NCBI GenBank assembly: GCA_047495785.1
Contig: JBLDXI010000042.1
Location: forward strand, 1,240,001-1,304,000
Reading direction: 5' to 3'
Length of the DNA: 64,000 nucleotides
Source: Lepidodermella squamata
Lineage: Eukaryota; Animalia; Gastrotricha
Shown here: positions 1 through 64,000 of the stretch, piece after piece
Numbering within the stretch: the first letter of the stretch is position 1
How the letters are laid out: the number at the start of each line of letters is the position of its first letter
The notes under the pieces: model-generated
Told to the model about the DNA's origin: nothing
Seen by the model: the letters and a program-made list of their open reading frames with translations, nothing else
Database searches by the model: none
Made by a program: the position numbers and the translations under genes

Positions 1-147
1 CTACCAAGTTGCAGATTTCATGCCTCCAAGTTTTCAACCACATTTTTAAGTCATCGGTTCAAATATTCGCAATCTCATTTCCATATGCACAGAAAAATTA
101 CATATAACAAAATAACAAAAACAATACTAAATTTTAAAGGAAAAAAA

Positions 148-226
148 TGTGTCGCGGCCGGGACTCGAACCCTCCATTAACTGCATTTCACAACGTTACA
201 CCGTAACCACTCGGCCGCACAACACA
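148..226 (-). pseudogene. tRNA-like / Pol III cassette (degenerate cloverleaf)
   Basis: Minus strand: TGTGTTGTGCGGCCGAGTGGTT...GAGGGTTCGAGTCCCGGCCGCGACACA followed by T7. A-box-like and B-box motifs with self-complementary ends; anticodon and T stems pair poorly. Confidence 0.6.
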
Positions 227-610
227 TCTGACTTATGCATTGCAAATCAATATAAAAATATTAGATGAGAAAAAGAAAAATCAAAAAAGTTTCCAGCTTC
301 TTCCGGGAATCGAACGCGTCTTAATCACTATATAGTTCGCTTCGCTTAGGCATTGGTTCGATTACTGCTCTCGTCACGTTTTTGCATTTCATTTTTTTCT
401 TCTTAACATTTCAAATCAGATTAATTCCTGTACAAATTTTTGCAGAATGAGCAATAAAACTCGAACGTTTACCATTCACGTGAATTTTCATGAGTACAAA
501 GTGCATGCCTGTCATATGGCCGACACGCGATTCACCATCAGCTGTTTCGCGGCGCAGCGGCGGCAACAGCAAGCAGACGGTTCGATCCGGTATTCAAGCT
601 TCATTCACAA

Positions 611-1225
611 CGATTTAATTGTCTTGAAAACAAGCTCTATTTCCTTAAACATTAGAATTACTTATGCTGCTAGCTACAATCAATCCATCTTCCGCTCGAA
701 TCGATAACAGTGTGACAATGCTGCTGGCTAAGGTTTGCTAGTATATTATTGCCAGTTCATATCACTTTTCTCACTTTTCCCATGATTACAGCTACTGGAT
801 GAAATGGCTATTTCAAAACTGTTGTCGCCTTTGGTTTTCCATGGTCACTACTTACTACCAGAAAGCGGTGAGTACATTTTTTTCCCCATTGATTTTATTT
901 ACTATAGTGAATTTATTACGATTTATTTCTCTTGAAAACAAGCTCTTATTCCCTGACCACTGAAATTGGTAATGCTGCCCGCGCTCAAATCATTCCATTT
1001 TCCACGATGAATCGTTGACAGCGTTACTTTTCTGCAGTCTCAGGTTTGCTAGTCTATGATTTCGAGTTCATTTCAATATTCCCATTATGATAAAGAAACT
1101 GGATCAAATGGTGATTTCGAAAGTGTTTCCGGCTTCGGTTGTCAACGAGCAATACTTACTCTCAGAAAACAGTGAGTACATTTTTTTCCTCATTAATTTT
1201 ATTTGTAGTAAATTTTATTGATTTT
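611..1225. repeat. Degenerate ~305-bp direct duplication (unit 1 only)
   Basis: CGATTTA.TT.TCTTGAAAACAAGCTCT at 611 and 919; AGGTTTGCTAGT at ~731 and ~1042; CAGAAA...GTGAGTACATTTTTT near 860 and 1163. Units 2-4 have a single copy. Confidence 0.8.
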
Positions 1226-1241
1226 TTTTCATTCATTAACA

Positions 1242-4200
1242 CGTTTTTTCGCTCTGTATTATTTTCTTTCATCGTTATGCTCTCGTTATCGACGTTTTCG
1301 CCATCAACAAAGTCGATTCAAGCAATCCCTGTCATTCAACTGTACTTTAATAAATTTTTTTCAAGAATTTTTTCAAACTTTGAAATTCCAAACGAGGGTC
1401 GTAGGTTGGCGCCCGGCCTCTCGTTTTTTCGCTCTGTATTATTTTCTTTCATCGTTATGCTCTCGTTATCGACGTTTTCGCCATCAACAAAGTCGATTCA
1501 AGCAATCCCTGTCATTCAACTGTACTTTAATAAATATTTTTCAAGAATTTTTTCAAACTTTGAAATTCCAAACGAGGGTCGTAGGTTGGCGCCCGGCCTC
1601 TCGTTTTTTCGCTCTGTATTATTTTCTTTCATCGTTATGCTCTCGTTATCGACGTTTTCGCCATCAACAAAGTCGATTCAAGCAATCCCTGTCATTTAGT
1701 TGTACTTTAATAAATTTTTTTCAAGAATTTTTTCAAACTTTGAAATTCCAAACGAGGGTCGTAGGTTGGTGCCCGGCCTCTCGTTTTTTCGCTCTGTATT
1801 ATTTTCTTTGATCGTTATGCTCTCGTTATCGACGTTTTCGCCATCAACAAAGTCGATTCAAGCAATCCCTGTCACTCAGTTGTACTTTAATAAATTTTTT
1901 TTAAGAATTTTTTCAAACTTTGAAATTCCAAACGAGGGTCGTAGGTTGGCGCCCGGCCTCTCGTTTTTTCGCTCTGTATTATTTTCTTTCATCGTTATGC
2001 TCTCGTTATCGACGTTTTCGCCATCAACAAAGTCGATTCAAGCAATCCCTGTCATTCAGTTGTACTTTAATAAATTTTTTTCAAGAATTTTTTCAAACTT
2101 TGAAATTCCAAACGAGGGTCGTAGGTTGGCGCCCGGCCTCTCGTTTTTTCGCTCTGTATTATTTTCTTTCATCGTTATGCTCTCGTTATCGACGTTTTCG
2201 CCATCAACAAAGTCGATTCAAGCAATCCCTGTCATTCAACTGTACTTTAATAAATTTTTTTCAAGAATTTTTTCAAACTTTGAAATTCCAAACGAGGGTC
2301 GTAGGTTGGTGCCCGGCCTCTCGTTTTTTCGCTCTGTATTATTTTCTTTCATCGTTATGCTCTCGTTATCGACGTTTTCGCCATCAACAAAGTCAATTCA
2401 AGCAATCCCTGTCATTCAGTTGTACTTTAATAAATTTTTTTTAAGAATTTTTTCAAACTTTGAAATTCCAAACGAGGGTCGTAGGTTGGTGCCCGGCCTC
2501 TCGTTTTTTCGCTCTGTATTATTTTCTTTCATCGTTATGCTCTCGTTATCGACGTTTTCGCCATCAACAAAGTCGATTCAAGCAATCCCTGTCATTTAGT
2601 TGTACTTTAATAAATTTTTTTCAAGAATTTTTTCAAACTTTGAAATTCCAAACGAGGGTCGTAGGTTGGTGCCCGGCCTCTCGTTTTTTCGCTCTGTATT
2701 ATTTTCTTTGATCGTTATGCTCTCGTTATCGACGTTTTCGCCATCAACAAAGTCGATTCAAGCAATCCCTGTCATTCAGTTGTACTTTAATAAATTTTTT
2801 TTAAGAATTTTTTCAAACTTTGAAATTCCAAACGAGGGTCGTAGGTTGGCGCCCGGCCTCTCGTTTTTTCGCTCTGTATTATTTTCTTTCATCGTTATGC
2901 TCTCGTTATCGACGTTTTCGCCATCAACAAAGTCGATTCAAGCAATCCCTGTCATTCAACTGTACTTTAATAAATTTTTTTCAAGAATTTTTTCAAACTT
3001 TGAAATTCCAAACGAGGGTCGTAGGTTGGTGCCCGGCCTCTCGTTTTTTCGCTCTGTATTATTTTCTTTCATCGTTATGCTCTCGTTATCGACGTTTTCG
3101 CCATCAACAAAGTCAATTCAAGCAATCCCTGTCATTCAGTTGTACTTTAATAAATTTTTTTTAAGAATTTTTTCAAACTTTGAAATTCCAAACGAGGGTC
3201 GTAGGTTGGTGCCCGGCCTCTCGTTTTTTCGCTCTGTATTATTTTCTTTCATCGTTATGCTCTCGTTATCGACGTTTTCGCCATCAACAAAGTCGATTCA
3301 AGCAATCCCTGTCATTTAGTTGTACTTTAATGAATTTTTTTCAAGAATTTTTTCAAACTTTGAAATTCCAAACGAGGGTCGTAGGTTGGTGCCCGGCCTC
3401 TCGTTTTTTCGCTCTGTATTATTTTCTTTGATCGTTATGCTCTCGTTATCGACGTTTTCGCCATCAACAAAGTCGATTCAAGCAATCCCTGTCATTCAAC
3501 TGTACTTTAATAAATTTTTTTTAAGAATTTTTTCAAACTTTGAAATTCCAAACGAGGGTCGTAGGTTGGCGCCCGGCCTCTCGTTTTTTCGCTCTGTATT
3601 ATTTTCTTTCATCGTTATGCTCTCGTTATCGACGTTTTCGCCATCAACAAAGTCGATTCAAGCAATCCCTGTCATTCAACTGTACTTTAATAAATTTTTT
3701 TCAAGAATTTTTTCAAACTTTGAAATTCCAAACGAGGGTCGTAGGTTGGCGCCCGGCCTCTCGTTTTTTCGCTCTGTATTATTTTCTTTCATCGTTATGC
3801 TCTCGTTATCGACGTTTTCGCCATCAACAAAGTCGATTCAAGCAATCCCTGTCATTCAGTTGTACTTTAATAAATTTTTTTCAAGAATTTTTTCAAACTT
3901 TGAAATTCCAAACGAGGGTCGTAGGTTGGCGCCCGGCCTCTCGTTTTTTCGCTCTGTATTATTTTCTTTCATCGTTATGCTCTCGTTATCGACGTTTTCG
4001 CCATCAACAAAGTCGATTCAAGCAATCCCTGTCATTTAGTTGTACTTTAATAAATTTTTTTTAAGAATTTTTTCAAACTTTGAAATTCCAAACGAGGGTC
4101 GTAGGTTGGTGCCCGGCCTCTCGTTTTTTCGCTCTGTATTATTTTCTTTCATCGTTATGCTCTCGTTATCGACGTTTTCGCCATCAACAAAGTCGATTCA

Positions 4201-4282
4201 AGCAATCCCTGTCATTCAGTTGTACTTTAATAAATTTTTTTCAAGAATTTTTTCAAACTTTGAAATTCCAAACGAAGGTCGT
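1242..4282. repeat. 180-bp tandem satellite, type A, ~17 monomers
   Basis: Exact 180-bp period (AACGAGGGTC at 1391, 1571 ... 4091; final variant at 4271). Confidence 0.98.
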
Positions 4283-4537
4283 TGTTTAAAATTTTGGAAT
4301 ATTGGAATTTTCAATTCTTCATTTGCATTTAGTTGTATTTTCATGTCTTTTCTTATGTTTACCAGCTTGCGAATCGAATGACCGAATGATGCACCTGTGA
4401 AATGGCTGAAACCTGTCAAATCAAATGGCTGAAAACGATTTCAAGACGTGAAATTCATGTGATTTTTGATTTTTCAAACTAGTCCAGCTTTGATTCTTTA
4501 TATTGTAATTATATTGTTCCAAACCCCATTTTCGCCG

Positions 4538-4832
4538 ACCCAGGCAGTAATAGGGTAGAGATGCCGTCTCAATGCTCGGCTATGCAGTTAAATAGCCAAC
4601 CGACGTTGGAATAGTCGGTATAAACTTCCACCGTCCCGGCTCAGACGGCGAAAACGACCACGTCTTGGTGAGACGGTAAAAAAAACTCCGACAAGGCAAG
4701 GTCGGAAAAAAACTTCCAAAATGTCCGCAGGGCTGAGCGACCAGCGCCCTCACTGTGATTCGTCACAAATAACAAGCTGGAAGGGAACCTATGACGATCT
4801 GTCAGGCATCTTCGGATCCGAGGTTTCTCCCC
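4538..4832 (+). ncRNA. Candidate structured RNA (or ssDNA) element upstream of the transposase ATG (unit 1)
   Basis: About 12 nested stems, e.g. TGCCGTCTC/GAGACGGTA enclosing GGCTAT/ATAGCC, ACCGAC/GTCGGT, CCGTC/GACGG and ACCA/TGGT; TCCGAC/GTCGGA; CTTCCA/TGGAAG enclosing AGGGC/GCCCT and TGTGA-TTCG-TCACA; GAACCT/AGGTTT enclosing TGAC/GTCA and ATC-TTCG-GAT. Confidence 0.55.
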
Positions 4833-4983
4833 GATATTTCAATCATTGATGTGCATTTGTAATTTCAATAAAATATTTTTCAAATTTCACAATATATTTT
4901 TTAATTGATAATTCGCATATGATGTTATTATTTATTTTCCTAGTTTTTTTATGATGAGAATTTTATGATTATGAACTGGAATC

Positions 4984-7900
4984 ATGGTGAAACCGCCTAA
5001 TTGGAAGCCAAAATCGAAGGGACCGCGTAAATGTTCCTTTTGCAAACGGAAACGTGTTCAAATCTCAACCCACTGCGGACTAGTCAATTGCCCTAAAGCT
5101 AAAGGGCAACACCATCCCAAGCCATGCATTAAGGTTCAAGCTCCACCTTCTCAGTCCAATTGTAAGTTTTCCTAATCAATCAGTTATATATGTTTCATCT
5201 GTTTTTACACAGCCACGTCGTGTTCGCATGCTGGCGAATCTTTATCGCTAGCTCCATCCTCACTCGCTGTTCAGAATACGTCTGAGCAGTCGTTGATATC
5301 TCAAGGCTTGTTCTTGTTATTCATCCTCAAATTGTATAAATTTGCGATAAAATTTCCCCATAGGTAGCAGCGCTGTTCTGACTGCTTCGGAGCAATTGTT
5401 GGCTTCTCAAGGTCAGTAATCTTTATTTTTCAACTATAACTTGACATGTAGCTGTGCTTTTCCAGCTGTTCCGGCTACCCGGGAAGATCCGCTGCCACCT
5501 TCGGGTTAGTTGTTAGATTGAGATTTCTTTCATGTCTTCAGCGAATACCACTAAGCTCTTTTAAGAATTGAAGAGATGTTAACATATGATTGTTATGTCA
5601 TTCAGTCTTGTCAAATAATATCTTTTCAGGCGCTTCTTTGAACGATCGGCAGGAATCTAACGTTGGAGCGCCTGCAACACGTCAGCCAGTAACTCAGCCA
5701 TCTTGTCCAGTATGCGGCGCAATAGGGAGGAAGTATCTGACCCACTGCGACAATGAGGAATGCCGGATTAGTGGCCGCGGGCATCACGCTAATCCCTGTT
5801 TCCAGTTGGAACGACCCGGGCTCCAGGCCGGTATAAATCTTGAGCAGCAACGTAAGTATTATCCACCTGGTAACAACCTTTCATAAATAATGATTCATTT
5901 AGCTGTGGCGTCCTCTGGAGCTGTTGCTGCTACGTCAGAACGATCGCTGCCATCTATTGGTTAGTTATTTTATTCAATAATGTGCTGCCTGGTGTTAACT
6001 AAAACTGCTGTTTGTTGCAGCTAGTGGTTGTTCTTCTAATGCACCTATTCTATGTGACAACTGCAAAAGACGATCGGTGCCCTTTTTCGACATCGACATT
6101 GCTGCAGTCGAAGAGCCGGTATCTGGACGCAGCTATGGTGCTCTAACAGTGCGGCATGTCTACGAAAATTGTTCTCTGTGCCGTTGTTGTCGTCACTATT
6201 TGCGGAACGGCGATGCTCGTTTTCCCGCCGGATGGCCAGCTCTTGTTTACAGCCTCTTCTTTGAAGCATCAAATAGACATCTAGCTCAGGCCCTCTCGCA
6301 CTGCATCTCGCCGACCATGAAACTCATGTGGAGCGAGGCCGACGGCTCACGAGTTATGCGCGACTCCCAGCCCTGGTTTGTCGACAAGACGCGCGAGCTT
6401 GCTGATTTCATGGCCAATATTTACAGAGACGCCGGTATGCTACCTACCGATATGATTATTCGAATTGAATTGTTTTTCAATGCAGGGGGATTCAGTTACG
6501 CGCTGAACACCTACCCAGTGCCCGACGTGATATGCCCTCAAGGCTGCCTCGCGTTCATGGAGAAGTGCCAGCTTATCCCGTACCACCATTTCATCCAACA
6601 TGTTACTGGCAGCAATTTCTTCGATTCTGACTTGCGCTGGTTCGAGTCAAGGCGACCCGACTGGCCGTGCAACCCAGTGCCTTTCCTCGCTTGGGATTTC
6701 GCTGCTGCAATGGTCATGGACGAGAACAAGGGTCTATGCATTCTTGCCTGCATTGACCACAGCAAGCCTGACTTGTTTTCCATGTACCTGCATTTGCCTG
6801 TGAATCCCGAGTTTGATCGATTTCAAGATCCACAGCAGACCGAAATCTATGCACCCGTGCACGTGCAGCCGAATTTCGTGAGAGGAGGGCGCGTCGGTCA
6901 GTCCAACGCATCAGTGCCAGTGACGAAGACTGTCGGCGATCCGTTTGGGGTTGGTAGTTTTACTCTGCGTGGTGCCCACTCGGCAAACCGCAAGCCTCTC
7001 AGCATCTATGACAGTGCCTTCAAACCCCACCTTCTGGCCTTGCGATACCGCCCAGAGATTCGCAACACAGCAATCAGCAGATTCGGCGAGGAACACGTGG
7101 CTAACGTTCTTGCTGATTTCGATCAGCACTGCCCAACTGCTGTTGTCAGAAGCCACGTCAAGGGTGGCACTTTCATCGAATTAGCTGACTCCTTCTTCAC
7201 CTGGGCTGTTCGCCGTAAAATCGCAACAGGTTAGCAAATTTTCTTTCCGATGTTGGTTACTTTAAATTTAACATTTAAATATTCCTTTAAATTTAACATT
7301 TAAATTAAATTTATGCGGTGTCTCAAATGTTCAGATTTTAGTTTACTTTTTCTTATTTCAGGTACTGATTCGTCGAAAAAAGGGAAAGCGCCTTCAGAAG
7401 GCCTGATCTTCAATCCAGTTCACCCGAATGATGATCATGGCTTAATCCCTTGGGCGTTCAAGTCGAGTCGAGGTGATAACCCCAGTCAGCTCCTCACGCT
7501 TGTCGCCAACGTGGCGTTGTTGTGCAGGCCTGTGTACCGTGCTTCGTTGTCCCACCTGGTGCTTGGCAGTCCCGATTTAGCACGCGTCGACATCGGTGAC
7601 TTGCTCAGTCATACAGTTTCGCTGCCGCGCCCGAAAACCCCTCGTACTCTGAAGCTGTCGCACCTGGCAAGGGACTTCTGGGCACTGACTGAACCCGAAA
7701 GTGATAGCGGATCTGACGATGACGAAGAATCCCCCGATGTCGTTATTCGGGCATTAACCTTGATTGGGAGAATTACTGCGCCGATTAATGATGTCGAGTT
7801 GTCGTTTGGTGGATCTGATCTTTTGACGATCAGGAAGGGGCAAATGATGGATGGCGAAGGAAGGAGTCTCAGAAGTCATGGTGAGTGTTTTATTCATATT

Positions 7901-10900
7901 TTGGCAGTTTTTGTTGCAATATTATACTTGTTTGGTGATATCCAGCATGGTCTTGGGCTCTAAATTTCCAAATTTCCAAGTTTTAATCACAAATTGAGGG
8001 CTACCATGTAAGATTTAATGACGTAAATCTTCAAAAATTGAGTAATTCCCAAATGCTTTTATTCAGAACTTCATAACGCATGTTTATTTCGTCTTTTTGT
8101 TTTACAGTGGGCAGGGTTCTGGTCATGCACGAAGGTCGATCTCAGCTGCTGACCGAATTCCAGTCTTCGCGTGAGCTGCTGCTGTGCCGTCCTGAAGGTG
8201 CCTTGCCGATCAAATGGCCTGCATTGCCTTTGTCGCTGAAAGCTGGGCATCACCTTCTACTTGCCGGCGTCAAGTTTGGCTCGAAATCCTACATCGTTTT
8301 TCGATGGTCACCTAGCTTCAGTGGCTGGTGGACAGTAGAGCCTAGCGGACGAGTGGTTCGTGGTGTCAGCGATCAGCACATGCGCTCTGACGTCCAATTT
8401 GCGATTTACGCTCTGCCTGGCAACCAGACCTTCTGCAATCAGGCCGTGCGTCAATCGCTAGGTGGCCAGAGCAAGGCGGCATGCGAAATGCACTACGACT
8501 CCGTCGAGTTCAACTTCACCCTGATGAAAGTGCCTGCCAAGCATAAGGTGAAGTGTTGCTTGCGATTGCCGGGAAGAGCTAATCAATGCGGCAAACCTGC
8601 TCAGTTGCGTTGTCCTGCTGGCTTGCAGAATGGCAGCATGTCGTGCAGTGTCGGCATCTGCCCGCGGTGCTTCAAAAAGCTTTCAGCGAACAGCATCACC
8701 AAGCTCTCAGCACCCGACTTTCTGCCTGATTTGCCTGAAGATGCTGAACTGCAACTGTCAGCTAGTAGGGTATCCAACTTGGAAGCTGAAGTTGATGAGG
8801 TCTTGCCCCAGCCTGAGCAGCTTGATTTGGCTGCTGATATTCAATTTCCTCGAGGTGATGTAGAGCCGCTCTACGACCCCACCAAGGGGATTCTCGCGAA
8901 GTACCTCTGGCAGCACCTGGGAATTCTGCAGCGAACCAGGCTTGCTTTCGATTCTGCCCAAAAGTCCTTTCTTCTGCAACAAATGGTTGGTTTTGGTGAT
9001 GCGCCGGCAACATCTGTTTTGTTCCCAGAAGGTGCCTTGTTCCCGTCGCTTTTCTATTACCAACGAGATGGTAGTGTTGTTGGTGCTTTGCCTTACCACC
9101 ACTACTCGTCGAACGCATCAGGCTATACTAGTGGAATCGGCTCGCTGTCTGATCATGTTAAAGTGAGACTCCGCAACTTCTTGTTGGCAACAAGCTGGTC
9201 TTTTGCGTCGCTCTACTTTTCCTTTGACATGAAGTTATCGGCGCAGCTGAACAGAAATAGCACGGCAATTTTCATGAAGCGTGGGACAGAAGGCCTGGCG
9301 GGTAAAGGCGCTGTTGGCTGGTCTCCTCCTGGCACTGCTTTGGAATACGAGGAGTTCGACAAGGAGTCGAGACTAAAGGAACTTGGCGCTCTAATCAAGC
9401 ATGAAGAATGGAAGTGGTTCGGGACAATTACCTGCAATGATACAGGTTGGGAAACGTTTTAGTATTAACTAGGTATTAGATCGGTCGTCGCTTCGAACCC
9501 AAGCTCTCGTTCAAGATTTCTCCAATGATTTCTATAATCCATAGGCTTTCTTTCTCGGCGTTGACGTCATCAGCGACATTGATTTAACCTGTCAATGTTG
9601 TTCATTTGTACTCATAGTTGTACCCATTGCAGCATTAGTCAATTTGACATTTTTATTTTCTGAGAAATATAATTTGCTTCCTTTTATTCCCAGGGACACC
9701 GGGCGTATGTGAAATCGTTAAGGCCCTCATGATAAACGCTCAAAGGCACCATGGTCCACGCCCTGTTCTGTCGAAGGCCGACTATCAGCGAACTTTTCGT
9801 CAGCGTCTGCTCCTTGTTTCAAGGCTTGACGAGACCGAGTACAAGCGGCTGTACTACGCCCATTTCATCCTCATCAGCATGGCTTGGCAACGAGTGCAGG
9901 AGCATCTGATCGAGTTCCTGAAGCGCACGAATGTAGTTGGCACGGTCACCACTATTTTCGTCAGGAACGAATTTCAGAGCGAATCACTCGTTGGAAACAA
10001 AAGTCATCTGCATATGGGCATTTCAGTACGCGAAAGCCGGGCAGAACTGATGGAGAAAGTTTGCTGTGATCCTCGTGAATTCTTCTCGGAGCGGTACGGC
10101 ACGTCATTCGACGAGCTTCAGCGCTTGAGGTTGGTCGAGAGCCGGGATCACTTCGAGCTGCTCAAGGAGGTCCATTACCCTTTCCAACGTCACGAATGCG
10201 AGAAAGCGTTTTGGAAATGTCAAGTTCCACGCGGCGAAGGAGGGGAAATGGTTTGCCGAGTTCGCCAGCACGGCGTCTCCAGCAGCGGCTATTTTGAAGA
10301 ATTCCGCAACCTGTACTCCGAGGATACCCTGAAAGAGCTGCAATCCCTAGACCTCGCCAGAGAAGTGCCCAATCCCACTGGCGACTTTGACTGGGAATTT
10401 CTGGCTGATCAGCTCAAGTCGGGCGTGTACCACTACGCGATCAAGCATCTCGAGAAGGGAGTGAAGTTCATTCCGCAAATCCCGATCATCGCGGCAATGA
10501 TGGGCGGCTCCACGAACTTCCAGATTTGCGATTCTCATTTTAGCGTATCTTACCTGACGAGCTACGTTGCCAGCTCCGACGCTCGCCCTGAAGCTTACGC
10601 TGCAACGACAGATGTTCCGGGCCAGGTCGTTGCTTTGTTCCCTGCTGGTTTTGAGCGAGGTCAAAAGCTTGCTAGTGTGCGGTGAGTTTTATCTTTTCAG
10701 CGTTTATCGACCTAAAAAAACTTGCATATTTTTCAGAAAAGTGATGGAGGCAAAGCTGAAACACTTTCGTCGTGAAAGCATGCAAAGCTTCATCTTCATC
10801 GCCTTGACGGAAGTTGCATGGTTCGCGTTGAGTTTTCCCTACACCATCACAAACGTCGGTTTCGTTCACATCAACACGCACCCTCCAGCGTCGCGGCTGA

Positions 10901-13900
10901 TGTTGTGGCGACCGAAGCAAGCAGTGAAACGTAGACTTCCAGGTATGATTAATCTTACAATTAGTATATTTTCACATAATATTTCCCCAAATAGGAACTG
11001 ATGTCGCTGCTGTTGACCCAAACTACAATCGTCGGGGCTTGCCACAGTGGCGCTTATTCACGGAAGCGGTCATTCGCCTCATAATGAAGTTGAAAGGCAC
11101 GAATCTGCACGCCGGCCCTGTCGAGAAATTCGAAATTCGGCCTCCCGAGGCTCGTATCTTTGCCTCACCTGCTATCTACCACGCGGTGTTCGTCATTGAC
11201 CGAAAAAACTGGCGACCATACAACCCGATGGCCGATCCTTACATCCGCTTTTTCGACGGTTTCAAGCGGGAGGTCCGAATCAACGATTGCAGTTTGCGCA
11301 TCGCGCTCGACTATCTGGCTCAGCAGGACCAATCCAATGCAGCCGTTCAAGCACTCACGGAAATTTTCGAACTCTTGGTCGAAGGCGATCCTGTCTATGT
11401 TGACCGGTAACGATCTTTACGTTTTTTTAATTTCCGGAATATTTCAAATGTACGCTGAACTAGGTACTTGCACGTCACAAATAAGGCGGCGATAATTCCA
11501 GTCCTATCCACCATCTCTCCGCTCAACCGCTTCAACTTCTTGTATCACGTTGTCATGACGTTTGGTCGAATCGAAGATGAGGCTACTACCTTTCCGGCTG
11601 GGCATCTCCGGGCGGCATTTGTTCGATCGGGGCTCATTCGGGTCAATCCTGAAGGCGAGCCGACCAACCTTCCTGCCGACGTGAGGTCTCTGAAGCGTCG
11701 CGTCATTCTCGAAATCTTCGCTTTCCTGCCAATCGGTGTCAAGAGATTCGATTTTTACGTCGCCACTCTGAAATCCATGTTCGAGCAGTTTTTCTTTGGC
11801 GATGGAGGCACCGACAATCTCTCGGCACTGACTGACTGGGATGCGATTGAACGGGAAGTTGACGAGGATATTGTCCGAGCGGAAGGAGAAATGAAGCGGT
11901 CTGTGGTTGAGGTGACGCATTCGCAGCTTGTCGGGAAATTGCCGCTACCACCGCTGTCGGATTTCACTGACGCTACATCGTGTCAACCTTTGGAATGGAT
12001 TCCGAGTCTTCAACGACAACCAGGTCAGTCGGACCAGTCTTTCCAGGAGCAGCAGGCGGCTCTGGCTTTCGGTATGAAGACACTCGAACGCTTCCGAAGC
12101 AGAGCTAGCTTCAAGCACATCGCACTGGTTGGTCCTCCTGGGGCTGGAAAGACAACGCTGGCGCAGATCCTTGCCATGGTTGCCGTTTCTAAGGGACTAC
12201 GAGTTGTCATTACTGCTTTGACCTCGGAGCGAGCACGAGTTCTTGGCGGTCGGCACATCCACTTGCTTTTTCCTTTGCCGGTTAAGCAAATACCGTACAA
12301 AAATGTAATGGCGTATGCTGACGGCTGCCTCAAGAATCTGTGTTTCAAGACTACGCCGTCTGTTGTCCTATATCGGGCTGACGTCTTCATCATCGAAGAA
12401 ATTGGGCTGGTCTCTGCTGAAACCCTGGAAATCTTGGACACAGTTATGAGGAGTCTTACAGGTAAGCAAACCAGCATTTAATTATTACTGGTATTTATAG
12501 TTTTCGTTAGGAGTCGATGCGAAAATGGGTGGCAAATTGATCATTGCTACCGGGGACTTTGCTCAGCTCGAGACGATCAATGGTGAGAGTTGATTTATTG
12601 CAATACTAACATGTATATTGTATTTGTTTTTTTTAATTATCCCAGGTCGATCCTTTTGGGAATCAACACAATTGTACCTCAGCTACGACGTCGCATTGTT
12701 GAAACATTTCGTTCGGGCTGCCACTGACCCGCTACTCCAGCGGGTGCTGTTGATTTTGCGGCAAGGCGTTCTTGACGAGATTGACCGGGACTTCATCCTC
12801 AAAGCTGTGACTAGAACGTGCAACTTTTACGACACTTGGGACAACGTTCCGTTCCTTGTCCAGCGGATCGTCCCAACAAGAGAAGCTGAACAAGAGGTTA
12901 GTTGGAAACGGAAAATTTTGGTGATCACTCTTGCCTTTCATTAATTGATCAGGTCATTCGGAAGTTCCTGCAAGACGCTAGTCTCAGTGGCAAGACTTTG
13001 AAAACAGCTCTATGCATCGACGAAGTAAACACGCGTGGTGCCTGGGAACCTCTTCACCGTCCCGAATGGAAAAAAGCTATCAACAAACAGTCACTCAAGC
13101 CCGAGAACTTAACGCTCTTTGTTGGTGCTGTGGTTGCTATGACCTACAATCACGTAGCGTCGAACCCGCAACACTCCTTCTCCCAAGGGCAGCTAGCTTT
13201 GGTGACGCAGTTGCCGGAAGACATGGCAGCACCGGATGCCAAAATTTCTGTCCGCTTGGTTCCTCCAGGGCTGCGTGACATTGCACCAGATGAGGCTTGG
13301 CCAGAAATAAGTGTGGGCCGGCATCGGGACGATAACGTTGTTGTTGGCGACAACAAAACGCACCTGCGTCGTGTTCAGTTTCCGCTGCGGCATTACATTG
13401 CCTCGACTATTCATCGTGAGTGCTAACCTTGTTTTTATATTCAAGTATATAAAAATGTTAATTGTTTTCAGGAATCATGGGTTCTACCTGCGAGAACGGC
13501 GTTGCGGCCAAGATTTCTTCCAACGAGAAGGTACGTATTGCGAATAATAACTGTCGATATTGATATGTTCAATGTACTGTAATGAAGGGCTACGTGCTAT
13601 GGGAACGGGCGCAGCTTGCTGTCATTCTCTCGCGGTGCCGTTCACTTGACCGTGTGTCATTTGTTGGCGAACGCGCAGACATCACTGTGGCCATCGAAAG
13701 GCTGTTGATGGCAGTCGATGAGCCATACGAGGCTATCGTCGCATCGCTGCAAACGCTGGACGTGCTGCCTACCTCAACAGTCGCCAGTAACTGGTCAGCC
13801 CGACGACAGCAGCAGGTCAGCGACCCCGACGAACTGCCCGACATCACGTTCCGCGTTTTACGAACAACTTCCGGGTTAGTCCACTTACTTATTTGGCGCT

Positions 13901-14949
13901 TTGTATAGTCAACTCACTAATTGCGTATGTCCCATTATATATCGAGTCTTGACAGTTCACATTTCTATAACCATTTTATTATATTTCAAAATAGAATAAG
14001 TCGAACGTTTTCAAGAAAATTTTTCTTATAGATCATTCACGATCGAGCAGCTTGGCGATGCTCAAACTTCCATCCCATTGTAAGTATGGCATTGTTCATC
14101 TGCTTTATATACTATTCAAAACTTCTTCATAGGCCTGCAACCGTTGACCAGGCAAGCTCCTCCGATGCGCCTGTTGCGCCTGTCCCACGGTTAGTATAAC
14201 CTATCAATTCCTTTTCATTGCTTAAAATTCTGCTCAATTTATCAGAGTGCCGACATTGTTGGACTTCTACCGCGTCGTCGGTCCTGATTTGTCGGAACGC
14301 GAGCCCAATGGCGTCGTCTATCAATTGGTGGAGGTGGCTCAGCCGTGGGCCAGCTACTTTGGCGAAACCGAGCAAGCGCCTCTACAGCGACTTTATGACC
14401 ACAATCACAGTAAATACAAGAGAGACTAAAAAAATCGAACTGCTAACATTTGATTTCAGATGCAGGGGCCGCGATGACTCGCGGCAAGCAATGGCATTTG
14501 TACGCCGTCGCTCGTGGCTTGCCTGATGACGAAACCAGGTTGAACCTGGAGAAAAGGTGCCAGGACCTTATTACAGCGCAACCTGAGCTTTTGCCGTGGC
14601 AAGTTAGGACCAAATTTGAGTCCTACGTGGACGACATCAACGCTCGCCTGCATGGGTCCACTGCTGTAATTCGTTACGGCGAGTTGGACGAGGCTAAGGT
14701 TCACCGCCTGCGTATGATCTCCTTGTGAGTCAGCTGATGGATGTCATTCTTTTTACTCAATCCTTTCACTTTTCAGCACGTCGACAATTAGAGTAGCACC
14801 GGCGCCACCGTCAGCGCAAGAAGAAGCAGGTGAACTAATCGACCAAGATCCGCCCCCAAAGCGGTAAATAGATTTAAGTTCACATTTGCTTGTAGCTTTT
14901 TACTATTATTTTCAGAATTCATCTCGCAAATAATTGTTCGCCGTCTTGA
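4984..14949 (+). CDS. Spliced RepHel transposase, ~2,680 aa: tandem Cys/His fingers + HUH Rep + PIF1-like helicase + C-terminal GIY-YIG nuclease (unit 1)
   Basis: 25 hand-assembled exons: 4984-5161, 5213-5305, 5364-5411, 5466-5504, 5630-5851, 5903-5959, 6021-6434, 6486-7229, 7362-7880, 8108-9445, 9694-10681, 10737-10942, 10995-11406, 11464-12461, 12511-12582, 12646-12896, 12953-13415, 13472-13530, 13588-13874, 14032-14079, 14133-14189, 14246-14409, 14460-14724, 14777-14863, 14916-14949. Total 8,043 nt, phases compatible at every junction, no internal stop. All introns GT-AG except intron 2 (GC-AG). Splicing restores helicase motifs split across exons (MGGKLIIATGDFAQL; TIHRIMGST). Confidence 0.85.
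5032..5799 (+). other. Two N-terminal Cys/His putative zinc fingers (5032-5127 and 5704-5799)
   Basis: CSFCKRKRVQISTHCGLVNCPKAKGQHHPKPC and CPVCGAIGRKYLTHCDNEECRISGRGHHANPC share the exact spacing C-x2-C-x8-THC-x4-C-x6-HH-x2-PC. Confidence 0.7.
9415..10580 (+). other. HUH (Y2) Rep endonuclease domain
   Basis: Motif 1 WFGTITCN (Helitron FxTxTCN); motif 2 VRNEFQ...NKSHLHMGI (EFQ...HUH); QRHEC; motif 3 NFQICDSHFSVSYLTSYVAS (YxxxY). The upstream EGALFPSLFY resembles the conserved pre-Rep E..FP.LFP segment. Confidence 0.85.
12110..13670 (+). other. PIF1-like SF1B helicase domain (divergent)
   Basis: Walker A GPPGAGKT (12131-12154), ALTSERARVLGGRHIHLLF, Walker B-like FIIEEIGLVS, MGGKLIIATGDFAQL, LKHFVRAATDP, RVQFPLRHYIASTIHRIMGST, AQLAVILSRCRSL, all in PIF1 order. 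Confidence 0.9.
14307..14560 (+). other. SLX1-like GIY-YIG endonuclease domain (split by intron 14410-14459)
   Basis: Spliced sequence NGVVYQLVEVAQPWASYFGETEQAPLQRLYDHNHNAGAAMTRGKQWHLYAVARGLPDDETRLNLEKR matches the GIY...YIG.T...R...HN...GA..T....W......G........E pattern of SLX1/UPF0213-type nucleases. Confidence 0.75.
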
Positions 14950-15011
14950 TGTTTCTGCCGATCTTCCGATAAATGAAATGTTCCAATTCAATGTTTTTCC
15001 TAGTAGTAGCC

Positions 15012-15017
15012 AATAAA
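15012..15017 (+). promoter_or_regulatory. Putative polyadenylation signal
   Basis: AATAAA about 60 nt after the predicted stop, followed by T-rich sequence; present in all units. Confidence 0.5.
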
Positions 15018-15437
15018 CGTATCGCACTTTTTCTAATAGTGTTTATTGAATCAGAGTTATCAGATCGACTTGACTTAATATGAATCAAATCGCCACGAAA
15101 CCGTAATTTTTCTGATCCTTGTGCTTCGTCCATTATATAATTTTTCTAAAAGATTACCTAACCTCATTGCCATGCTCTTGGCTCTGTGGCAACCGAACCA
15201 TATTCATCTCACAAGTTGGCACTATAGTTGCTTCCGGAACCCACCATAAAGATGACAGATCTTAGTTTCAAGTTTTTCCATTGCATCACCATTGCTAAAT
15301 CAAAATCCATCAAATAAAAATGCTTCCCTGCGTAAATCTATAATTTCAAATCTTAATCACGGAAAATAGGGTTTATATCAAATCAAATCAAACCCAAAGC
15401 ACTGATGAGAATATCAAATTTCAAATGTCATTAACAC

Positions 15438-15620
15438 TGGGGTGAGGGGGAGCCACCGTCCCCTCCAACGACGTGGAGGGGATCTCCAAGGGGTGGTTCG
15501 AGTCCTTACCCATTACCCAGGAGAGTGGAGAAAAAGAAAGAAAAGGCTAGCGCAGCGTAAGCCTTGTCGAACTCTCCTGGATGGGGGCGCGACTCTGGGA
15601 GTTCCGAAGGAACGCCAGTT
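15438..15620 (+). other. Downstream multi-hairpin block (also at 30436-30612, 45429-45607, 60604-60775)
   Basis: Nested stems GGGTGAGG/CCTTACCC, GAGCCACC/GGTGGTTC, TCCCCTCCA/TGGAGGGGA; then CCAGGAGAGT/ACTCTCCTGG enclosing AAGGCT/AGCCTT; then GTTCC-GAA-GGAAC. Contains the B-box-like GGTTCGAGTCC. Confidence 0.65.
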
Positions 15621-15949
15621 CCTTTACACGTGTTTTACACATACGCCGTAGATTACCACGAACGAAGTGAGATTTCATCCCAACAGGGGGGCCCGAGAAC
15701 GCGTTGGTTAACAGGACATTCTCCGATGAAGCCGCCCGATTTATGGTAGTATCCTGGACCCCTCAGGACCTCCCAGAAACTTTTTCAGCTCTAACGGACC
15801 TTCCGTTGATTTTCTAGAAATTAGGACGGTTTTTTCCTATTTTACCGTATTTTTTGGTCACGTGACCCGGAATGGGTAGTATATGAGGGGACAGTAGGAG
15901 GATATGATAAGGACACCAAAAAACTAACCACGCTAACCAGAGTATCCAA

Positions 15950-15992
15950 GCCAGCTGACAGGCTGGCCCCTCGCCCCTGGGGGAGAGGGGCC
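15950..15992. other. GC-rich double hairpin, candidate subterminal signal (in every unit and at 61107-61149)
   Basis: GCCAGC-6-GCTGGC overlapping GGCCCCTC...GAGGGGCC. All 43 nt are invariant in the otherwise diverged copy at 61107. Confidence 0.6.
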
Positions 15993-16407
15993 TACAATAA
16001 ATCAACAATGCTAGCTGGCGACCAAAGAGCAAACGACGAAAAGGCAATATACGTAAAAGTCAAGGTCAATTGAACAATTCTGCGGCGAATAAATTGTGCA
16101 TTTTCCATATACAACAATAGGTTTACATGTAATCGACAACGGAGAATCCGAATATGACGTTCATTTTGTTATGAAGCAATTATAACCCAATGATAGCCCC
16201 TCCAACTAATTTTTCTGTTCACTGCTATGGAGTTGGCATGGTTATATTTTTTATTAAATAACATAATGCAGTTCAAGTTTCAGGGCTCGAAGTTTTAAAG
16301 CACATTTTTAAGTGAGCGGTTCAATAACGCACTGTCTTATTTCCATATTCATATGCATGCGCAGAAACAAAAAAAAATAATAATAACAATAAAAAATTAA
16401 AAGAAAA

Positions 16408-16484
16408 TGTGTCGCGGCCGGGACTCGAACCCTCCATTAACTGCATTTCACAACGTTACACTGAAACCACTCGGCCACAACACA
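16408..16484 (-). pseudogene. tRNA-like / Pol III cassette (unit 2)
   Basis: Minus strand A box TGGCCGAGTGG, B box GGTTCGAGTCC, then TTTTCTTTT. Confidence 0.6.
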
Positions 16485-17199
16485 TCTGACATATCCATCG
16501 CAAATTAAATTTCAATTAAATATTCAACGAAATTATCAAAACAGTTTCCAGCGCCTTCCGGGAATCGGACGCGTCTCTATATAATTTATTCACTATATAA
16601 TTCGCTACGCAGTGGTTCGGAAGGCAGTGGTTCGATTGCTGCTCACATCACATTTTTCCTTCTCATTTTTTCTTCTTAAAATCAGATTTATTTCTGTTTA
16701 ATTTTTTTGCAGAGTGAGCAATAAAAAATAAACGTTTACCATTCACGTGAATCTTCATGAGTACAAAGTGCATGCCTGTCATATGGCCGACACGCGATTC
16801 AGCATCAGCTGTTTCACGGCGCAGCGGCGGCAACAGCAAGCAGACGGTTCGATCCGGTATTCAACCATCATTCACAACGATTTATTTCTCTTCAAAACAA
16901 CCTCTATTTCCCTAATCATTAGAATTACTTATGCTGCCAGCTCCTATCAATCTATCTTCCGCTCGAATCGATAACATTGTGACAATGTTGCTCTCTCAGG
17001 TTTGCTAGTATATTATTCCCAGTTCATATCACCATTCCCACTATAATTACAGCTACTGGATGAAATGGCGATTTCAACACTGTTGTCCACTTTGGTTTTC
17101 CATGGTCACTACTCCCTACCAGAAAGCGGTGAGTACATTATTTTCCTCATTCATTTTTTTTACTATTGTAAAATTTATTGATTTTTTCATTCATTAACA

Positions 17200-19158
17200 C
17201 GTTTTTTTTGCTCCCCAATATTTTCTTTCGTCGTTATGCTCCCGTATTCGACGTTTTCGCCATCAGCAACGTCGATTCCACTAATTCATGTCATTTAATT
17301 TTACCCTGATTTACTTTTTTCAAGAATTTTTTCAAACTTTGAAATTCCAAACCAAGGTCGTAGGTTGGTGCCCGACCTCTCATTTTTTCGCCCTCAAATA
17401 TTTTCTTTCATCGATATGCTCCCGTTCTCGACGTTTTCGCCATCAGCAACGTCGATTCCACTAATTCATGTCAATTAATTTTACCCTGATTTACTTTTTT
17501 CAAGAATTTTTTCAAACTTTGAAATTCCAAACCAAGGTCGTAGGTTGGTGCCCGACCTCTCATTTTTTCGCCCTCAAATATTTTCTTTCATCGATATGCT
17601 CCCGTTCTCGACGTTTTCGCCATCAGCAACGTCGATTCCACTAATTCATGTCAATTAATTTTACCCTGATTTACTTTTTTCAAGAATTTTTTCAAACTTT
17701 GAAATTCCAAACCAAGGTCGTAGGTTGGTGCCCGACCTCTCATTTTTTCGCCCTCAAATATTTTCTTTCATCGATATGCTCCCGTTCTCGACGTTTTCGC
17801 CATCAGCAACGTCGATTCCACTAATTCATGTCAATTAATTTTACCCTGATTTACTTTTTTCAAGAATTTTTTCAAACTTTGAAATTCCAAACCAAGGTCG
17901 TAGGTTGGTGCCCGACCTCTCATTTTTTCGCCCTCAAATATTTTCTTTCATCGATATGCTCCCGTTCTCGACGTTTTCGCCATCAGCAACGTCGATTCCA
18001 CTAATTCATGTCAATTAATTTTACCCTGATTTACTTTTTTCAAGAATTTTTTCTAACTTTGAAATTCCAAACCAAGGTCGTAGGTTGGTGCCCGACCTCT
18101 CATTTTTTCGCCCTCAAATATTTTCTTTCATCGATATGCTCCCGTTCTCGACGTTTTCGCCATCAGCAACGTCGATTCCACTAATTCATGTCAATTAATT
18201 TTACCCTGATTTACTTTTTTCAAGAATTTTTTCAAACTTTGAAATTCCAAACCAAGGTCGTAGGTTGGTGCCCGACCTCTCATTTTTTCGCCCTCAAATA
18301 TTTTCTTTCATCGATATGCTCCCGTTCTCGACGTTTTCGCCATCAGCAACGTCGATTCCACTAATTCATGTCAATTAATTTTACCCTGATTAACTTTTTT
18401 CAAGAATTTTTTCAAACTTTGAAATCCCAAACCAAGGTCGTAGGTTGGTGCCCGACCTCTCATTTTTCGCCCTCAAATATTTTCTTTCATCGATATGCTC
18501 CCGTTCTCGACGTTTTCGCCATCAGCAACGTCGATTCCACTAATTCATGTCAATTAATTTTACCCTGATTTACTTTTTTCAAGAATTTTTTCAAACTTTG
18601 AAATTCCAAACCAAGGTCGTAGGTTGGTGCCCGACCTCTCATTTTTTCGCCCTCAAATATTTTCTTTCATCGATATGCTCCCGTTCTCGACGTTTTCGCC
18701 ATCAGCAACGTCGATTCCACTAATTCATGTAAATTAATTCTACCCTGATTTACTTTTTTCAAGAATTTTTTCAAACTTTGAAATCCCAAACCAAGGTCGT
18801 AGGTTGGTGCCCGACCTCTCATTTTTTCGCCCTCAAATATTTTCTTTCATCGATATGCTCCCGTTCTCGACGTTTTCGCCATCAGCAACGTCGATTCCAC
18901 TAATTCATGTCAATTAATTTTACCCTGATTTACTTTTTTCAAGAATTTTTTCAAACTTTGAAATCCCAAACCAAGGTCGTAGGTTGGTGCCCGACCTCTC
19001 ATTTTTTCGCCCTCAAATATTTTCTTTCATCGATATGCTCCCGTTCTCGAAGTTTTCGCCATCAGCAACGTCGATTCCACTAATTCATGTCAATTAATTT
19101 TACCCTGATTTACTTTTTTCAAGAATTTTTTCAAACTTTGAAATTCCAAACGAAGGTC
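17200..19158. repeat. 180-bp tandem satellite, type B, ~11 monomers
   Basis: 180-bp period (one 179-bp monomer). About 84% identical to type A with no indels. Confidence 0.98.
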
Positions 19159-19404
19159 ATTTTTTTGAATTTTAGAATTTCGGAAATTTATATTAGCATT
19201 TCATTTTTTTTTATTTTTTCTCTTTTTTACCAGTTTGCGAATCGAATGACCGATGTTGCACATGCTGTAATCAAATGGCTGAAAACGATTTCAAGACGAA
19301 GTGATTTGTGATTTTTCAAACGTGCTACTTCATTTGAACGTTGTTTACCAGCTTTGCTGTATGATGCTTTTTAAATTATATTGTTCCAAACCCCATTTTC
19401 GCTG

Positions 19405-19699
19405 ACCCAGGCAGTAATAGGGTAGAGATGCCGTCTCAATGCCCGGCTATGCAGTTAAATAGCCAACCGACGTTGGAATAGTCGGTATAAACTTCCACCG
19501 TCCCGGCTCAGACGGCGAAAACGACCACGTCTTGGTGAGACGGTAAAAAAAACTCCGACAAGGCAAGGTCGGTAAAAAACTTCCAAAATGTCCGCAGGGC
19601 TGAGCGACCAGCGCCCTCACTGTGATTCGTCACAAATACTAAGCTGGAAGGGAACCTATGACGATCTGTCAGGCATCTTCGGATCCGAGGTTTCTCCCC
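19405..19699 (+). ncRNA. Candidate structured element (unit 2)
   Basis: About 5 substitutions versus unit 1 in and next to the block, almost all in unpaired linkers. Confidence 0.55.
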
Positions 19700-19858
19700 G
19701 ATATTTCAATTATTGATGTGCATTGGTAATTTCAATAAAATATGTTTTTCATTTCAATATATTTTTTTTAATTGATGTTCTTCATTCCATTCGCATATGG
19801 TGTTATTTTTTATTTATCTAGTTTTATGATGACAATTTTGTGATTATGAACTGGAATC

Positions 19859-22800
19859 ATGGTGAAACCGCCTAATTGGAAGCCAAAATCGAAGGGATCG
19901 CGTAAGTGTTCCTTTTGCAAACGGAAAGGTGTTCGAATCTCAACCCACTGCGGACTACTCAATTGCTCTAAAGCTAAAGGGCAACACCATCCCAAGCCGT
20001 GCATTAAGGTTCAACCTCCACAGTCCGCTTCTCAGTCCAATTGTATGTTTTCCTAATCAATCAGTTATATATGTTTCATCTGTTTTTACACAGCCACGTC
20101 GTGTTCGCATGTTGGCGAATCTTTATCGGTAGCTCCATCCTCACTCACTGTTCAGAATACGTCTCAGCAGTCGTTGATATCTCAAGGCTTGTTCTTGTTA
20201 TTCATCCTCAAATTGTATAAATTTGCGATAAAATTTCCCCATAGGTAGCGGCGCTGTTCTGACTGCTTCGGAGCAATTGTTGGATTCTCAAGGTCAGTAA
20301 TTTTTATTTCTCAACTATAACTTGACATGTGGCTGTGCCGTTCCAGCTGTTCCGGCTACCCGGGAAGATCCGCTGCCACCTCCGGGTTAGTTGTTAGATT
20401 GAGATTTATTTCATGTCTTGAGCGAATACCACTAAGCTCTTTTAAGAATTATAAGAATTGAAGAGGTGTTAACATATGATTGTTATGTCATTTAGTCTTG
20501 TCAAATAATATTTTCAGGCGCTTCTTTGAACGAACGGCAGGAATCTAGCGCGCCTGCAACACGTCAGCCAGTAACTCAGCCATCTTGTCCAGTATGCGGC
20601 GCAAAAGGCAGGAAGTATCTGACCCACTGCGACAATGAGGAATGCCGGATTAGTGGCCGCGGGCATCACGCTAATCCCTGTTTCCAGTTGGAACGACCCG
20701 GGCTACAGGCCGGTGTAAATCTTGAGCAGCAACGTAAGTATTATCCACCGGGTAACAACCTTTCATAAATAATGATTCATTTAGCTGTGGCGTCCTCTGG
20801 AGCTGTTGCTGCTACGTCACAACGGTCGCTGCCATCTATAGGTTAGTTATTTAATCAAGAATTGTGCTGCCTGGTGTTAACTAAAACTGCTGTTTGTTGC
20901 AGCTAGTGGTGGTTCTTCTAATGCACCTATTCTATGTGACAACTGCAGAAGACGATCGGTGCCCTTTTTCGACATCGACATTGCTGTCGTGGAAGAGCCG
21001 GTATCTGGACGCAGCTATGGTGCTCTAGGACTAAGGAAAGTCTATGAAAACTGCTCGTTATGCCGTTGTTGCCGTCACTATTTGCGCAACGGCGATGCTC
21101 GTTTTCCCGCCGGATGGCCAGCCCTTGTTTATAGCCTTTTCTTCAAAGCAGCGAATAGGCACCTAGCAGAGGCCCTCTCTAACTACATATCGCCGCTCAT
21201 GAAAATGATGTGGAGCGAGGTCGACGGCTCAAATGTTATGCGGGACTCGCAGCCGTGTTTCGTTGACAAGACACGTGATCTGGCTGATTTCATGGCCAAT
21301 ATCTACAAAGACGCAGGTATTCTATCAACCTACTAAATGAGTATACGAATGCAGTTTTTTTTTTAATTGCAGGAGGATTCAGTTACGCGCTAAACATGTA
21401 CCCAGTGCCCGACGTGATATGTCCGCAAGGTTGCCTCGCTTTCATGGAGAAGTGCCAGCTAATCCCGTACCATCATTTGATCCAACATGTCACTGGCAGC
21501 AATTTCTTCGATTCCGACTTGCGCTGGTTCGAGTCAAGGAGACCCGACTGGCCGTGCAACCCAGTGCCTTTCCTCGCTTGGGATTTCGCTGCTGCAATGG
21601 TCATGGACGAGACAAAGGGCCTATGCATCCTTGCCTGCATTGACCACAGCAAGCCGGACCTGTTTTCCATGTACCTGCATCTCCCTGCGAATCCCGAGTT
21701 CGACCGGTTCCACGATCCGCAGCAGACCGAAATCTATGCACCCGTGCACGTGCAGCCCAATTTCGTCAGAGGCGGGCGAGTCGGTCAGTCGAACGCATCA
21801 GTGCCAGTGACAAAAACTCTGGGTGATCAATTAGGTGTCGGCAGCTTTACATTGCGTGGTGCTCACTCGGCAAATCGCAAGGCTTTGAGCATGTACGCCA
21901 GCGCCTTTAAGCCACACCTTTTGGCCTTGCGATATCGTCCTGAGATTCGCAACACCGCGATCAGCAGATTTGGCGAGGAACACGTGGCTCACGTTCTTGC
22001 TGATTTTGATCAGCATTGCCCAACTGCTGTCGTGAGAAACCATGTCAAGGGTGGCACTTTCATCGAGCTAGCTGACTGTTACTTCACCTGGGCTATTCGC
22101 CGCAAAATCGCGACAGGTCAGTACATTTCATTCTTAATCTACTACTATAGATTAGACTCAACAGAATTAGCACTGCATTAATTTTGCTGATAGTGATAGC
22201 CTTGTAATCGGGCCCTGCACTGAATTTTAGATGCGTTTTGTCCAATATAAAATTCTCCAATATAAATGGTCAAAGAACGGATGTAGCAACTGTAGTAGAG
22301 TATCGCGCGGGATAACCACTGCAAATTATTATGTAGTGTACTTCGGGAGGATAAGATTAGGCCGATCGAACTGCTCCAAATTCTCGATATAATAAACAAA
22401 TATAGAGATACTAAGATTCAAGCGCATTAACAATTCATCATCGATTCCTACGAATTGTCTCATTTCGTCCTTCTTTATTTTAGGAAGTGATTCGTCGAAA
22501 AAAGGGAAAACACCTTCAGAAGCCGTGATCTTCAATCCGGTTCACCCGAACGATGATCATGGCTTAATCCCCTGGGCGTTCAAGTCGGGTCAAGGCGACA
22601 ACCCTAGTCAGCTCCTGACACTGGTTGCCAACGTCGTTTCGTTGTGCCGCCCTGTGTACCGTGCGGCGTTGAGTCATCTAGTGCTTGGCAGTCCCGATTT
22701 AACACGCGTCGACATCGGTGACTTGCTCAGTCATACTGTTTCGCTGCCGCGCCCGAAAACCCCTCGTACTCTGAATTTGTCGCATCTGGCAAGGGACTTC

Positions 22801-25800
22801 TGGTCACTGACAGAACCCGAAAGTGATAGCGGATCTGACGATGACGAAGAATCCCCCGATGTCGTTACGCGGGCATTAACTTTGATTGGGAGAGTTACTG
22901 CGCCGATTAATGATGTCGAGTTGTCGTTTGCTGGATCTCATCTTTTAGCGATAAGAAAGGGGCAAACCATGGACGGCGAAAGAAGGAGTCTCCGAAGTCA
23001 TGGTGAGTGTTTTATTCATATTTTGGCAATTATTGCTGCATTATTAGACGTTGTGGTGATACATATCATGATCTTGGGTCCTGAATTTCAAAATTTACTG
23101 GTTTTAATCAAAAATTGAAACAACAAAAAATTGAGGGCTCCCATTCAAGTTATAATGACGTAAATCTTGAAATATTGAGTAATTTTCAAATCGTTTGATT
23201 CATACCTAGATAACCCTTGTTTATTTCGTGTTGACAGTGGGTAGGGTGCTGGTCATCCACGGAGGTCAATCTCAGCTGCTGACCGAATACCAGACTTCGC
23301 ATGAGCTGCTGATGTGCCGACCCGAAGGTGCCTTGCCGATCAATTGGCCCGCATTGCCCTTGTCGCTGAAAGCTGGTCATCACCTGCTACTTGCCCGCGT
23401 CAAGTTTGGCTCGAAATCCTACATCGTTTTTCGATGGTCGCCTAGCTTCAGTGGCTGGTGGACAGTAGAGCCTAGCGGGCGAGTGGTTCGTGGTGTCAGT
23501 GATCAGCACATGCGCTCTGACGTCCAATTTGCGATTTACGCTCTGCCTGGCAACCAGACGTTCTGCAATCAAGCCGTCCGTCAATCGCTCGGTGGTCAAA
23601 GCAAGGCTGCCTGCGAAATGCATTTCGACTCTGTCGAGTTCAACTTCACTCTTATGAAAGTGCCGGTGAAACATAAGGTGAAGTGTTGCATGCGATCACC
23701 GGGAAGAGCCAATCAATGCGGCAAACCTGCTCAGTTGCGCTGTCCTGCGGGCTTGCAGAATGGCAGCTTGTCGTGCAGTGTCGGCATCTGCACGCGGTGC
23801 TTCAAGAAGCTTCCAGCGGACGGTATCACCAAGCTCTCAGCGCCTGACTTTCTGCCTGATGTGCCTGAAGATGCTGAATTGCAACTGTCAGCTAGCAGGG
23901 CATCGAACTTGGAAGCTCAAGCCGACGAGGTTCCGCCGCAGCCTGAGCAGCTTCATTTGGCTACTGATATTCAATTTCCTCGAGGCGATGCTGAGCCGCT
24001 GTATGATCCGACCAAGGGTATTCTCGCCAAGTATCTCTGGCAGCACTTGGGAATTCTGCAGCGAACCAGGCTCGCTTTCGATTCTGCCCAGAAGTCTTTT
24101 CTACTGCAGCAGATGGTTGCCTTCGGAGATGCCCCTGCTACTTCCATCTTGTACCCGGAGGGTGCTCTGTTTCCGTCACTTTTCTATTGCCAACGTGATG
24201 GCAGTGTTGTTGGTGCTTTGCCTCACCATCACTACTCGTCCTACAACTCCGACTATACAGGTGGAATCGGCTCCCTGTCTGATCATGTCAAAGTCAGGTT
24301 GCGCAACTTCTTCTTGGCAACAAGCTGGTCGTTTGCGTCAATCTACTTCTCCTTTGACATGAAGCTATCGGCGCAGCTGAACAAAAACAGCACTGCAATC
24401 TTCATGAAGCGTGGGACAGAAGGCCTGGCAGGTAAAGGCGCTGTTGGCTGGTCTCCTCCTGGCACGGCTCTCGAATACGAGGAGTTCGACAAGGAGTCGA
24501 GGCTGAAAGAGCTTGGCGCCCTAATCAAGCATGAAGAATGGAAGTGGTTCGGGACAATTACTTGTAATGATACAGGTTAGCACAAGTTTTGGTATTCAAT
24601 CTCACTCAATTGTAGACTGAATAATTTCTCCAAGAATTGTTTGAAATTTGAAATTTTACCACCTCGACCTACACAATGCATTATTTTTCAATTCCAGGCA
24701 CACCTGGTGTATGTGAAATCGTCAAAGCCCTTATGATAAACGCTCAAAGGCACCATGGTCCACGCCCTGTTCTGTCGAAGGCCGACTATCAGCGAACTTT
24801 TCGTCAGCGTCTGCTCCTTGTTTCAAGGCTTGACGAGACCGAGTACAAGCGGCTGTACTACGCCCATTTCATCCTCATCAGCATGGCTTGGCAACGAGTG
24901 CAGGAGCATCTGATCGAGTTCCTGAAGCGCACGAATGTTGTTGGCACTGTCACCACTATTTTCGTCAGGAACGAATTTCAGAGCGAATCACTCGTTGGCA
25001 ACAAAAGTCATCTGCATATGGGCATTTCAGTACGCGAAAGCCGGGCAGAACTGCTGGAGAAAGTTTGCTGTGATCCTCGTGAATTCTTCTCGGAGCGGTA
25101 CGGCACGTCATTCGACGAGCTTCAGCGCTTGAGGTTGGTCGAGAGCCGAGATCACTTCGAGCTGCTCAAGGAGGTCCATTACCCCTTCCAACGTCACGAA
25201 TGCGAGAAAGCGTTTTGGAAATGTCAAGTTCCACGCGGCGAAGGAGGGGAAATGGTTTGCCGAGTTCGCCAGCACGGCGTCTCCAGCAGCGGCTATTTCG
25301 AAGAATTCCGCAACGTGTACTCCGAGGATACCCTGAAAGAGCTGCAATCCCTAGACCTCGCCAGAGAAGTGCCCAATCCCACTGGCGACTTTGACTGGGA
25401 ATTTCTGGCTGATCAGCTCAAGTCGGGCGTGTACCACTACGCGATCAAGCATCTCGAGAAGGGCGTGAAGTTCATTCCGCAAATCCCGATCATCGCGGCA
25501 ATGATGGGCGGCTCCACGAACTTTCAGATATGCGATTCTCATTTCAGCGTATCTTACCTGACGAGCTACGTTGCCAGCTCCGACGCTCGCCCTGAAGCTT
25601 ACGCTGCAACGACAGATGTTCCGGGCCAAGTCGTTGCTTTGTTCCCTGCTGGTTTTGAGCGAGGTCAAAAGCTTGCTAGTGTTCGGTGAGTAATATCTTT
25701 GCACTTCAATTGACTTGAAAAACTTTGATGTTTTTAGGAAAGTGATGGAAGCGAAGCTGAAGCATTTCCGTCGAGAAAGCATGCAGAGCTTTATCTTCAT

Positions 25801-28800
25801 CGCCTTGACAGAAGTTGCTTGGTTCGCGTTGGGGTTTCCCTACACCATCACGAATGTCGGTTTCGTACACATCAACACACACCCACCAGCTTCGCGGCTA
25901 ATGTTGTGGCGACCGAAAGAAGCAGTGAAAAAGCGACTACCGGGTATGCTCTTGAGAATAGTTATTGTGATTATTTTCAAATAATATTCCAAAAACAGGT
26001 ACAGATGTAGTTGCTGTCGACCCAAACTACAATCGCCGGGGCCTGCCTCAGTGGCGCTTGTTCACGGAAGCATGCATTCGTCTGATCATGAAAATGAGAG
26101 GCACGAATCTGCTAGCTGGCCCTGTCGAGAAGTTCGAGATTCGACCTCCCGAGGCTCGTATCTTTGCGTCACCTGCTATCTATCACGCGGTGTTCGTCAT
26201 CGACCGGAAAAACCGACGACCATACAACCCGATGGTCGATCCTTACATCCGTTTTTTCGACGGCTTCAAGCGGGAGGTCCGAATCAACGATTGCAGTTTG
26301 CGCATCGCGCTCGACTATCTGGCTCAGCAGGACCAATCCAATGCAGCCGTTCAAGCACTCACGGAAATTTTCGAACTCTTGGTCGAAGGCGATCCTGTCT
26401 ATGTTGACCGGTAACGATCTTTACGTTTTTATAATTTTCGGAATATTTCAAATGTACGCTGAACTAGGTACTTGCACGTCACAAATAAGGCGGCGATAAT
26501 TCCAGTCCTATCCACCATCTCTCCGCTCAACCGCTTCAACTTCTTGTATCACGTCGTCATGACGTTTGGTCGAATCGAAGATGAGGCTACTACCTTTCCG
26601 GCTGGGCATCTCCGGGCGGCATTTGTTCGATCGGGGCTCATTCGGGTCAATCCTGAAGGCGAGCCGACCAACCTTCCTGCCGACGTGAGGTCTCTGAAGC
26701 GTCGCGTCATTCTCGAAATCTTCGCTTTCCTGCCAATCGGTGTCAAGAGATTCGATTTTTACGTCGCCACTCTGAAATCCATGTTCGAGCAGTTTTTCTT
26801 TGGCGATGGAGGCACCGACAATCTCTCGGCACTGACTGACTGGGATGCGATTGAACGGGAAGTTGACGAGGATATTGTCCGAGCGGAAGGAGAAATGAAG
26901 CGGTCTGTGGTTGAGGTGACGCATTCGCAGCTTGTCGGGAAATTGCCGCTACCACCGCTGTCGGATTTCACTGACGCTACATCGTGTCAACCTTTGGAAT
27001 GGATTCCGAGTCTTCAACGACAACCAGGTCAGTCGGACCAGTCTTTCCAGGAGCAGCAGGCGGCTCTGGCTTTCGGTATGAAGACACTCGAACGCTTCCG
27101 AAGCAGAGCTAGCTTCAAGCACATCGCACTGGTTGGTCCTCCTGGGGCTGGAAAGACAACGCTGGCGCAGATCCTTGCCATGGTTGCCGTTTCTAAGGGA
27201 CTACGAGTTGTCATTACTGCTTTGACCTCGGAGCGAGCACGAGTTCTTGGCGGTCGGCACATCCACCTGCTTTTTCCTTTGCCGGTTAAGCAAATACCGT
27301 ACAAAAATGTAATGGCGTATGCTGACGGCTGCCTCAAGAATCTGTGTTTCAAGACTACGCCGTCTGTTGTCCTATATCGGGCTGACGTCTTCATCATCGA
27401 AGAAATTGGGCTGGTCTCTGCTGAAACCCTGGAAATCTTGGACACAGTTATGAGGAGTCTTACAGGTAAGCAAACCAGCATTCAATTATTACTGGTATTT
27501 ATAGTTTTCATTAGGAGTCGATGCGAAAATGGGTGGCAAATTGATCATTGCTACCGGGGACTTTGCTCAGCTCGAGACGATCAATGGTGAGAGTTGATTT
27601 ATTGCAATACTAACATGTATATTGTATTTGTTTTTTTTAATTATCCCAGGTCGATCCTTTTGGGAATCAACACAATTGTACCTCAGCTACGACGTCGCAT
27701 TGTTGAAACATTTCGTTCGGGCTGCCACTGACCCGCTACTCCAGCGGGTGCTGTTGATTTTGCGGCAAGGCGTTCTTGACGAGATTGACCGGGACTTCAT
27801 CCTCAAAGCTGTGACTAGAACGTGCAACTTTTACGACACTTGGGACAACGTTCCGTTCCTTGTCCAGCGGATCGTCCCAACAAGAGAAGCTGAACAAGAG
27901 GTTAGTTGGAAACGGAAAATTTTGGTGATCACTCTTGCCTTTCATTAATTGATCAGGTCATTCGGAAGTTCCTGCAAGACGCTAGTCTCAGTGGCAAGAC
28001 TTTGAAAACAGCTCTATGCATCGACGAAGTAAACACGCGTGGTGCCTGGGAACCTCTTCACCGTCCCGAATGGAAAAAAGCTATCAACAAACAGTCACTC
28101 AAGCCCGAGAACTTAACGCTCTTTGTTGGTGCTGTGGTTGCTATGACCTACAATCACGTAGCGTCGAACCCGCAACACTCCTTCTCCCAAGGGCAGCTAG
28201 CTCTGGTGACGCAGTTGCCGGAAGACATGGCCGCACCGGATGCCAAAATTTCTGTCCGCTTGGTTCCTCCAGGGCTGCGTGACATTGCACCAGATGAGGC
28301 TTGGCCAGAAATAAGTGTGGGCCGGCATCGGGACGATAACATTGTTGTTGGCGACAACAAAACGCACCTGCGTCGTGTTCAGTTTCCGCTGCGGCATTAC
28401 ATTGCCTCGACTATTCATCGTGAGTGCTAACCTTGTTTTTATATTCAAGTATATAAAAATGTTAATTGTTTTCAGGAATCATGGGTTCTACCTGCGAGAA
28501 CGGCGTTGCAGCCAAGATTGCTTCCAACGAGAAGGTACGTATTGCGAACAATAACTGTGGATATTGATATGTTCAATGTACTGTAATGAAGGGCTACGTG
28601 CTATGGGAACGGGCGCAGCTTGCTGTCATTCTCTCGCGGTGCCGTTCACTTGACCGTGTGTCATTTGTTGGCGAACGCGCAGACATCACTGTGGCCATCG
28701 AAAGGCTGTTGATGGCAGTCGATGAGCCATACGAGGCTATCGTCGCATCGCTGCAAACGCTGGACGTGCTGCCTACCTCAACAGTCGCCAGTAACTGGTC

Positions 28801-29947
28801 AGCCGGACGACAGCAGCAGGTCAGCGACCCCGACGAACTGCCCGACATCACGTTCCGCGTTTTACGAACAACTTCCGGGTTAGTCCACTTACTTATTTGG
28901 CTCTTTGTATAGTCAACTCACTAATTGCGTATGTCCCATTATATATCGAGTCTTGACAGTTCATATTTCTATAACCATTTTATTATATTTCAAAATAGAA
29001 TAAGTCGAACGTTTTCAAGAAAATTTTTCTTATAGATCATTCACGATCGAGCAGCTTGGCGATGCTCAAACTTCCATCCCATTGTAAGTATGGCATTGTT
29101 CATCTGCTTTATATACTATTCAAAACTTCTTCATAGCCCTGCAACCGTTGACCAGGCAAGCTCCTCCGATGCGCCTGTTGTCCCACGGTTAGTATAACCT
29201 ATCAATTCCATTTCATTGCTTCAAATTCTGCTCAATTTATCAGAGTGCCGACATTGTTGGACTTCTACCGCGTCGTCGGTCCTGATTTGTCGGAACGCGA
29301 GCCCAATGGCGTCGTTTATCAATTGGTGGAGGTGGCTCAGCCGTGGGCCAGCTACTTTGGCGAAACCGAGCAAGCGCCTCTACAGCGACTTTATGACCAC
29401 AATCACAGTAAATACAAGAGAGACTAAAAAAATCGAACTGCTAACATTTGATTTCAGATGCAGGGGCCGCGATGACTCGCGGCAAGCAATGGCATTTGTA
29501 CGCCGTCGCTCGTGGCTTGCCTGATGACGAAACCAGGTTGAACCTGGAGAAAAGGTGCCAGGACCTAATTACAGCGCAACCTGAGCTTTTGCCGTGGCAA
29601 GTTAGGACCAAGTTTGAGTCCTACGTGGACGACATCAACGCTCGCCTGCATGGGTCCACTGCTGTAATTCGTTACGGCGAGTTGGACGAGGCTAAGGTTC
29701 ACCGCCTGCGTACGATCTCCTTGTGAGTCAGCTGATGGATGTCATTCTTTTTACTCAATCCTTTCACTTTTCAGCACGTCGACAATTAGAGTAGCACCGG
29801 CGCCACCGTCAGCGCAAGAAGAAGCAGGTGAACTAATCGACCAAGATCCGCCCCCAAAGCGGTAAATAGATTTAAGTTCACATTTGCTTGTAGCTTTTTA
29901 CTATTATTTTCAGAATTCATCTCGCAAATAATTGTTCGCCGTCTTGA
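19859..29947 (+). CDS. Spliced RepHel-GIY-YIG transposase (unit 2)
   Basis: Same exon series as unit 1 with conserved splice sites. ATG at 19859, TGA at 29945-29947. Confidence 0.85.
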
Positions 29948-31399
29948 TGTTTCTGCCGATCTTCCGATAAATGAAATGTTCCAATTCAATGTTTTTCCTA
30001 GTAGTAGCCAATAAACGTATTGCACTTTTTCTAATAGTGTTTATTGAATCAGAGTTATCAGATCGACTTGACTTAATATGAATCAAATCGCCACGAAACC
30101 GTAATTTGTCTGATCCTTGTGCTTCGTCCATTATATAATTTTTCTAAAAGATTACCTAAGCTGATTGCCATGCTCTTGGCTCTGTGGCAACCGAACCATA
30201 TTCATCTCACAAGTTGGCACTACAGTTGCTTCCGGAACCCACCATAAAGATGACAGGTCTTAGTTTCAAGTTTTTCCATTGCATCACCATTGCTAAATCA
30301 AAATCCATCAAATAAAAATGCTTCCCTGCGTAAATCTATAATTTCAAATCTTAATCACGGAAAATAAGGTTTATATCAAATCAAATCAAACCCAAAGCAC
30401 TGATGAGAATATCAAATTTCAAATGTCATTAACACTGGGGTGAGGGGGAGCCACCGTCCCCTCCAACGACGTGGAGGGGAACTCCAAGGGGTGGTTCGAG
30501 TCCTTACCTATTACCCAGGAGAGTAGAGAAAAAGAAAAGGCTAGCGCAGCGTAAGCCTTGGAACTCTCCTGGATGGGGGCGCGACTCTGGGAGTTCCGAA
30601 GGAACGCCAGTTCCTTTACACGTGTTTTACACATACGCCGTAGATTACCACGAACGAAGTGAGATTTCATCCCAACAGGGGGGCCCGAGAACGCGTTGGT
30701 TAACAGGACATTCTCCGATGAAGCCGCCCGATTTATGGTAGTATCCTGGACCCCTCAGGACCTCCCAGAAACTTTTTCAGCTCTAACGGACCTTCCGTTG
30801 ATTTTCTAGAAATTAGGACGGTTTTTTCCTATTTTACCGTATTTTTTGGTCACGTGACCCGGAATGGGTAGTATATGAGGGGACAGTAGGAGGATATGAT
30901 AAGGACACCAAAAAACTAACCACGCTAACCAGAGTATCCAAGCCAGCTGACAGGCTGGCCCCTCGCCCCTGGGGGAGAGGGGCCTACAATAAATCAACAA
31001 TGCTAGCTGGCGACCAAAGAGCAAACGACGAAAAGGCAATATACGTAAAAGTCAAGGTCAATTGAACAATTCTGCGGCGAATAAATTGTGCATTTTCCAT
31101 ATACAACAATAGGTTTACATGTAATCGACAACGGAGAATCCGAATATGACGTTCATTTTGTTATGAAGCAATTATAACCCAATGATAGCCCCTCCAACTA
31201 ATTTTTCTGTTCACTGCTATGGAGTTGGCATGGTTATATTTTTTATTAAATAACATAATGCAGTTCAAGTTTCAGGGCTCGAAGTTTTAAAGCACATTTT
31301 TAAGTGAGCGGTTCAATAACGCACTGTCTTATTTCCATATTCATATGCATGCGCAGAAACAAAAAAAAATAATAATAACAATAAAAAATTAAAAGAAAA

Positions 31400-31476
31400 T
31401 GTGTCGCGGCCGGGACTCGAACCCTCCATTAACTGCATTTCACAACGTTACACTGAAACCACTCGGCCACAACACA
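31400..31476 (-). pseudogene. tRNA-like / Pol III cassette (unit 3)
   Basis: Same sequence as the unit 2 copy. Confidence 0.6.
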
Positions 31477-32191
31477 TCTGACATATCCATCGCAAATTAA
31501 ATTTCAATTAAATATTCAACGAAATTATCAAAACAGTTTCCAGCGCCTTCCGGGAATCGGACGCGTCTCTATATAATTTATTCACTATATAATTCGCTAC
31601 GCAGTGGTTCGGAAGGCAGTGGTTCGATTGCTGCTCACATCACATTTTTCCTTCTCATTTTTTCTTCTTAAAATCAGATTTATTTCTGTTTAATTTTTTT
31701 GCAGAGTGAGCAATAAAAAATAAACGTTTACCATTCACGTGAATCTTCATGAGTACAAAGTGCATGCCTGTCATATGGCCGACACGCGATTCAGCATCAG
31801 CTGTTTCACGGCGCAGCGGCGGCAACAGCAAGCAGACGGTTCGATCCGGTATTCAACCATCATTCACAACGATTTATTTCTCTTCAAAACAACCTCTATT
31901 TCCCTAATCATTAGAATTACTTATGCTGCCAGCTCCTATCAATCTATCTTCCGCTCGAATCGATAACATTGTGACAATGTTGCTCTCTCAGGTTTGCTAG
32001 TATATTATTCCCAGTTCATATCACCATTCCCACTATAATTACAGCTACTGGATGAAATGGCGATTTCAACACTGTTGTCCACTTTGGTTTTCCATGGTCA
32101 CTACTCCCTACCAGAAAGCGGTGAGTACATTATTTTCCTCATTCATTTTTTTTACTATTGTAAAATTTATTGATTTTTTCATTCATTAACA

Positions 32192-34151
32192 CGTTTTTTT
32201 TGCTCCCCAATATTTTCTTTCGTCGTTATGCTCCCGTATTCGACGTTTTCGCCATCAGCAACGTCGATTCCACTAATTCATGTCATTTAATTTTACCCTG
32301 ATTTACTTTTTTCAAGAATTTTTTCAAACTTTGAAATTCCAAACCAAGGTCGTAGGTTGGTGCCCGACCTCTCATTTTTTCGCCCTCAAATATTTTCTTT
32401 CATCGATATGCTCCCGTTCTCGACGTTTTCGCCATCAGCAACGTCGATTCCACTAATTCATGTCAATTAATTTTACCCTGATTTACTTTTTTCAAGAATT
32501 TTTTCAAACTTTGAAATTCCAAACCAAGGTCGTAGGTTGGTGCCCGACCTCTCATTTTTTCGCCCTCAAATATTTTCTTTCATCGATATGCTCCCGTTCT
32601 CGACGTTTTCGCCATCAGCAACGTCGATTCCACTAATTCATGTCAATTAATTTTACCCTGATTTACTTTTTTCAAGAATTTTTTCAAACTTTGAAATTCC
32701 AAACCAAGGTCGTAGGTTGGTGCCCGACCTCTCATTTTTTCGCCCTCAAATATTTTCTTTCATCGATATGCTCCCGTTCTCGACGTTTTCGCCATCAGCA
32801 ACGTCGATTCCACTAATTCATGTCAATTAATTTTACCCTGATTTACTTTTTTCAAGAATTTTTTCAAACTTTGAAATTCCAAACCAAGGTCGTAGGTTGG
32901 TGCCCGACCTCTCATTTTTTCGCCCTCAAATATTTTCTTTCATCGATATGCTCCCGTTCTCGACGTTTTCGCCATCAGCAACGTCGATTCCACTAATTCA
33001 TGTCAATTAATTTTACCCTGATTTACTTTTTTCAAGAATTTTTTCTAACTTTGAAATTCCAAACCAAGGTCGTAGGTTGGTGCCCGACCTCTCATTTTTT
33101 CGCCCTCAAATATTTTCTTTCATCGATATGCTCCCGTTCTCGACGTTTTCGCCATCAGCAACGTCGATTCCACTAATTCATGTCAATTAATTTTACCCTG
33201 ATTTACTTTTTTCAAGAATTTTTTCAAACTTTGAAATTCCAAACCAAGGTCGTAGGTTGGTGCCCGACCTCTCATTTTTTCGCCCTCAAATATTTTCTTT
33301 CATCGATATGCTCCCGTTCTCGACGTTTTCGCCATCAGCAACGTCGATTCCACTAATTCATGTCAATTAATTTTACCCTGATTAACTTTTTTCAAGAATT
33401 TTTTCAAACTTTGAAATCCCAAACCAAGGTCGTAGGTTGGTGCCCGACCTCTCATTTTTTCGCCCTCAAATATTTTCTTTCATCGATATGCTCCCGTTCT
33501 CGACGTTTTCGCCATCAGCAACGTCGATTCCACTAATTCATGTCAATTAATTTTACCCTGATTTACTTTTTTCAAGAATTTTTTCAAACTTTGAAATTCC
33601 AAACCAAGGTCGTAGGTTGGTGCCCGACCTCTCATTTTTTCGCCCTCAAATATTTTCTTTCATCGATATGCTCCCGTTCTCGACGTTTTCGCCATCAGCA
33701 ACGTCGATTCCACTAATTCATGTAAATTAATTCTACCCTGATTTACTTTTTTCAAGAATTTTTTCAAACTTTGAAATCCCAAACCAAGGTCGTAGGTTGG
33801 TGCCCGACCTCTCATTTTTTCGCCCTCAAATATTTTCTTTCATCGATATGCTCCCGTTCTCGACGTTTTCGCCATCAGCAACGTCGATTCCACTAATTCA
33901 TGTCAATTAATTTTACCCTGATTTACTTTTTTCAAGAATTTTTTCAAACTTTGAAATCCCAAACCAAGGTCGTAGGTTGGTGCCCGACCTCTCATTTTTT
34001 CGCCCTCAAATATTTTCTTTCATCGATATGCTCCCGTTCTCGAAGTTTTCGCCATCAGCAACGTCGATTCCACTAATTCATGTCAATTAATTTTACCCTG
34101 ATTTACTTTTTTCAAGAATTTTTTCAAACTTTGAAATTCCAAACGAAGGTC
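32192..34151. repeat. 180-bp tandem satellite, type B, ~11 monomers
   Basis: 180-bp period with the same variant order as unit 2. Confidence 0.98.
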
Positions 34152-34397
34152 ATTTTTTTGAATTTTAGAATTTCGGAAATTTATATTAGCATTTCATTTT
34201 TTTTTATTTTTTCTCTTTTTTACCAGTTTGCGAATCGAATGACCGATGTTGCACATGCTGTAATCAAATGGCTGAAAACGATTTCAAGACGAAGTGATTT
34301 GTGATTTTTCAAACGTGCTACTTCATTTGAACGTTGTTTACCAGCTTTGCTGTATGATGCTTTTTAAATTATATTGTTCCAAACCCCATTTTCGCTG

Positions 34398-34692
34398 ACC
34401 CAGGCAGTAATAGGGTAGAGATGCCGTCTCAATGCCCGGCTATGCAGTTAAATAGCCAACCGACGTTGGAATAGTCGGTATAAACTTCCACCGTCCCGGC
34501 TCAGACGGCGAAAACGACCACGTCTTGGTGAGACGGTAAAAAAAACTCCGACAAGGCAAGGTCGGTAAAAAACTTCCAAAATGTCCGCAGGGCTGAGCGA
34601 CCAGCGCCCTCACTGTGATTCGTCACAAATACTAAGCTGGAAGGGAACCTATGACGATCTGTCAGGCATCTTCGGATCCGAGGTTTCTCCCC
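34398..34692 (+). ncRNA. Candidate structured element (unit 3)
   Basis: Copy of the unit 2 block. Confidence 0.55.
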
Positions 34693-34851
34693 GATATTTC
34701 AATTATTGATGTGCATTGGTAATTTCAATAAAATATGTTTTTCATTTCAATATATTTTTTTTAATTGATGTTCTTCATTCCATTCGCATATGGTGTTATT
34801 TTTTATTTATCTAGTTTTATGATGACAATTTTGTGATTATGAACTGGAATC

Positions 34852-37800
34852 ATGGTGAAACCGCCTAATTGGAAGCCAAAATCGAAGGGATCGCGTAAGT
34901 GTTCCTTTTGCAAACGGAAAGGTGTTCGAATCTCAACCCACTGCGGACTACTCAATTGCTCTAAAGCTAAAGGGCAACACCATCCCAAGCCGTGCATTAA
35001 GGTTCAACCTCCACAGTCCGCTTCTCAGTCCAATTGTATGTTTTCCTAATCAATCAGTTATATATGTTTCATCTGTTTTTACACAGCCACGTCGTGTTCG
35101 CATGTTGGCGAATCTTTATCGGTAGCTCCATCCTCACTCACTGTTCAGAATACGTCTCAGCAGTCGTTGATATCTCAAGGCTTGTTCTTGTTATTCATCC
35201 TCAAATTGTATAAATTTGCGATAAAATTTCCCCATAGGTAGCGGCGCTGTTCTGACTGCTTCGGAGCAATTGTTGGATTCTCAAGGTCAGTAATTTTTAT
35301 TTCTCAACTATAACTTGACATGTGGCTGTGCCGTTCCAGCTGTTCCGGCTACCCGGGAAGATCCGCTGCCACCTCCGGGTTAGTTGTTAGATTGAGATTT
35401 ATTTCATGTCTTGAGCGAATACCACTAAGCTCTTTTAAGAATTATAAGAATTGAAGAGGTGTTAACATATGATTGTTATGTCATTTAGTCTTGTCAAATA
35501 ATATTTTCAGGCGCTTCTTTGAACGAACGGCAGGAATCTAGCGCGCCTGCAACACGTCAGCCAGTAACTCAGCCATCTTGTCCAGTATGCGGCGCAAAAG
35601 GCAGGAAGTATCTGACCCACTGCGACAATGAGGAATGCCGGATTAGTGGCCGCGGGCATCACGCTAATCCCTGTTTCCAGTTGGAACGACCCGGGCTACA
35701 GGCCGGTGTAAATCTTGAGCAGCAACGTAAGTATTATCCACCGGGTAACAACCTTTCATAAATAATGATTCATTTAGCTGTGGCGTCCTCTGGAGCTGTT
35801 GCTGCTACGTCACAACGGTCGCTGCCATCTATAGGTTAGTTATTTAATCAAGAATTGTGCTGCCTGGTGTTAACTAAAACTGCTGTTTGTTGCAGCTAGT
35901 GGTGGTTCTTCTAATGCACCTATTCTATGTGACAACTGCAGAAGACGATCGGTGCCCTTTTTCGACATCGACATTGCTGTCGTGGAAGAGCCGGTATCTG
36001 GACGCAGCTATGGTGCTCTAGGACTAAGGAAAGTCTATGAAAACTGCTCGTTATGCCGTTGTTGCCGTCACTATTTGCGCAACGGCGATGCTCGTTTTCC
36101 CGCCGGATGGCCAGCCCTTGTTTATAGCCTTTTCTTCAAAGCAGCGAATAGGCACCTAGCAGAGGCCCTCTCTAACTACATATCGCCGCTCATGAAAATG
36201 ATGTGGAGCGAGGTCGACGGCTCAAATGTTATGCGGGACTCGCAGCCGTGTTTCGTTGACAAGACACGTGATCTGGCTGATTTCATGGCCAATATCTACA
36301 AAGACGCAGGTATTCTATCAACCTACTAAATGAGTATACGAATGCAGTTTTTTTTTTAATTGCAGGAGGATTCAGTTACGCGCTAAACATGTACCCAGTG
36401 CCCGACGTGATATGTCCGCAAGGTTGCCTCGCTTTCATGGAGAAGTGCCAGCTAATCCCGTACCATCATTTGATCCAACATGTCACTGGCAGCAATTTCT
36501 TCGATTCCGACTTGCGCTGGTTCGAGTCAAGGAGACCCGACTGGCCGTGCAACCCAGTGCCTTTCCTCGCTTGGGATTTCGCTGCTGCAATGGTCATGGA
36601 CGAGACAAAGGGCCTATGCATCCTTGCCTGCATTGACCACAGCAAGCCGGACCTGTTTTCCATGTACCTGCATCTCCCTGCGAATCCCGAGTTCGACCGG
36701 TTCCACGATCCGCAGCAGACCGAAATCTATGCACCCGTGCACGTGCAGCCCAATTTCGTCAGAGGCGGGCGAGTCGGTCAGTCGAACGCATCAGTGCCAG
36801 TGACAAAAACTCTGGGTGATCAATTAGGTGTCGGCAGCTTTACATTGCGTGGTGCTCACTCGGCAAATCGCAAGGCTTTGAGCATGTACGCCAGCGCCTT
36901 TAAGCCACACCTTTTGGCCTTGCGATATCGTCCTGAGATTCGCAACACCGCGATCAGCAGATTTGGCGAGGAACACGTGGCTCACGTTCTTGCTGATTTT
37001 GATCAGCATTGCCCAACTGCTGTCGTGAGAAACCATGTCAAGGGTGGCACTTTCATCGAGCTAGCTGACTGTTACTTCACCTGGGCTATTCGCCGCAAAA
37101 TCGCGACAGGTCAGTACATTTCATTCTTAATCTACTACTATAGATTAGACTCAACAGAATTAGCACTGCATTAATTTTGCTGATAGTGATAGCCTTGTAA
37201 TCGGGCCCTGCACTGAATTTTAGATGCGTTTTGTCCAATATAAAATTCTCCAATATAAATGGTCAAAGAACGGATGTAGCAACTGTAGTAGAGTATCGCG
37301 CGGGATAACCACTGCAAATTATTATGTAGTGTACTTCGGGAGGATAAGATTAGGCCGATCGAACTGCTCCAAATTCTCGATATAATAAACAAATATAGAG
37401 ATACTAAGATTCAAGCGCATTAACAATTCATCATCGATTCCTACGAATTGTCTCATTTCGTCCTTCTTTATTTTAGGAAGTGATTCGTCGAAAAAAGGGA
37501 AAACACCTTCAGAAGCCGTGATCTTCAATCCGGTTCACCCGAACGATGATCATGGCTTAATCCCCTGGGCGTTCAAGTCGGGTCAAGGCGACAACCCTAG
37601 TCAGCTCCTGACACTGGTTGCCAACGTCGTTTCGTTGTGCCGCCCTGTGTACCGTGCGGCGTTGAGTCATCTAGTGCTTGGCAGTCCCGATTTAACACGC
37701 GTCGACATCGGTGACTTGCTCAGTCATACTGTTTCGCTGCCGCGCCCGAAAACCCCTCGTACTCTGAATTTGTCGCATCTGGCAAGGGACTTCTGGTCAC

Positions 37801-40800
37801 TGACAGAACCCGAAAGTGATAGCGGATCTGACGATGACGAAGAATCCCCCGATGTCGTTACGCGGGCATTAACTTTGATTGGGAGAGTTACTGCGCCGAT
37901 TAATGATGTCGAGTTGTCGTTTGCTGGATCTCATCTTTTAGCGATAAGAAAGGGGCAAACCATGGACGGCGAAAGAAGGAGTCTCCGAAGTCATGGTGAG
38001 TGTTTTATTCATATTTTGGCAATTATTGCTGCATTATTAGACGTTGTGGTGATACATATCATGATCTTGGGTCCTGAATTTCAAAATTTACTGGTTTTAA
38101 TCAAAAATTGAAACAACAAAAAATTGAGGGCTCCCATTCAAGTTATAATGACGTAAATCTTGAAATATTGAGTAATTTTCAAATCGTTTGATTCATACCT
38201 AGATAACCCTTGTTTATTTCGTGTTGACAGTGGGTAGGGTGCTGGTCATCCACGGAGGTCAATCTCAGCTGCTGACCGAATACCAGACTTCGCATGAGCT
38301 GCTGATGTGCCGACCCGAAGGTGCCTTGCCGATCAATTGGCCCGCATTGCCCTTGTCGCTGAAAGCTGGTCATCACCTGCTACTTGCCCGCGTCAAGTTT
38401 GGCTCGAAATCCTACATCGTTTTTCGATGGTCGCCTAGCTTCAGTGGCTGGTGGACAGTAGAGCCTAGCGGGCGAGTGGTTCGTGGTGTCAGTGATCAGC
38501 ACATGCGCTCTGACGTCCAATTTGCGATTTACGCTCTGCCTGGCAACCAGACGTTCTGCAATCAAGCCGTCCGTCAATCGCTCGGTGGTCAAAGCAAGGC
38601 TGCCTGCGAAATGCATTTCGACTCTGTCGAGTTCAACTTCACTCTTATGAAAGTGCCGGTGAAACATAAGGTGAAGTGTTGCATGCGATCACCGGGAAGA
38701 GCCAATCAATGCGGCAAACCTGCTCAGTTGCGCTGTCCTGCGGGCTTGCAGAATGGCAGCTTGTCGTGCAGTGTCGGCATCTGCACGCGGTGCTTCAAGA
38801 AGCTTCCAGCGGACGGTATCACCAAGCTCTCAGCGCCTGACTTTCTGCCTGATGTGCCTGAAGATGCTGAATTGCAACTGTCAGCTAGCAGGGCATCGAA
38901 CTTGGAAGCTCAAGCCGACGAGGTTCCGCCGCAGCCTGAGCAGCTTCATTTGGCTACTGATATTCAATTTCCTCGAGGCGATGCTGAGCCGCTGTATGAT
39001 CCGACCAAGGGTATTCTCGCCAAGTATCTCTGGCAGCACTTGGGAATTCTGCAGCGAACCAGGCTCGCTTTCGATTCTGCCCAGAAGTCTTTTCTACTGC
39101 AGCAGATGGTTGCCTTCGGAGATGCCCCTGCTACTTCCATCTTGTACCCGGAGGGTGCTCTGTTTCCGTCACTTTTCTATTGCCAACGTGATGGCAGTGT
39201 TGTTGGTGCTTTGCCTCACCATCACTACTCGTCCTACAACTCCGACTATACAGGTGGAATCGGCTCCCTGTCTGATCATGTCAAAGTCAGGTTGCGCAAC
39301 TTCTTCTTGGCAACAAGCTGGTCGTTTGCGTCAATCTACTTCTCCTTTGACATGAAGCTATCGGCGCAGCTGAACAAAAACAGCACTGCAATCTTCATGA
39401 AGCGTGGGACAGAAGGCCTGGCAGGTAAAGGCGCTGTTGGCTGGTCTCCTCCTGGCACGGCTCTCGAATACGAGGAGTTCGACAAGGAGTCGAGGCTGAA
39501 AGAGCTTGGCGCCCTAATCAAGCATGAAGAATGGAAGTGGTTCGGGACAATTACTTGTAATGATACAGGTTAGCACAAGTTTTGGTATTCAATCTCACTC
39601 AATTGTAGACTGAATAATTTCTCCAAGAATTGTTTGAAATTTGAAATTTTACCACCTCGACCTACACAATGCATTATTTTTCAATTCCAGGCACACCTGG
39701 TGTATGTGAAATCGTCAAAGCCCTTATGATAAACGCTCAAAGGCACCATGGTCCACGCCCTGTTCTGTCGAAGGCCGACTATCAGCGAACTTTTCGTCAG
39801 CGTCTGCTCCTTGTTTCAAGGCTTGACGAGACCGAGTACAAGCGGCTGTACTACGCCCATTTCATCCTCATCAGCATGGCTTGGCAACGAGTGCAGGAGC
39901 ATCTGATCGAGTTCCTGAAGCGCACGAATGTTGTTGGCACTGTCACCACTATTTTCGTCAGGAACGAATTTCAGAGCGAATCACTCGTTGGCAACAAAAG
40001 TCATCTGCATATGGGCATTTCAGTACGCGAAAGCCGGGCAGAACTGCTGGAGAAAGTTTGCTGTGATCCTCGTGAATTCTTCTCGGAGCGGTACGGCACG
40101 TCATTCGACGAGCTTCAGCGCTTGAGGTTGGTCGAGAGCCGAGATCACTTCGAGCTGCTCAAGGAGGTCCATTACCCCTTCCAACGTCACGAATGCGAGA
40201 AAGCGTTTTGGAAATGTCAAGTTCCACGCGGCGAAGGAGGGGAAATGGTTTGCCGAGTTCGCCAGCACGGCGTCTCCAGCAGCGGCTATTTCGAAGAATT
40301 CCGCAACGTGTACTCCGAGGATACCCTGAAAGAGCTGCAATCCCTAGACCTCGCCAGAGAAGTGCCCAATCCCACTGGCGACTTTGACTGGGAATTTCTG
40401 GCTGATCAGCTCAAGTCGGGCGTGTACCACTACGCGATCAAGCATCTCGAGAAGGGCGTGAAGTTCATTCCGCAAATCCCGATCATCGCGGCAATGATGG
40501 GCGGCTCCACGAACTTTCAGATATGCGATTCTCATTTCAGCGTATCTTACCTGACGAGCTACGTTGCCAGCTCCGACGCTCGCCCTGAAGCTTACGCTGC
40601 AACGACAGATGTTCCGGGCCAAGTCGTTGCTTTGTTCCCTGCTGGTTTTGAGCGAGGTCAAAAGCTTGCTAGTGTTCGGTGAGTAATATCTTTGCACTTC
40701 AATTGACTTGAAAAACTTTGATGTTTTTAGGAAAGTGATGGAAGCGAAGCTGAAGCATTTCCGTCGAGAAAGCATGCAGAGCTTTATCTTCATCGCCTTG

Positions 40801-43800
40801 ACAGAAGTTGCTTGGTTCGCGTTGGGGTTTCCCTACACCATCACGAATGTCGGTTTCGTACACATCAACACACACCCACCAGCTTCGCGGCTAATGTTGT
40901 GGCGACCGAAAGAAGCAGTGAAAAAGCGACTACCGGGTATGCTCTTGAGAATAGTTATTGTGATTATTTTCAAATAATATTCCAAAAACAGGTACAGATG
41001 TAGTTGCTGTCGACCCAAACTACAATCGCCGGGGCCTGCCTCAGTGGCGCTTGTTCACGGAAGCATGCATTCGTCTGATCATGAAAATGAGAGGCACGAA
41101 TCTGCTAGCTGGCCCTGTCGAGAAGTTCGAGATTCGACCTCCCGAGGCTCGTATCTTTGCGTCACCTGCTATCTATCACGCGGTGTTCGTCATCGACCGG
41201 AAAAACCGACGACCATACAACCCGATGGTCGATCCTTACATCCGTTTTTTCGACGGCTTCAAGCGGGAGGTCCGAATCAACGATTGCAGTTTGCGCATCG
41301 CGCTCGACTATCTGGCTCAGCAGGACCAATCCAATGCAGCCGTTCAAGCACTCACGGAAATTTTCGAACTCTTGGTCGAAGGCGATCCTGTCTATGTTGA
41401 CCGGTAACGATCTTTACGTTTTTATAATTTTCGGAATATTTCAAATGTACGCTGAACTAGGTACTTGCACGTCACAAATAAGGCGGCGATAATTCCAGTC
41501 CTATCCACCATCTCTCCGCTCAACCGCTTCAACTTCTTGTATCACGTCGTCATGACGTTTGGTCGAATCGAAGATGAGGCTACTACCTTTCCGGCTGGGC
41601 ATCTCCGGGCGGCATTTGTTCGATCGGGGCTCATTCGGGTCAATCCTGAAGGCGAGCCGACCAACCTTCCTGCCGACGTGAGGTCTCTGAAGCGTCGCGT
41701 CATTCTCGAAATCTTCGCTTTCCTGCCAATCGGTGTCAAGAGATTCGATTTTTACGTCGCCACTCTGAAATCCATGTTCGAGCAGTTTTTCTTTGGCGAT
41801 GGAGGCACCGACAATCTCTCGGCACTGACTGACTGGGATGCGATTGAACGGGAAGTTGACGAGGATATTGTCCGAGCGGAAGGAGAAATGAAGCGGTCTG
41901 TGGTTGAGGTGACGCATTCGCAGCTTGTCGGGAAATTGCCGCTACCACCGCTGTCGGATTTCACTGACGCTACGTCGTGTCAACCTTTGGAATGGATTCC
42001 GAGTCTTCAACGACAACCAGGTCAGTCGGACCAGTCTTTCCAGGAGCAGCAGGCGGCTCTGGCTTTCGGTATGAAGACACTCGAACGCTTCCGAAGCAGA
42101 GCTAGCTTCAAGCACATCGCACTGGTTGGTCCTCCTGGGGCTGGAAAGACAACGCTGGCGCAGATCCTTGCCATGGTTGCCGTTTCTAAGGGACTACGAG
42201 TTGTCATTACTGCTTTGACCTCGGAGCGAGCACGAGTTCTTGGCGGTCGGCACATCCACCTGCTTTTTCCTTTGCCGGTTAAGCAAATACCGTACAAAAA
42301 TGTAATGGCGTATGCTGACGGCTGCCTCAAGAATCTGTGTTTCAAGACTACGCCGTCTGTTGTCCTATATCGGGCTGACGTCTTCATCATCGAAGAAATT
42401 GGGCTGGTCTCTGCTGAAACCCTGGAAATCTTGGACACAGTTATGAGGAGTCTTACAGGTAAGCAAACCAGCATTCAATTATTACTGGTATTTATAGTTT
42501 TCATTAGGAGTCGATGCGAAAATGGGTGGCAAATTGATCATTGCTACCGGGGACTTTGCTCAGCTCGAGACGATCAATGGTGAGAGTTGATTTATTGCAA
42601 TACTAACATGTATATTGTATTTGTTTTTTTTAATTATCCCAGGTCGATCCTTTTGGGAATCAACACAATTGTACCTCAGCTACGACGTCGCATTGTTGAA
42701 ACATTTCGTTCGGGCTGCCACTGACCCGCTACTCCAGCGGGTGCTGTTGATTTTGCGGCAAGGCGTTCTTGACGAGATTGACCGGGACTTCATCCTCAAA
42801 GCTGTGACTAGAACGTGCAACTTTTACGACACTTGGGACAACGTTCCGTTCCTTGTCCAGCGGATCGTCCCAACAAGAGAAGCTGAACAAGAGGTTAGTT
42901 GGAAACGGAAAATTTTGGTGATCACTCTTGCCTTTCATTAATTGATCAGGTCATTCGGAAGTTCCTGCAAGACGCTAGTCTCAGTGGCAAGACTTTGAAA
43001 ACAGCTCTATGCATCGACGAAGTAAACACGCGTGGTGCCTGGGAACCTCTTCACCGTCCCGAATGGAAAAAAGCTATCAACAAACAGTCACTCAAGCCCG
43101 AGAACTTAACGCTCTTTGTTGGTGCTGTGGTTGCTATGACCTACAATCACGTAGCGTCGAACCCGCAACACTCCTTCTCCCAAGGGCAGCTAGCTCTGGT
43201 GACGCAGTTGCCGGAAGACATGGCCGCACCGGATGCCAAAATTTCTGTCCGCTTGGTTCCTCCAGGGCTGCGTGACATTGCACCAGATGAGGCTTGGCCA
43301 GAAATAAGTGTGGGCCGGCATCGGGACGATAACATTGTTGTTGGCGACAACAAAACGCACCTGCGTCGTGTTCAGTTTCCGCTGCGGCATTACATTGCCT
43401 CGACTATTCATCGTGAGTGCTAACCTTGTTTTTATATTCAAGTATATAAAAATGTTAATTGTTTTCAGGAATCATGGGTTCTACCTGCGAGAACGGCGTT
43501 GCAGCCAAGATTGCTTCCAACGAGAAGGTACGTATTGCGAACAATAACTGTGGATATTGATATGTTCAATGTACTGTAATGAAGGGCTACGTGCTATGGG
43601 AACGGGCGCAGCTTGCTGTCATTCTCTCGCGGTGCCGTTCACTTGACCGTGTGTCATTTGTTGGCGAACGCGCAGACATCACTGTGGCCATCGAAAGGCT
43701 GTTGATGGCAGTCGATGAGCCATACGAGGCTATCGTCGCATCGCTGCAAACGCTGGACGTGCTGCCTACCTCAACAGTCGCCAGTAACTGGTCAGCCGGA

Positions 43801-44940
43801 CGACAGCAGCAGGTCAGCGACCCCGACGAACTGCCCGACATCACGTTCCGCGTTTTACGAACAACTTCCGGGTTAGTCCACTTACTTATTTGGCGCTTTG
43901 TATAGTCAACTCACTAATTGCGTATGTCCCATTATATATCGAGTCTTGACAGTTCATATTTCTATAACCATTTTATTATATTTCAAAATAGAATAAGTCG
44001 AACGTTTTCAAGAAAATTTTTCTTATAGATCATTCACGATCGAGCAGCTTGGCGATGCTCAAACTTCCATCCCATTGTAAGTATGGCATTGTTCATCTGC
44101 TTTATATACTATTCAAAACTTCTTCATAGGCCTGCAACCGTTGACCAGGCAAGCTCCTCCGATGCGCCTGTTGTCCCACGGTTAGTATAACCTATCAATT
44201 CCTTTTCATTGCTTCAAATTCTGCTCAATTTATCAGAGTGCCGACATTGTTGGACTTCTACCGCGTCGTCGGTCCTGATTTGTCGGAACGCGAGCCCAAT
44301 GGCGTCGTCTATCAATTGGTGGAGGTGGCTCAGCCGTGGGCCAGCTACTTTGGCGAAACCGAGCAAGCGCCTCTACAGCGACTTTATGACCACAATCACA
44401 GTAAATACAAGAGAGACTAAAAAAATCGAACTGCTAACATTTGATTTCAGATGCAGGGGCCGCGATGACTCGCGGCAAGCAATGGCATTTGTACGCCGTC
44501 GCTCGTGGCTTGCCTGATGACGAAACCAGGTTGAACCTGGAGAAAAGGTGCCAGGACCTAATTACAGCGCAACCTGAGCTTTTGCCGTGGCAAGTTAGGA
44601 CCAAGTTTGAGTCCTACGTGGACGACATCAACGCTCGCCTGCATGGGTCCACTGCTGTAATTCGTTACGGCGAGTTGGACGAGGCTAAGGTTCACCGCCT
44701 GCGTACGATCTCCTTGTGAGTCAGCTGATGGATGTCATTCTTTTTACTCAATCCTTTCACTTTTCAGCACGTCGACAATTAGAGTAGCACCGGCGCCACC
44801 GTCAGCGCAAGAAGAAGCAGGTGAACTAATCGACCAAGATCCGCCCCCAAAGCGGTAAATAGATTTAAGTTCACATTTGCTTGTAGCTTTTTACTATTAT
44901 TTTCAGAATTCATCTCGCAAATAATTGTTCGCCGTCTTGA
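34852..44940 (+). CDS. Spliced RepHel-GIY-YIG transposase (unit 3)
   Basis: Near-identical to the unit 2 gene (offset 14,993). Confidence 0.85.
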
Positions 44941-46394
44941 TGTTTCTGCCGATCTTCCGATAAATGAAATGTTCCAATTCAATGTTTTTCCTAGTAGTAG
45001 CCAATAAACGTATTGCACTTTTTCTAATAGTGTTTATTGAATCAGAGTTATCAGATCGACTTGACTTAATATGAATCAAATCGCCACGAAACCGTAATTT
45101 GTCTGATCCTTGTGCTTCGTCCATTATATAATTTTTCTAAAAGATTACCTAAGCTGATTGCCATGCTCTTGGCTCTGTGGCAACCGAACCATATTCATCT
45201 CACAAGTTGGCACTACAGTTGCTTCCGGAACCCACCATAAAGATGACAGGTCTTAGTTTCAAGTTTTTCCATTGCATCACCATTGCTAAATCAAAATCCA
45301 TCAAATAAAAATGCTTCCCTGCGTAAATCTATAATTTCAAATCTTAATCACGGAAAATAAGGTTTATATCAAATCAAATCAAACCCAAAGCACTGATGAG
45401 AATATCAAATTTCAAATGTCATTAACACTGGGGTGAGGGGGAGCCACCGTCCCCTCCAACGACGTGGAGGGGAACTCCAAGGGGTGGTTCGAGTCCTTAC
45501 CTATTACCCAGGAGAGTAGAGAAAAAGAAAAGGCTAGCGCAGCGTAAGCCTTGTGGAACTCTCCTGGATGGGGGCGCGACTCTGGGAGTTCCGAAGGAAC
45601 GCCAGTTCCTTTACACGTGTTTTACACATACGCCGTAGATTACCACGAACGAAGTGAGATTTCATCCCAACAGGGGGGCCCGAGAACGCGTTGGTTAACA
45701 GGACATTCTCCGATGAAGCCGCCCGATTTATGGTAGTATCCTGGACCCCTCAGGACCTCCCAGAAACTTTTTCAGCTCTAACGGACCTTCCGTTGATTTT
45801 CTAGAAATTAGGACGGTTTTTTCCTATTTTACCGTATTTTTTGGTCACGTGACCCGGAATGGGTAGTATATGAGGGGACAGTAGGAGGATATGATAAGGA
45901 CACCAAAAAACTAACCACGCTAACCAGAGTATCCAAGCCAGCTGACAGGCTGGCCCCTCGCCCCTGGGGGAGAGGGGCCTACAATAAATCAACAATGCTA
46001 GCTGGCGACCAAAGAGCAAACGACGAAAAGGCAATATACGTAAAAGTCAAGGTCAATTGAACAATTCTGCGGCGAATAAATTGTGCATTTTCCATATACA
46101 ACAATAGGTTTACATGTAATCGACAACGGAGAATCCGAATATGACGTTCATTTTGTTATGAAGCAATTATAACCCAATGATAGCCCCTCCAACTAATTTT
46201 TCTGTTCACTGCTATGGAGTTGGCATGGTTATATTTTTTATTAAATAACATAATGCAGTTCAAGTTTCAGGGCTCGAAGTTTTAAAGCACATTTTTAAGT
46301 GAGCGGTTCAATAACGCACTGTCTTATTTCCATATTCATATGCATGCGCAGAAACAAAAAAAAATAATAATAACAATAAAAAATTAAAAGAAAA

Positions 46395-46471
46395 TGTGTC
46401 GCGGCCGGGACTCGAACCCTCCATTAACTGCATTTCACAACGTTACACTGAAACCACTCGGCCACAACACA
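46395..46471 (-). pseudogene. tRNA-like / Pol III cassette (unit 4)
   Basis: Same sequence as the unit 2 copy. Confidence 0.6.
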
Positions 46472-47186
46472 TCTGACATATCCATCGCAAATTAAATTTC
46501 AATTAAATATTCAACGAAATTATCAAAACAGTTTCCAGCGCCTTCCGGGAATCGGACGCGTCTCTATATAATTTATTCACTATATAATTCGCTACGCAGT
46601 GGTTCGGAAGGCAGTGGTTCGATTGCTGCTCACATCACATTTTTCCTTCTCATTTTTTCTTCTTAAAATCAGATTTATTTCTGTTTAATTTTTTTGCAGA
46701 GTGAGCAATAAAAAATAAACGTTTACCATTCACGTGAATCTTCATGAGTACAAAGTGCATGCCTGTCATATGGCCGACACGCGATTCAGCATCAGCTGTT
46801 TCACGGCGCAGCGGCGGCAACAGCAAGCAGACGGTTCGATCCGGTATTCAACCATCATTCACAACGATTTATTTCTCTTCAAAACAACCTCTATTTCCCT
46901 AATCATTAGAATTACTTATGCTGCCAGCTCCTATCAATCTATCTTCCGCTCGAATCGATAACATTGTGACAATGTTGCTCTCTCAGGTTTGCTAGTATAT
47001 TATTCCCAGTTCATATCACCATTCCCACTATAATTACAGCTACTGGATGAAATGGCGATTTCAACACTGTTGTCCACTTTGGTTTTCCATGGTCACTACT
47101 CCCTACCAGAAAGCGGTGAGTACATTATTTTCCTCATTCATTTTTTTTACTATTGTAAAATTTATTGATTTTTTCATTCATTAACA

Positions 47187-49326
47187 CGTTTTTTTTGCTC
47201 CCCAATATTTTCTTTCGTCGTTATGCTCCCGTATTCGACGTTTTCGCCATCAGCAACGTCGATTCCACTAATTCATGTCATTTAATTTTACCCTGATTTA
47301 CTTTTTTCAAGAATTTTTTCAAACTTTGAAATTCCAAACCAAGGTCGTAGGTTGGTGCCCGACCTCTCATTTTTTCGCCCTCAAATATTTTCTTTCATCG
47401 ATATGCTCCCGTTCTCGACGTTTTCGCCATCAGCAACGTCGATTCCACTAATTCATGTCAATTAATTTTACCCTGATTTACTTTTTTCAAGAATTTTTTC
47501 AAACTTTGAAATTCCAAACCAAGGTCGTAGGTTGGTGCCCGACCTCTCATTTTTTCGCCCTCAAATATTTTCTTTCATCGATATGCTCCCGTTCTCGACG
47601 TTTTCGCCATCAGCAACGTCGATTCCACTAATTCATGTCAATTAATTTTACCCTGATTTACTTTTTTCAAGAATTTTTTCAAACTTTGAAATTCCAAACC
47701 AAGGTCGTAGGTTGGTGCCCGACCTCTCATTTTTTCGCCCTCAAATATTTTCTTTCATCGATATGCTCCCGTTCTCGACGTTTTCGCCATCAGCAACGTC
47801 GATTCCACTAATTCATGTCAATTAATTTTACCCTGATTTACTTTTTTCAAGAATTTTTTCAAACTTTGAAATTCCAAACCAAGGTCGTAGGTTGGTGCCC
47901 GACCTCTCATTTTTTCGCCCTCAAATATTTTCTTTCATCGATATGCTCCCGTTCTCGACGTTTTCGCCATCAGCAACGTCGATTCCACTAATTCATGTCA
48001 ATTAATTTTACCCTGATTTACTTTTTTCAAGAATTTTTTCAAACTTTGAAATTCCAAACCAAGGTCGTAGGTTGGTGCCCGACCTCTCATTTTTTCGCCC
48101 TCAAATATTTTCTTTCATCGATATGCTCCCGTTCTCGACGTTTTCGCCATCAGCAACGTCGATTCCACTAATTCATGTCAATTAATTTTACCCTGATTTA
48201 CTTTTTTCAAGAATTTTTTCTAACTTTGAAATTCCAAACCAAGGTCGTAGGTTGGTGCCCGACCTCTCATTTTTTCGCCCTCAAATATTTTCTTTCATCG
48301 ATATGCTCCCGTTCTCGACGTTTTCGCCATCAGCAACGTCGATTCCACTAATTCATGTCAATTAATTTTACCCTGATTTACTTTTTTCAAGAATTTTTTC
48401 AAACTTTGAAATTCCAAACCAAGGTCGTAGGTTGGTGCCCGACCTCTCATTTTTTCGCCCTCAAATATTTTCTTTCATCGATATGCTCCCGTTCTCGACG
48501 TTTTCGCCATCAGCAACGTCGATTCCACTAATTCATGTCAATTAATTTTACCCTGATTAACTTTTTTCAAGAATTTTTTCAAACTTTGAAATCCCAAACC
48601 AAGGTCGTAGGTTGGTGCCCGACCTCTCATTTTTTCGCCCTCAAATATTTTCTTTCATCGATATGCTCCCGTTCTCGACGTTTTCGCCATCAGCAACGTC
48701 GATTCCACTAATTCATGTCAATTAATTTTACCCTGATTTACTTTTTTCAAGAATTTTTTCAAACTTTGAAATTCCAAACCAAGGTCGTAGGTTGGTGCCC
48801 GACCTCTCATTTTTTCGCCCTCAAATATTTTCTTTCATCGATATGCTCCCGTTCTCGACGTTTTCGCCATCAGCAACGTCGATTCCACTAATTCATGTAA
48901 ATTAATTCTACCCTGATTTACTTTTTTCAAGAATTTTTTCAAACTTTGAAATCCCAAACCAAGGTCGTAGGTTGGTGCCCGACCTCTCATTTTTTCGCCC
49001 TCAAATATTTTCTTTCATCGATATGCTCCCGTTCTCGACGTTTTCGCCATCAGCAACGTCGATTCCACTAATTCATGTCAATTAATTTTACCCTGATTTA
49101 CTTTTTTCAAGAATTTTTTCAAACTTTGAAATCCCAAACCAAGGTCGTAGGTTGGTGCCCGACCTCTCATTTTTTCGCCCTCAAATATTTTCTTTCATCG
49201 ATATGCTCCCGTTCTCGAAGTTTTCGCCATCAGCAACGTCGATTCCACTAATTCATGTCAATTAATTTTACCCTGATTTACTTTTTTCAAGAATTTTTTC
49301 AAACTTTGAAATTCCAAACGAAGGTC
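47187..49326. repeat. 180-bp tandem satellite, type B, ~12 monomers
   Basis: 180-bp period. The diagnostic TTCTAAC variant is in monomer 6 rather than 5, so one extra monomer lies in the 5' part. Confidence 0.98.
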
Positions 49327-49572
49327 ATTTTTTTGAATTTTAGAATTTCGGAAATTTATATTAGCATTTCATTTTTTTTTATTTTTTCTCTTTTTTACCA
49401 GTTTGCGAATCGAATGACCGATGTTGCACATGCTGTAATCAAATGGCTGAAAACGATTTCAAGACGAAGTGATTTGTGATTTTTCAAACGTGCTACTTCA
49501 TTTGAACGTTGTTTACCAGCTTTGCTGTATGATGCTTTTTAAATTATATTGTTCCAAACCCCATTTTCGCTG

Positions 49573-49867
49573 ACCCAGGCAGTAATAGGGTAGAGATGCC
49601 GTCTCAATGCCCGGCTATGCAGTTAAATAGCCAACCGACGTTGGAATAGTCGGTATAAACTTCCACCGTCCCGGCTCAGACGGCGAAAACGACCACGTCT
49701 TGGTGAGACGGTAAAAAAAACTCCGACAAGGCAAGGTCGGTAAAAAACTTCCAAAATGTCCGCAGGGCTGAGCGACCAGCGCCCTCACTGTGATTCGTCA
49801 CAAATACTAAGCTGGAAGGGAACCTATGACGATCTGTCAGGCATCTTCGGATCCGAGGTTTCTCCCC
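49573..49867 (+). ncRNA. Candidate structured element (unit 4)
   Basis: Copy of the unit 2 block. Confidence 0.55.
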
Positions 49868-50026
49868 GATATTTCAATTATTGATGTGCATTGGTAATTT
49901 CAATAAAATATGTTTTTCATTTCAATATATTTTTTTTAATTGATGTTCTTCATTCCATTCGCATATGGTGTTATTTTTTATTTATCTAGTTTTATGATGA
50001 CAATTTTGTGATTATGAACTGGAATC

Positions 50027-53000
50027 ATGGTGAAACCGCCTAATTGGAAGCCAAAATCGAAGGGATCGCGTAAGTGTTCCTTTTGCAAACGGAAAGGTGT
50101 TCGAATCTCAACCCACTGCGGACTACTCAATTGCTCTAAAGCTAAAGGGCAACACCATCCCAAGCCGTGCATTAAGGTTCAACCTCCACAGTCCGCTTCT
50201 CAGTCCAATTGTATGTTTTCCTAATCAATCAGTTATATATGTTTCATCTGTTTTTACACAGCCACGTCGTGTTCGCATGTTGGCGAATCTTTATCGGTAG
50301 CTCCATCCTCACTCACTGTTCAGAATACGTCTCAGCAGTCGTTGATATCTCAAGGCTTGTTCTTGTTATTCATCCTCAAATTGTATAAATTTGCGATAAA
50401 ATTTCCCCATAGGTAGCGGCGCTGTTCTGACTGCTTCGGAGCAATTGTTGGATTCTCAAGGTCAGTAATTTTTATTTCTCAACTATAACTTGACATGTGG
50501 CTGTGCCGTTCCAGCTGTTCCGGCTACCCGGGAAGATCCGCTGCCACCTCCGGGTTAGTTGTTAGATTGAGATTTATTTCATGTCTTGAGCGAATACCAC
50601 TAAGCTCTTTTAAGAATTATAAGAATTGAAGAGGTGTTAACATATGATTGTTATGTCATTTAGTCTTGTCAAATAATATTTTCAGGCGCTTCTTTGAACG
50701 AACGGCAGGAATCTAGCGCGCCTGCAACACGTCAGCCAGTAACTCAGCCATCTTGTCCAGTATGCGGCGCAAAAGGCAGGAAGTATCTGACCCACTGCGA
50801 CAATGAGGAATGCCGGATTAGTGGCCGCGGGCATCACGCTAATCCCTGTTTCCAGTTGGAACGACCCGGGCTACAGGCCGGTGTAAATCTTGAGCAGCAA
50901 CGTAAGTATTATCCACCGGGTAACAACCTTTCATAAATAATGATTCATTTAGCTGTGGCGTCCTCTGGAGCTGTTGCTGCTACGTCACAACGGTCGCTGC
51001 CATCTATAGGTTAGTTATTTAATCAAGAATTGTGCTGCCTGGTGTTAACTAAAACTGCTGTTTGTTGCAGCTAGTGGTGGTTCTTCTAATGCACCTATTC
51101 TATGTGACAACTGCAGAAGACGATCGGTGCCCTTTTTCGACATCGACATTGCTGTCGTGGAAGAGCCGGTATCTGGACGCAGCTATGGTGCTCTAGGACT
51201 AAGGAAAGTCTATGAAAACTGCTCGTTATGCCGTTGTTGCCGTCACTATTTGCGCAACGGCGATGCTCGTTTTCCCGCCGGATGGCCAGCCCTTGTTTAT
51301 AGCCTTTTCTTCAAAGCAGCGAATAGGCACCTAGCAGAGGCCCTCTCTAACTACATATCGCCGCTCATGAAAATGATGTGGAGCGAGGTCGACGGCTCAA
51401 ATGTTATGCGGGACTCGCAGCCGTGTTTCGTTGACAAGACACGTGATCTGGCTGATTTCATGGCCAATATCTACAAAGACGCAGGTATTCTATCAACCTA
51501 CTAAATGAGTATACGAATGCAGTTTTTTTTTTAATTGCAGGAGGATTCAGTTACGCGCTAAACATGTACCCAGTGCCCGACGTGATATGTCCGCAAGGTT
51601 GCCTCGCTTTCATGGAGAAGTGCCAGCTAATCCCGTACCATCATTTGATCCAACATGTCACTGGCAGCAATTTCTTCGATTCCGACTTGCGCTGGTTCGA
51701 GTCAAGGAGACCCGACTGGCCGTGCAACCCAGTGCCTTTCCTCGCTTGGGATTTCGCTGCTGCAATGGTCATGGACGAGACAAAGGGCCTATGCATCCTT
51801 GCCTGCATTGACCACAGCAAGCCGGACCTGTTTTCCATGTACCTGCATCTCCCTGCGAATCCCGAGTTCGACCGGTTCCACGATCCGCAGCAGACCGAAA
51901 TCTATGCACCCGTGCACGTGCAGCCCAATTTCGTCAGAGGCGGGCGAGTCGGTCAGTCGAACGCATCAGTGCCAGTGACAAAAACTCTGGGTGATCAATT
52001 AGGTGTCGGCAGCTTTACATTGCGTGGTGCTCACTCGGCAAATCGCAAGGCTTTGAGCATGTACGCCAGCGCCTTTAAGCCACACCTTTTGGCCTTGCGA
52101 TATCGTCCTGAGATTCGCAACACCGCGATCAGCAGATTTGGCGAGGAACACGTGGCTCACGTTCTTGCTGATTTTGATCAGCATTGCCCAACTGCTGTCG
52201 TGAGAAACCATGTCAAGGGTGGCACTTTCATCGAGCTAGCTGACTGTTACTTCACCTGGGCTATTCGCCGCAAAATCGCGACAGGTCAGTACATTTCATT
52301 CTTAATCTACTACTATAGATTAGACTCAACAGAATTAGCACTGCATTAATTTTGCTGATAGTGATAGCCTTGTAATCGGGCCCTGCACTGAATTTTAGAT
52401 GCGTTTTGTCCAATATAAAATTCTCCAATATAAATGGTCAAAGAACGGATGTAGCAACTGTAGTAGAGTATCGCGCGGGATAACCACTGCAAATTATTAT
52501 GTAGTGTACTTCGGGAGGATAAGATTAGGCCGATCGAACTGCTCCAAATTCTCGATATAATAAACAAATATAGAGATACTAAGATTCAAGCGCATTAACA
52601 ATTCATCATCGATTCCTACGAATTGTCTCATTTCGTCCTTCTTTATTTTAGGAAGTGATTCGTCGAAAAAAGGGAAAACACCTTCAGAAGCCGTGATCTT
52701 CAATCCGGTTCACCCGAACGATGATCATGGCTTAATCCCCTGGGCGTTCAAGTCGGGTCAAGGCGACAACCCTAGTCAGCTCCTGACACTGGTTGCCAAC
52801 GTCGTTTCGTTGTGCCGCCCTGTGTACCGTGCGGCGTTGAGTCATCTAGTGCTTGGCAGTCCCGATTTAACACGCGTCGACATCGGTGACTTGCTCAGTC
52901 ATACTGTTTCGCTGCCGCGCCCGAAAACCCCTCGTACTCTGAATTTGTCGCATCTGGCAAGGGACTTCTGGTCACTGACAGAACCCGAAAGTGATAGCGG

Positions 53001-56000
53001 ATCTGACGATGACGAAGAATCCCCCGATGTCGTTACGCGGGCATTAACTTTGATTGGGAGAGTTACTGCGCCGATTAATGATGTCGAGTTGTCGTTTGCT
53101 GGATCTCATCTTTTAGCGATAAGAAAGGGGCAAACCATGGACGGCGAAAGAAGGAGTCTCCGAAGTCATGGTGAGTGTTTTATTCATATTTTGGCAATTA
53201 TTGCTGCATTATTAGACGTTGTGGTGATACATATCATGATCTTGGGTCCTGAATTTCAAAATTTACTGGTTTTAATCAAAAATTGAAACAACAAAAAATT
53301 GAGGGCTCCCATTCAAGTTATAATGACGTAAATCTTGAAATATTGAGTAATTTTCAAATCGTTTGATTCATACCTAGATAACCCTTGTTTATTTCGTGTT
53401 GACAGTGGGTAGGGTGCTGGTCATCCACGGAGGTCAATCTCAGCTGCTGACCGAATACCAGACTTCGCATGAGCTGCTGATGTGCCGACCCGAAGGTGCC
53501 TTGCCGATCAATTGGCCCGCATTGCCCTTGTCGCTGAAAGCTGGTCATCACCTGCTACTTGCCCGCGTCAAGTTTGGCTCGAAATCCTACATCGTTTTTC
53601 GATGGTCGCCTAGCTTCAGTGGCTGGTGGACAGTAGAGCCTAGCGGGCGAGTGGTTCGTGGTGTCAGTGATCAGCACATGCGCTCTGACGTCCAATTTGC
53701 GATTTACGCTCTGCCTGGCAACCAGACGTTCTGCAATCAAGCCGTCCGTCAATCGCTCGGTGGTCAAAGCAAGGCTGCCTGCGAAATGCATTTCGACTCT
53801 GTCGAGTTCAACTTCACTCTTATGAAAGTGCCGGTGAAACATAAGGTGAAGTGTTGCATGCGATCACCGGGAAGAGCCAATCAATGCGGCAAACCTGCTC
53901 AGTTGCGCTGTCCTGCGGGCTTGCAGAATGGCAGCTTGTCGTGCAGTGTCGGCATCTGCACGCGGTGCTTCAAGAAGCTTCCAGCGGACGGTATCACCAA
54001 GCTCTCAGCGCCTGACTTTCTGCCTGATGTGCCTGAAGATGCTGAATTGCAACTGTCAGCTAGCAGGGCATCGAACTTGGAAGCTCAAGCCGACGAGGTT
54101 CCGCCGCAGCCTGAGCAGCTTCATTTGGCTACTGATATTCAATTTCCTCGAGGCGATGCTGAGCCGCTGTATGATCCGACCAAGGGTATTCTCGCCAAGT
54201 ATCTCTGGCAGCACTTGGGAATTCTGCAGCGAACCAGGCTCGCTTTCGATTCTGCCCAGAAGTCTTTTCTACTGCAGCAGATGGTTGCCTTCGGAGATGC
54301 CCCTGCTACTTCCATCTTGTACCCGGAGGGTGCTCTGTTTCCGTCACTTTTCTATTGCCAACGTGATGGCAGTGTTGTTGGTGCTTTGCCTCACCATCAC
54401 TACTCGTCCTACAACTCCGACTATACAGGTGGAATCGGCTCCCTGTCTGATCATGTCAAAGTCAGGTTGCGCAACTTCTTCTTGGCAACAAGCTGGTCGT
54501 TTGCGTCAATCTACTTCTCCTTTGACATGAAGCTATCGGCGCAGCTGAACAAAAACAGCACTGCAATCTTCATGAAGCGTGGGACAGAAGGCCTGGCAGG
54601 TAAAGGCGCTGTTGGCTGGTCTCCTCCTGGCACGGCTCTCGAATACGAGGAGTTCGACAAGGAGTCGAGGCTGAAAGAGCTTGGCGCCCTAATCAAGCAT
54701 GAAGAATGGAAGTGGTTCGGGACAATTACTTGTAATGATACAGGTTAGCACAAGTTTTGGTATTCAATCTCACTCAATTGTAGACTGAATAATTTCTCCA
54801 AGAATTGTTTGAAATTTGAAATTTTACCACCTCGACCTACACAATGCATTATTTTTCAATTCCAGGCACACCTGGTGTATGTGAAATCGTCAAAGCCCTT
54901 ATGATAAACGCTCAAAGGCACCATGGTCCACGCCCTGTTCTGTCGAAGGCCGACTATCAGCGAACTTTTCGTCAGCGTCTGCTCCTTGTTTCAAGGCTTG
55001 ACGAGACCGAGTACAAGCGGCTGTACTACGCCCATTTCATCCTCATCAGCATGGCTTGGCAACGAGTGCAGGAGCATCTGATCGAGTTCCTGAAGCGCAC
55101 GAATGTTGTTGGCACTGTCACCACTATTTTCGTCAGGAACGAATTTCAGAGCGAATCACTCGTTGGCAACAAAAGTCATCTGCATATGGGCATTTCAGTA
55201 CGCGAAAGCCGGGCAGAACTGCTGGAGAAAGTTTGCTGTGATCCTCGTGAATTCTTCTCGGAGCGGTACGGCACGTCATTCGACGAGCTTCAGCGCTTGA
55301 GGTTGGTCGAGAGCCGAGATCACTTCGAGCTGCTCAAGGAGGTCCATTACCCCTTCCAACGTCACGAATGCGAGAAAGCGTTTTGGAAATGTCAAGTTCC
55401 ACGCGGCGAAGGAGGGGAAATGGTTTGCCGAGTTCGCCAGCACGGCGTCTCCAGCAGCGGCTATTTCGAAGAATTCCGCAACGTGTACTCCGAGGATACC
55501 CTGAAAGAGCTGCAATCCCTAGACCTCGCCAGAGAAGTGCCCAATCCCACTGGCGACTTTGACTGGGAATTTCTGGCTGATCAGCTCAAGTCGGGCGTGT
55601 ACCACTACGCGATCAAGCATCTCGAGAAGGGCGTGAAGTTCATTCCGCAAATCCCGATCATCGCGGCAATGATGGGCGGCTCCACGAACTTTCAGATATG
55701 CGATTCTCATTTCAGCGTATCTTACCTGACGAGCTACGTTGCCAGCTCCGACGCTCGCCCTGAAGCTTACGCTGCAACGACAGATGTTCCGGGCCAAGTC
55801 GTTGCTTTGTTCCCTGCTGGTTTTGAGCGAGGTCAAAAGCTTGCTAGTGTTCGGTGAGTAATATCTTTGCACTTCAATTGACTTGAAAAACTTTGATGTT
55901 TTTAGGAAAGTGATGGAAGCGAAGCTGAAGCATTTCCGTCGAGAAAGCATGCAGAGCTTTATCTTCATCGCCTTGACAGAAGTTGCTTGGTTCGCGTTGG

Positions 56001-59000
56001 GGTTTCCCTACACCATCACGAATGTCGGTTTCGTACACATCAACACACACCCACCAGCTTCGCGGCTAATGTTGTGGCGACCGAAAGAAGCAGTGAAAAA
56101 GCGACTACCGGGTATGCTCTTGAGAATAGTTATTGTGATTATTTTCAAATAATATTCCAAAAACAGGTACAGATGTAGTTGCTGTCGACCCAAACTACAA
56201 TCGCCGGGGCCTGCCTCAGTGGCGCTTGTTCACGGAAGCATGCATTCGTCTGATCATGAAAATGAGAGGCACGAATCTGCTAGCTGGCCCTGTCGAGAAG
56301 TTCGAGATTCGACCTCCCGAGGCTCGTATCTTTGCGTCACCTGCTATCTATCACGCGGTGTTCGTCATCGACCGGAAAAACCGACGACCATACAACCCGA
56401 TGGTCGATCCTTACATCCGTTTTTTCGACGGCTTCAAGCGGGAGGTCCGAATCAACGATTGCAGTTTGCGCATCGCGCTCGACTATCTGGCTCAGCAGGA
56501 CCAATCCAATGCAGCCGTTCAAGCACTCACGGAAATTTTCGAACTCTTGGTCGAAGGCGATCCTGTCTATGTTGACCGGTAACGATCTTTACGTTTTTAT
56601 AATTTTCGGAATATTTCAAATGTACGCTGAACTAGGTACTTGCACGTCACAAATAAGGCGGCGATAATTCCAGTCCTATCCACCATCTCTCCGCTCAACC
56701 GCTTCAACTTCTTGTATCACGTCGTCATGACGTTTGGTCGAATCGAAGATGAGGCTACTACCTTTCCGGCTGGGCATCTCCGGGCGGCATTTGTTCGATC
56801 GGGGCTCATTCGGGTCAATCCTGAAGGCGAGCCGACCAACCTTCCTGCCGACGTGAGGTCTCTGAAGCGTCGCGTCATTCTCGAAATCTTCGCTTTCCTG
56901 CCAATCGGTGTCAAGAGATTCGATTTTTACGTCGCCACTCTGAAATCCATGTTCGAGCAGTTTTTCTTTGGCGATGGAGGCACCGACAATCTCTCGGCAC
57001 TGACTGACTGGGATGCGATTGAACGGGAAGTTGACGAGGATATTGTCCGAGCGGAAGGAGAAATGAAGCGGTCTGTGGTTGAGGTGACGCATTCGCAGCT
57101 TGTCGGGAAATTGCCGCTACCACCGCTGTCGGATTTCACTGACGCTACATCGTGTCAACCTTTGGAATGGATTCCGAGTCTTCAACGACAACCAGGTCAG
57201 TCGGACCAGTCTTTCCAGGAGCAGCAGGCGGCTCTGGCTTTCGGTATGAAGACACTCGAACGCTTCCGAAGCAGAGCTAGCTTCAAGCACATCGCACTGG
57301 TTGGTCCTCCTGGGGCTGGAAAGACAACGCTGGCGCAGATCCTTGCCATGGTTGCCGTTTCTAAGGGACTACGAGTTGTCATTACTGCTTTGACCTCGGA
57401 GCGAGCACGAGTTCTTGGCGGTCGGCACATCCACCTGCTTTTTCCTTTGCCGGTTAAGCAAATACCGTACAAAAATGTAATGGCGTATGCTGACGGCTGC
57501 CTCAAGAATCTGTGTTTCAAGACTACGCCGTCTGTTGTCCTATATCGGGCTGACGTCTTCATCATCGAAGAAATTGGGCTGGTCTCTGCTGAAACCCTGG
57601 AAATCTTGGACACAGTTATGAGGAGTCTTACAGGTAAGCAAACCAGCATTCAATTATTACTGGTATTTATAGTTTTCATTAGGAGTCGATGCGAAAATGG
57701 GTGGCAAATTGATCATTGCTACCGGGGACTTTGCTCAGCTCGAGACGATCAATGGTGAGAGTTGATTTATTGCAATACTAACATGTATATTGTATTTGTT
57801 TTTTTTAATTATCCCAGGTCGATCCTTTTGGGAATCAACACAATTGTACCTCAGCTACGACGTCGCATTGTTGAAACATTTCGTTCGGGCTGCCACTGAC
57901 CCGCTACTCCAGCGGGTGCTGTTGATTTTGCGGCAAGGCGTTCTTGACGAGATTGACCGGGACTTCATCCTCAAAGCTGTGACTAGAACGTGCAACTTTT
58001 ACGACACTTGGGACAACGTTCCGTTCCTTGTCCAGCGGATCGTCCCAACAAGAGAAGCTGAACAAGAGGTTAGTTGGAAACGGAAAATTTTGGTGATCAC
58101 TCTTGCCTTTCATTAATTGATCAGGTCATTCGGAAGTTCCTGCAAGACGCTAGTCTCAGTGGCAAGACTTTGAAAACAGCTCTATGCATCGACGAAGTAA
58201 ACACGCGTGGTGCCTGGGAACCTCTTCACCGTCCCGAATGGAAAAAAGCTATCAACAAACAGTCACTCAAGCCCGAGAACTTAACGCTCTTTGTTGGTGC
58301 TGTGGTTGCTATGACCTACAATCACGTAGCGTCGAACCCGCAACACTCCTTCTCCCAAGGGCAGCTAGCTCTGGTGACGCAGTTGCCGGAAGACATGGCC
58401 GCACCGGATGCCAAAATTTCTGTCCGCTTGGTTCCTCCAGGGCTGCGTGACATTGCACCAGATGAGGCTTGGCCAGAAATAAGTGTGGGCCGGCATCGGG
58501 ACGATAACATTGTTGTTGGCGACAACAAAACGCACCTGCGTCGTGTTCAGTTTCCGCTGCGGCATTACATTGCCTCGACTATTCATCGTGAGTGCTAACC
58601 TTGTTTTTATATTCAAGTATATAAAAATGTTAATTGTTTTCAGGAATCATGGGTTCTACCTGCGAGAACGGCGTTGCAGCCAAGATTGCTTCCAACGAGA
58701 AGGTACGTATTGCGAACAATAACTGTGGATATTGATATGTTCAATGTACTGTAATGAAGGGCTACGTGCTATGGGAACGGGCGCAGCTTGCTGTCATTCT
58801 CTCGCGGTGCCGTTCACTTGACCGTGTGTCATTTGTTGGCGAACGCGCAGACATCACTGTGGCCATCGAAAGGCTGTTGATGGCAGTCGATGAGCCATAC
58901 GAGGCTATCGTCGCATCGCTGCAAACGCTGGACGTGCTGCCTACCTCAACAGTCGCCAGTAACTGGTCAGCCGGACGACAGCAGCAGGTCAGCGACCCCG

Positions 59001-60115
59001 ACGAACTGCCCGACATCACGTTCCGCGTTTTACGAACAACTTCCGGGTTAGTCCACTTACTTATTTGGCTCTTTGTATAGTCAACTCACTAATTGCGTAT
59101 GTCCCATTATATATCGAGTCTTGACAGTTCATATTTCTATAACCATTTTATTATATTTCAAAATAGAATAAGTCGAACGTTTTCAAGAAAATTTTTCTTA
59201 TAGATCATTCACGATCGAGCAGCTTGGCGATGCTCAAACTTCCATCCCATTGTAAGTATGGCATTGTTCATCTGCTTTATATACTATTCAAAACTTCTTC
59301 ATAGCCCTGCAACCGTTGACCAGGCAAGCTCCTCCGATGCGCCTGTTGTCCCACGGTTAGTATAACCTATCAATTCCATTTCATTGCTTCAAATTCTGCT
59401 CAATTTATCAGAGTGCCGACATTGTTGGACTTCTACCGCGTCGTCGGTCCTGATTTGTCGGAACGCGAGCCCAATGGCGTCGTTTATCAATTGGTGGAGG
59501 TGGCTCAGCCGTGGGCCAGCTACTTTGGCGAAACCGAGCAAGCGCCTCTACAGCGACTTTATGACCACAATCACAGTAAATACAAGAGAGACTAAAAAAA
59601 TCGAACTGCTAACATTTGATTTCAGATGCAGGGGCCGCGATGACTCGCGGCAAGCAATGGCATTTGTACGCCGTCGCTCGTGGCTTGCCTGATGACGAAA
59701 CCAGGTTGAACCTGGAGAAAAGGTGCCAGGACCTAATTACAGCGCAACCTGAGCTTTTGCCGTGGCAAGTTAGGACCAAGTTTGAGTCCTACGTGGACGA
59801 CATCAACGCTCGCCTGCATGGGTCCACTGCTGTAATTCGTTACGGCGAGTTGGACGAGGCTAAGGTTCACCGCCTGCGTACGATCTCCTTGTGAGTCAGC
59901 TGATGGATGTCATTCTTTTTACTCAATCCTTTCACTTTTCAGCACGTCGACAATTAGAGTAGCACCGGCGCCACCGTCAGCGCAAGAAGAAGCAGGTGAA
60001 CTAATCGACCAAGATCCGCCCCCAAAGCGGTAAATAGATTTAAGTTCACATTTGCTTGTAGCTTTTTACTATTATTTTCAGAATTCATCTCGCAAATAAT
60101 TGTTCGCCGTCTTGA
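50027..60115 (+). CDS. Spliced RepHel-GIY-YIG transposase (unit 4)
   Basis: Near-identical to the unit 2 gene. TGA at 60113-60115. Confidence 0.85.
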
Positions 60116-60752
60116 TGTTTCTGCCGATCTTCCGATAAATGAAATGTTCCAATTCAATGTTTTTCCTAGTAGTAGCCAATAAACGTATTGCACTTTTTCT
60201 AATAGTGTTTATTGAATCAGAGTTATCAGATCGACTTGACTTAATATGAATCAAATCGCCACGAAACCGTAATTTGTCTGATCCTTGTGCTTCGTCCATT
60301 ATATAATTTTTCTAAAAGATTACCTAAGCTGATTGCCATGCTCTTGGCTCTGTGGCAACCGAACCATATTCATCTCACAAGTTGGCACTACAGTTGCTTC
60401 CGGAACCCACCATAAAGATGACAGGTCTTAGTTTCAAGTTTTTCCATTGCATCACTATTGCTAAATCAAAATCCATCAAATAAAAATGCTTCCCTGCGTA
60501 AATCTATAATTTCAAATCTTAATCACGGAAAATAAGGTTTATATCAAATCAAATCAAACCCAAAGCACTGATGAGAATATCAAATTTCAAATGTCATTAA
60601 CACTGGGGTGAGGGGGAGCCACCGTCCCCTCCAACGACGTGGAGGGGAACTCCAAGGGGTGGTTCGAGTCCTTACCTATTACCCAGGAGAGTAGAGAAAA
60701 AGAAAAGGCTAGCGCAGCGTAAGCCTTGGAACTCTCCTGGATGGGGGCGCGA

Positions 60753-61365
60753 TATGAGAGTTCCGAAGGAACGTAGTTCCTTACAAGTGTTTTACACATA
60801 CGCCGTAGATTACCACGAACGAAGTGAGATACCTTCCGAAAGGCACCCCCCGGGAACGAGTTGGTTAATAGGACATACTCAGATCAACTTACCCGATTTA
60901 TGGTGGTATCCTGGACCCCTCAGGACCTCCCAGAAGTTTTTTCAGCTCAATCGGAGCTTCCGTTGATTTTCTAGAAATTAGGACGGTTTTTTCTTATTTT
61001 ACCGTATTTTTTGGTCACGTGACCTGAAATGGGTAGTATATGAGGGGACAGTAGGAGGATATGATAGGTACACCAAAAAACAAACCACGCTGACCAAAGC
61101 TTCCCAGCCAGCTGACAGGCTGGCCCCTCGCCCCTGGGGGAGAGGGGCCCACAATAGATCAACAATGCAAGCTCGCGACTAAAGAGCAAACGACAAAAAG
61201 GCAATATAAATAAAATGCAAGGTCAATTGAAAAGACGTGAGGCAAATAAATTGTGAATTATGCATTTAAAGCAACAGAATTACCCGTAATCGACTACGGA
61301 GAATCCGAATACGACATTCATTTTGTTAAAGCAATGATAATCCAATGATAATCACTTCAACAAAT
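60753..61365 (+). repeat. Diverged homolog of 15593-16211 (continuation of an older variant of the element)
   Basis: Colinear with 15593-16211 but with many substitutions (roughly 80-85% identical by eye). Homology is lost after ~61365. Confidence 0.85.
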
Positions 61366-62060
61366 TTCGCGCTCGAGCAGCTGCGTTACGGACTACGGAG
61401 AATCCGAATATGACATTTATTTCATTATCGAAATATGATAACCCATGATAACCCTTCAAACCATTTTCGCCCTCCTTTTACCCACTTTCGCCGCGCCACT
61501 TGCGTATTTTCACCACGAGTTGCGTATCTTTCACCACCTAACAACTTACGACGCATCACTGTTGAGGTAAGAAACTTCGAACAAGCACTTCAAATTATGC
61601 GCCACATCGACCCATCGACATCGAGCTGCGTATCGCTGAGGACCATCTCATCATTGTTGTAAATTCAGTCATTCATGTACACTGATGATTGTTATACGTT
61701 ATACGTATGTGTTCCTTGTGATATGAGTTCTTTGAGAACCTTGTGGAATATGTGTTAAACGTGATTCACCACAAAAGATCCGCCTTGAAACACAGCTAAC
61801 TTACACTGCCTTTTTGTGTCCATTGCCATAGAAGGTGCATTTTGCACATTAATCTATGGGTTTACCCGTAATCGACTACGGAGAATCCGAATATGACATC
61901 CATTTTATTATAAAGCAATCCTAACCCCATGATAATCCTTCCAATAATTTTCCAAAAATGTTCCGGCTCGCGCGGCTGCGCCGCACTCGCTGAAAGAGTT
62001 GCGTAACTTTAACCACCTTACAACTTAACGAATCCTCACCGATGAGGTAAGAAACTTGCA
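61280..62060. repeat. Degenerate direct repeats containing GACTACGGAGAATCCGAATAYGACAT
   Basis: Motif at ~61292, ~61391 and ~61874 (and ~16135 in the units). A second shared block GAGTTGCGTA...TGAGGTAAGAAACTT at ~61518 and ~61996. Confidence 0.75.
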
Positions 62061-63174
62061 AGTGTGAATATGCACAGTTTCACATAGCAAAAACCAGCAA
62101 GTTGGACATGGCACCCCATTAAAAAACCAAATTAGCCAAATTAGCTGAACATGTTCTTTACGAAGAAATGTTTCATATTTCGACGTTTTCGTCATCAACA
62201 ATTTTTTATATTATTTAATTCAACCCTGCTTGATATTTTACAAACATTATTCGAAACTTCTAAGAAAGGTCCATAAAGTTTCACATTTCACAAAATGCAT
62301 TTTTATTTTTCATTCATGCTACTACGAAGTACTAATGATAGCGCGGTACAATAACAAACACGTTGACATATGATATCTCAACGAAGCCGTCATTCACCAG
62401 ATCTGGATACGGAATCCTCGCCACTTAATTCAACGTTGATTAATATTTTGCAAACATTTTTCGAAACTTTTAAGTATCCCAGTAGGGTCCAAAAAGTTCA
62501 ACATTTCCCTTGACAATACCCTCGGGAAGTAGCTGTAGCGCCAGTTTTTTCGAGCTGTACGGCTCTGTGATGCATTACTCAAATTTCGAACTCGTAAATG
62601 GGAGGGAAACCAGATCCTTCACAACTTCACTGGTCTTCTTTTTATAACAAAATCATTCCATCCCATATCTTGCGTCACACGCCGCGTTCGCACGCGCATG
62701 ATTGAGGTTGGAGGTCTTCGACTTTAAAATGATAACCCTACCAGCAATCCGTGCTAACGATTACGTCAGCCGGGAAAGTTCATCTTTTTCGGACCTTCAT
62801 CAGCGGGAACGATTACGTCTCATAAAAAAACTAGTTGTTCCCTTCCACGGTCCCGTATATTTCGCGTTGCAGAGATTGTGGATGTTCCCCAGGCAAAATT
62901 GAACTTTAAAGTACAAGTTCCCAACTGCCGTATCGCGCGGAATAATTACTGCAAAGGTTTACCTGCCATTCTCGTTATCACTTCTAAATAACGTAAAACA
63001 GTCTCGTATCAATTTCGTTGATTTTCGATTTTCACTACATTTAAGGAAAATATATAGTTGGTGCTTGACGTACCGAAAAATGAGTGTGTAGTCTGATTCA
63101 ATGTTAGGGTTCGTATTGTTCGCTTTTAGAGCGGCGTCCTTTTCAAGCTTCACTTTCCGCCCCGTTCACTTTCA

Positions 63175-64000
63175 AAGGAAGGTCGAGGGTTCGAACCCAA
63201 GCTTTCGTTGAACTGCTCTCTAATGATTTCTGTCAACATGCTCTCGCTGTTGGCGATATTTGGTCATCGACTTCAATTCAACTTCAATTCAATCCTTGTC
63301 ATTCAATTGTAACCTCAACAATTTGTTTTTCAAGAAATTACCGAAACTTCGGATAGTCGTTGGTTCGAACCCAAACCCTCGTTCAACTGCTCAGCAACGA
63401 TTTCTTTCATCCGTATGCTCTCAATCTTGGCGTTAACGTCGTTACCGAAATCGATTTACCTTGTACATGTTATTCAATCGCACCCTGCTTGAATTAGTAT
63501 GCCAATTTTTTGAAAATTTAAAAGTTAAAAGGTCGAGGTTTCGAACCCAAGCTTTCGTTGAACTGCTTTGTGATGATTTCGTTCTCCTTCATGCAGCCAG
63601 AAGCTCTTGACGTCTAAATGCTCTCGTTTTCGGCGTCAACGTCATTACCGAGATCGATTCAGTTTGTACATTCAATCGCTCCCTCCTTCAATTTTTATAA
63701 CAATCTCGTCATCAGTGACATGGATTCTACCAATTCATGTCATTCAATTGTTACCCCGATTAATTTTTACAACAAACCTATCGAAACTTCGAAACTTAAC
63801 TTAAATTATATTATCCAACCTTCATGTTTTGTTATTTGCGTTCTCGTCATCAGTGTCATCGATTCTCCCAATTCATGTCATTCAGTTGTTACCCCGATTA
63901 ATTTTTACAACAACCTCTCGAAACTTCGAAACTTTAGCTCAAACCTTCTTGTTTTGTTCTTTTTGCGTTCTCGTCATCAGTGACATGGATTCTACCAATT
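63175..64000. repeat. Degenerate ~175-bp (then shorter) repeats related to the 180-bp satellite
   Basis: GTCG...G(G/T)TTCGAACCCAA at ~63181, ~63356 and ~63531, followed by ATGCTCTC, TGTCATTCAA and TTTTTCAAGAA blocks shared with the satellite. TCTCGTCATCAGTG...AATTCATGTCATTCA repeats at ~63704, ~63842 and ~63969. Confidence 0.7.

Follow-up and report, generated by a model that had tools for sequence, protein, structure and literature searches.

A Helitron-like transposon with a putative SLX1-type GIY-YIG nuclease, arrayed head to tail in the gastrotrich Lepidodermella squamata

The choice of target by Helitrons, the completion of integration after single-strand transfer and the purpose of the AP endonuclease carried by Helentrons are open questions (PMC8788227). 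A locus of Lepidodermella squamata, contained in a stretch of 64,000 nucleotides (the window), encodes a Rep-helicase transposase with a GIY-YIG domain at its C-terminus. The reading favored here, with a probability of about 0.6, is that the locus belongs to an autonomous, probably recently active Helitron-like transposon of ~15 kb, the new copies of which target the ends of their kin and the GIY-YIG domain of which processes branched intermediates.

The transposase and its C-terminal nuclease domain

An earlier note on this DNA had claimed a single frame of 25 exons and 2,680 aa with Rep motifs 1-3, the PIF1 motifs and an in-frame C-terminal GIY-YIG domain, and all of these components are present:

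4984..14949, +, transposase gene of copy 1: 25 exons, 8,043 nt coding, 2,680 aa; intact also in copies 2-4
6048..7455, +, family-wide Cys/His-rich N-terminal domain (aa ~222-630): matches in 43 homologs, C/H conserved
9415..9438, +, Rep motif 1 (WFGTITCN), matched to motif 1 of Helraiser by way of the family profile
9963..10013, +, Rep motif 2 (R-x-EFQ ... GNKSHLH; E1310, H1322, H1324), from homolog alignment
10551..10565, +, Rep motif 3 with Y1504 and Y1508 (Y2 type), from homolog alignment and family profile
12110..13644, +, PIF1-type SF1B helicase, exons 14-19; Pfam PIF1 E 2e-4 on exon 14
14310..14587, +, SLX1-like GIY-YIG domain, exons 22-23: Y2523, Y2535, G2537, R2546, H2550, N2551, E2583

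Four copies of the gene stand in tandem, an array that was absent from the earlier note. The copy-1 frame has no internal stops and its introns comprise 23 GT-AG and one GC-AG; splice sites and reading frame are all kept in the four copies, exon indels being multiples of three. Between copies 1 and 2 (aa 213-2430) dN/dS is about 0.1 (0.03-0.21) and, by this measure, the transposase is under purifying selection. A database search with the window protein gave neither an exact nor a close copy.

The features that define the Helitron-like superfamily, a Y2 HUH Rep with motifs 1-3 and a PIF1 (SF1B) helicase fused C-terminal to it, are found in this protein. The E, Q, G, H and H of Rep motif 2 are invariant across 16 homologs, Helitron_like_N matched in 13 of 16 homologs, and the best match of the family profile in the PDB is Helraiser (7lcc, E 6e-27), followed by PIF1 helicases. 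The N-terminal domain, the fold of which is predicted with a pLDDT of 76.5, has no Pfam match, and a structure search of the PDB and BFVD was likewise empty.

The individual GIY-YIG exons gave no Pfam match because they are too short alone; a profile made from homologs, with the window protein left out, resolved the miss by matching the spliced domain (34.9 bits, E 7e-13). The catalytic residues (Y, Y-x-G, R, H, N, E) are complete in the window protein, and the model of homolog P0008 matches Slx1 structures at E 5e-7 and I-TevI and UvrC only at E 0.8-2. Judged by residues in the window and by the predicted fold of P0008, the C-terminal domain is an SLX1-type GIY-YIG, and a role on branched DNA would fit this match. 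Fold and catalytic residues are those of the structure-specific endonucleases Slx1 and HIGLE; in contrast to these, the domain is fused to a transposase, has no visible RING domain after it, and its nuclease activity is predicted.

Of 35 distant homologs whose tail is full, 33 carry the fusion, at a position that is constant across the clade at about 25-35% identity. Many of the fused homologs are single intronless ORFs, and two have named hosts (one ostracod and one tunicate). The nuclease is intact in 17 and its site has decayed in about half of the homologs, so the GIY-YIG domain is not essential lineage-wide.

Copies, junctions and structured blocks in the window

The window consists of four head-to-tail copies of a ~15-kb element, mapped by copy and repeat comparison as follows:

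4508..4845, +, GC-rich non-coding block, conserved and element-internal; stops about 140 nt ahead of the ATG and is no terminus
15440..15592, +, 3' terminal region of copy 1 with two long hairpins (fold z -3.6 for 15430-15520)
15569..15592, +, head-to-tail junction interval with two haplotype switches; candidate cut at ~15583 (after CTGGATG) or 15593/4
15593..15992, +, 5' terminal region of copy 2: GTTCC-GAA-GGAAC hairpin 15601-15613, 13-bp GC hairpin 15965-15992
15585..30584, +, copy 2 (~14,992 bp), the first of the complete elements
16407..16485, -, element-internal Pol III-like unit with A and B boxes, paired ends and a T run (fold z -3.0)
17217..19158, no strand assigned, 180-bp tandem array of 10.8 units, placed in copy 2 toward its 5' side, after the mapped end and before the gene
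1242-4282, 32209-34151 and 47204-49326, further 180-bp arrays
30585..45579, +, copy 3, ~14,995 bp
45580..60752, +, copy 4, ~15,173 bp, with one additional 180-bp unit
60753..61370, +, 5' end of a diverged related element joined at the same junction (86.5% identity over 617 nt)

Copy 4 differs from copies 2/3 at one position in the 400 nt before the junction and at 42 after it, and copy 1 shows 6-7 substitutions plus gaps against copies 2/3 before the junction and none in 1,600 nt after it, its private variants stopping at 15568. The element junction is placed at 15569-15592 because these two independent haplotype switches fall in the same 24-nt interval (p 1e-12 and 5e-7). The inverted repeat of the 5' end lies in the right arm of the second 3' hairpin, after which comes CTGGATG; the inverted repeat across the junction is asymmetric, of 9-10 bp, and accompanies the GAA-loop 5' hairpin. 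Both 5' hairpins of copy 2 are unchanged in the 86%-identical neighbor of copy 4, which beyond 617 nt is unrelated to copies 2-4 save for relatives of the 180-bp unit. The ends have terminal hairpins and no classical TIR or TSD; a TSD is improbable but conceivable, as the junction motif is common to both sides. A canonical 3' end formed by hairpin 15965-15992 and a CTAG word at 16010 was rejected, since the switches lie about 400 nt upstream and the CTAG word is altered in the neighbor of copy 4.

Copies 2-4 differ from one another at only a handful of sites, and their origin as a concatemer or by unequal crossing-over is equally possible. Neither an empty site nor a transcript nor a circle came to light. 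The copies have private variants and differing satellite number, and the flanking units on both sides are of distinct types.

The gene had also been described as flanked by densely paired blocks that bracket the element. Dense pairing holds downstream, where 15430-16000 folds better than 100 of 100 shuffles (z -3.2); upstream, at 4530-4840, folding is modest (z -1.7 to -1.8). The bracketing does not stand: the downstream block is the 3' end of one element plus the 5' end of the next, with the junction inside it, and the upstream block lies in the interior of an element, about 3.8 kb in from its 5' end. Of the two blocks suggested as origin or terminator, the downstream one does hold termini, those of two adjacent elements, and the upstream one holds none. 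The other suggested function, as RNA cofactors, found no support: there was no Rfam match, and blastn and nhmmer detected no such block near homologous genes. Rfam and ARAGORN gave nothing credible on the blocks and homologous loci, and hence no known ribozyme, IRES or tRNA. When copies 1 and 2 are compared, the block at 4508-4845 differs at 6 of 338 nt; the figures are 40 of 320 for its flanks (p 2e-8) and 17 of 398 for introns 1-6 (p 0.06).

The Pol III-like unit is conserved in the copy-1 type (about 147-227) and has no ARAGORN or Rfam match. The idea that the gene region had inserted into a host repeat composed of satellite and Pol III-like unit was rejected, because both travel with the 5' end of the element.

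Placement among Helitron-like elements

The Rep exon has 122 library matches, the long ones homologous over the whole protein, and in both Rep and helicase trees, with 18-20 reference proteins that are mostly metagenomic and HLE1-type, the family forms its own branch apart from HLE1 and viral PIF1. This agrees with the distinct rolling-circle lineage with a second nuclease that the earlier note had proposed. A viral origin was rejected, IMG/VR having yielded stand-alone PIF1 helicases only, and none of the contigs resembled human DNA.

The RepHel core and a CTRR-like word near the 3' end are common to HLE1/Helraiser (7lcc) and the family, whereas motif 2 is without RGLP, the 5'-TC start is missing, the junction is not A-T and the CTRR-like word is followed by further conserved bases. 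Resemblance to Helitron2/HLE2, including FoHeli1-2, extends to Y2 Rep plus PIF1, end hairpins and a short asymmetric inverted repeat (PMC3627910, PMC5148889, PMC11417382), to the F/Y-x-R before motif 2 (FVR in the window, W/F/Y-x-R in homologs) and to an OTU domain in some homologs. The GAA-loop hairpin closely resembles the FoHeli2 5' end, and the 5' inverted repeat lies inside the 3' hairpin as in FoHeli1/2 (PMC5148889). In contrast to HLE2, none of the listed homologs has RGSP, nearly all having a longer loop of GN-K/L-P type instead and most reading EFQ-x(2-7)-GN-K/L-P-H-x-H; junctions in the window and in three families of assembly ERZ25074608 are G/C-rich instead of T-T/C; and the family has a larger protein, an unclassified N-terminal domain, the SLX1-type nuclease and mixed arrays. 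The HLE2 marker DUF6570 gave no match at E up to 1 in the pre-Rep region of six homologs and the window exons. With weak scores on Helitron_like_N and no DUF6570, the clade is probably under-annotated.

Like Helentrons (PMC4067079), these elements have a second nuclease C-terminal to the helicase, satellites and short non-autonomous partners, but GIY-YIG replaces the AP endonuclease and the T-rich target is absent. The third-clade Helitrons of Paramecium (PMC13085455) are also similar: the ORF is very long, satellites separate it from the ends, selection is purifying, target preference and orientation are strict, and they stand outside HLE1 and HLE2, the latter being probable for the present family; they differ, in a comparison by description only, in targeting telomeric repeats and in that GIY-YIG is unmentioned for them. 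Neither telomeric repeats nor the 3' CCAA of that clade occur at the junctions of the window or of the ERZ25074608 families. HelenSM92 of Sphagnum magellanicum is a Helitron-like element with a GIY-YIG domain, which is described, and compared here by description only, as captured by a single HLE2 family that uses TT sites (PMC11417382). Novelty is therefore partial: GIY-YIG capture had a precedent in HelenSM92, while the literature searched (Repbase and Dfam lay outside the search) describes no clade with this architecture and gave no support to the GIY-YIG additions that the earlier note had suggested for some algal Helitron2 elements. Overall, the lineage appears to be a deep one, allied to HLE2 and distinct from described families, the comparison with HLE2 and the Paramecium clade being by description.

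Target choice, role of the nuclease and alternative readings

All terminus data for relatives come from a single assembly, ERZ25074608. A 25.8-kb element, about 98.6-99.4% identical, lies there at four loci on four separate contigs; its 3' end is an invariant motif, a variant of which precedes it at all three loci showing the left end, and four different diverged 5' ends follow at the four loci. Its own 5' end has a small hairpin only, and the inverted repeat is not clear. The autonomous families P0128 (31% identical to the 25.8-kb element family) and P0103 are found in arrays whose 1.3-2 kb units meet at GCTAGGTG in the orientation of the gene, so that three families share same-strand arrays joined at the GCTAGGTG motif. 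A fourth gene of the assembly is itself repeated in tandem but lacks the GCTAGGTG motif, the window junction matches this motif only loosely, and no array was seen on several short homologous contigs. The neighbors of near-identical copies are 70-86% identical and differ, yet they are joined at the same motif.

By analogy with Helraiser biochemistry, Rep would nick the 5' end of the element and the helicase would peel off one strand; a circle would be closed by another nick at the 3' end, and Rep would then join this circle to the target. New copies may prefer as target the CTRGRTG-like motif that ends a related element already resident; they would then land exactly between old ones, a gene-safe site at which arrays would build up. 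The GIY-YIG domain, which stands where Helentrons have their AP endonuclease, would cut the flap, loop or junction left after single-strand transfer or, alternatively, nick the opposite strand and prime second-strand synthesis. Unequal exchange would homogenise neighbors and yield mosaics such as copy 1.

The strongest competitor, though clearly the less probable, is a divergent ordinary Helitron2-type element with a passenger GIY-YIG, its arrays arising in heterochromatin from concatemeric rolling-circle products and from unequal crossing-over, and resident ends not being preferred. Helitron2-like termini, the HLE2-type arginine before motif 2, known tandem Helitron insertions (PMC5148889, PMC11934779), the HelenSM92 capture (PMC11417382) and the decay of the nuclease in half of the homologs all agree with it. 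Concatemers, however, would give identical neighbors and not the differing ones found at the same motif; the domain has a constant place across the clade and is intact in 17 representatives, and DUF6570, RGSP and the TT junction are all absent.

Targeting might instead be due to the nuclease, acting as a sequence-specific nickase or endonuclease on the junction motif in a homing-like or recombination-based insertion comparable to Penelope and homing GIY-YIG enzymes. Other GIY-YIG enzymes cleave with sequence preference, and a short conserved motif lies at every junction of the ERZ25074608 families; this is nevertheless improbable given a predicted fold far nearer to structure-specific Slx1 than to I-TevI, no DNA-binding module after the domain, and the presence of P0128 in a motif-joined array despite its nuclease being truncated (as seen in its cluster representative P0017), recognition by Rep of its own end motif being enough for targeting. 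Very little weight is given to an array that is partly an assembly artefact or an immobile, host-maintained repeat (a domesticated gene array): the near-identity of copies 2-4 and a purifying selection compatible with host function would suit it, but private variants, varying satellite number, distinct flanking units and near-identical relatives on four separate contigs of another host speak against it.

The fusion of a branched-DNA nuclease, independent, lineage-wide and at the same position as that of Helentrons, suggests that both need a second cut. This need can be tested, since the element is intact and apparently young and has natural nuclease-dead relatives. A broader proposal, tentative and somewhat short of even odds, is a third major Helitron lineage that occurs in several groups of animals and escapes current classifiers; it would have acquired an SLX1-type resolvase domain early and would be a lineage that transposes specifically to kin ends, forms long mixed arrays and spreads internal satellites, possibly as the animal branch of the target-specific Paramecium clade. 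If true, insertion at resident ends would be a little-described targeting strategy of Helitrons and a route to satellite-rich heterochromatic arrays.

Gene and protein of the transposase

The transposase gene of copy 1, the first of the head-to-tail elements in the window, consists of 25 exons (4984-14949) which, under splicing predicted at GT/GC-AG sites, give a single stop-free frame of 2,680 aa. The gene is present four times at a spacing of about 15 kb, and the open frame and every splice site are kept in all copies, bearing out the intact frame proposed in the earlier note. Copies 2-4 are nearly identical to one another and copy 1 is a mosaic with respect to them (about 88% identity in its 5' half, 98% in its 3' half). 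In the stretches that have diverged between the two types, dS is 0.3-0.5 and dN/dS 0.07-0.21, so the protein has been under purifying selection; no such signal came from residues 1-212, which are of low complexity. The intron at 5306-5363 is of the GC-AG type in all four copies. Within the Rep region (9686-11200) copy 1 changes patchily from the diverged type to that of copies 2-4, which suggests gene conversion or recombination between subfamilies.

A search of 1.84 billion representatives with the Rep exon retrieved only 122 proteins (23-42% identity), many of 2,200-2,800 aa, and the long ones match the window protein over the whole length; homologs encoded in a single ORF are colinear with it from residue ~222 through the GIY-YIG domain. 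Named members belong to the ostracod Cyprideis torosa and the tunicate Styela clava; the others are contigs, with eukaryote-like gene structure in those inspected, and no member was found among the viral contigs searched (IMG/VR). Genes for RepHel proteins (HUH Rep plus PIF1 helicase) of the canonical Helitron type (HLE1) lie on giant-virus MAG contigs of IMG/VR (L050 3859-8862 and L060), where they reflect either contamination by host DNA or giant viruses that carry Helitrons.

The fusion of Rep, PIF1 helicase and C-terminal GIY-YIG nuclease read from the sequence alone was confirmed. Among PDB entries the family profile best matched Helraiser, the HLE1 reference (Rep motifs 1-3 and helicase aligned), then PIF1 helicases and then Slx1. 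Among the 35 representatives whose tail beyond helicase motif VI is complete, 33 matched the GIY-YIG profile and 17 retain the Y, G, R, H and E residues, as does the window protein; many homolog tails also score above the Pfam cut-off. The modelled domain of one homolog (pLDDT 90) matched Slx1 and HIGLE structures with E values from 5e-7 to 4e-5, versus only 0.8-2 for I-TevI or UvrC. Residues ~222-630 form a second family-wide domain, rich in conserved Cys and His, for which Pfam, PDB and BFVD gave no match, and some homologs carry an OTU domain.

Ends and internal features of the element

Up to position 15,592 (copy-1 numbering) copy 4 differs from copies 2/3 at one site in 400 nt, and beyond it at 42 of 397 sites; the private variants of copy 1 reach 15,568 and are followed by identity with copies 2/3 for at least 1,600 nt. 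Two independent switches thus fall inside one 24-nt interval of the 15-kb unit, placing the head-to-tail junction there. The full ~15.0-kb unit is thus one element, which runs from the 5' structured end through the Pol III-like boxes, the 180-bp array, the internal conserved block and the gene to the 3' hairpins. The span 4538-15992 assigned earlier misses the 5' portion of copy 1, whose start lies ahead of the window, and extends 400 nt into copy 2. Two long hairpins lie left of the junction; to its right is a GTTCC-GAA-GGAAC hairpin, the left arm of which forms an inverted repeat with 3'-subterminal sequence. The ends of Fusarium FoHeli1/2 (PMC5148889) have a similar layout, including the GAA loop. 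A related element starts at the same point after copy 4 (86.5% identity over 617 nt).

Of the two structured blocks taken as boundaries in the earlier note, the downstream one does hold the junction, mixing the 3' end of copy 1 with the 5' end of copy 2, and the upstream one (4508-4845) proved internal to the unit. The latter is better conserved than its flanks (1.8% vs 12.5% differences) and marginally so than nearby introns (1.8% vs 4.3%, p 0.06). It folds modestly, has no Rfam match, and no counterpart turned up in a search near homologous genes; by eye, it contains repeated CCGAC/GTCGG hairpins with loops able to pair downstream. Splice sites judged by eye make a 5'-UTR exon at 4543-4857 plausible, and the block is possibly a regulatory RNA or protein-binding site.

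Features recognised by eye:
16407-16485 (minus strand), also ~147-227: Pol III-like unit of ~76 nt with A box, B box, paired ends and T run
16714-16854, 16925-17000, 17051-17128: three blocks that resemble exons and carry splice signals

The Pol III-like unit is conserved between element types and gave no ARAGORN or Rfam match; by eye its layout resembles vault or VA-type RNA, and further B-box-like words occur near 16565 (-), 16847 (+) and 15496 (+). The exon-like blocks are better conserved between element types than their spacers and contain, by eye, a short ORF of ~41 codons with a shared stop. The element that follows copy 4 contains relatives of the 180-bp unit at 63400-64000 (67-78% identity), and reading by eye places others at 9490-9620, within intron 10 of copy 1.

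Placement among Helitron-like elements

In the helicase tree (a quick method with SH-aLRT support only, rooted at the midpoint, with a single author-picked representative for each subfamily) a long, strongly supported branch splits the family from HLE1-type proteins and viral PIF1 helicases, with the Cyprideis protein as nearest partner of the window protein. The Rep tree (146 columns) also sets the family apart from HLE1, with weak support for the family itself (79); HLE2 (Helitron2/Helentron) and Paramecium sequences were absent from the sampling of both trees. By the published HLE2 diagnostics (PMC4067079, PMC11417382), the family shares the arginine before motif 2 but lacks RGSP, DUF6570 and the TT target, and it lacks the AP endonuclease that Helentrons have where this family has GIY-YIG. 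On this basis it is classed here as HLE2-allied and not as an established member of HLE2. The two-nuclease lineage proposed earlier is distinct from HLE1 in both trees and, going by the published diagnostics, probably distinct from the described HLE2 families.

Tandem Helitrons (PMC5148889, PMC11934779), satellite-bearing Helentrons and a target-specific third Helitron clade in Paramecium (PMC13085455) are already known. One GIY-YIG capture is on record for Helitron-like elements, in a moss HLE2 family (PMC11417382); the searchable literature (Repbase and Dfam lying outside the search) describes neither a clade defined by RepHel plus an SLX1-type nuclease nor end-targeted mixed arrays for it. 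The element is real and intact, and its family probably forms a deep clade that is new, within a known kind of transposon.

Arrays, target choice and the nuclease

The P0027 family is a 25.8-kb element on four contigs of the assembly ERZ25074608 (~98.6-99.4% identity). Its 3' end is invariant and terminates in the GCTAGGTGGTC motif, a variant of which ends the left flank at the three loci where the left end is visible. On the right, the flank differs among the four loci: each is a diverged homolog of the 5' end of P0027 itself and opens with a small hairpin, the hairpin sequences being different as well. CTGGATG at 15,577-15,583 of the window may be the same motif, the cut then lying near 15,583. 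Two further autonomous families (P0128, P0103) lie within arrays of 1.3-2 kb units with GCTAGGTGGTC at the joints, on the gene's strand; a fourth (P0053) is tandemly repeated with no recognisable junction motif.

Arrays of 1.3-2 kb non-coding units bearing the joining motif of the autonomous elements occur at L070 929-26632 and L072 678-22454; some units are common to both loci, and they are probable non-autonomous partners. Close to the 5' ends of the relatives lies a conserved core (L067 860-960 and 26620-26700) that may resemble the one in DINE-1/HINE-type non-autonomous Helentrons. The 25.8-kb relative contains another ORF, at most 547 aa long, ~750-1000 nt past the transposase gene (L066-L069); it has no Pfam match, is intact in L068 and is split or shorter in L066, L067 and L069.

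A single concatemer would not put identical elements between different old neighbours. The mixed neighbours, seen in one assembly (ERZ25074608) plus the window, where no empty site was seen, are most simply explained by repeated insertion at the ends of resident elements. Helraiser, as summarised in PMC13085455, proceeds by a left-end nick, unwinding, a second nick past the right-end hairpin and a circular intermediate. In repeated end insertion, the Rep would recognise its own end junction and, because of this, a resident end would also be a strand-transfer substrate; transfer into it would yield exact end-to-end insertion, and the SLX1-type domain would then cut the branched product or nick the opposite strand.

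The catalytic residues of GIY-YIG are lost in about half of the homologs and the domain is truncated in one array-embedded family (P0128, via cluster representative P0017), which argues that the nuclease is probably helpful and not the source of target choice. In P0014, P0033, P0029, P0042, P0059, P0107 and P0020 the GIY-YIG fold is retained with the catalytic residues gone, and these proteins constitute natural controls for the role of the nuclease.

Follow-up and report, generated by a model that had tools for sequence, protein, structure and literature searches.

What is the short, GC-rich stretch of non-coding DNA that a mobile element, repeated here in tandem, has nearly unchanged in every copy just ahead of its transposase gene? 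The window, by which we mean the whole 64-kb stretch of DNA analysed here, contains four head-to-tail copies of a ~15-kb Helitron-like element with a period of 14,867–15,175. Units are ordered as a leader of ~1 kb, a 180-bp satellite, ~220 nt of diverged DNA, the GC-rich block, a multi-exon gene and a T-rich 3′ end (Table 1). An earlier note had read the block as a single multi-junction RNA of ~300 nt. As an RNA discovery, the block is weak. The reading that we favor, tentatively and at a little less than an even chance, is that of a control block, either close to the promoter or within the leader, whose palindromes act as DNA and which serves the Rep/helicase/GIY-YIG gene that follows; the block probably includes the untranslated leader of that gene.

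Table 1 Features of the tandem Helitron-like element and of the block that precedes its gene (positions within the window)
Feature	Position	Strand	Description
180-bp satellite, unit 1	1242–4282		16.9 copies, upstream of the block
180-bp satellite, unit 2	17203–19158		10.9 copies; units 2–4 have their own arrays
Conserved GC-rich block	4506–4860		4538–4832 widened to the limits of conservation
Originally reported segment, unit 1	4538–4832		295 nt
Copy of the segment, unit 2	19405–19699
Copy of the segment, unit 3	34398–34692
Copy of the segment, unit 4	49573–49867
TATA-like AT-rich motif	4508–4515	+	Putative, read from the sequence; opens the conserved block, ~30 nt before 4538
Inverted-repeat left arm	4529–4537		9-nt, perfect; partner at 4646–4654; holds the 8-mer shared with the satellite
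Hairpin-cluster domain	4562–4678		Closing inverted repeat 4562–4570/4670–4678; palindromes 4578–4597, 4599–4619 and 4631–4648
Palindrome	4687–4706		6-nt arms, 8-nt spacer; arm core same as in 4599–4619
3′ half of the block	4720–4835	+	TTCG at 4759–4762, CTTCGG at 4810–4815; conserved, no excess structure
Candidate intron	4859–4941	+	83 nt, GT...AG; inferred; diverged AT-rich stretch between block and start codon
Multi-exon gene	4984–15020	+	N-terminal region, Rep (Helitron-like N), PIF1-like SF1 helicase, C-terminal GIY-YIG; 3′ bound approximate
3′ terminal region	16093–16212	+	Ends in a T run

The nature of the element follows from its gene, which we searched exon by exon. The gene is collinear with the RepHel proteins P0004, P0006, P0010, P0013, P0017 and P0018, and the domains of its relatives are OTU, Helitron_like_N, PIF1 and GIY-YIG. 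An open reading frame at 11459–12478 matched AAA_30 with 34 bits (cut-off, 27) and PIF1 with 22.8 bits, revealing that the gene encodes, after Rep, a PIF1-like SF1 helicase, the arrangement by which a Helitron-like element is recognized. Further downstream, the exon at 14226–14426 aligned to the GIY-YIG motif of P0013 (E = 2e-5). The Rep reading frame (8077–9459) retrieved 263 relatives (best E, 1e-75), several of which carry PF14214, and itself gave no Pfam or PDB match at threshold. In a full HMMER search of 1.8 billion representatives the closest protein relatives were 37–40% identical, and a word-based protein search returned one distant match. By its protein, the element is of the group-2 Helitron-like kind (Helentron, Helitron2 and proto-Helentron; PMC11417382, PMC3627910, PMC4067079), while the block itself belongs to no described family.

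The resemblance to group 2 covers the T-rich 3′ boundary and the collinearity of the gene with proteins that combine Rep and a PIF1-like helicase and that have relatives with OTU, Helitron_like_N and PIF1 domains. The 180-bp satellite recalls the internal tandem repeats of Helentrons and their derivatives (PMC4067079, PMC7492417), the extra solo 3′ ends described below recall 3′-biased copies (PMC3627910), and one family of group 2 is known to possess a GIY-YIG domain (PMC11417382). There are also differences. Group-2 elements end in 11–18 nt terminal inverted repeats, a 3′ stem-loop and a T-T boundary (PMC11417382, PMC3627910), but no 11–18-nt terminal inverted repeat was found in the window. 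Unlike Helentrons in the strict sense, the scanned pieces showed a GIY-YIG motif in place of a C-terminal AP-type endonuclease, and the Rep reading frame fell below every Pfam threshold. We found no conserved palindrome-rich block ahead of the RepHel gene described in PMC11417382, PMC3627910 or PMC4067079. Fanzor is known in Helitron2 elements (PMC3627910), but a Pfam scan of 20 reading-frame pieces of the unit identified only P-loop and helicase families, with no RNA-guided nuclease family and none of the RuvC type, whose gene would be expected beside a guide or scaffold RNA of the TnpB/Fanzor kind. One function that had been suggested for the block, a scaffold RNA for the nuclease, is thus not supported; the nuclease of this element is a GIY-YIG domain fused to the Rep/helicase.

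The four units are not equally related. Units 2–4 share >99% mutual identity, and the right half of unit 1 (from 9686) is 98–99% identical to them, whereas its left half (16–9466, compared with 16278–24700) reaches only 82–87%. Judged by this pattern, unit 1 is a chimera of two variants. The last ~670 nt of unit 4 are diverged likewise, and divergence at both of these places is expected at the edges of a homogenized array. In the large reading frames of the unit 1 left half, dS relative to unit 2 is 0.4–0.5 and dN/dS is ~0.11, which implies that the two variants are old and that both have been under purifying selection.

The block is found in all four units, in agreement with its earlier description as conserved, hairpin-rich and non-coding. 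Its 295-nt core is identical among units 2–4 and differs in unit 1 at 4 of 295 positions. It lies inside the element, 124–478 nt before the first ATG (4984) of the long frame and ~3.2 kb from the preceding 3′ end, and no paralogous copy occurs elsewhere in the unit. GC content is 0.515 in 4538–4832 versus 0.318 upstream (4283–4505) and 0.179 downstream (4861–4983), with ranges of 0.49–0.52 for the block and 0.18–0.32 for the flanks, so the GC-richer island in AT-rich DNA that had been reported is real. The helices and loops named along with it also proved to be where they had been placed: the closing helix 4562–4570/4670–4678, the hairpin at 4687–4706 and the TTCG and CTTCGG loops at 4759–4762 and 4810–4815.

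Two other identities for the block were considered and set aside. It is not a special CpG island, as the CpG observed/expected ratio is ~1 everywhere. A protein-coding exon is not supported either: the longest frame in the block spans 85 codons and has no in-frame start near its beginning, and the four substitutions display no third-position bias.

Searches for relatives of the block were negative. None of the 4227 covariance models of Rfam 15 matched at gathering score over the whole window, and at E ≤ 10 the region 4300–5000 gave only chance-level matches to unrelated bacterial or lncRNA models (E, 0.5–10), the best of them scoring 17.6 bits against a gathering score of 39. We therefore reject a known RNA family, and the earlier statement that the block belongs to no recognized one stands. 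Exact-pattern scans, two of metagenome contigs and one of viral contigs, detected no copy of the block outside the window. The contigs of the protein relatives carry little or no upstream DNA. Upstream of the distant relatives L003, L004 and L005 there was no GC-rich hairpin cluster; the single hairpin-dense window upstream of L005 consists of AT-rich low-complexity palindromes.

We next compared folding energies with those of dinucleotide shuffles, using 200 shuffles for the whole 295 nt. Across 4538–4832 the z-score was −1.96 on the plus strand, with 6 of 200 shuffles folding as well, and −1.55 on the minus strand. The background, taken from 300-nt windows over one unit, has a mean z of −0.37 (sd, 1.2), with several coding windows reaching −3 and one 3′ region −4.9. 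The whole block is thus only marginally better than shuffles and no outlier within its unit. Its two halves behave differently, with z-scores of −3.6 (plus) and −4.8 (minus) in the domain 4562–4678, whose bounds were chosen post hoc, versus +0.31 (plus) and +0.59 (minus) in 4720–4835, the part that contains both TTCG loops.

The folding results also speak against one well-defined RNA fold. In the predicted ensemble of 4529–4860, mean pair probabilities were 0.05 for the closing helix, 0.08 for the hairpin 4631–4648 and 0.06 for the CTTCGG stem, and the minimum free energy structure had a frequency of 0.0001; by this model, the fold is ill-defined and the ensemble diffuse. Structured RNA is expected to show strand asymmetry, with G-U pairs favoring the transcribed strand, but here the minus strand had the lower folding energy and, in the 5′ domain 4562–4678, the stronger z-score. 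Plus-strand G-U pairs had been put forward as a sign of RNA, a point that loses its force when folding is equally good or better on the minus strand and every significant hairpin is perfectly Watson–Crick. The proposal of a single ~300-nt multi-junction RNA is not supported, given the diffuse ensemble and an excess of structure that is confined to the first ~150 nt and absent from the TTCG half.

These results weigh on the idea of an independent small non-coding RNA gene of ~300–340 nt, residing in or captured by the element and transcribed by pol II or pol III. Several signals are suitably placed, including the TATA-like motif ~30 nt before 4538 and, soon after the block, an AATAAA at 4866–4871 and a run of five T at 4874–4878, and the block is a GC-rich island. 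However, AT-rich DNA commonly contains such short signals, half of the block shows little or no sign of structure, and neither the relaxed Rfam search of 4300–5000 nor the two metagenome scans and one viral scan produced a family match beyond chance level or a homolog. We consider a small RNA gene very unlikely.

What does distinguish the block is the local density and reuse of short palindromes. Counting perfect hairpins with stems of at least 5 and loops of 3–10 nt, we identified five non-overlapping hairpins within the 150 nt of 4562–4711, compared with a shuffle mean of 0.66 and with none of 2000 shuffles reaching five; this density ranked at the top of 761 windows over positions 1–19158. 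The five hairpins have stems of 5–6 bp and loops of 5–9 nt, all Watson–Crick, and the closing helix 4562–4570/4670–4678 comprises nine pairs, one of them G-T. Hairpins 4599–4619 and 4687–4706 have the same arms and are followed by the same 9-nt tail, whereas their loops differ. The tail forms a direct repeat (4622–4630 and 4710–4718), such that a palindrome-plus-tail module is duplicated at 4599–4630 and 4687–4718. The sequence CCGWC/GWCGG occurs nine times in the 170 nt of 4535–4705, against 1.6 expected, and none of 2000 shuffles matched this count, although these motifs were picked after the hairpins had been seen and their statistics are optimistic. Reuse of arms leads to competing pairings and hence to the diffuse ensemble, and it is more in keeping with a repeated sequence that is recognized as such than with an RNA of unique fold.

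One motif extends beyond the block. Within 4283–19400, the 8-mer at 4529 and its complement at 4647 are confined to the block, with these two occurrences, and to the satellite, with 21. A comparison of actual monomers revealed that the satellite copies of the 8-mer sit in a stretch kept by both diverged satellite variants.

Taken as a control block, the region could work as follows. The apparent multi-junction fold would be the product of a 150-nt cluster of short perfect palindromes, assembled from CCGWC half-sites spaced 8–9 nt apart, the duplicated palindrome-plus-tail module and the satellite-borne 8-mer, which every monomer of the upstream 180-bp satellite also carries. Action would most likely be at the DNA level, with the palindromes as sites for a dimeric DNA-binding protein of either the host or the element. 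The bound protein would then set expression of the gene, and the satellite may supply one of the promoter-proximal motifs in many additional copies. This proposal builds on where the block lies and how well it is conserved, on the density of its hairpins, the reuse of its motifs and the symmetry of its strands, and on the motif shared with the satellite, all of which are observed directly. Protein binding, the promoter role, a transcription start and the intron at 4859–4941 are steps that we infer.

How much weight can conservation bear? Between units 1 and 2 the block differs at 7 of 355 nt with no indels, compared with 74 of 223 nt upstream and 17 of 123 nt downstream, both with indels, and it ends sharply at both sides. 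Farther upstream, at 4361–4492, conserved islands alternate with diverged, indel-rich DNA. Gene conversion, a caveat raised in the earlier note, turned out to be a genuine confounder. Synonymous divergence across the left half of unit 1 is 4–9% in some stretches and 40–50% in others, and at fourfold sites it is 6/95 (~6%) over 4984–6180 but ~45% (40–50%) elsewhere. In the exons adjoining the block, units 1 and 2 differ at 1/23, 3/44 and 2/28 fourfold sites, and the adjoining introns are 92–97% identical. The mosaic of fourfold divergence and the near-identical introns together imply that conversion tracts exist and that one abuts the block. Such a mosaic, read from sequence comparison, points to two long-lived variants that have converted or recombined with each other repeatedly, and the conservation of the block is confounded by these tracts.

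It is therefore conceivable, if unlikely, that the block has no specific function: its near-identity would be that of a recent conversion tract, and its hairpins would have arisen incidentally as small duplications accumulated locally in GC-rich sequence. The low fourfold divergence next to the block, the similarity of the adjoining introns and the duplicated module at 4599–4630 and 4687–4718 all agree with this. So does the comparison with the fourfold sites of 4984–6180, relative to which the block is only weakly more conserved (7/355 versus 6/95; Fisher p = 0.036). In contrast, the 123 nt that separate the block from this low-divergence tract are far more diverged than the block (17/123 versus 7/355, p = 2e-6), both of its ends are sharp, its hairpin density is the highest in 19 kb and drift would not be expected to give block and satellite a motif in common.

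The substitutions themselves add little. All four in 4538–4832 lie in linkers or at a helix end, so the earlier observation that they fall in linkers is literally true, but four changes between two sequence variants have no power to demonstrate a conserved structure: none is compensatory, and one removes the outermost pair of 4687–4706, which is lost in units 2–4.

We also considered whether the block is a structured RNA leader, that is, the first untranslated exon of the RepHel mRNA, with hairpins that control translation in an IRES-like or regulatory manner. The sequence around the block would accommodate such an exon. A TATA-like motif lies ~30 nt before 4538, and conservation stops at a GTAAT kept in all four units and resumes near an AG that every unit has 42 nt ahead of the ATG, making an 83-nt intron at 4859–4941 possible. 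A scanning ribosome would have to bypass 6–12 upstream ATGs, a reason for an IRES-like element; conservation spans the whole block and not the stems alone; the 5′ domain folds with a z-score of −3.6 on the plus strand; and a C-to-T change at 4536 would convert a G-C pair of the repeat 4529–4537/4646–4654 to G-U on the plus strand. On the other hand, the z-score of the whole block is only −1.96 and no outlier in the unit, that of the 3′ half is +0.3, the minus strand is as good or better and the ensemble is diffuse. An RNA with one defined fold would not usually have loops of 8–9 nt or stems that reuse the same sequences, and we found no Rfam match, no compensatory change and no homologs. ATG triplets are not depleted, with 6 in the block versus 4.7 expected and 12 within 4538–4983, which, on sequence grounds, is easier to reconcile with sequence that is not transcribed or is removed than with a leader that ribosomes scan. 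Altogether, we regard a structured RNA leader as rather unlikely, though still the strongest competitor of the control block.

A different possibility arises from the way in which the element presumably moves. Rolling-circle plasmids have hairpin clusters at their single-strand and double-strand origins, and IS200/IS605 elements have subterminal hairpins at their ends; these signals are strand-specific and located at origins or termini. The block is similar in that its short hairpins are clustered and the replicon around it encodes an HUH nuclease, but dissimilar in being internal and strand-symmetric, with no nick-site motif identified. It could be a single-stranded DNA element of the rolling-circle cycle, with hairpins extruded on the displaced strand and read by the HUH Rep or by host priming factors in the manner of an internal origin or of the single-strand origin that the earlier note had listed among its alternatives. 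Such an element is about as unlikely as the absence of any function. The element does encode its own Rep/helicase, a closing repeat surrounds four hairpins with perfect Watson–Crick stems, and the block folded as DNA (4506–4860) gave a z-score of −1.77, with 2 of 100 shuffles as good.

The location of the element ends argues the other way. Four 3′ ends (16212, 61367, ~61474 and ~61952) align to one point and diverge beyond it; 61367 is the 3′ end of unit 4, and ~61474 and ~61952 are extra solo 3′ ends. A 16-nt core (16139–16154) is invariant in six of six 3′ ends, on the plus strand only. A search of the 4 kb downstream and of the window as a whole gave no inverted partner for the 3′ region, and the 5′ terminus was not located. 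The sole defined boundary is the T-rich 16212/16213, near which lies a weak 3′ palindrome of 4–5 bp. Block and boundary are ~3.2 kb apart, so the block is not terminal, and with no inverted-repeat relation to the 3′ end it can be rejected as a left-end terminal cis-element. A single-stranded DNA element is further disfavored by the lack of any sequence relation between the block and the 3′ terminal region, by the two strands folding alike where a strand-specific signal would be expected, and by the absence of such an internal signal from PMC11417382, PMC3627910 and PMC4067079. A more specific version, slightly less probable again, has the cluster 4562–4711 as an internal recognition or priming signal on a single-stranded DNA intermediate, like the single-strand origins of plasmids, with further part-copies carried by the satellite.

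The control block remains our preferred account, and it too meets difficulties. Near-identity extends over all 355 nt, including the loops, the A-rich linkers and the structureless 3′ half, which isolated protein-binding sites would not need; this requires either a conversion tract or denser constraint, such as that on an RNA. In addition, L003, L004 and L005 have no comparable GC-rich cluster, so the arrangement need not be general in the family. A partial precedent comes from ribosomal DNA units, in which spacer sub-repeats duplicate promoter elements. By analogy only, the present locus shares tandem units (here ~15 kb), a sub-repeat array upstream of a promoter-leader block and a short motif common to both. 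It differs in that Rfam detected no rRNA, the gene is a transposase and the shared motif spans only 8–13 nt, with a putative function.

If the block is the control region of this apparently functional and selectively maintained gene, it offers a place to study the expression and regulation of Helitron-like elements, about which little is known, and the motif shared with the satellite suggests that internal satellites may not be mere passengers. Should the hairpins act on single-stranded DNA instead, they would be a new cis-element of the eukaryotic rolling-circle cycle. More notable than the block as an RNA is the locus as a whole, with its four full-length tandem copies, a RepHel gene bearing GIY-YIG and a strongly structured 3′ region.

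That 3′ region, ~200 nt on the plus strand at 15432–15640, is far more structured than the block (z = −4.84, with 0 of 200 shuffles as good) and has counterparts in units 2–4, for example at 60598–60818. It lies past the last exons of the gene, ~570 nt before the 3′ end of the element, and contains 10-bp helices and several G-U pairs on the plus strand, the minus strand being weaker (z = −2.6). A stretch resembling a tRNA T-arm is present at 15497–15507, and the region ends in a run of four T (15636–15639). Its counterpart in the diverged tail of unit 4 is well conserved, with one G-C changed to G-U and one G-U to G-C; no pair is changed on both sides, and there is no Rfam match. Nearer the end, ~220 nt before the 3′ boundary, a GC-rich hairpin with 8-bp arms and a 10-nt loop (15962–15987) is followed within ~10 nt by AATAAA.

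Other observations concern the margins of the units. In the ~1-kb region after each 3′ end there are stretches resembling tRNA T-arms and acceptors on the minus strand (140–230 and 300–330; in unit 2, 16410–16470 and 16548–16575), at which ARAGORN called no tRNA and Rfam gave no match at E ≤ 5. Just before the satellite of unit 1, a segment of ~310 nt is duplicated in tandem (610–928 and 918–1228) at 74% identity, with exon-like ends (GTGAGT donors); its counterpart in units 2–4 is represented by 16877–17187. At the right edge of the array, the last ~80–120 nt of the element occur in three copies within 700 nt (61292–61374, 61391–61474 and 61862–61952), and the solo 3′ ends are followed by mutually similar sequence (72%) that is unlike the sequence after internal 3′ ends. 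Finally, a second and more diverged satellite, which shares ~75% identity with the 180-bp monomer, starts 2.3 kb past the array and occupies 63704–64000, which suggests, from sequence similarity, a further older or different element whose own block would lie beyond the window.

Follow-up and report, generated by a model that had tools for sequence, protein, structure and literature searches.

The 64,000-nt window of Lepidodermella squamata DNA analysed here (assembly GCA_047495785.1, contig JBLDXI010000042.1, positions 1,240,001–1,304,000 of the forward strand; coordinates below are those of the window) encodes a Helitron-like HUH-Rep/Pif1 transposase whose last folded domain is a GIY-YIG nuclease of the SLX1 lineage. 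This identification draws on splicing, reading frame, homology and fold. The gene is genuine and intact, and it belongs to a variant of Helitron-like transposon on which very little has been published. In the literature searched, Repbase aside, a single sentence on HelenSM92 of Sphagnum magellanicum (HELIANO) was the only link found between a Helitron-like element and a GIY-YIG domain (PMC11417382). No paper was found that unites Slx1, GIY-YIG, helicase and rolling-circle transposon, and the 'new class' paper on Paramecium contains no GIY-YIG.

Gene structure, splicing and tandem copies

The window is an intron-rich eukaryotic stretch in which each unit of a tandem array carries one long plus-strand gene (Table 1). 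Two sequencing runs bear on its exons. Run X1 (2015) is probably RNA, a type that was guessed, and covers mostly the 3′ part of the gene; run X2 is deep and covers the whole stretch. X1 contigs skip 13875–14031, 14080–14132, 14190–14245, 14410–14459, 14725–14776 and 14864–14915. Four helicase-region introns, including 12462–12510, 12897–12952 and 13531–13587, are among the X1 joints. None of these intron joints is among the joints listed for X2.

Table 1. Positions of the array, the transposase gene and its domains in the window
Feature	Position	Strand	Basis and remarks
Array of four ~15.0-kb units in head-to-tail order, with a 180-bp satellite inside each one	1..61367	+	Copy identities given in the text
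Whole transposase gene, copy 1 (25 exons, 2,680 aa)	4984..14949	+	Open frame; 5′ exons modelled only, GC-AG intron 5306–5363 assumed
HUH Rep exon with two-His and two-Tyr (Y2) motifs	9694..10681	+	Motifs aligned with relatives; family profile against Helraiser 7LCC, E 0.0016
Pif1-like SF1B helicase exons, Walker A near 12135	11464..13874	+	Pfam AAA_30 4e-8, PIF1 2e-4
Micro-exon, 48 nt; part of a linker insertion of ~70 aa that relatives lack	14032..14079	+	Spliced in X1
Micro-exon, 57 nt; Pro/Ala/Ser-rich linker	14133..14189	+	X1 joints, frame
Exon, 164 nt; linker end and first half of GIY-YIG	14246..14409	+	hhalign to relatives' domain 91%, E 9e-7; joints on both sides
Intron splitting the domain, 50 nt, GT-AG, phase 1	14410..14459	+	Skipped in X1 contig, depth 13, matching loose ends; sites kept in all four copies
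Exon, 265 nt; second half of domain, helices to about 14647	14460..14724	+	hhalign 58%, E 1e-4
Last two coding exons; low-complexity tail of about 40 aa and stop	14777..14863, 14916..14949	+	Flanking introns spliced in X1; frame
Same two GIY-YIG exons, copy 2	29244..29722	+	Offset +14,998
Same two GIY-YIG exons, copy 3	44237..44715	+	Offset +29,991
Same two GIY-YIG exons, copy 4	59412..59890	+	Offset +45,166

The earlier note had read a GIY-YIG nuclease across two exons after removal of the intron between them, and the X1 joint, the GT..AG borders and the conservation of both sites confirm that this intron is spliced. Both GIY-YIG exons and both micro-exons are bounded by GT..AG, and no stop interrupts the frame between the helicase exon at 11465 and the stop codon at 14947–14949. 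The nuclease exons join the helicase in frame through the micro-exons as claimed, on the evidence of the X1 joints and the open frame, but the length originally given for the second does not extend to copies 2–4 or the RNA, where a 6-nt in-frame deletion reduces it to 51 nt. The C-terminal position also needs qualification: homology ends near 14647, and two further spliced exons follow the last folded domain. Every step from helicase to nuclease has an X1 joint, in contigs from which a single transcript is not provable.

A separate downstream gene was considered and ruled out, as the splice joints tie the nuclease exons to the helicase. The stop codon at 14726–14728 lies inside a spliced intron. 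Opposite-strand joints at 12253/12363 and 14547/14655 in X1 contigs are most likely fold-back artefacts of the library.

The stretch between helicase and nuclease is longer here than in relatives. It spans about 86 aa, compared with 14 aa in the relative P0028, and the distance from Walker A to the domain is 537 aa versus 459–497 aa. The micro-exons supply 35 of the extra linker residues (33 in copies 2–4), and they fall in the least confident loop of the helicase-plus-domain model of a relative. From these alignments, the micro-exons encode half of a lineage-specific insertion rather than a conserved feature.

Upstream, the open frame requires the GC-AG intron, and its GC donor is retained in all four copies. 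The region 4984–9445 encodes the N-terminal ~1,200 residues, among which several Cys/His clusters occur; its exons from 6021 onwards have conserved counterparts in relatives but match no named Pfam family, and some relatives carry an OTU domain. The last helicase exon matches the end of the family helicase at 97.7%, and a model of the family helicase folds like Pif1.

Copies 2–4 are mutually 99–100% identical. Copy 1 shares about 85–92% identity with them over its 5′ portion, rising to 99% over the 3′ portion, with a switch near 11300 and a 98% patch near 9800, while copy 4 diverges over its last kilobase, after about 60500. The tandem copies stem from at least two subfamilies that are about 87% alike, and they are mosaic at both ends, a pattern read from the alignments as subfamily recombination at both array edges. 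The transposase frame is open in all four copies, the splice sites are conserved in copies 2–4, and pN/pS across the copies is 0.08–0.2 by region. The two nuclease exons contain four substitutions among the copies (three silent, one replacement), a number too small to reveal whether selection acts on the domain.

These data also bear on whether the locus could be a domesticated host repair gene, or an amplified host locus, rather than a mobile element. Its 25 exons, apparent transcription and purifying selection, together with the lack of demonstrated element ends, would be compatible with a host gene. Selection and introns are, however, usual in Helitrons. Four tandem mosaic copies from divergent subfamilies, intact HUH/Y2 motifs, and relatives that are patchy, multi-copy and often intron-free make a host gene very improbable.

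The search for element ends yielded the tandem copies and two candidate hairpins, in a window that contains one array edge only. Canonical Helitrons (HLE1) begin with 5′-TC and end with hairpin-CTRR-3′. The two GC-rich hairpins, at 15965–15992 and 15452–15499 (z about −2), lie 3′ of the gene and are candidate terminator or end signals; the first is identical in copy 4, where similarity of the flanking sequence is about 88%. A CTAG about 18 nt past this hairpin reads CAAG in copy 4, and similarity continues beyond it.

Other parts of the array can be described briefly. The 180-bp satellite occupies 1242–4282, 17203–19158, 32195–34151 and 47190–49326, with 11–17 repeats per array; repeats of one array are 97–98% identical, and those of copy 1 are 84% identical to those of the other copies. 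Exon-like pieces with good splice signals lie upstream of the satellite at 16950–17135 (and at 698–900 and 1009–1204), and may belong to another small gene or represent 5′ exons. A minus-strand stretch at 16404–16480 (also at 143–220) looks tRNA-like by eye, with a B-box-like motif; neither ARAGORN nor Rfam made a call. The flank at 61300–64000 holds degenerate copies of the last ~100 bp of the unit and of the satellite unit, and is probably an older related element.

Identity of the nuclease domain

GIY-YIG nucleases are defined by a two-tyrosine hairpin, followed by a conserved arginine and a metal-binding glutamate (PMC9071465). Exon-wise alignment to the family columns places all of these marks in the window copy, with codons starting at 14319 (Tyr), 14355 (Tyr), 14361 (Gly), 14388 (Arg), 14400 (His), 14403 (Asn), 14492 (Trp) and 14549 (Glu). 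The residues named in the earlier note, namely both tyrosines, the arginine, the His-Asn pair and the glutamate, are therefore in place, and the spacing of Arg, His and Glu equals that in SLX1.

Using a profile built from relatives only, the two exon pieces took the first two places (14.5 and 9.3 bits) among 337 segments from the six-frame translation of the unit, where the next segment scored 2.5 bits; when each exon was shuffled 2,000 times, no shuffle matched its real score. Together with the exon-wise hhalign matches, this supports the proposed division of the domain over two exons, and the ranking and shuffles rule out a chance motif. The exons also align to the C-terminal domain of the relatives in the correct order. 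Neither exon on its own matches Pfam, PDB sequence searches with single exons found nothing, and a word-based homologue search with a single exon was blank or weak. Feature matches to GIY-YIG in the ESM Atlas, at 0.89 for the first exon, serve as a lead only.

The Pfam and fold evidence comes from intron-free relatives and from exon-by-exon matches, the exons having been joined only for the frame check and the substitution counts. Pfam GIY-YIG (PF01541) was found in 19 of 30 relatives' domains, with a best value of 2e-11. For the family-domain profile, the best PDB matches were all SLX1/HIGLE (E 6e-12 to 1e-8), and bacterial UPF0213 reached only 1e-4. A model of the P0028 domain (pLDDT 96) gave 11 significant Foldseek matches, all of them SLX1/HIGLE. 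VIA superposition of this model agrees with the SLX1-type label first applied to the window domain: Z values were 11.6, 11.4 and 10.6 for SLX1/HIGLE, 5.0 for I-TevI, and 5.0 or less for other GIY-YIG proteins. The window domain is accordingly predicted to have the GIY-YIG fold, carried over by homology from the P0028 model, and sequence profile and modelled structure both place it in the SLX1 lineage, with SLX1/HIGLE as nearer matches than UvrC, I-TevI or restriction enzymes.

SLX1 and At-HIGLE are the closest solved matches in both sequence and structure, including a helix and a strand beyond the minimal core. They share the Tyr-Tyr-Arg-His-Glu set at equal spacing and the Trp strand that follows the His-Asn loop. 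Unlike them, the window domain is the C-terminal part of a 2,680-aa transposase and has no known SLX4 partner. Orthodox SLX1 carries a C-terminal RING finger (PMC1564403, PMC4407285). The residues after the window domain contain no Cys/His cluster and have no Pfam match, so there is no RING. Capture of a whole SLX1 gene is ruled out by the absence of the RING and by the family-wide position of the domain.

Residues that bind DNA at sites I and II have been described in Cg-Slx1 (PMC4407285). By alignment-inferred mapping, the window copy has Gln, Tyr and Asp at the positions of Cg-Slx1 Arg35, Arg38 and Gln39, and Asp, Asn, Lys and Asp at those of Arg72, Gln77, His80 and His84, so that most site I/II residues appear to be replaced. 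The Arg preceding the catalytic Arg is retained in many relatives. Because the RING is missing and most DNA-binding residues differ in this copy, the domain is best classed from its sequence as SLX1-lineage but not orthodox SLX1. Since the site I/II residues differ, the substrate range of SLX1 cannot be assumed here.

When proteins related to the domain but standing alone were sought, three were returned, at least two of which resemble family fragments. SLX1-like GIY-YIG proteins of giant viruses (Nucleocytoviricota) match the fold as well as SLX1 does (Pithovirus, Terrestrivirus and Klosneuvirus, E 1e-6 to 5e-5); they differ in being stand-alone genes with predicted structures and putative function.

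The transposase family and its placement among Helitron-like elements

A search with the Rep exon gave 122 relatives, and a second search added more; 61 are complete past the helicase. The window protein and its relatives carry Helitron-type HUH and Y2 Rep motifs, then a Pif1-like helicase, in one ORF. The GIY-YIG-type domain follows in 60 of the 61 complete relatives, 459–497 aa after Walker A. Because nearly all carry the domain at near-constant spacing, the fusion is ancestral to this large family, and the comparison indicates that GIY-YIG is fixed throughout this transposase family and nothing special to the window copy.

The named hosts are an ostracod (Cyprideis torosa), a tunicate (Styela clava) and a hagfish (Myxine glutinosa), and most members come from metagenome contigs. 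Closer relatives were sought in metagenome and viral contigs and none was found; a narrow search of viral contigs for related RepHel proteins likewise found none. One relative, L002 1–28436 on a 723-kb contig, lies head-to-tail with diverged copies in units of about 18–21 kb, each of which also holds two accessory ORFs (190 and 326 aa).

The domain order resembles that of Helentrons (HLE2 with an AP endonuclease), which also have an HUH-Y2 Rep, a Pif1-like helicase and a second nuclease fused behind the helicase; an OTU domain, again as in Helentrons, occurs in some relatives. In Helentron P0161, PIF1 spans residues 2341–2542 and Exo_endo_phos spans 2821–3015. No AP endonuclease was found after the helicase in the window family, where GIY-YIG occupies that slot. 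DUF6570 is a marker of HLE2. It is present in P0161 and P0163 and absent from the family proteins scanned (P0001, P0003, P0008, P0028 and P0167) and from the window exons; it is also absent from the HLE2-like outgroup P0162, hence its absence is not decisive.

Family members score below 1e-111 to each other, and a real Helentron scores E 1e-7 over 15% of RepHel. A quick unrooted helicase tree, with long branches and built with HLE1 and the window protein left out, puts the family and three HLE2-type proteins on opposite sides of one branch (SH-aLRT 98). From these comparisons, the family is likely a clade separate from HLE2. It shares its Rep motifs and helicase fold with canonical Helitrons (HLE1, Helraiser) but differs in having a second nuclease and a very remote sequence (Table 1). 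HelenSM92, which can be compared with the window family by description only, was assigned to HLE2; it has terminal inverted repeats, shows TT insertion and was treated as a single capture.

A broader proposal, which is tentative and held with less than even confidence, is that these elements form an undescribed major clade apart from HLE1 and HLE2. Such a clade would be defined by an ancestral helicase-fused SLX1-lineage nuclease that resolves the element's own branched intermediates without SLX4, favouring head-to-tail spread.

Proposed role of the nuclease in transposition

Helitron transposition generates forks, displaced strands and circles (PMC5876387). SLX1 and HIGLE cleave branched DNA, but not plain duplex or single strands (PMC4407285, PMC9071465). 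As transposition makes branched DNA and SLX1-lineage enzymes cut it, branch trimming is the simplest role for the domain. By analogy, it is proposed, with about an even chance of being correct, that the helicase-tethered nuclease trims branched intermediates. Rep would make and join the strand breaks, and the helicase would drive strand displacement. The tethered nuclease would then clip branched DNA beside the helicase, namely flaps of displaced strand, D-loops or junctions, whether at the donor, within multimeric circles or where the element inserts. The outcome would be an element that is less dependent on host resolvases.

The full Tyr-Tyr-Arg-His-Glu set, retained in the window copy, is found in 35 of 60 relatives, including the deepest branches. 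The remaining 25 are without part of it, through at least four losses on well-supported branches; these relatives still have long ORFs and keep the HUH/Y2 motifs. No second nuclease is needed for Helraiser (HLE1) to transpose (PMC5876387). Because Helraiser moves without one, and because relatives that lost part of the catalytic set keep their Rep motifs intact, the nuclease is an accessory, useful enough to have been kept active in many lineages but not needed for core chemistry.

The same losses raise the question of whether the domain is mainly non-catalytic, capping the helicase or binding branched DNA, with cutting incidental or vestigial. The domain itself persists in relatives that have lost part of its catalytic set, and its best-kept residues include Asn, Pro and Ser of the fold rather than Arg/Glu. 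In addition, a relative's helicase and domain modelled as one unit (pTM 0.90) are confidently predicted to dock in a fixed pose. However, retention of all five catalytic residues by more than half of the relatives, with an overall identity of 25–35%, needs selection on catalysis there, and the ~70-aa linker insertion in the window copy also counts against this reading. A mainly non-catalytic module is thus unlikely.

The nuclease could instead nick the target site, opening it for strand transfer. GIY-YIG enzymes nick the target in Penelope elements, and the same is often supposed for the AP endonuclease of Helentrons. The domain occupies the same slot as the endonuclease of P0161, and the head-to-tail arrays here and in L002 could reflect insertion beside earlier copies. 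Nevertheless, SLX1-lineage enzymes do not cut plain duplex, and an essential targeting step is hard to reconcile with a catalytic set that has been lost repeatedly. What the Helentron endonuclease does has itself yet to be established (PMC8788227). Target nicking therefore seems rather improbable, and trimming of branched intermediates is the preferred role.

It is not settled how Helitrons complete integration or what the additional nuclease contributes in Helentrons (PMC8788227, PMC5876387). Tandem arrays of Helitrons are known (PMC5876387). Here a nuclease has been recruited a second time, independently, to the slot that the AP endonuclease holds in Helentrons, and the element that carries it is intact and apparently transcribed. 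The occurrence of naturally active and naturally dead variants within one family makes the role of the extra nuclease testable. The domain is also a marker of a widespread RepHel family, the named public proteins of which are annotated as uncharacterised or as helicase, and it may supply a structure-selective nuclease, of putative activity, that is independent of SLX4.
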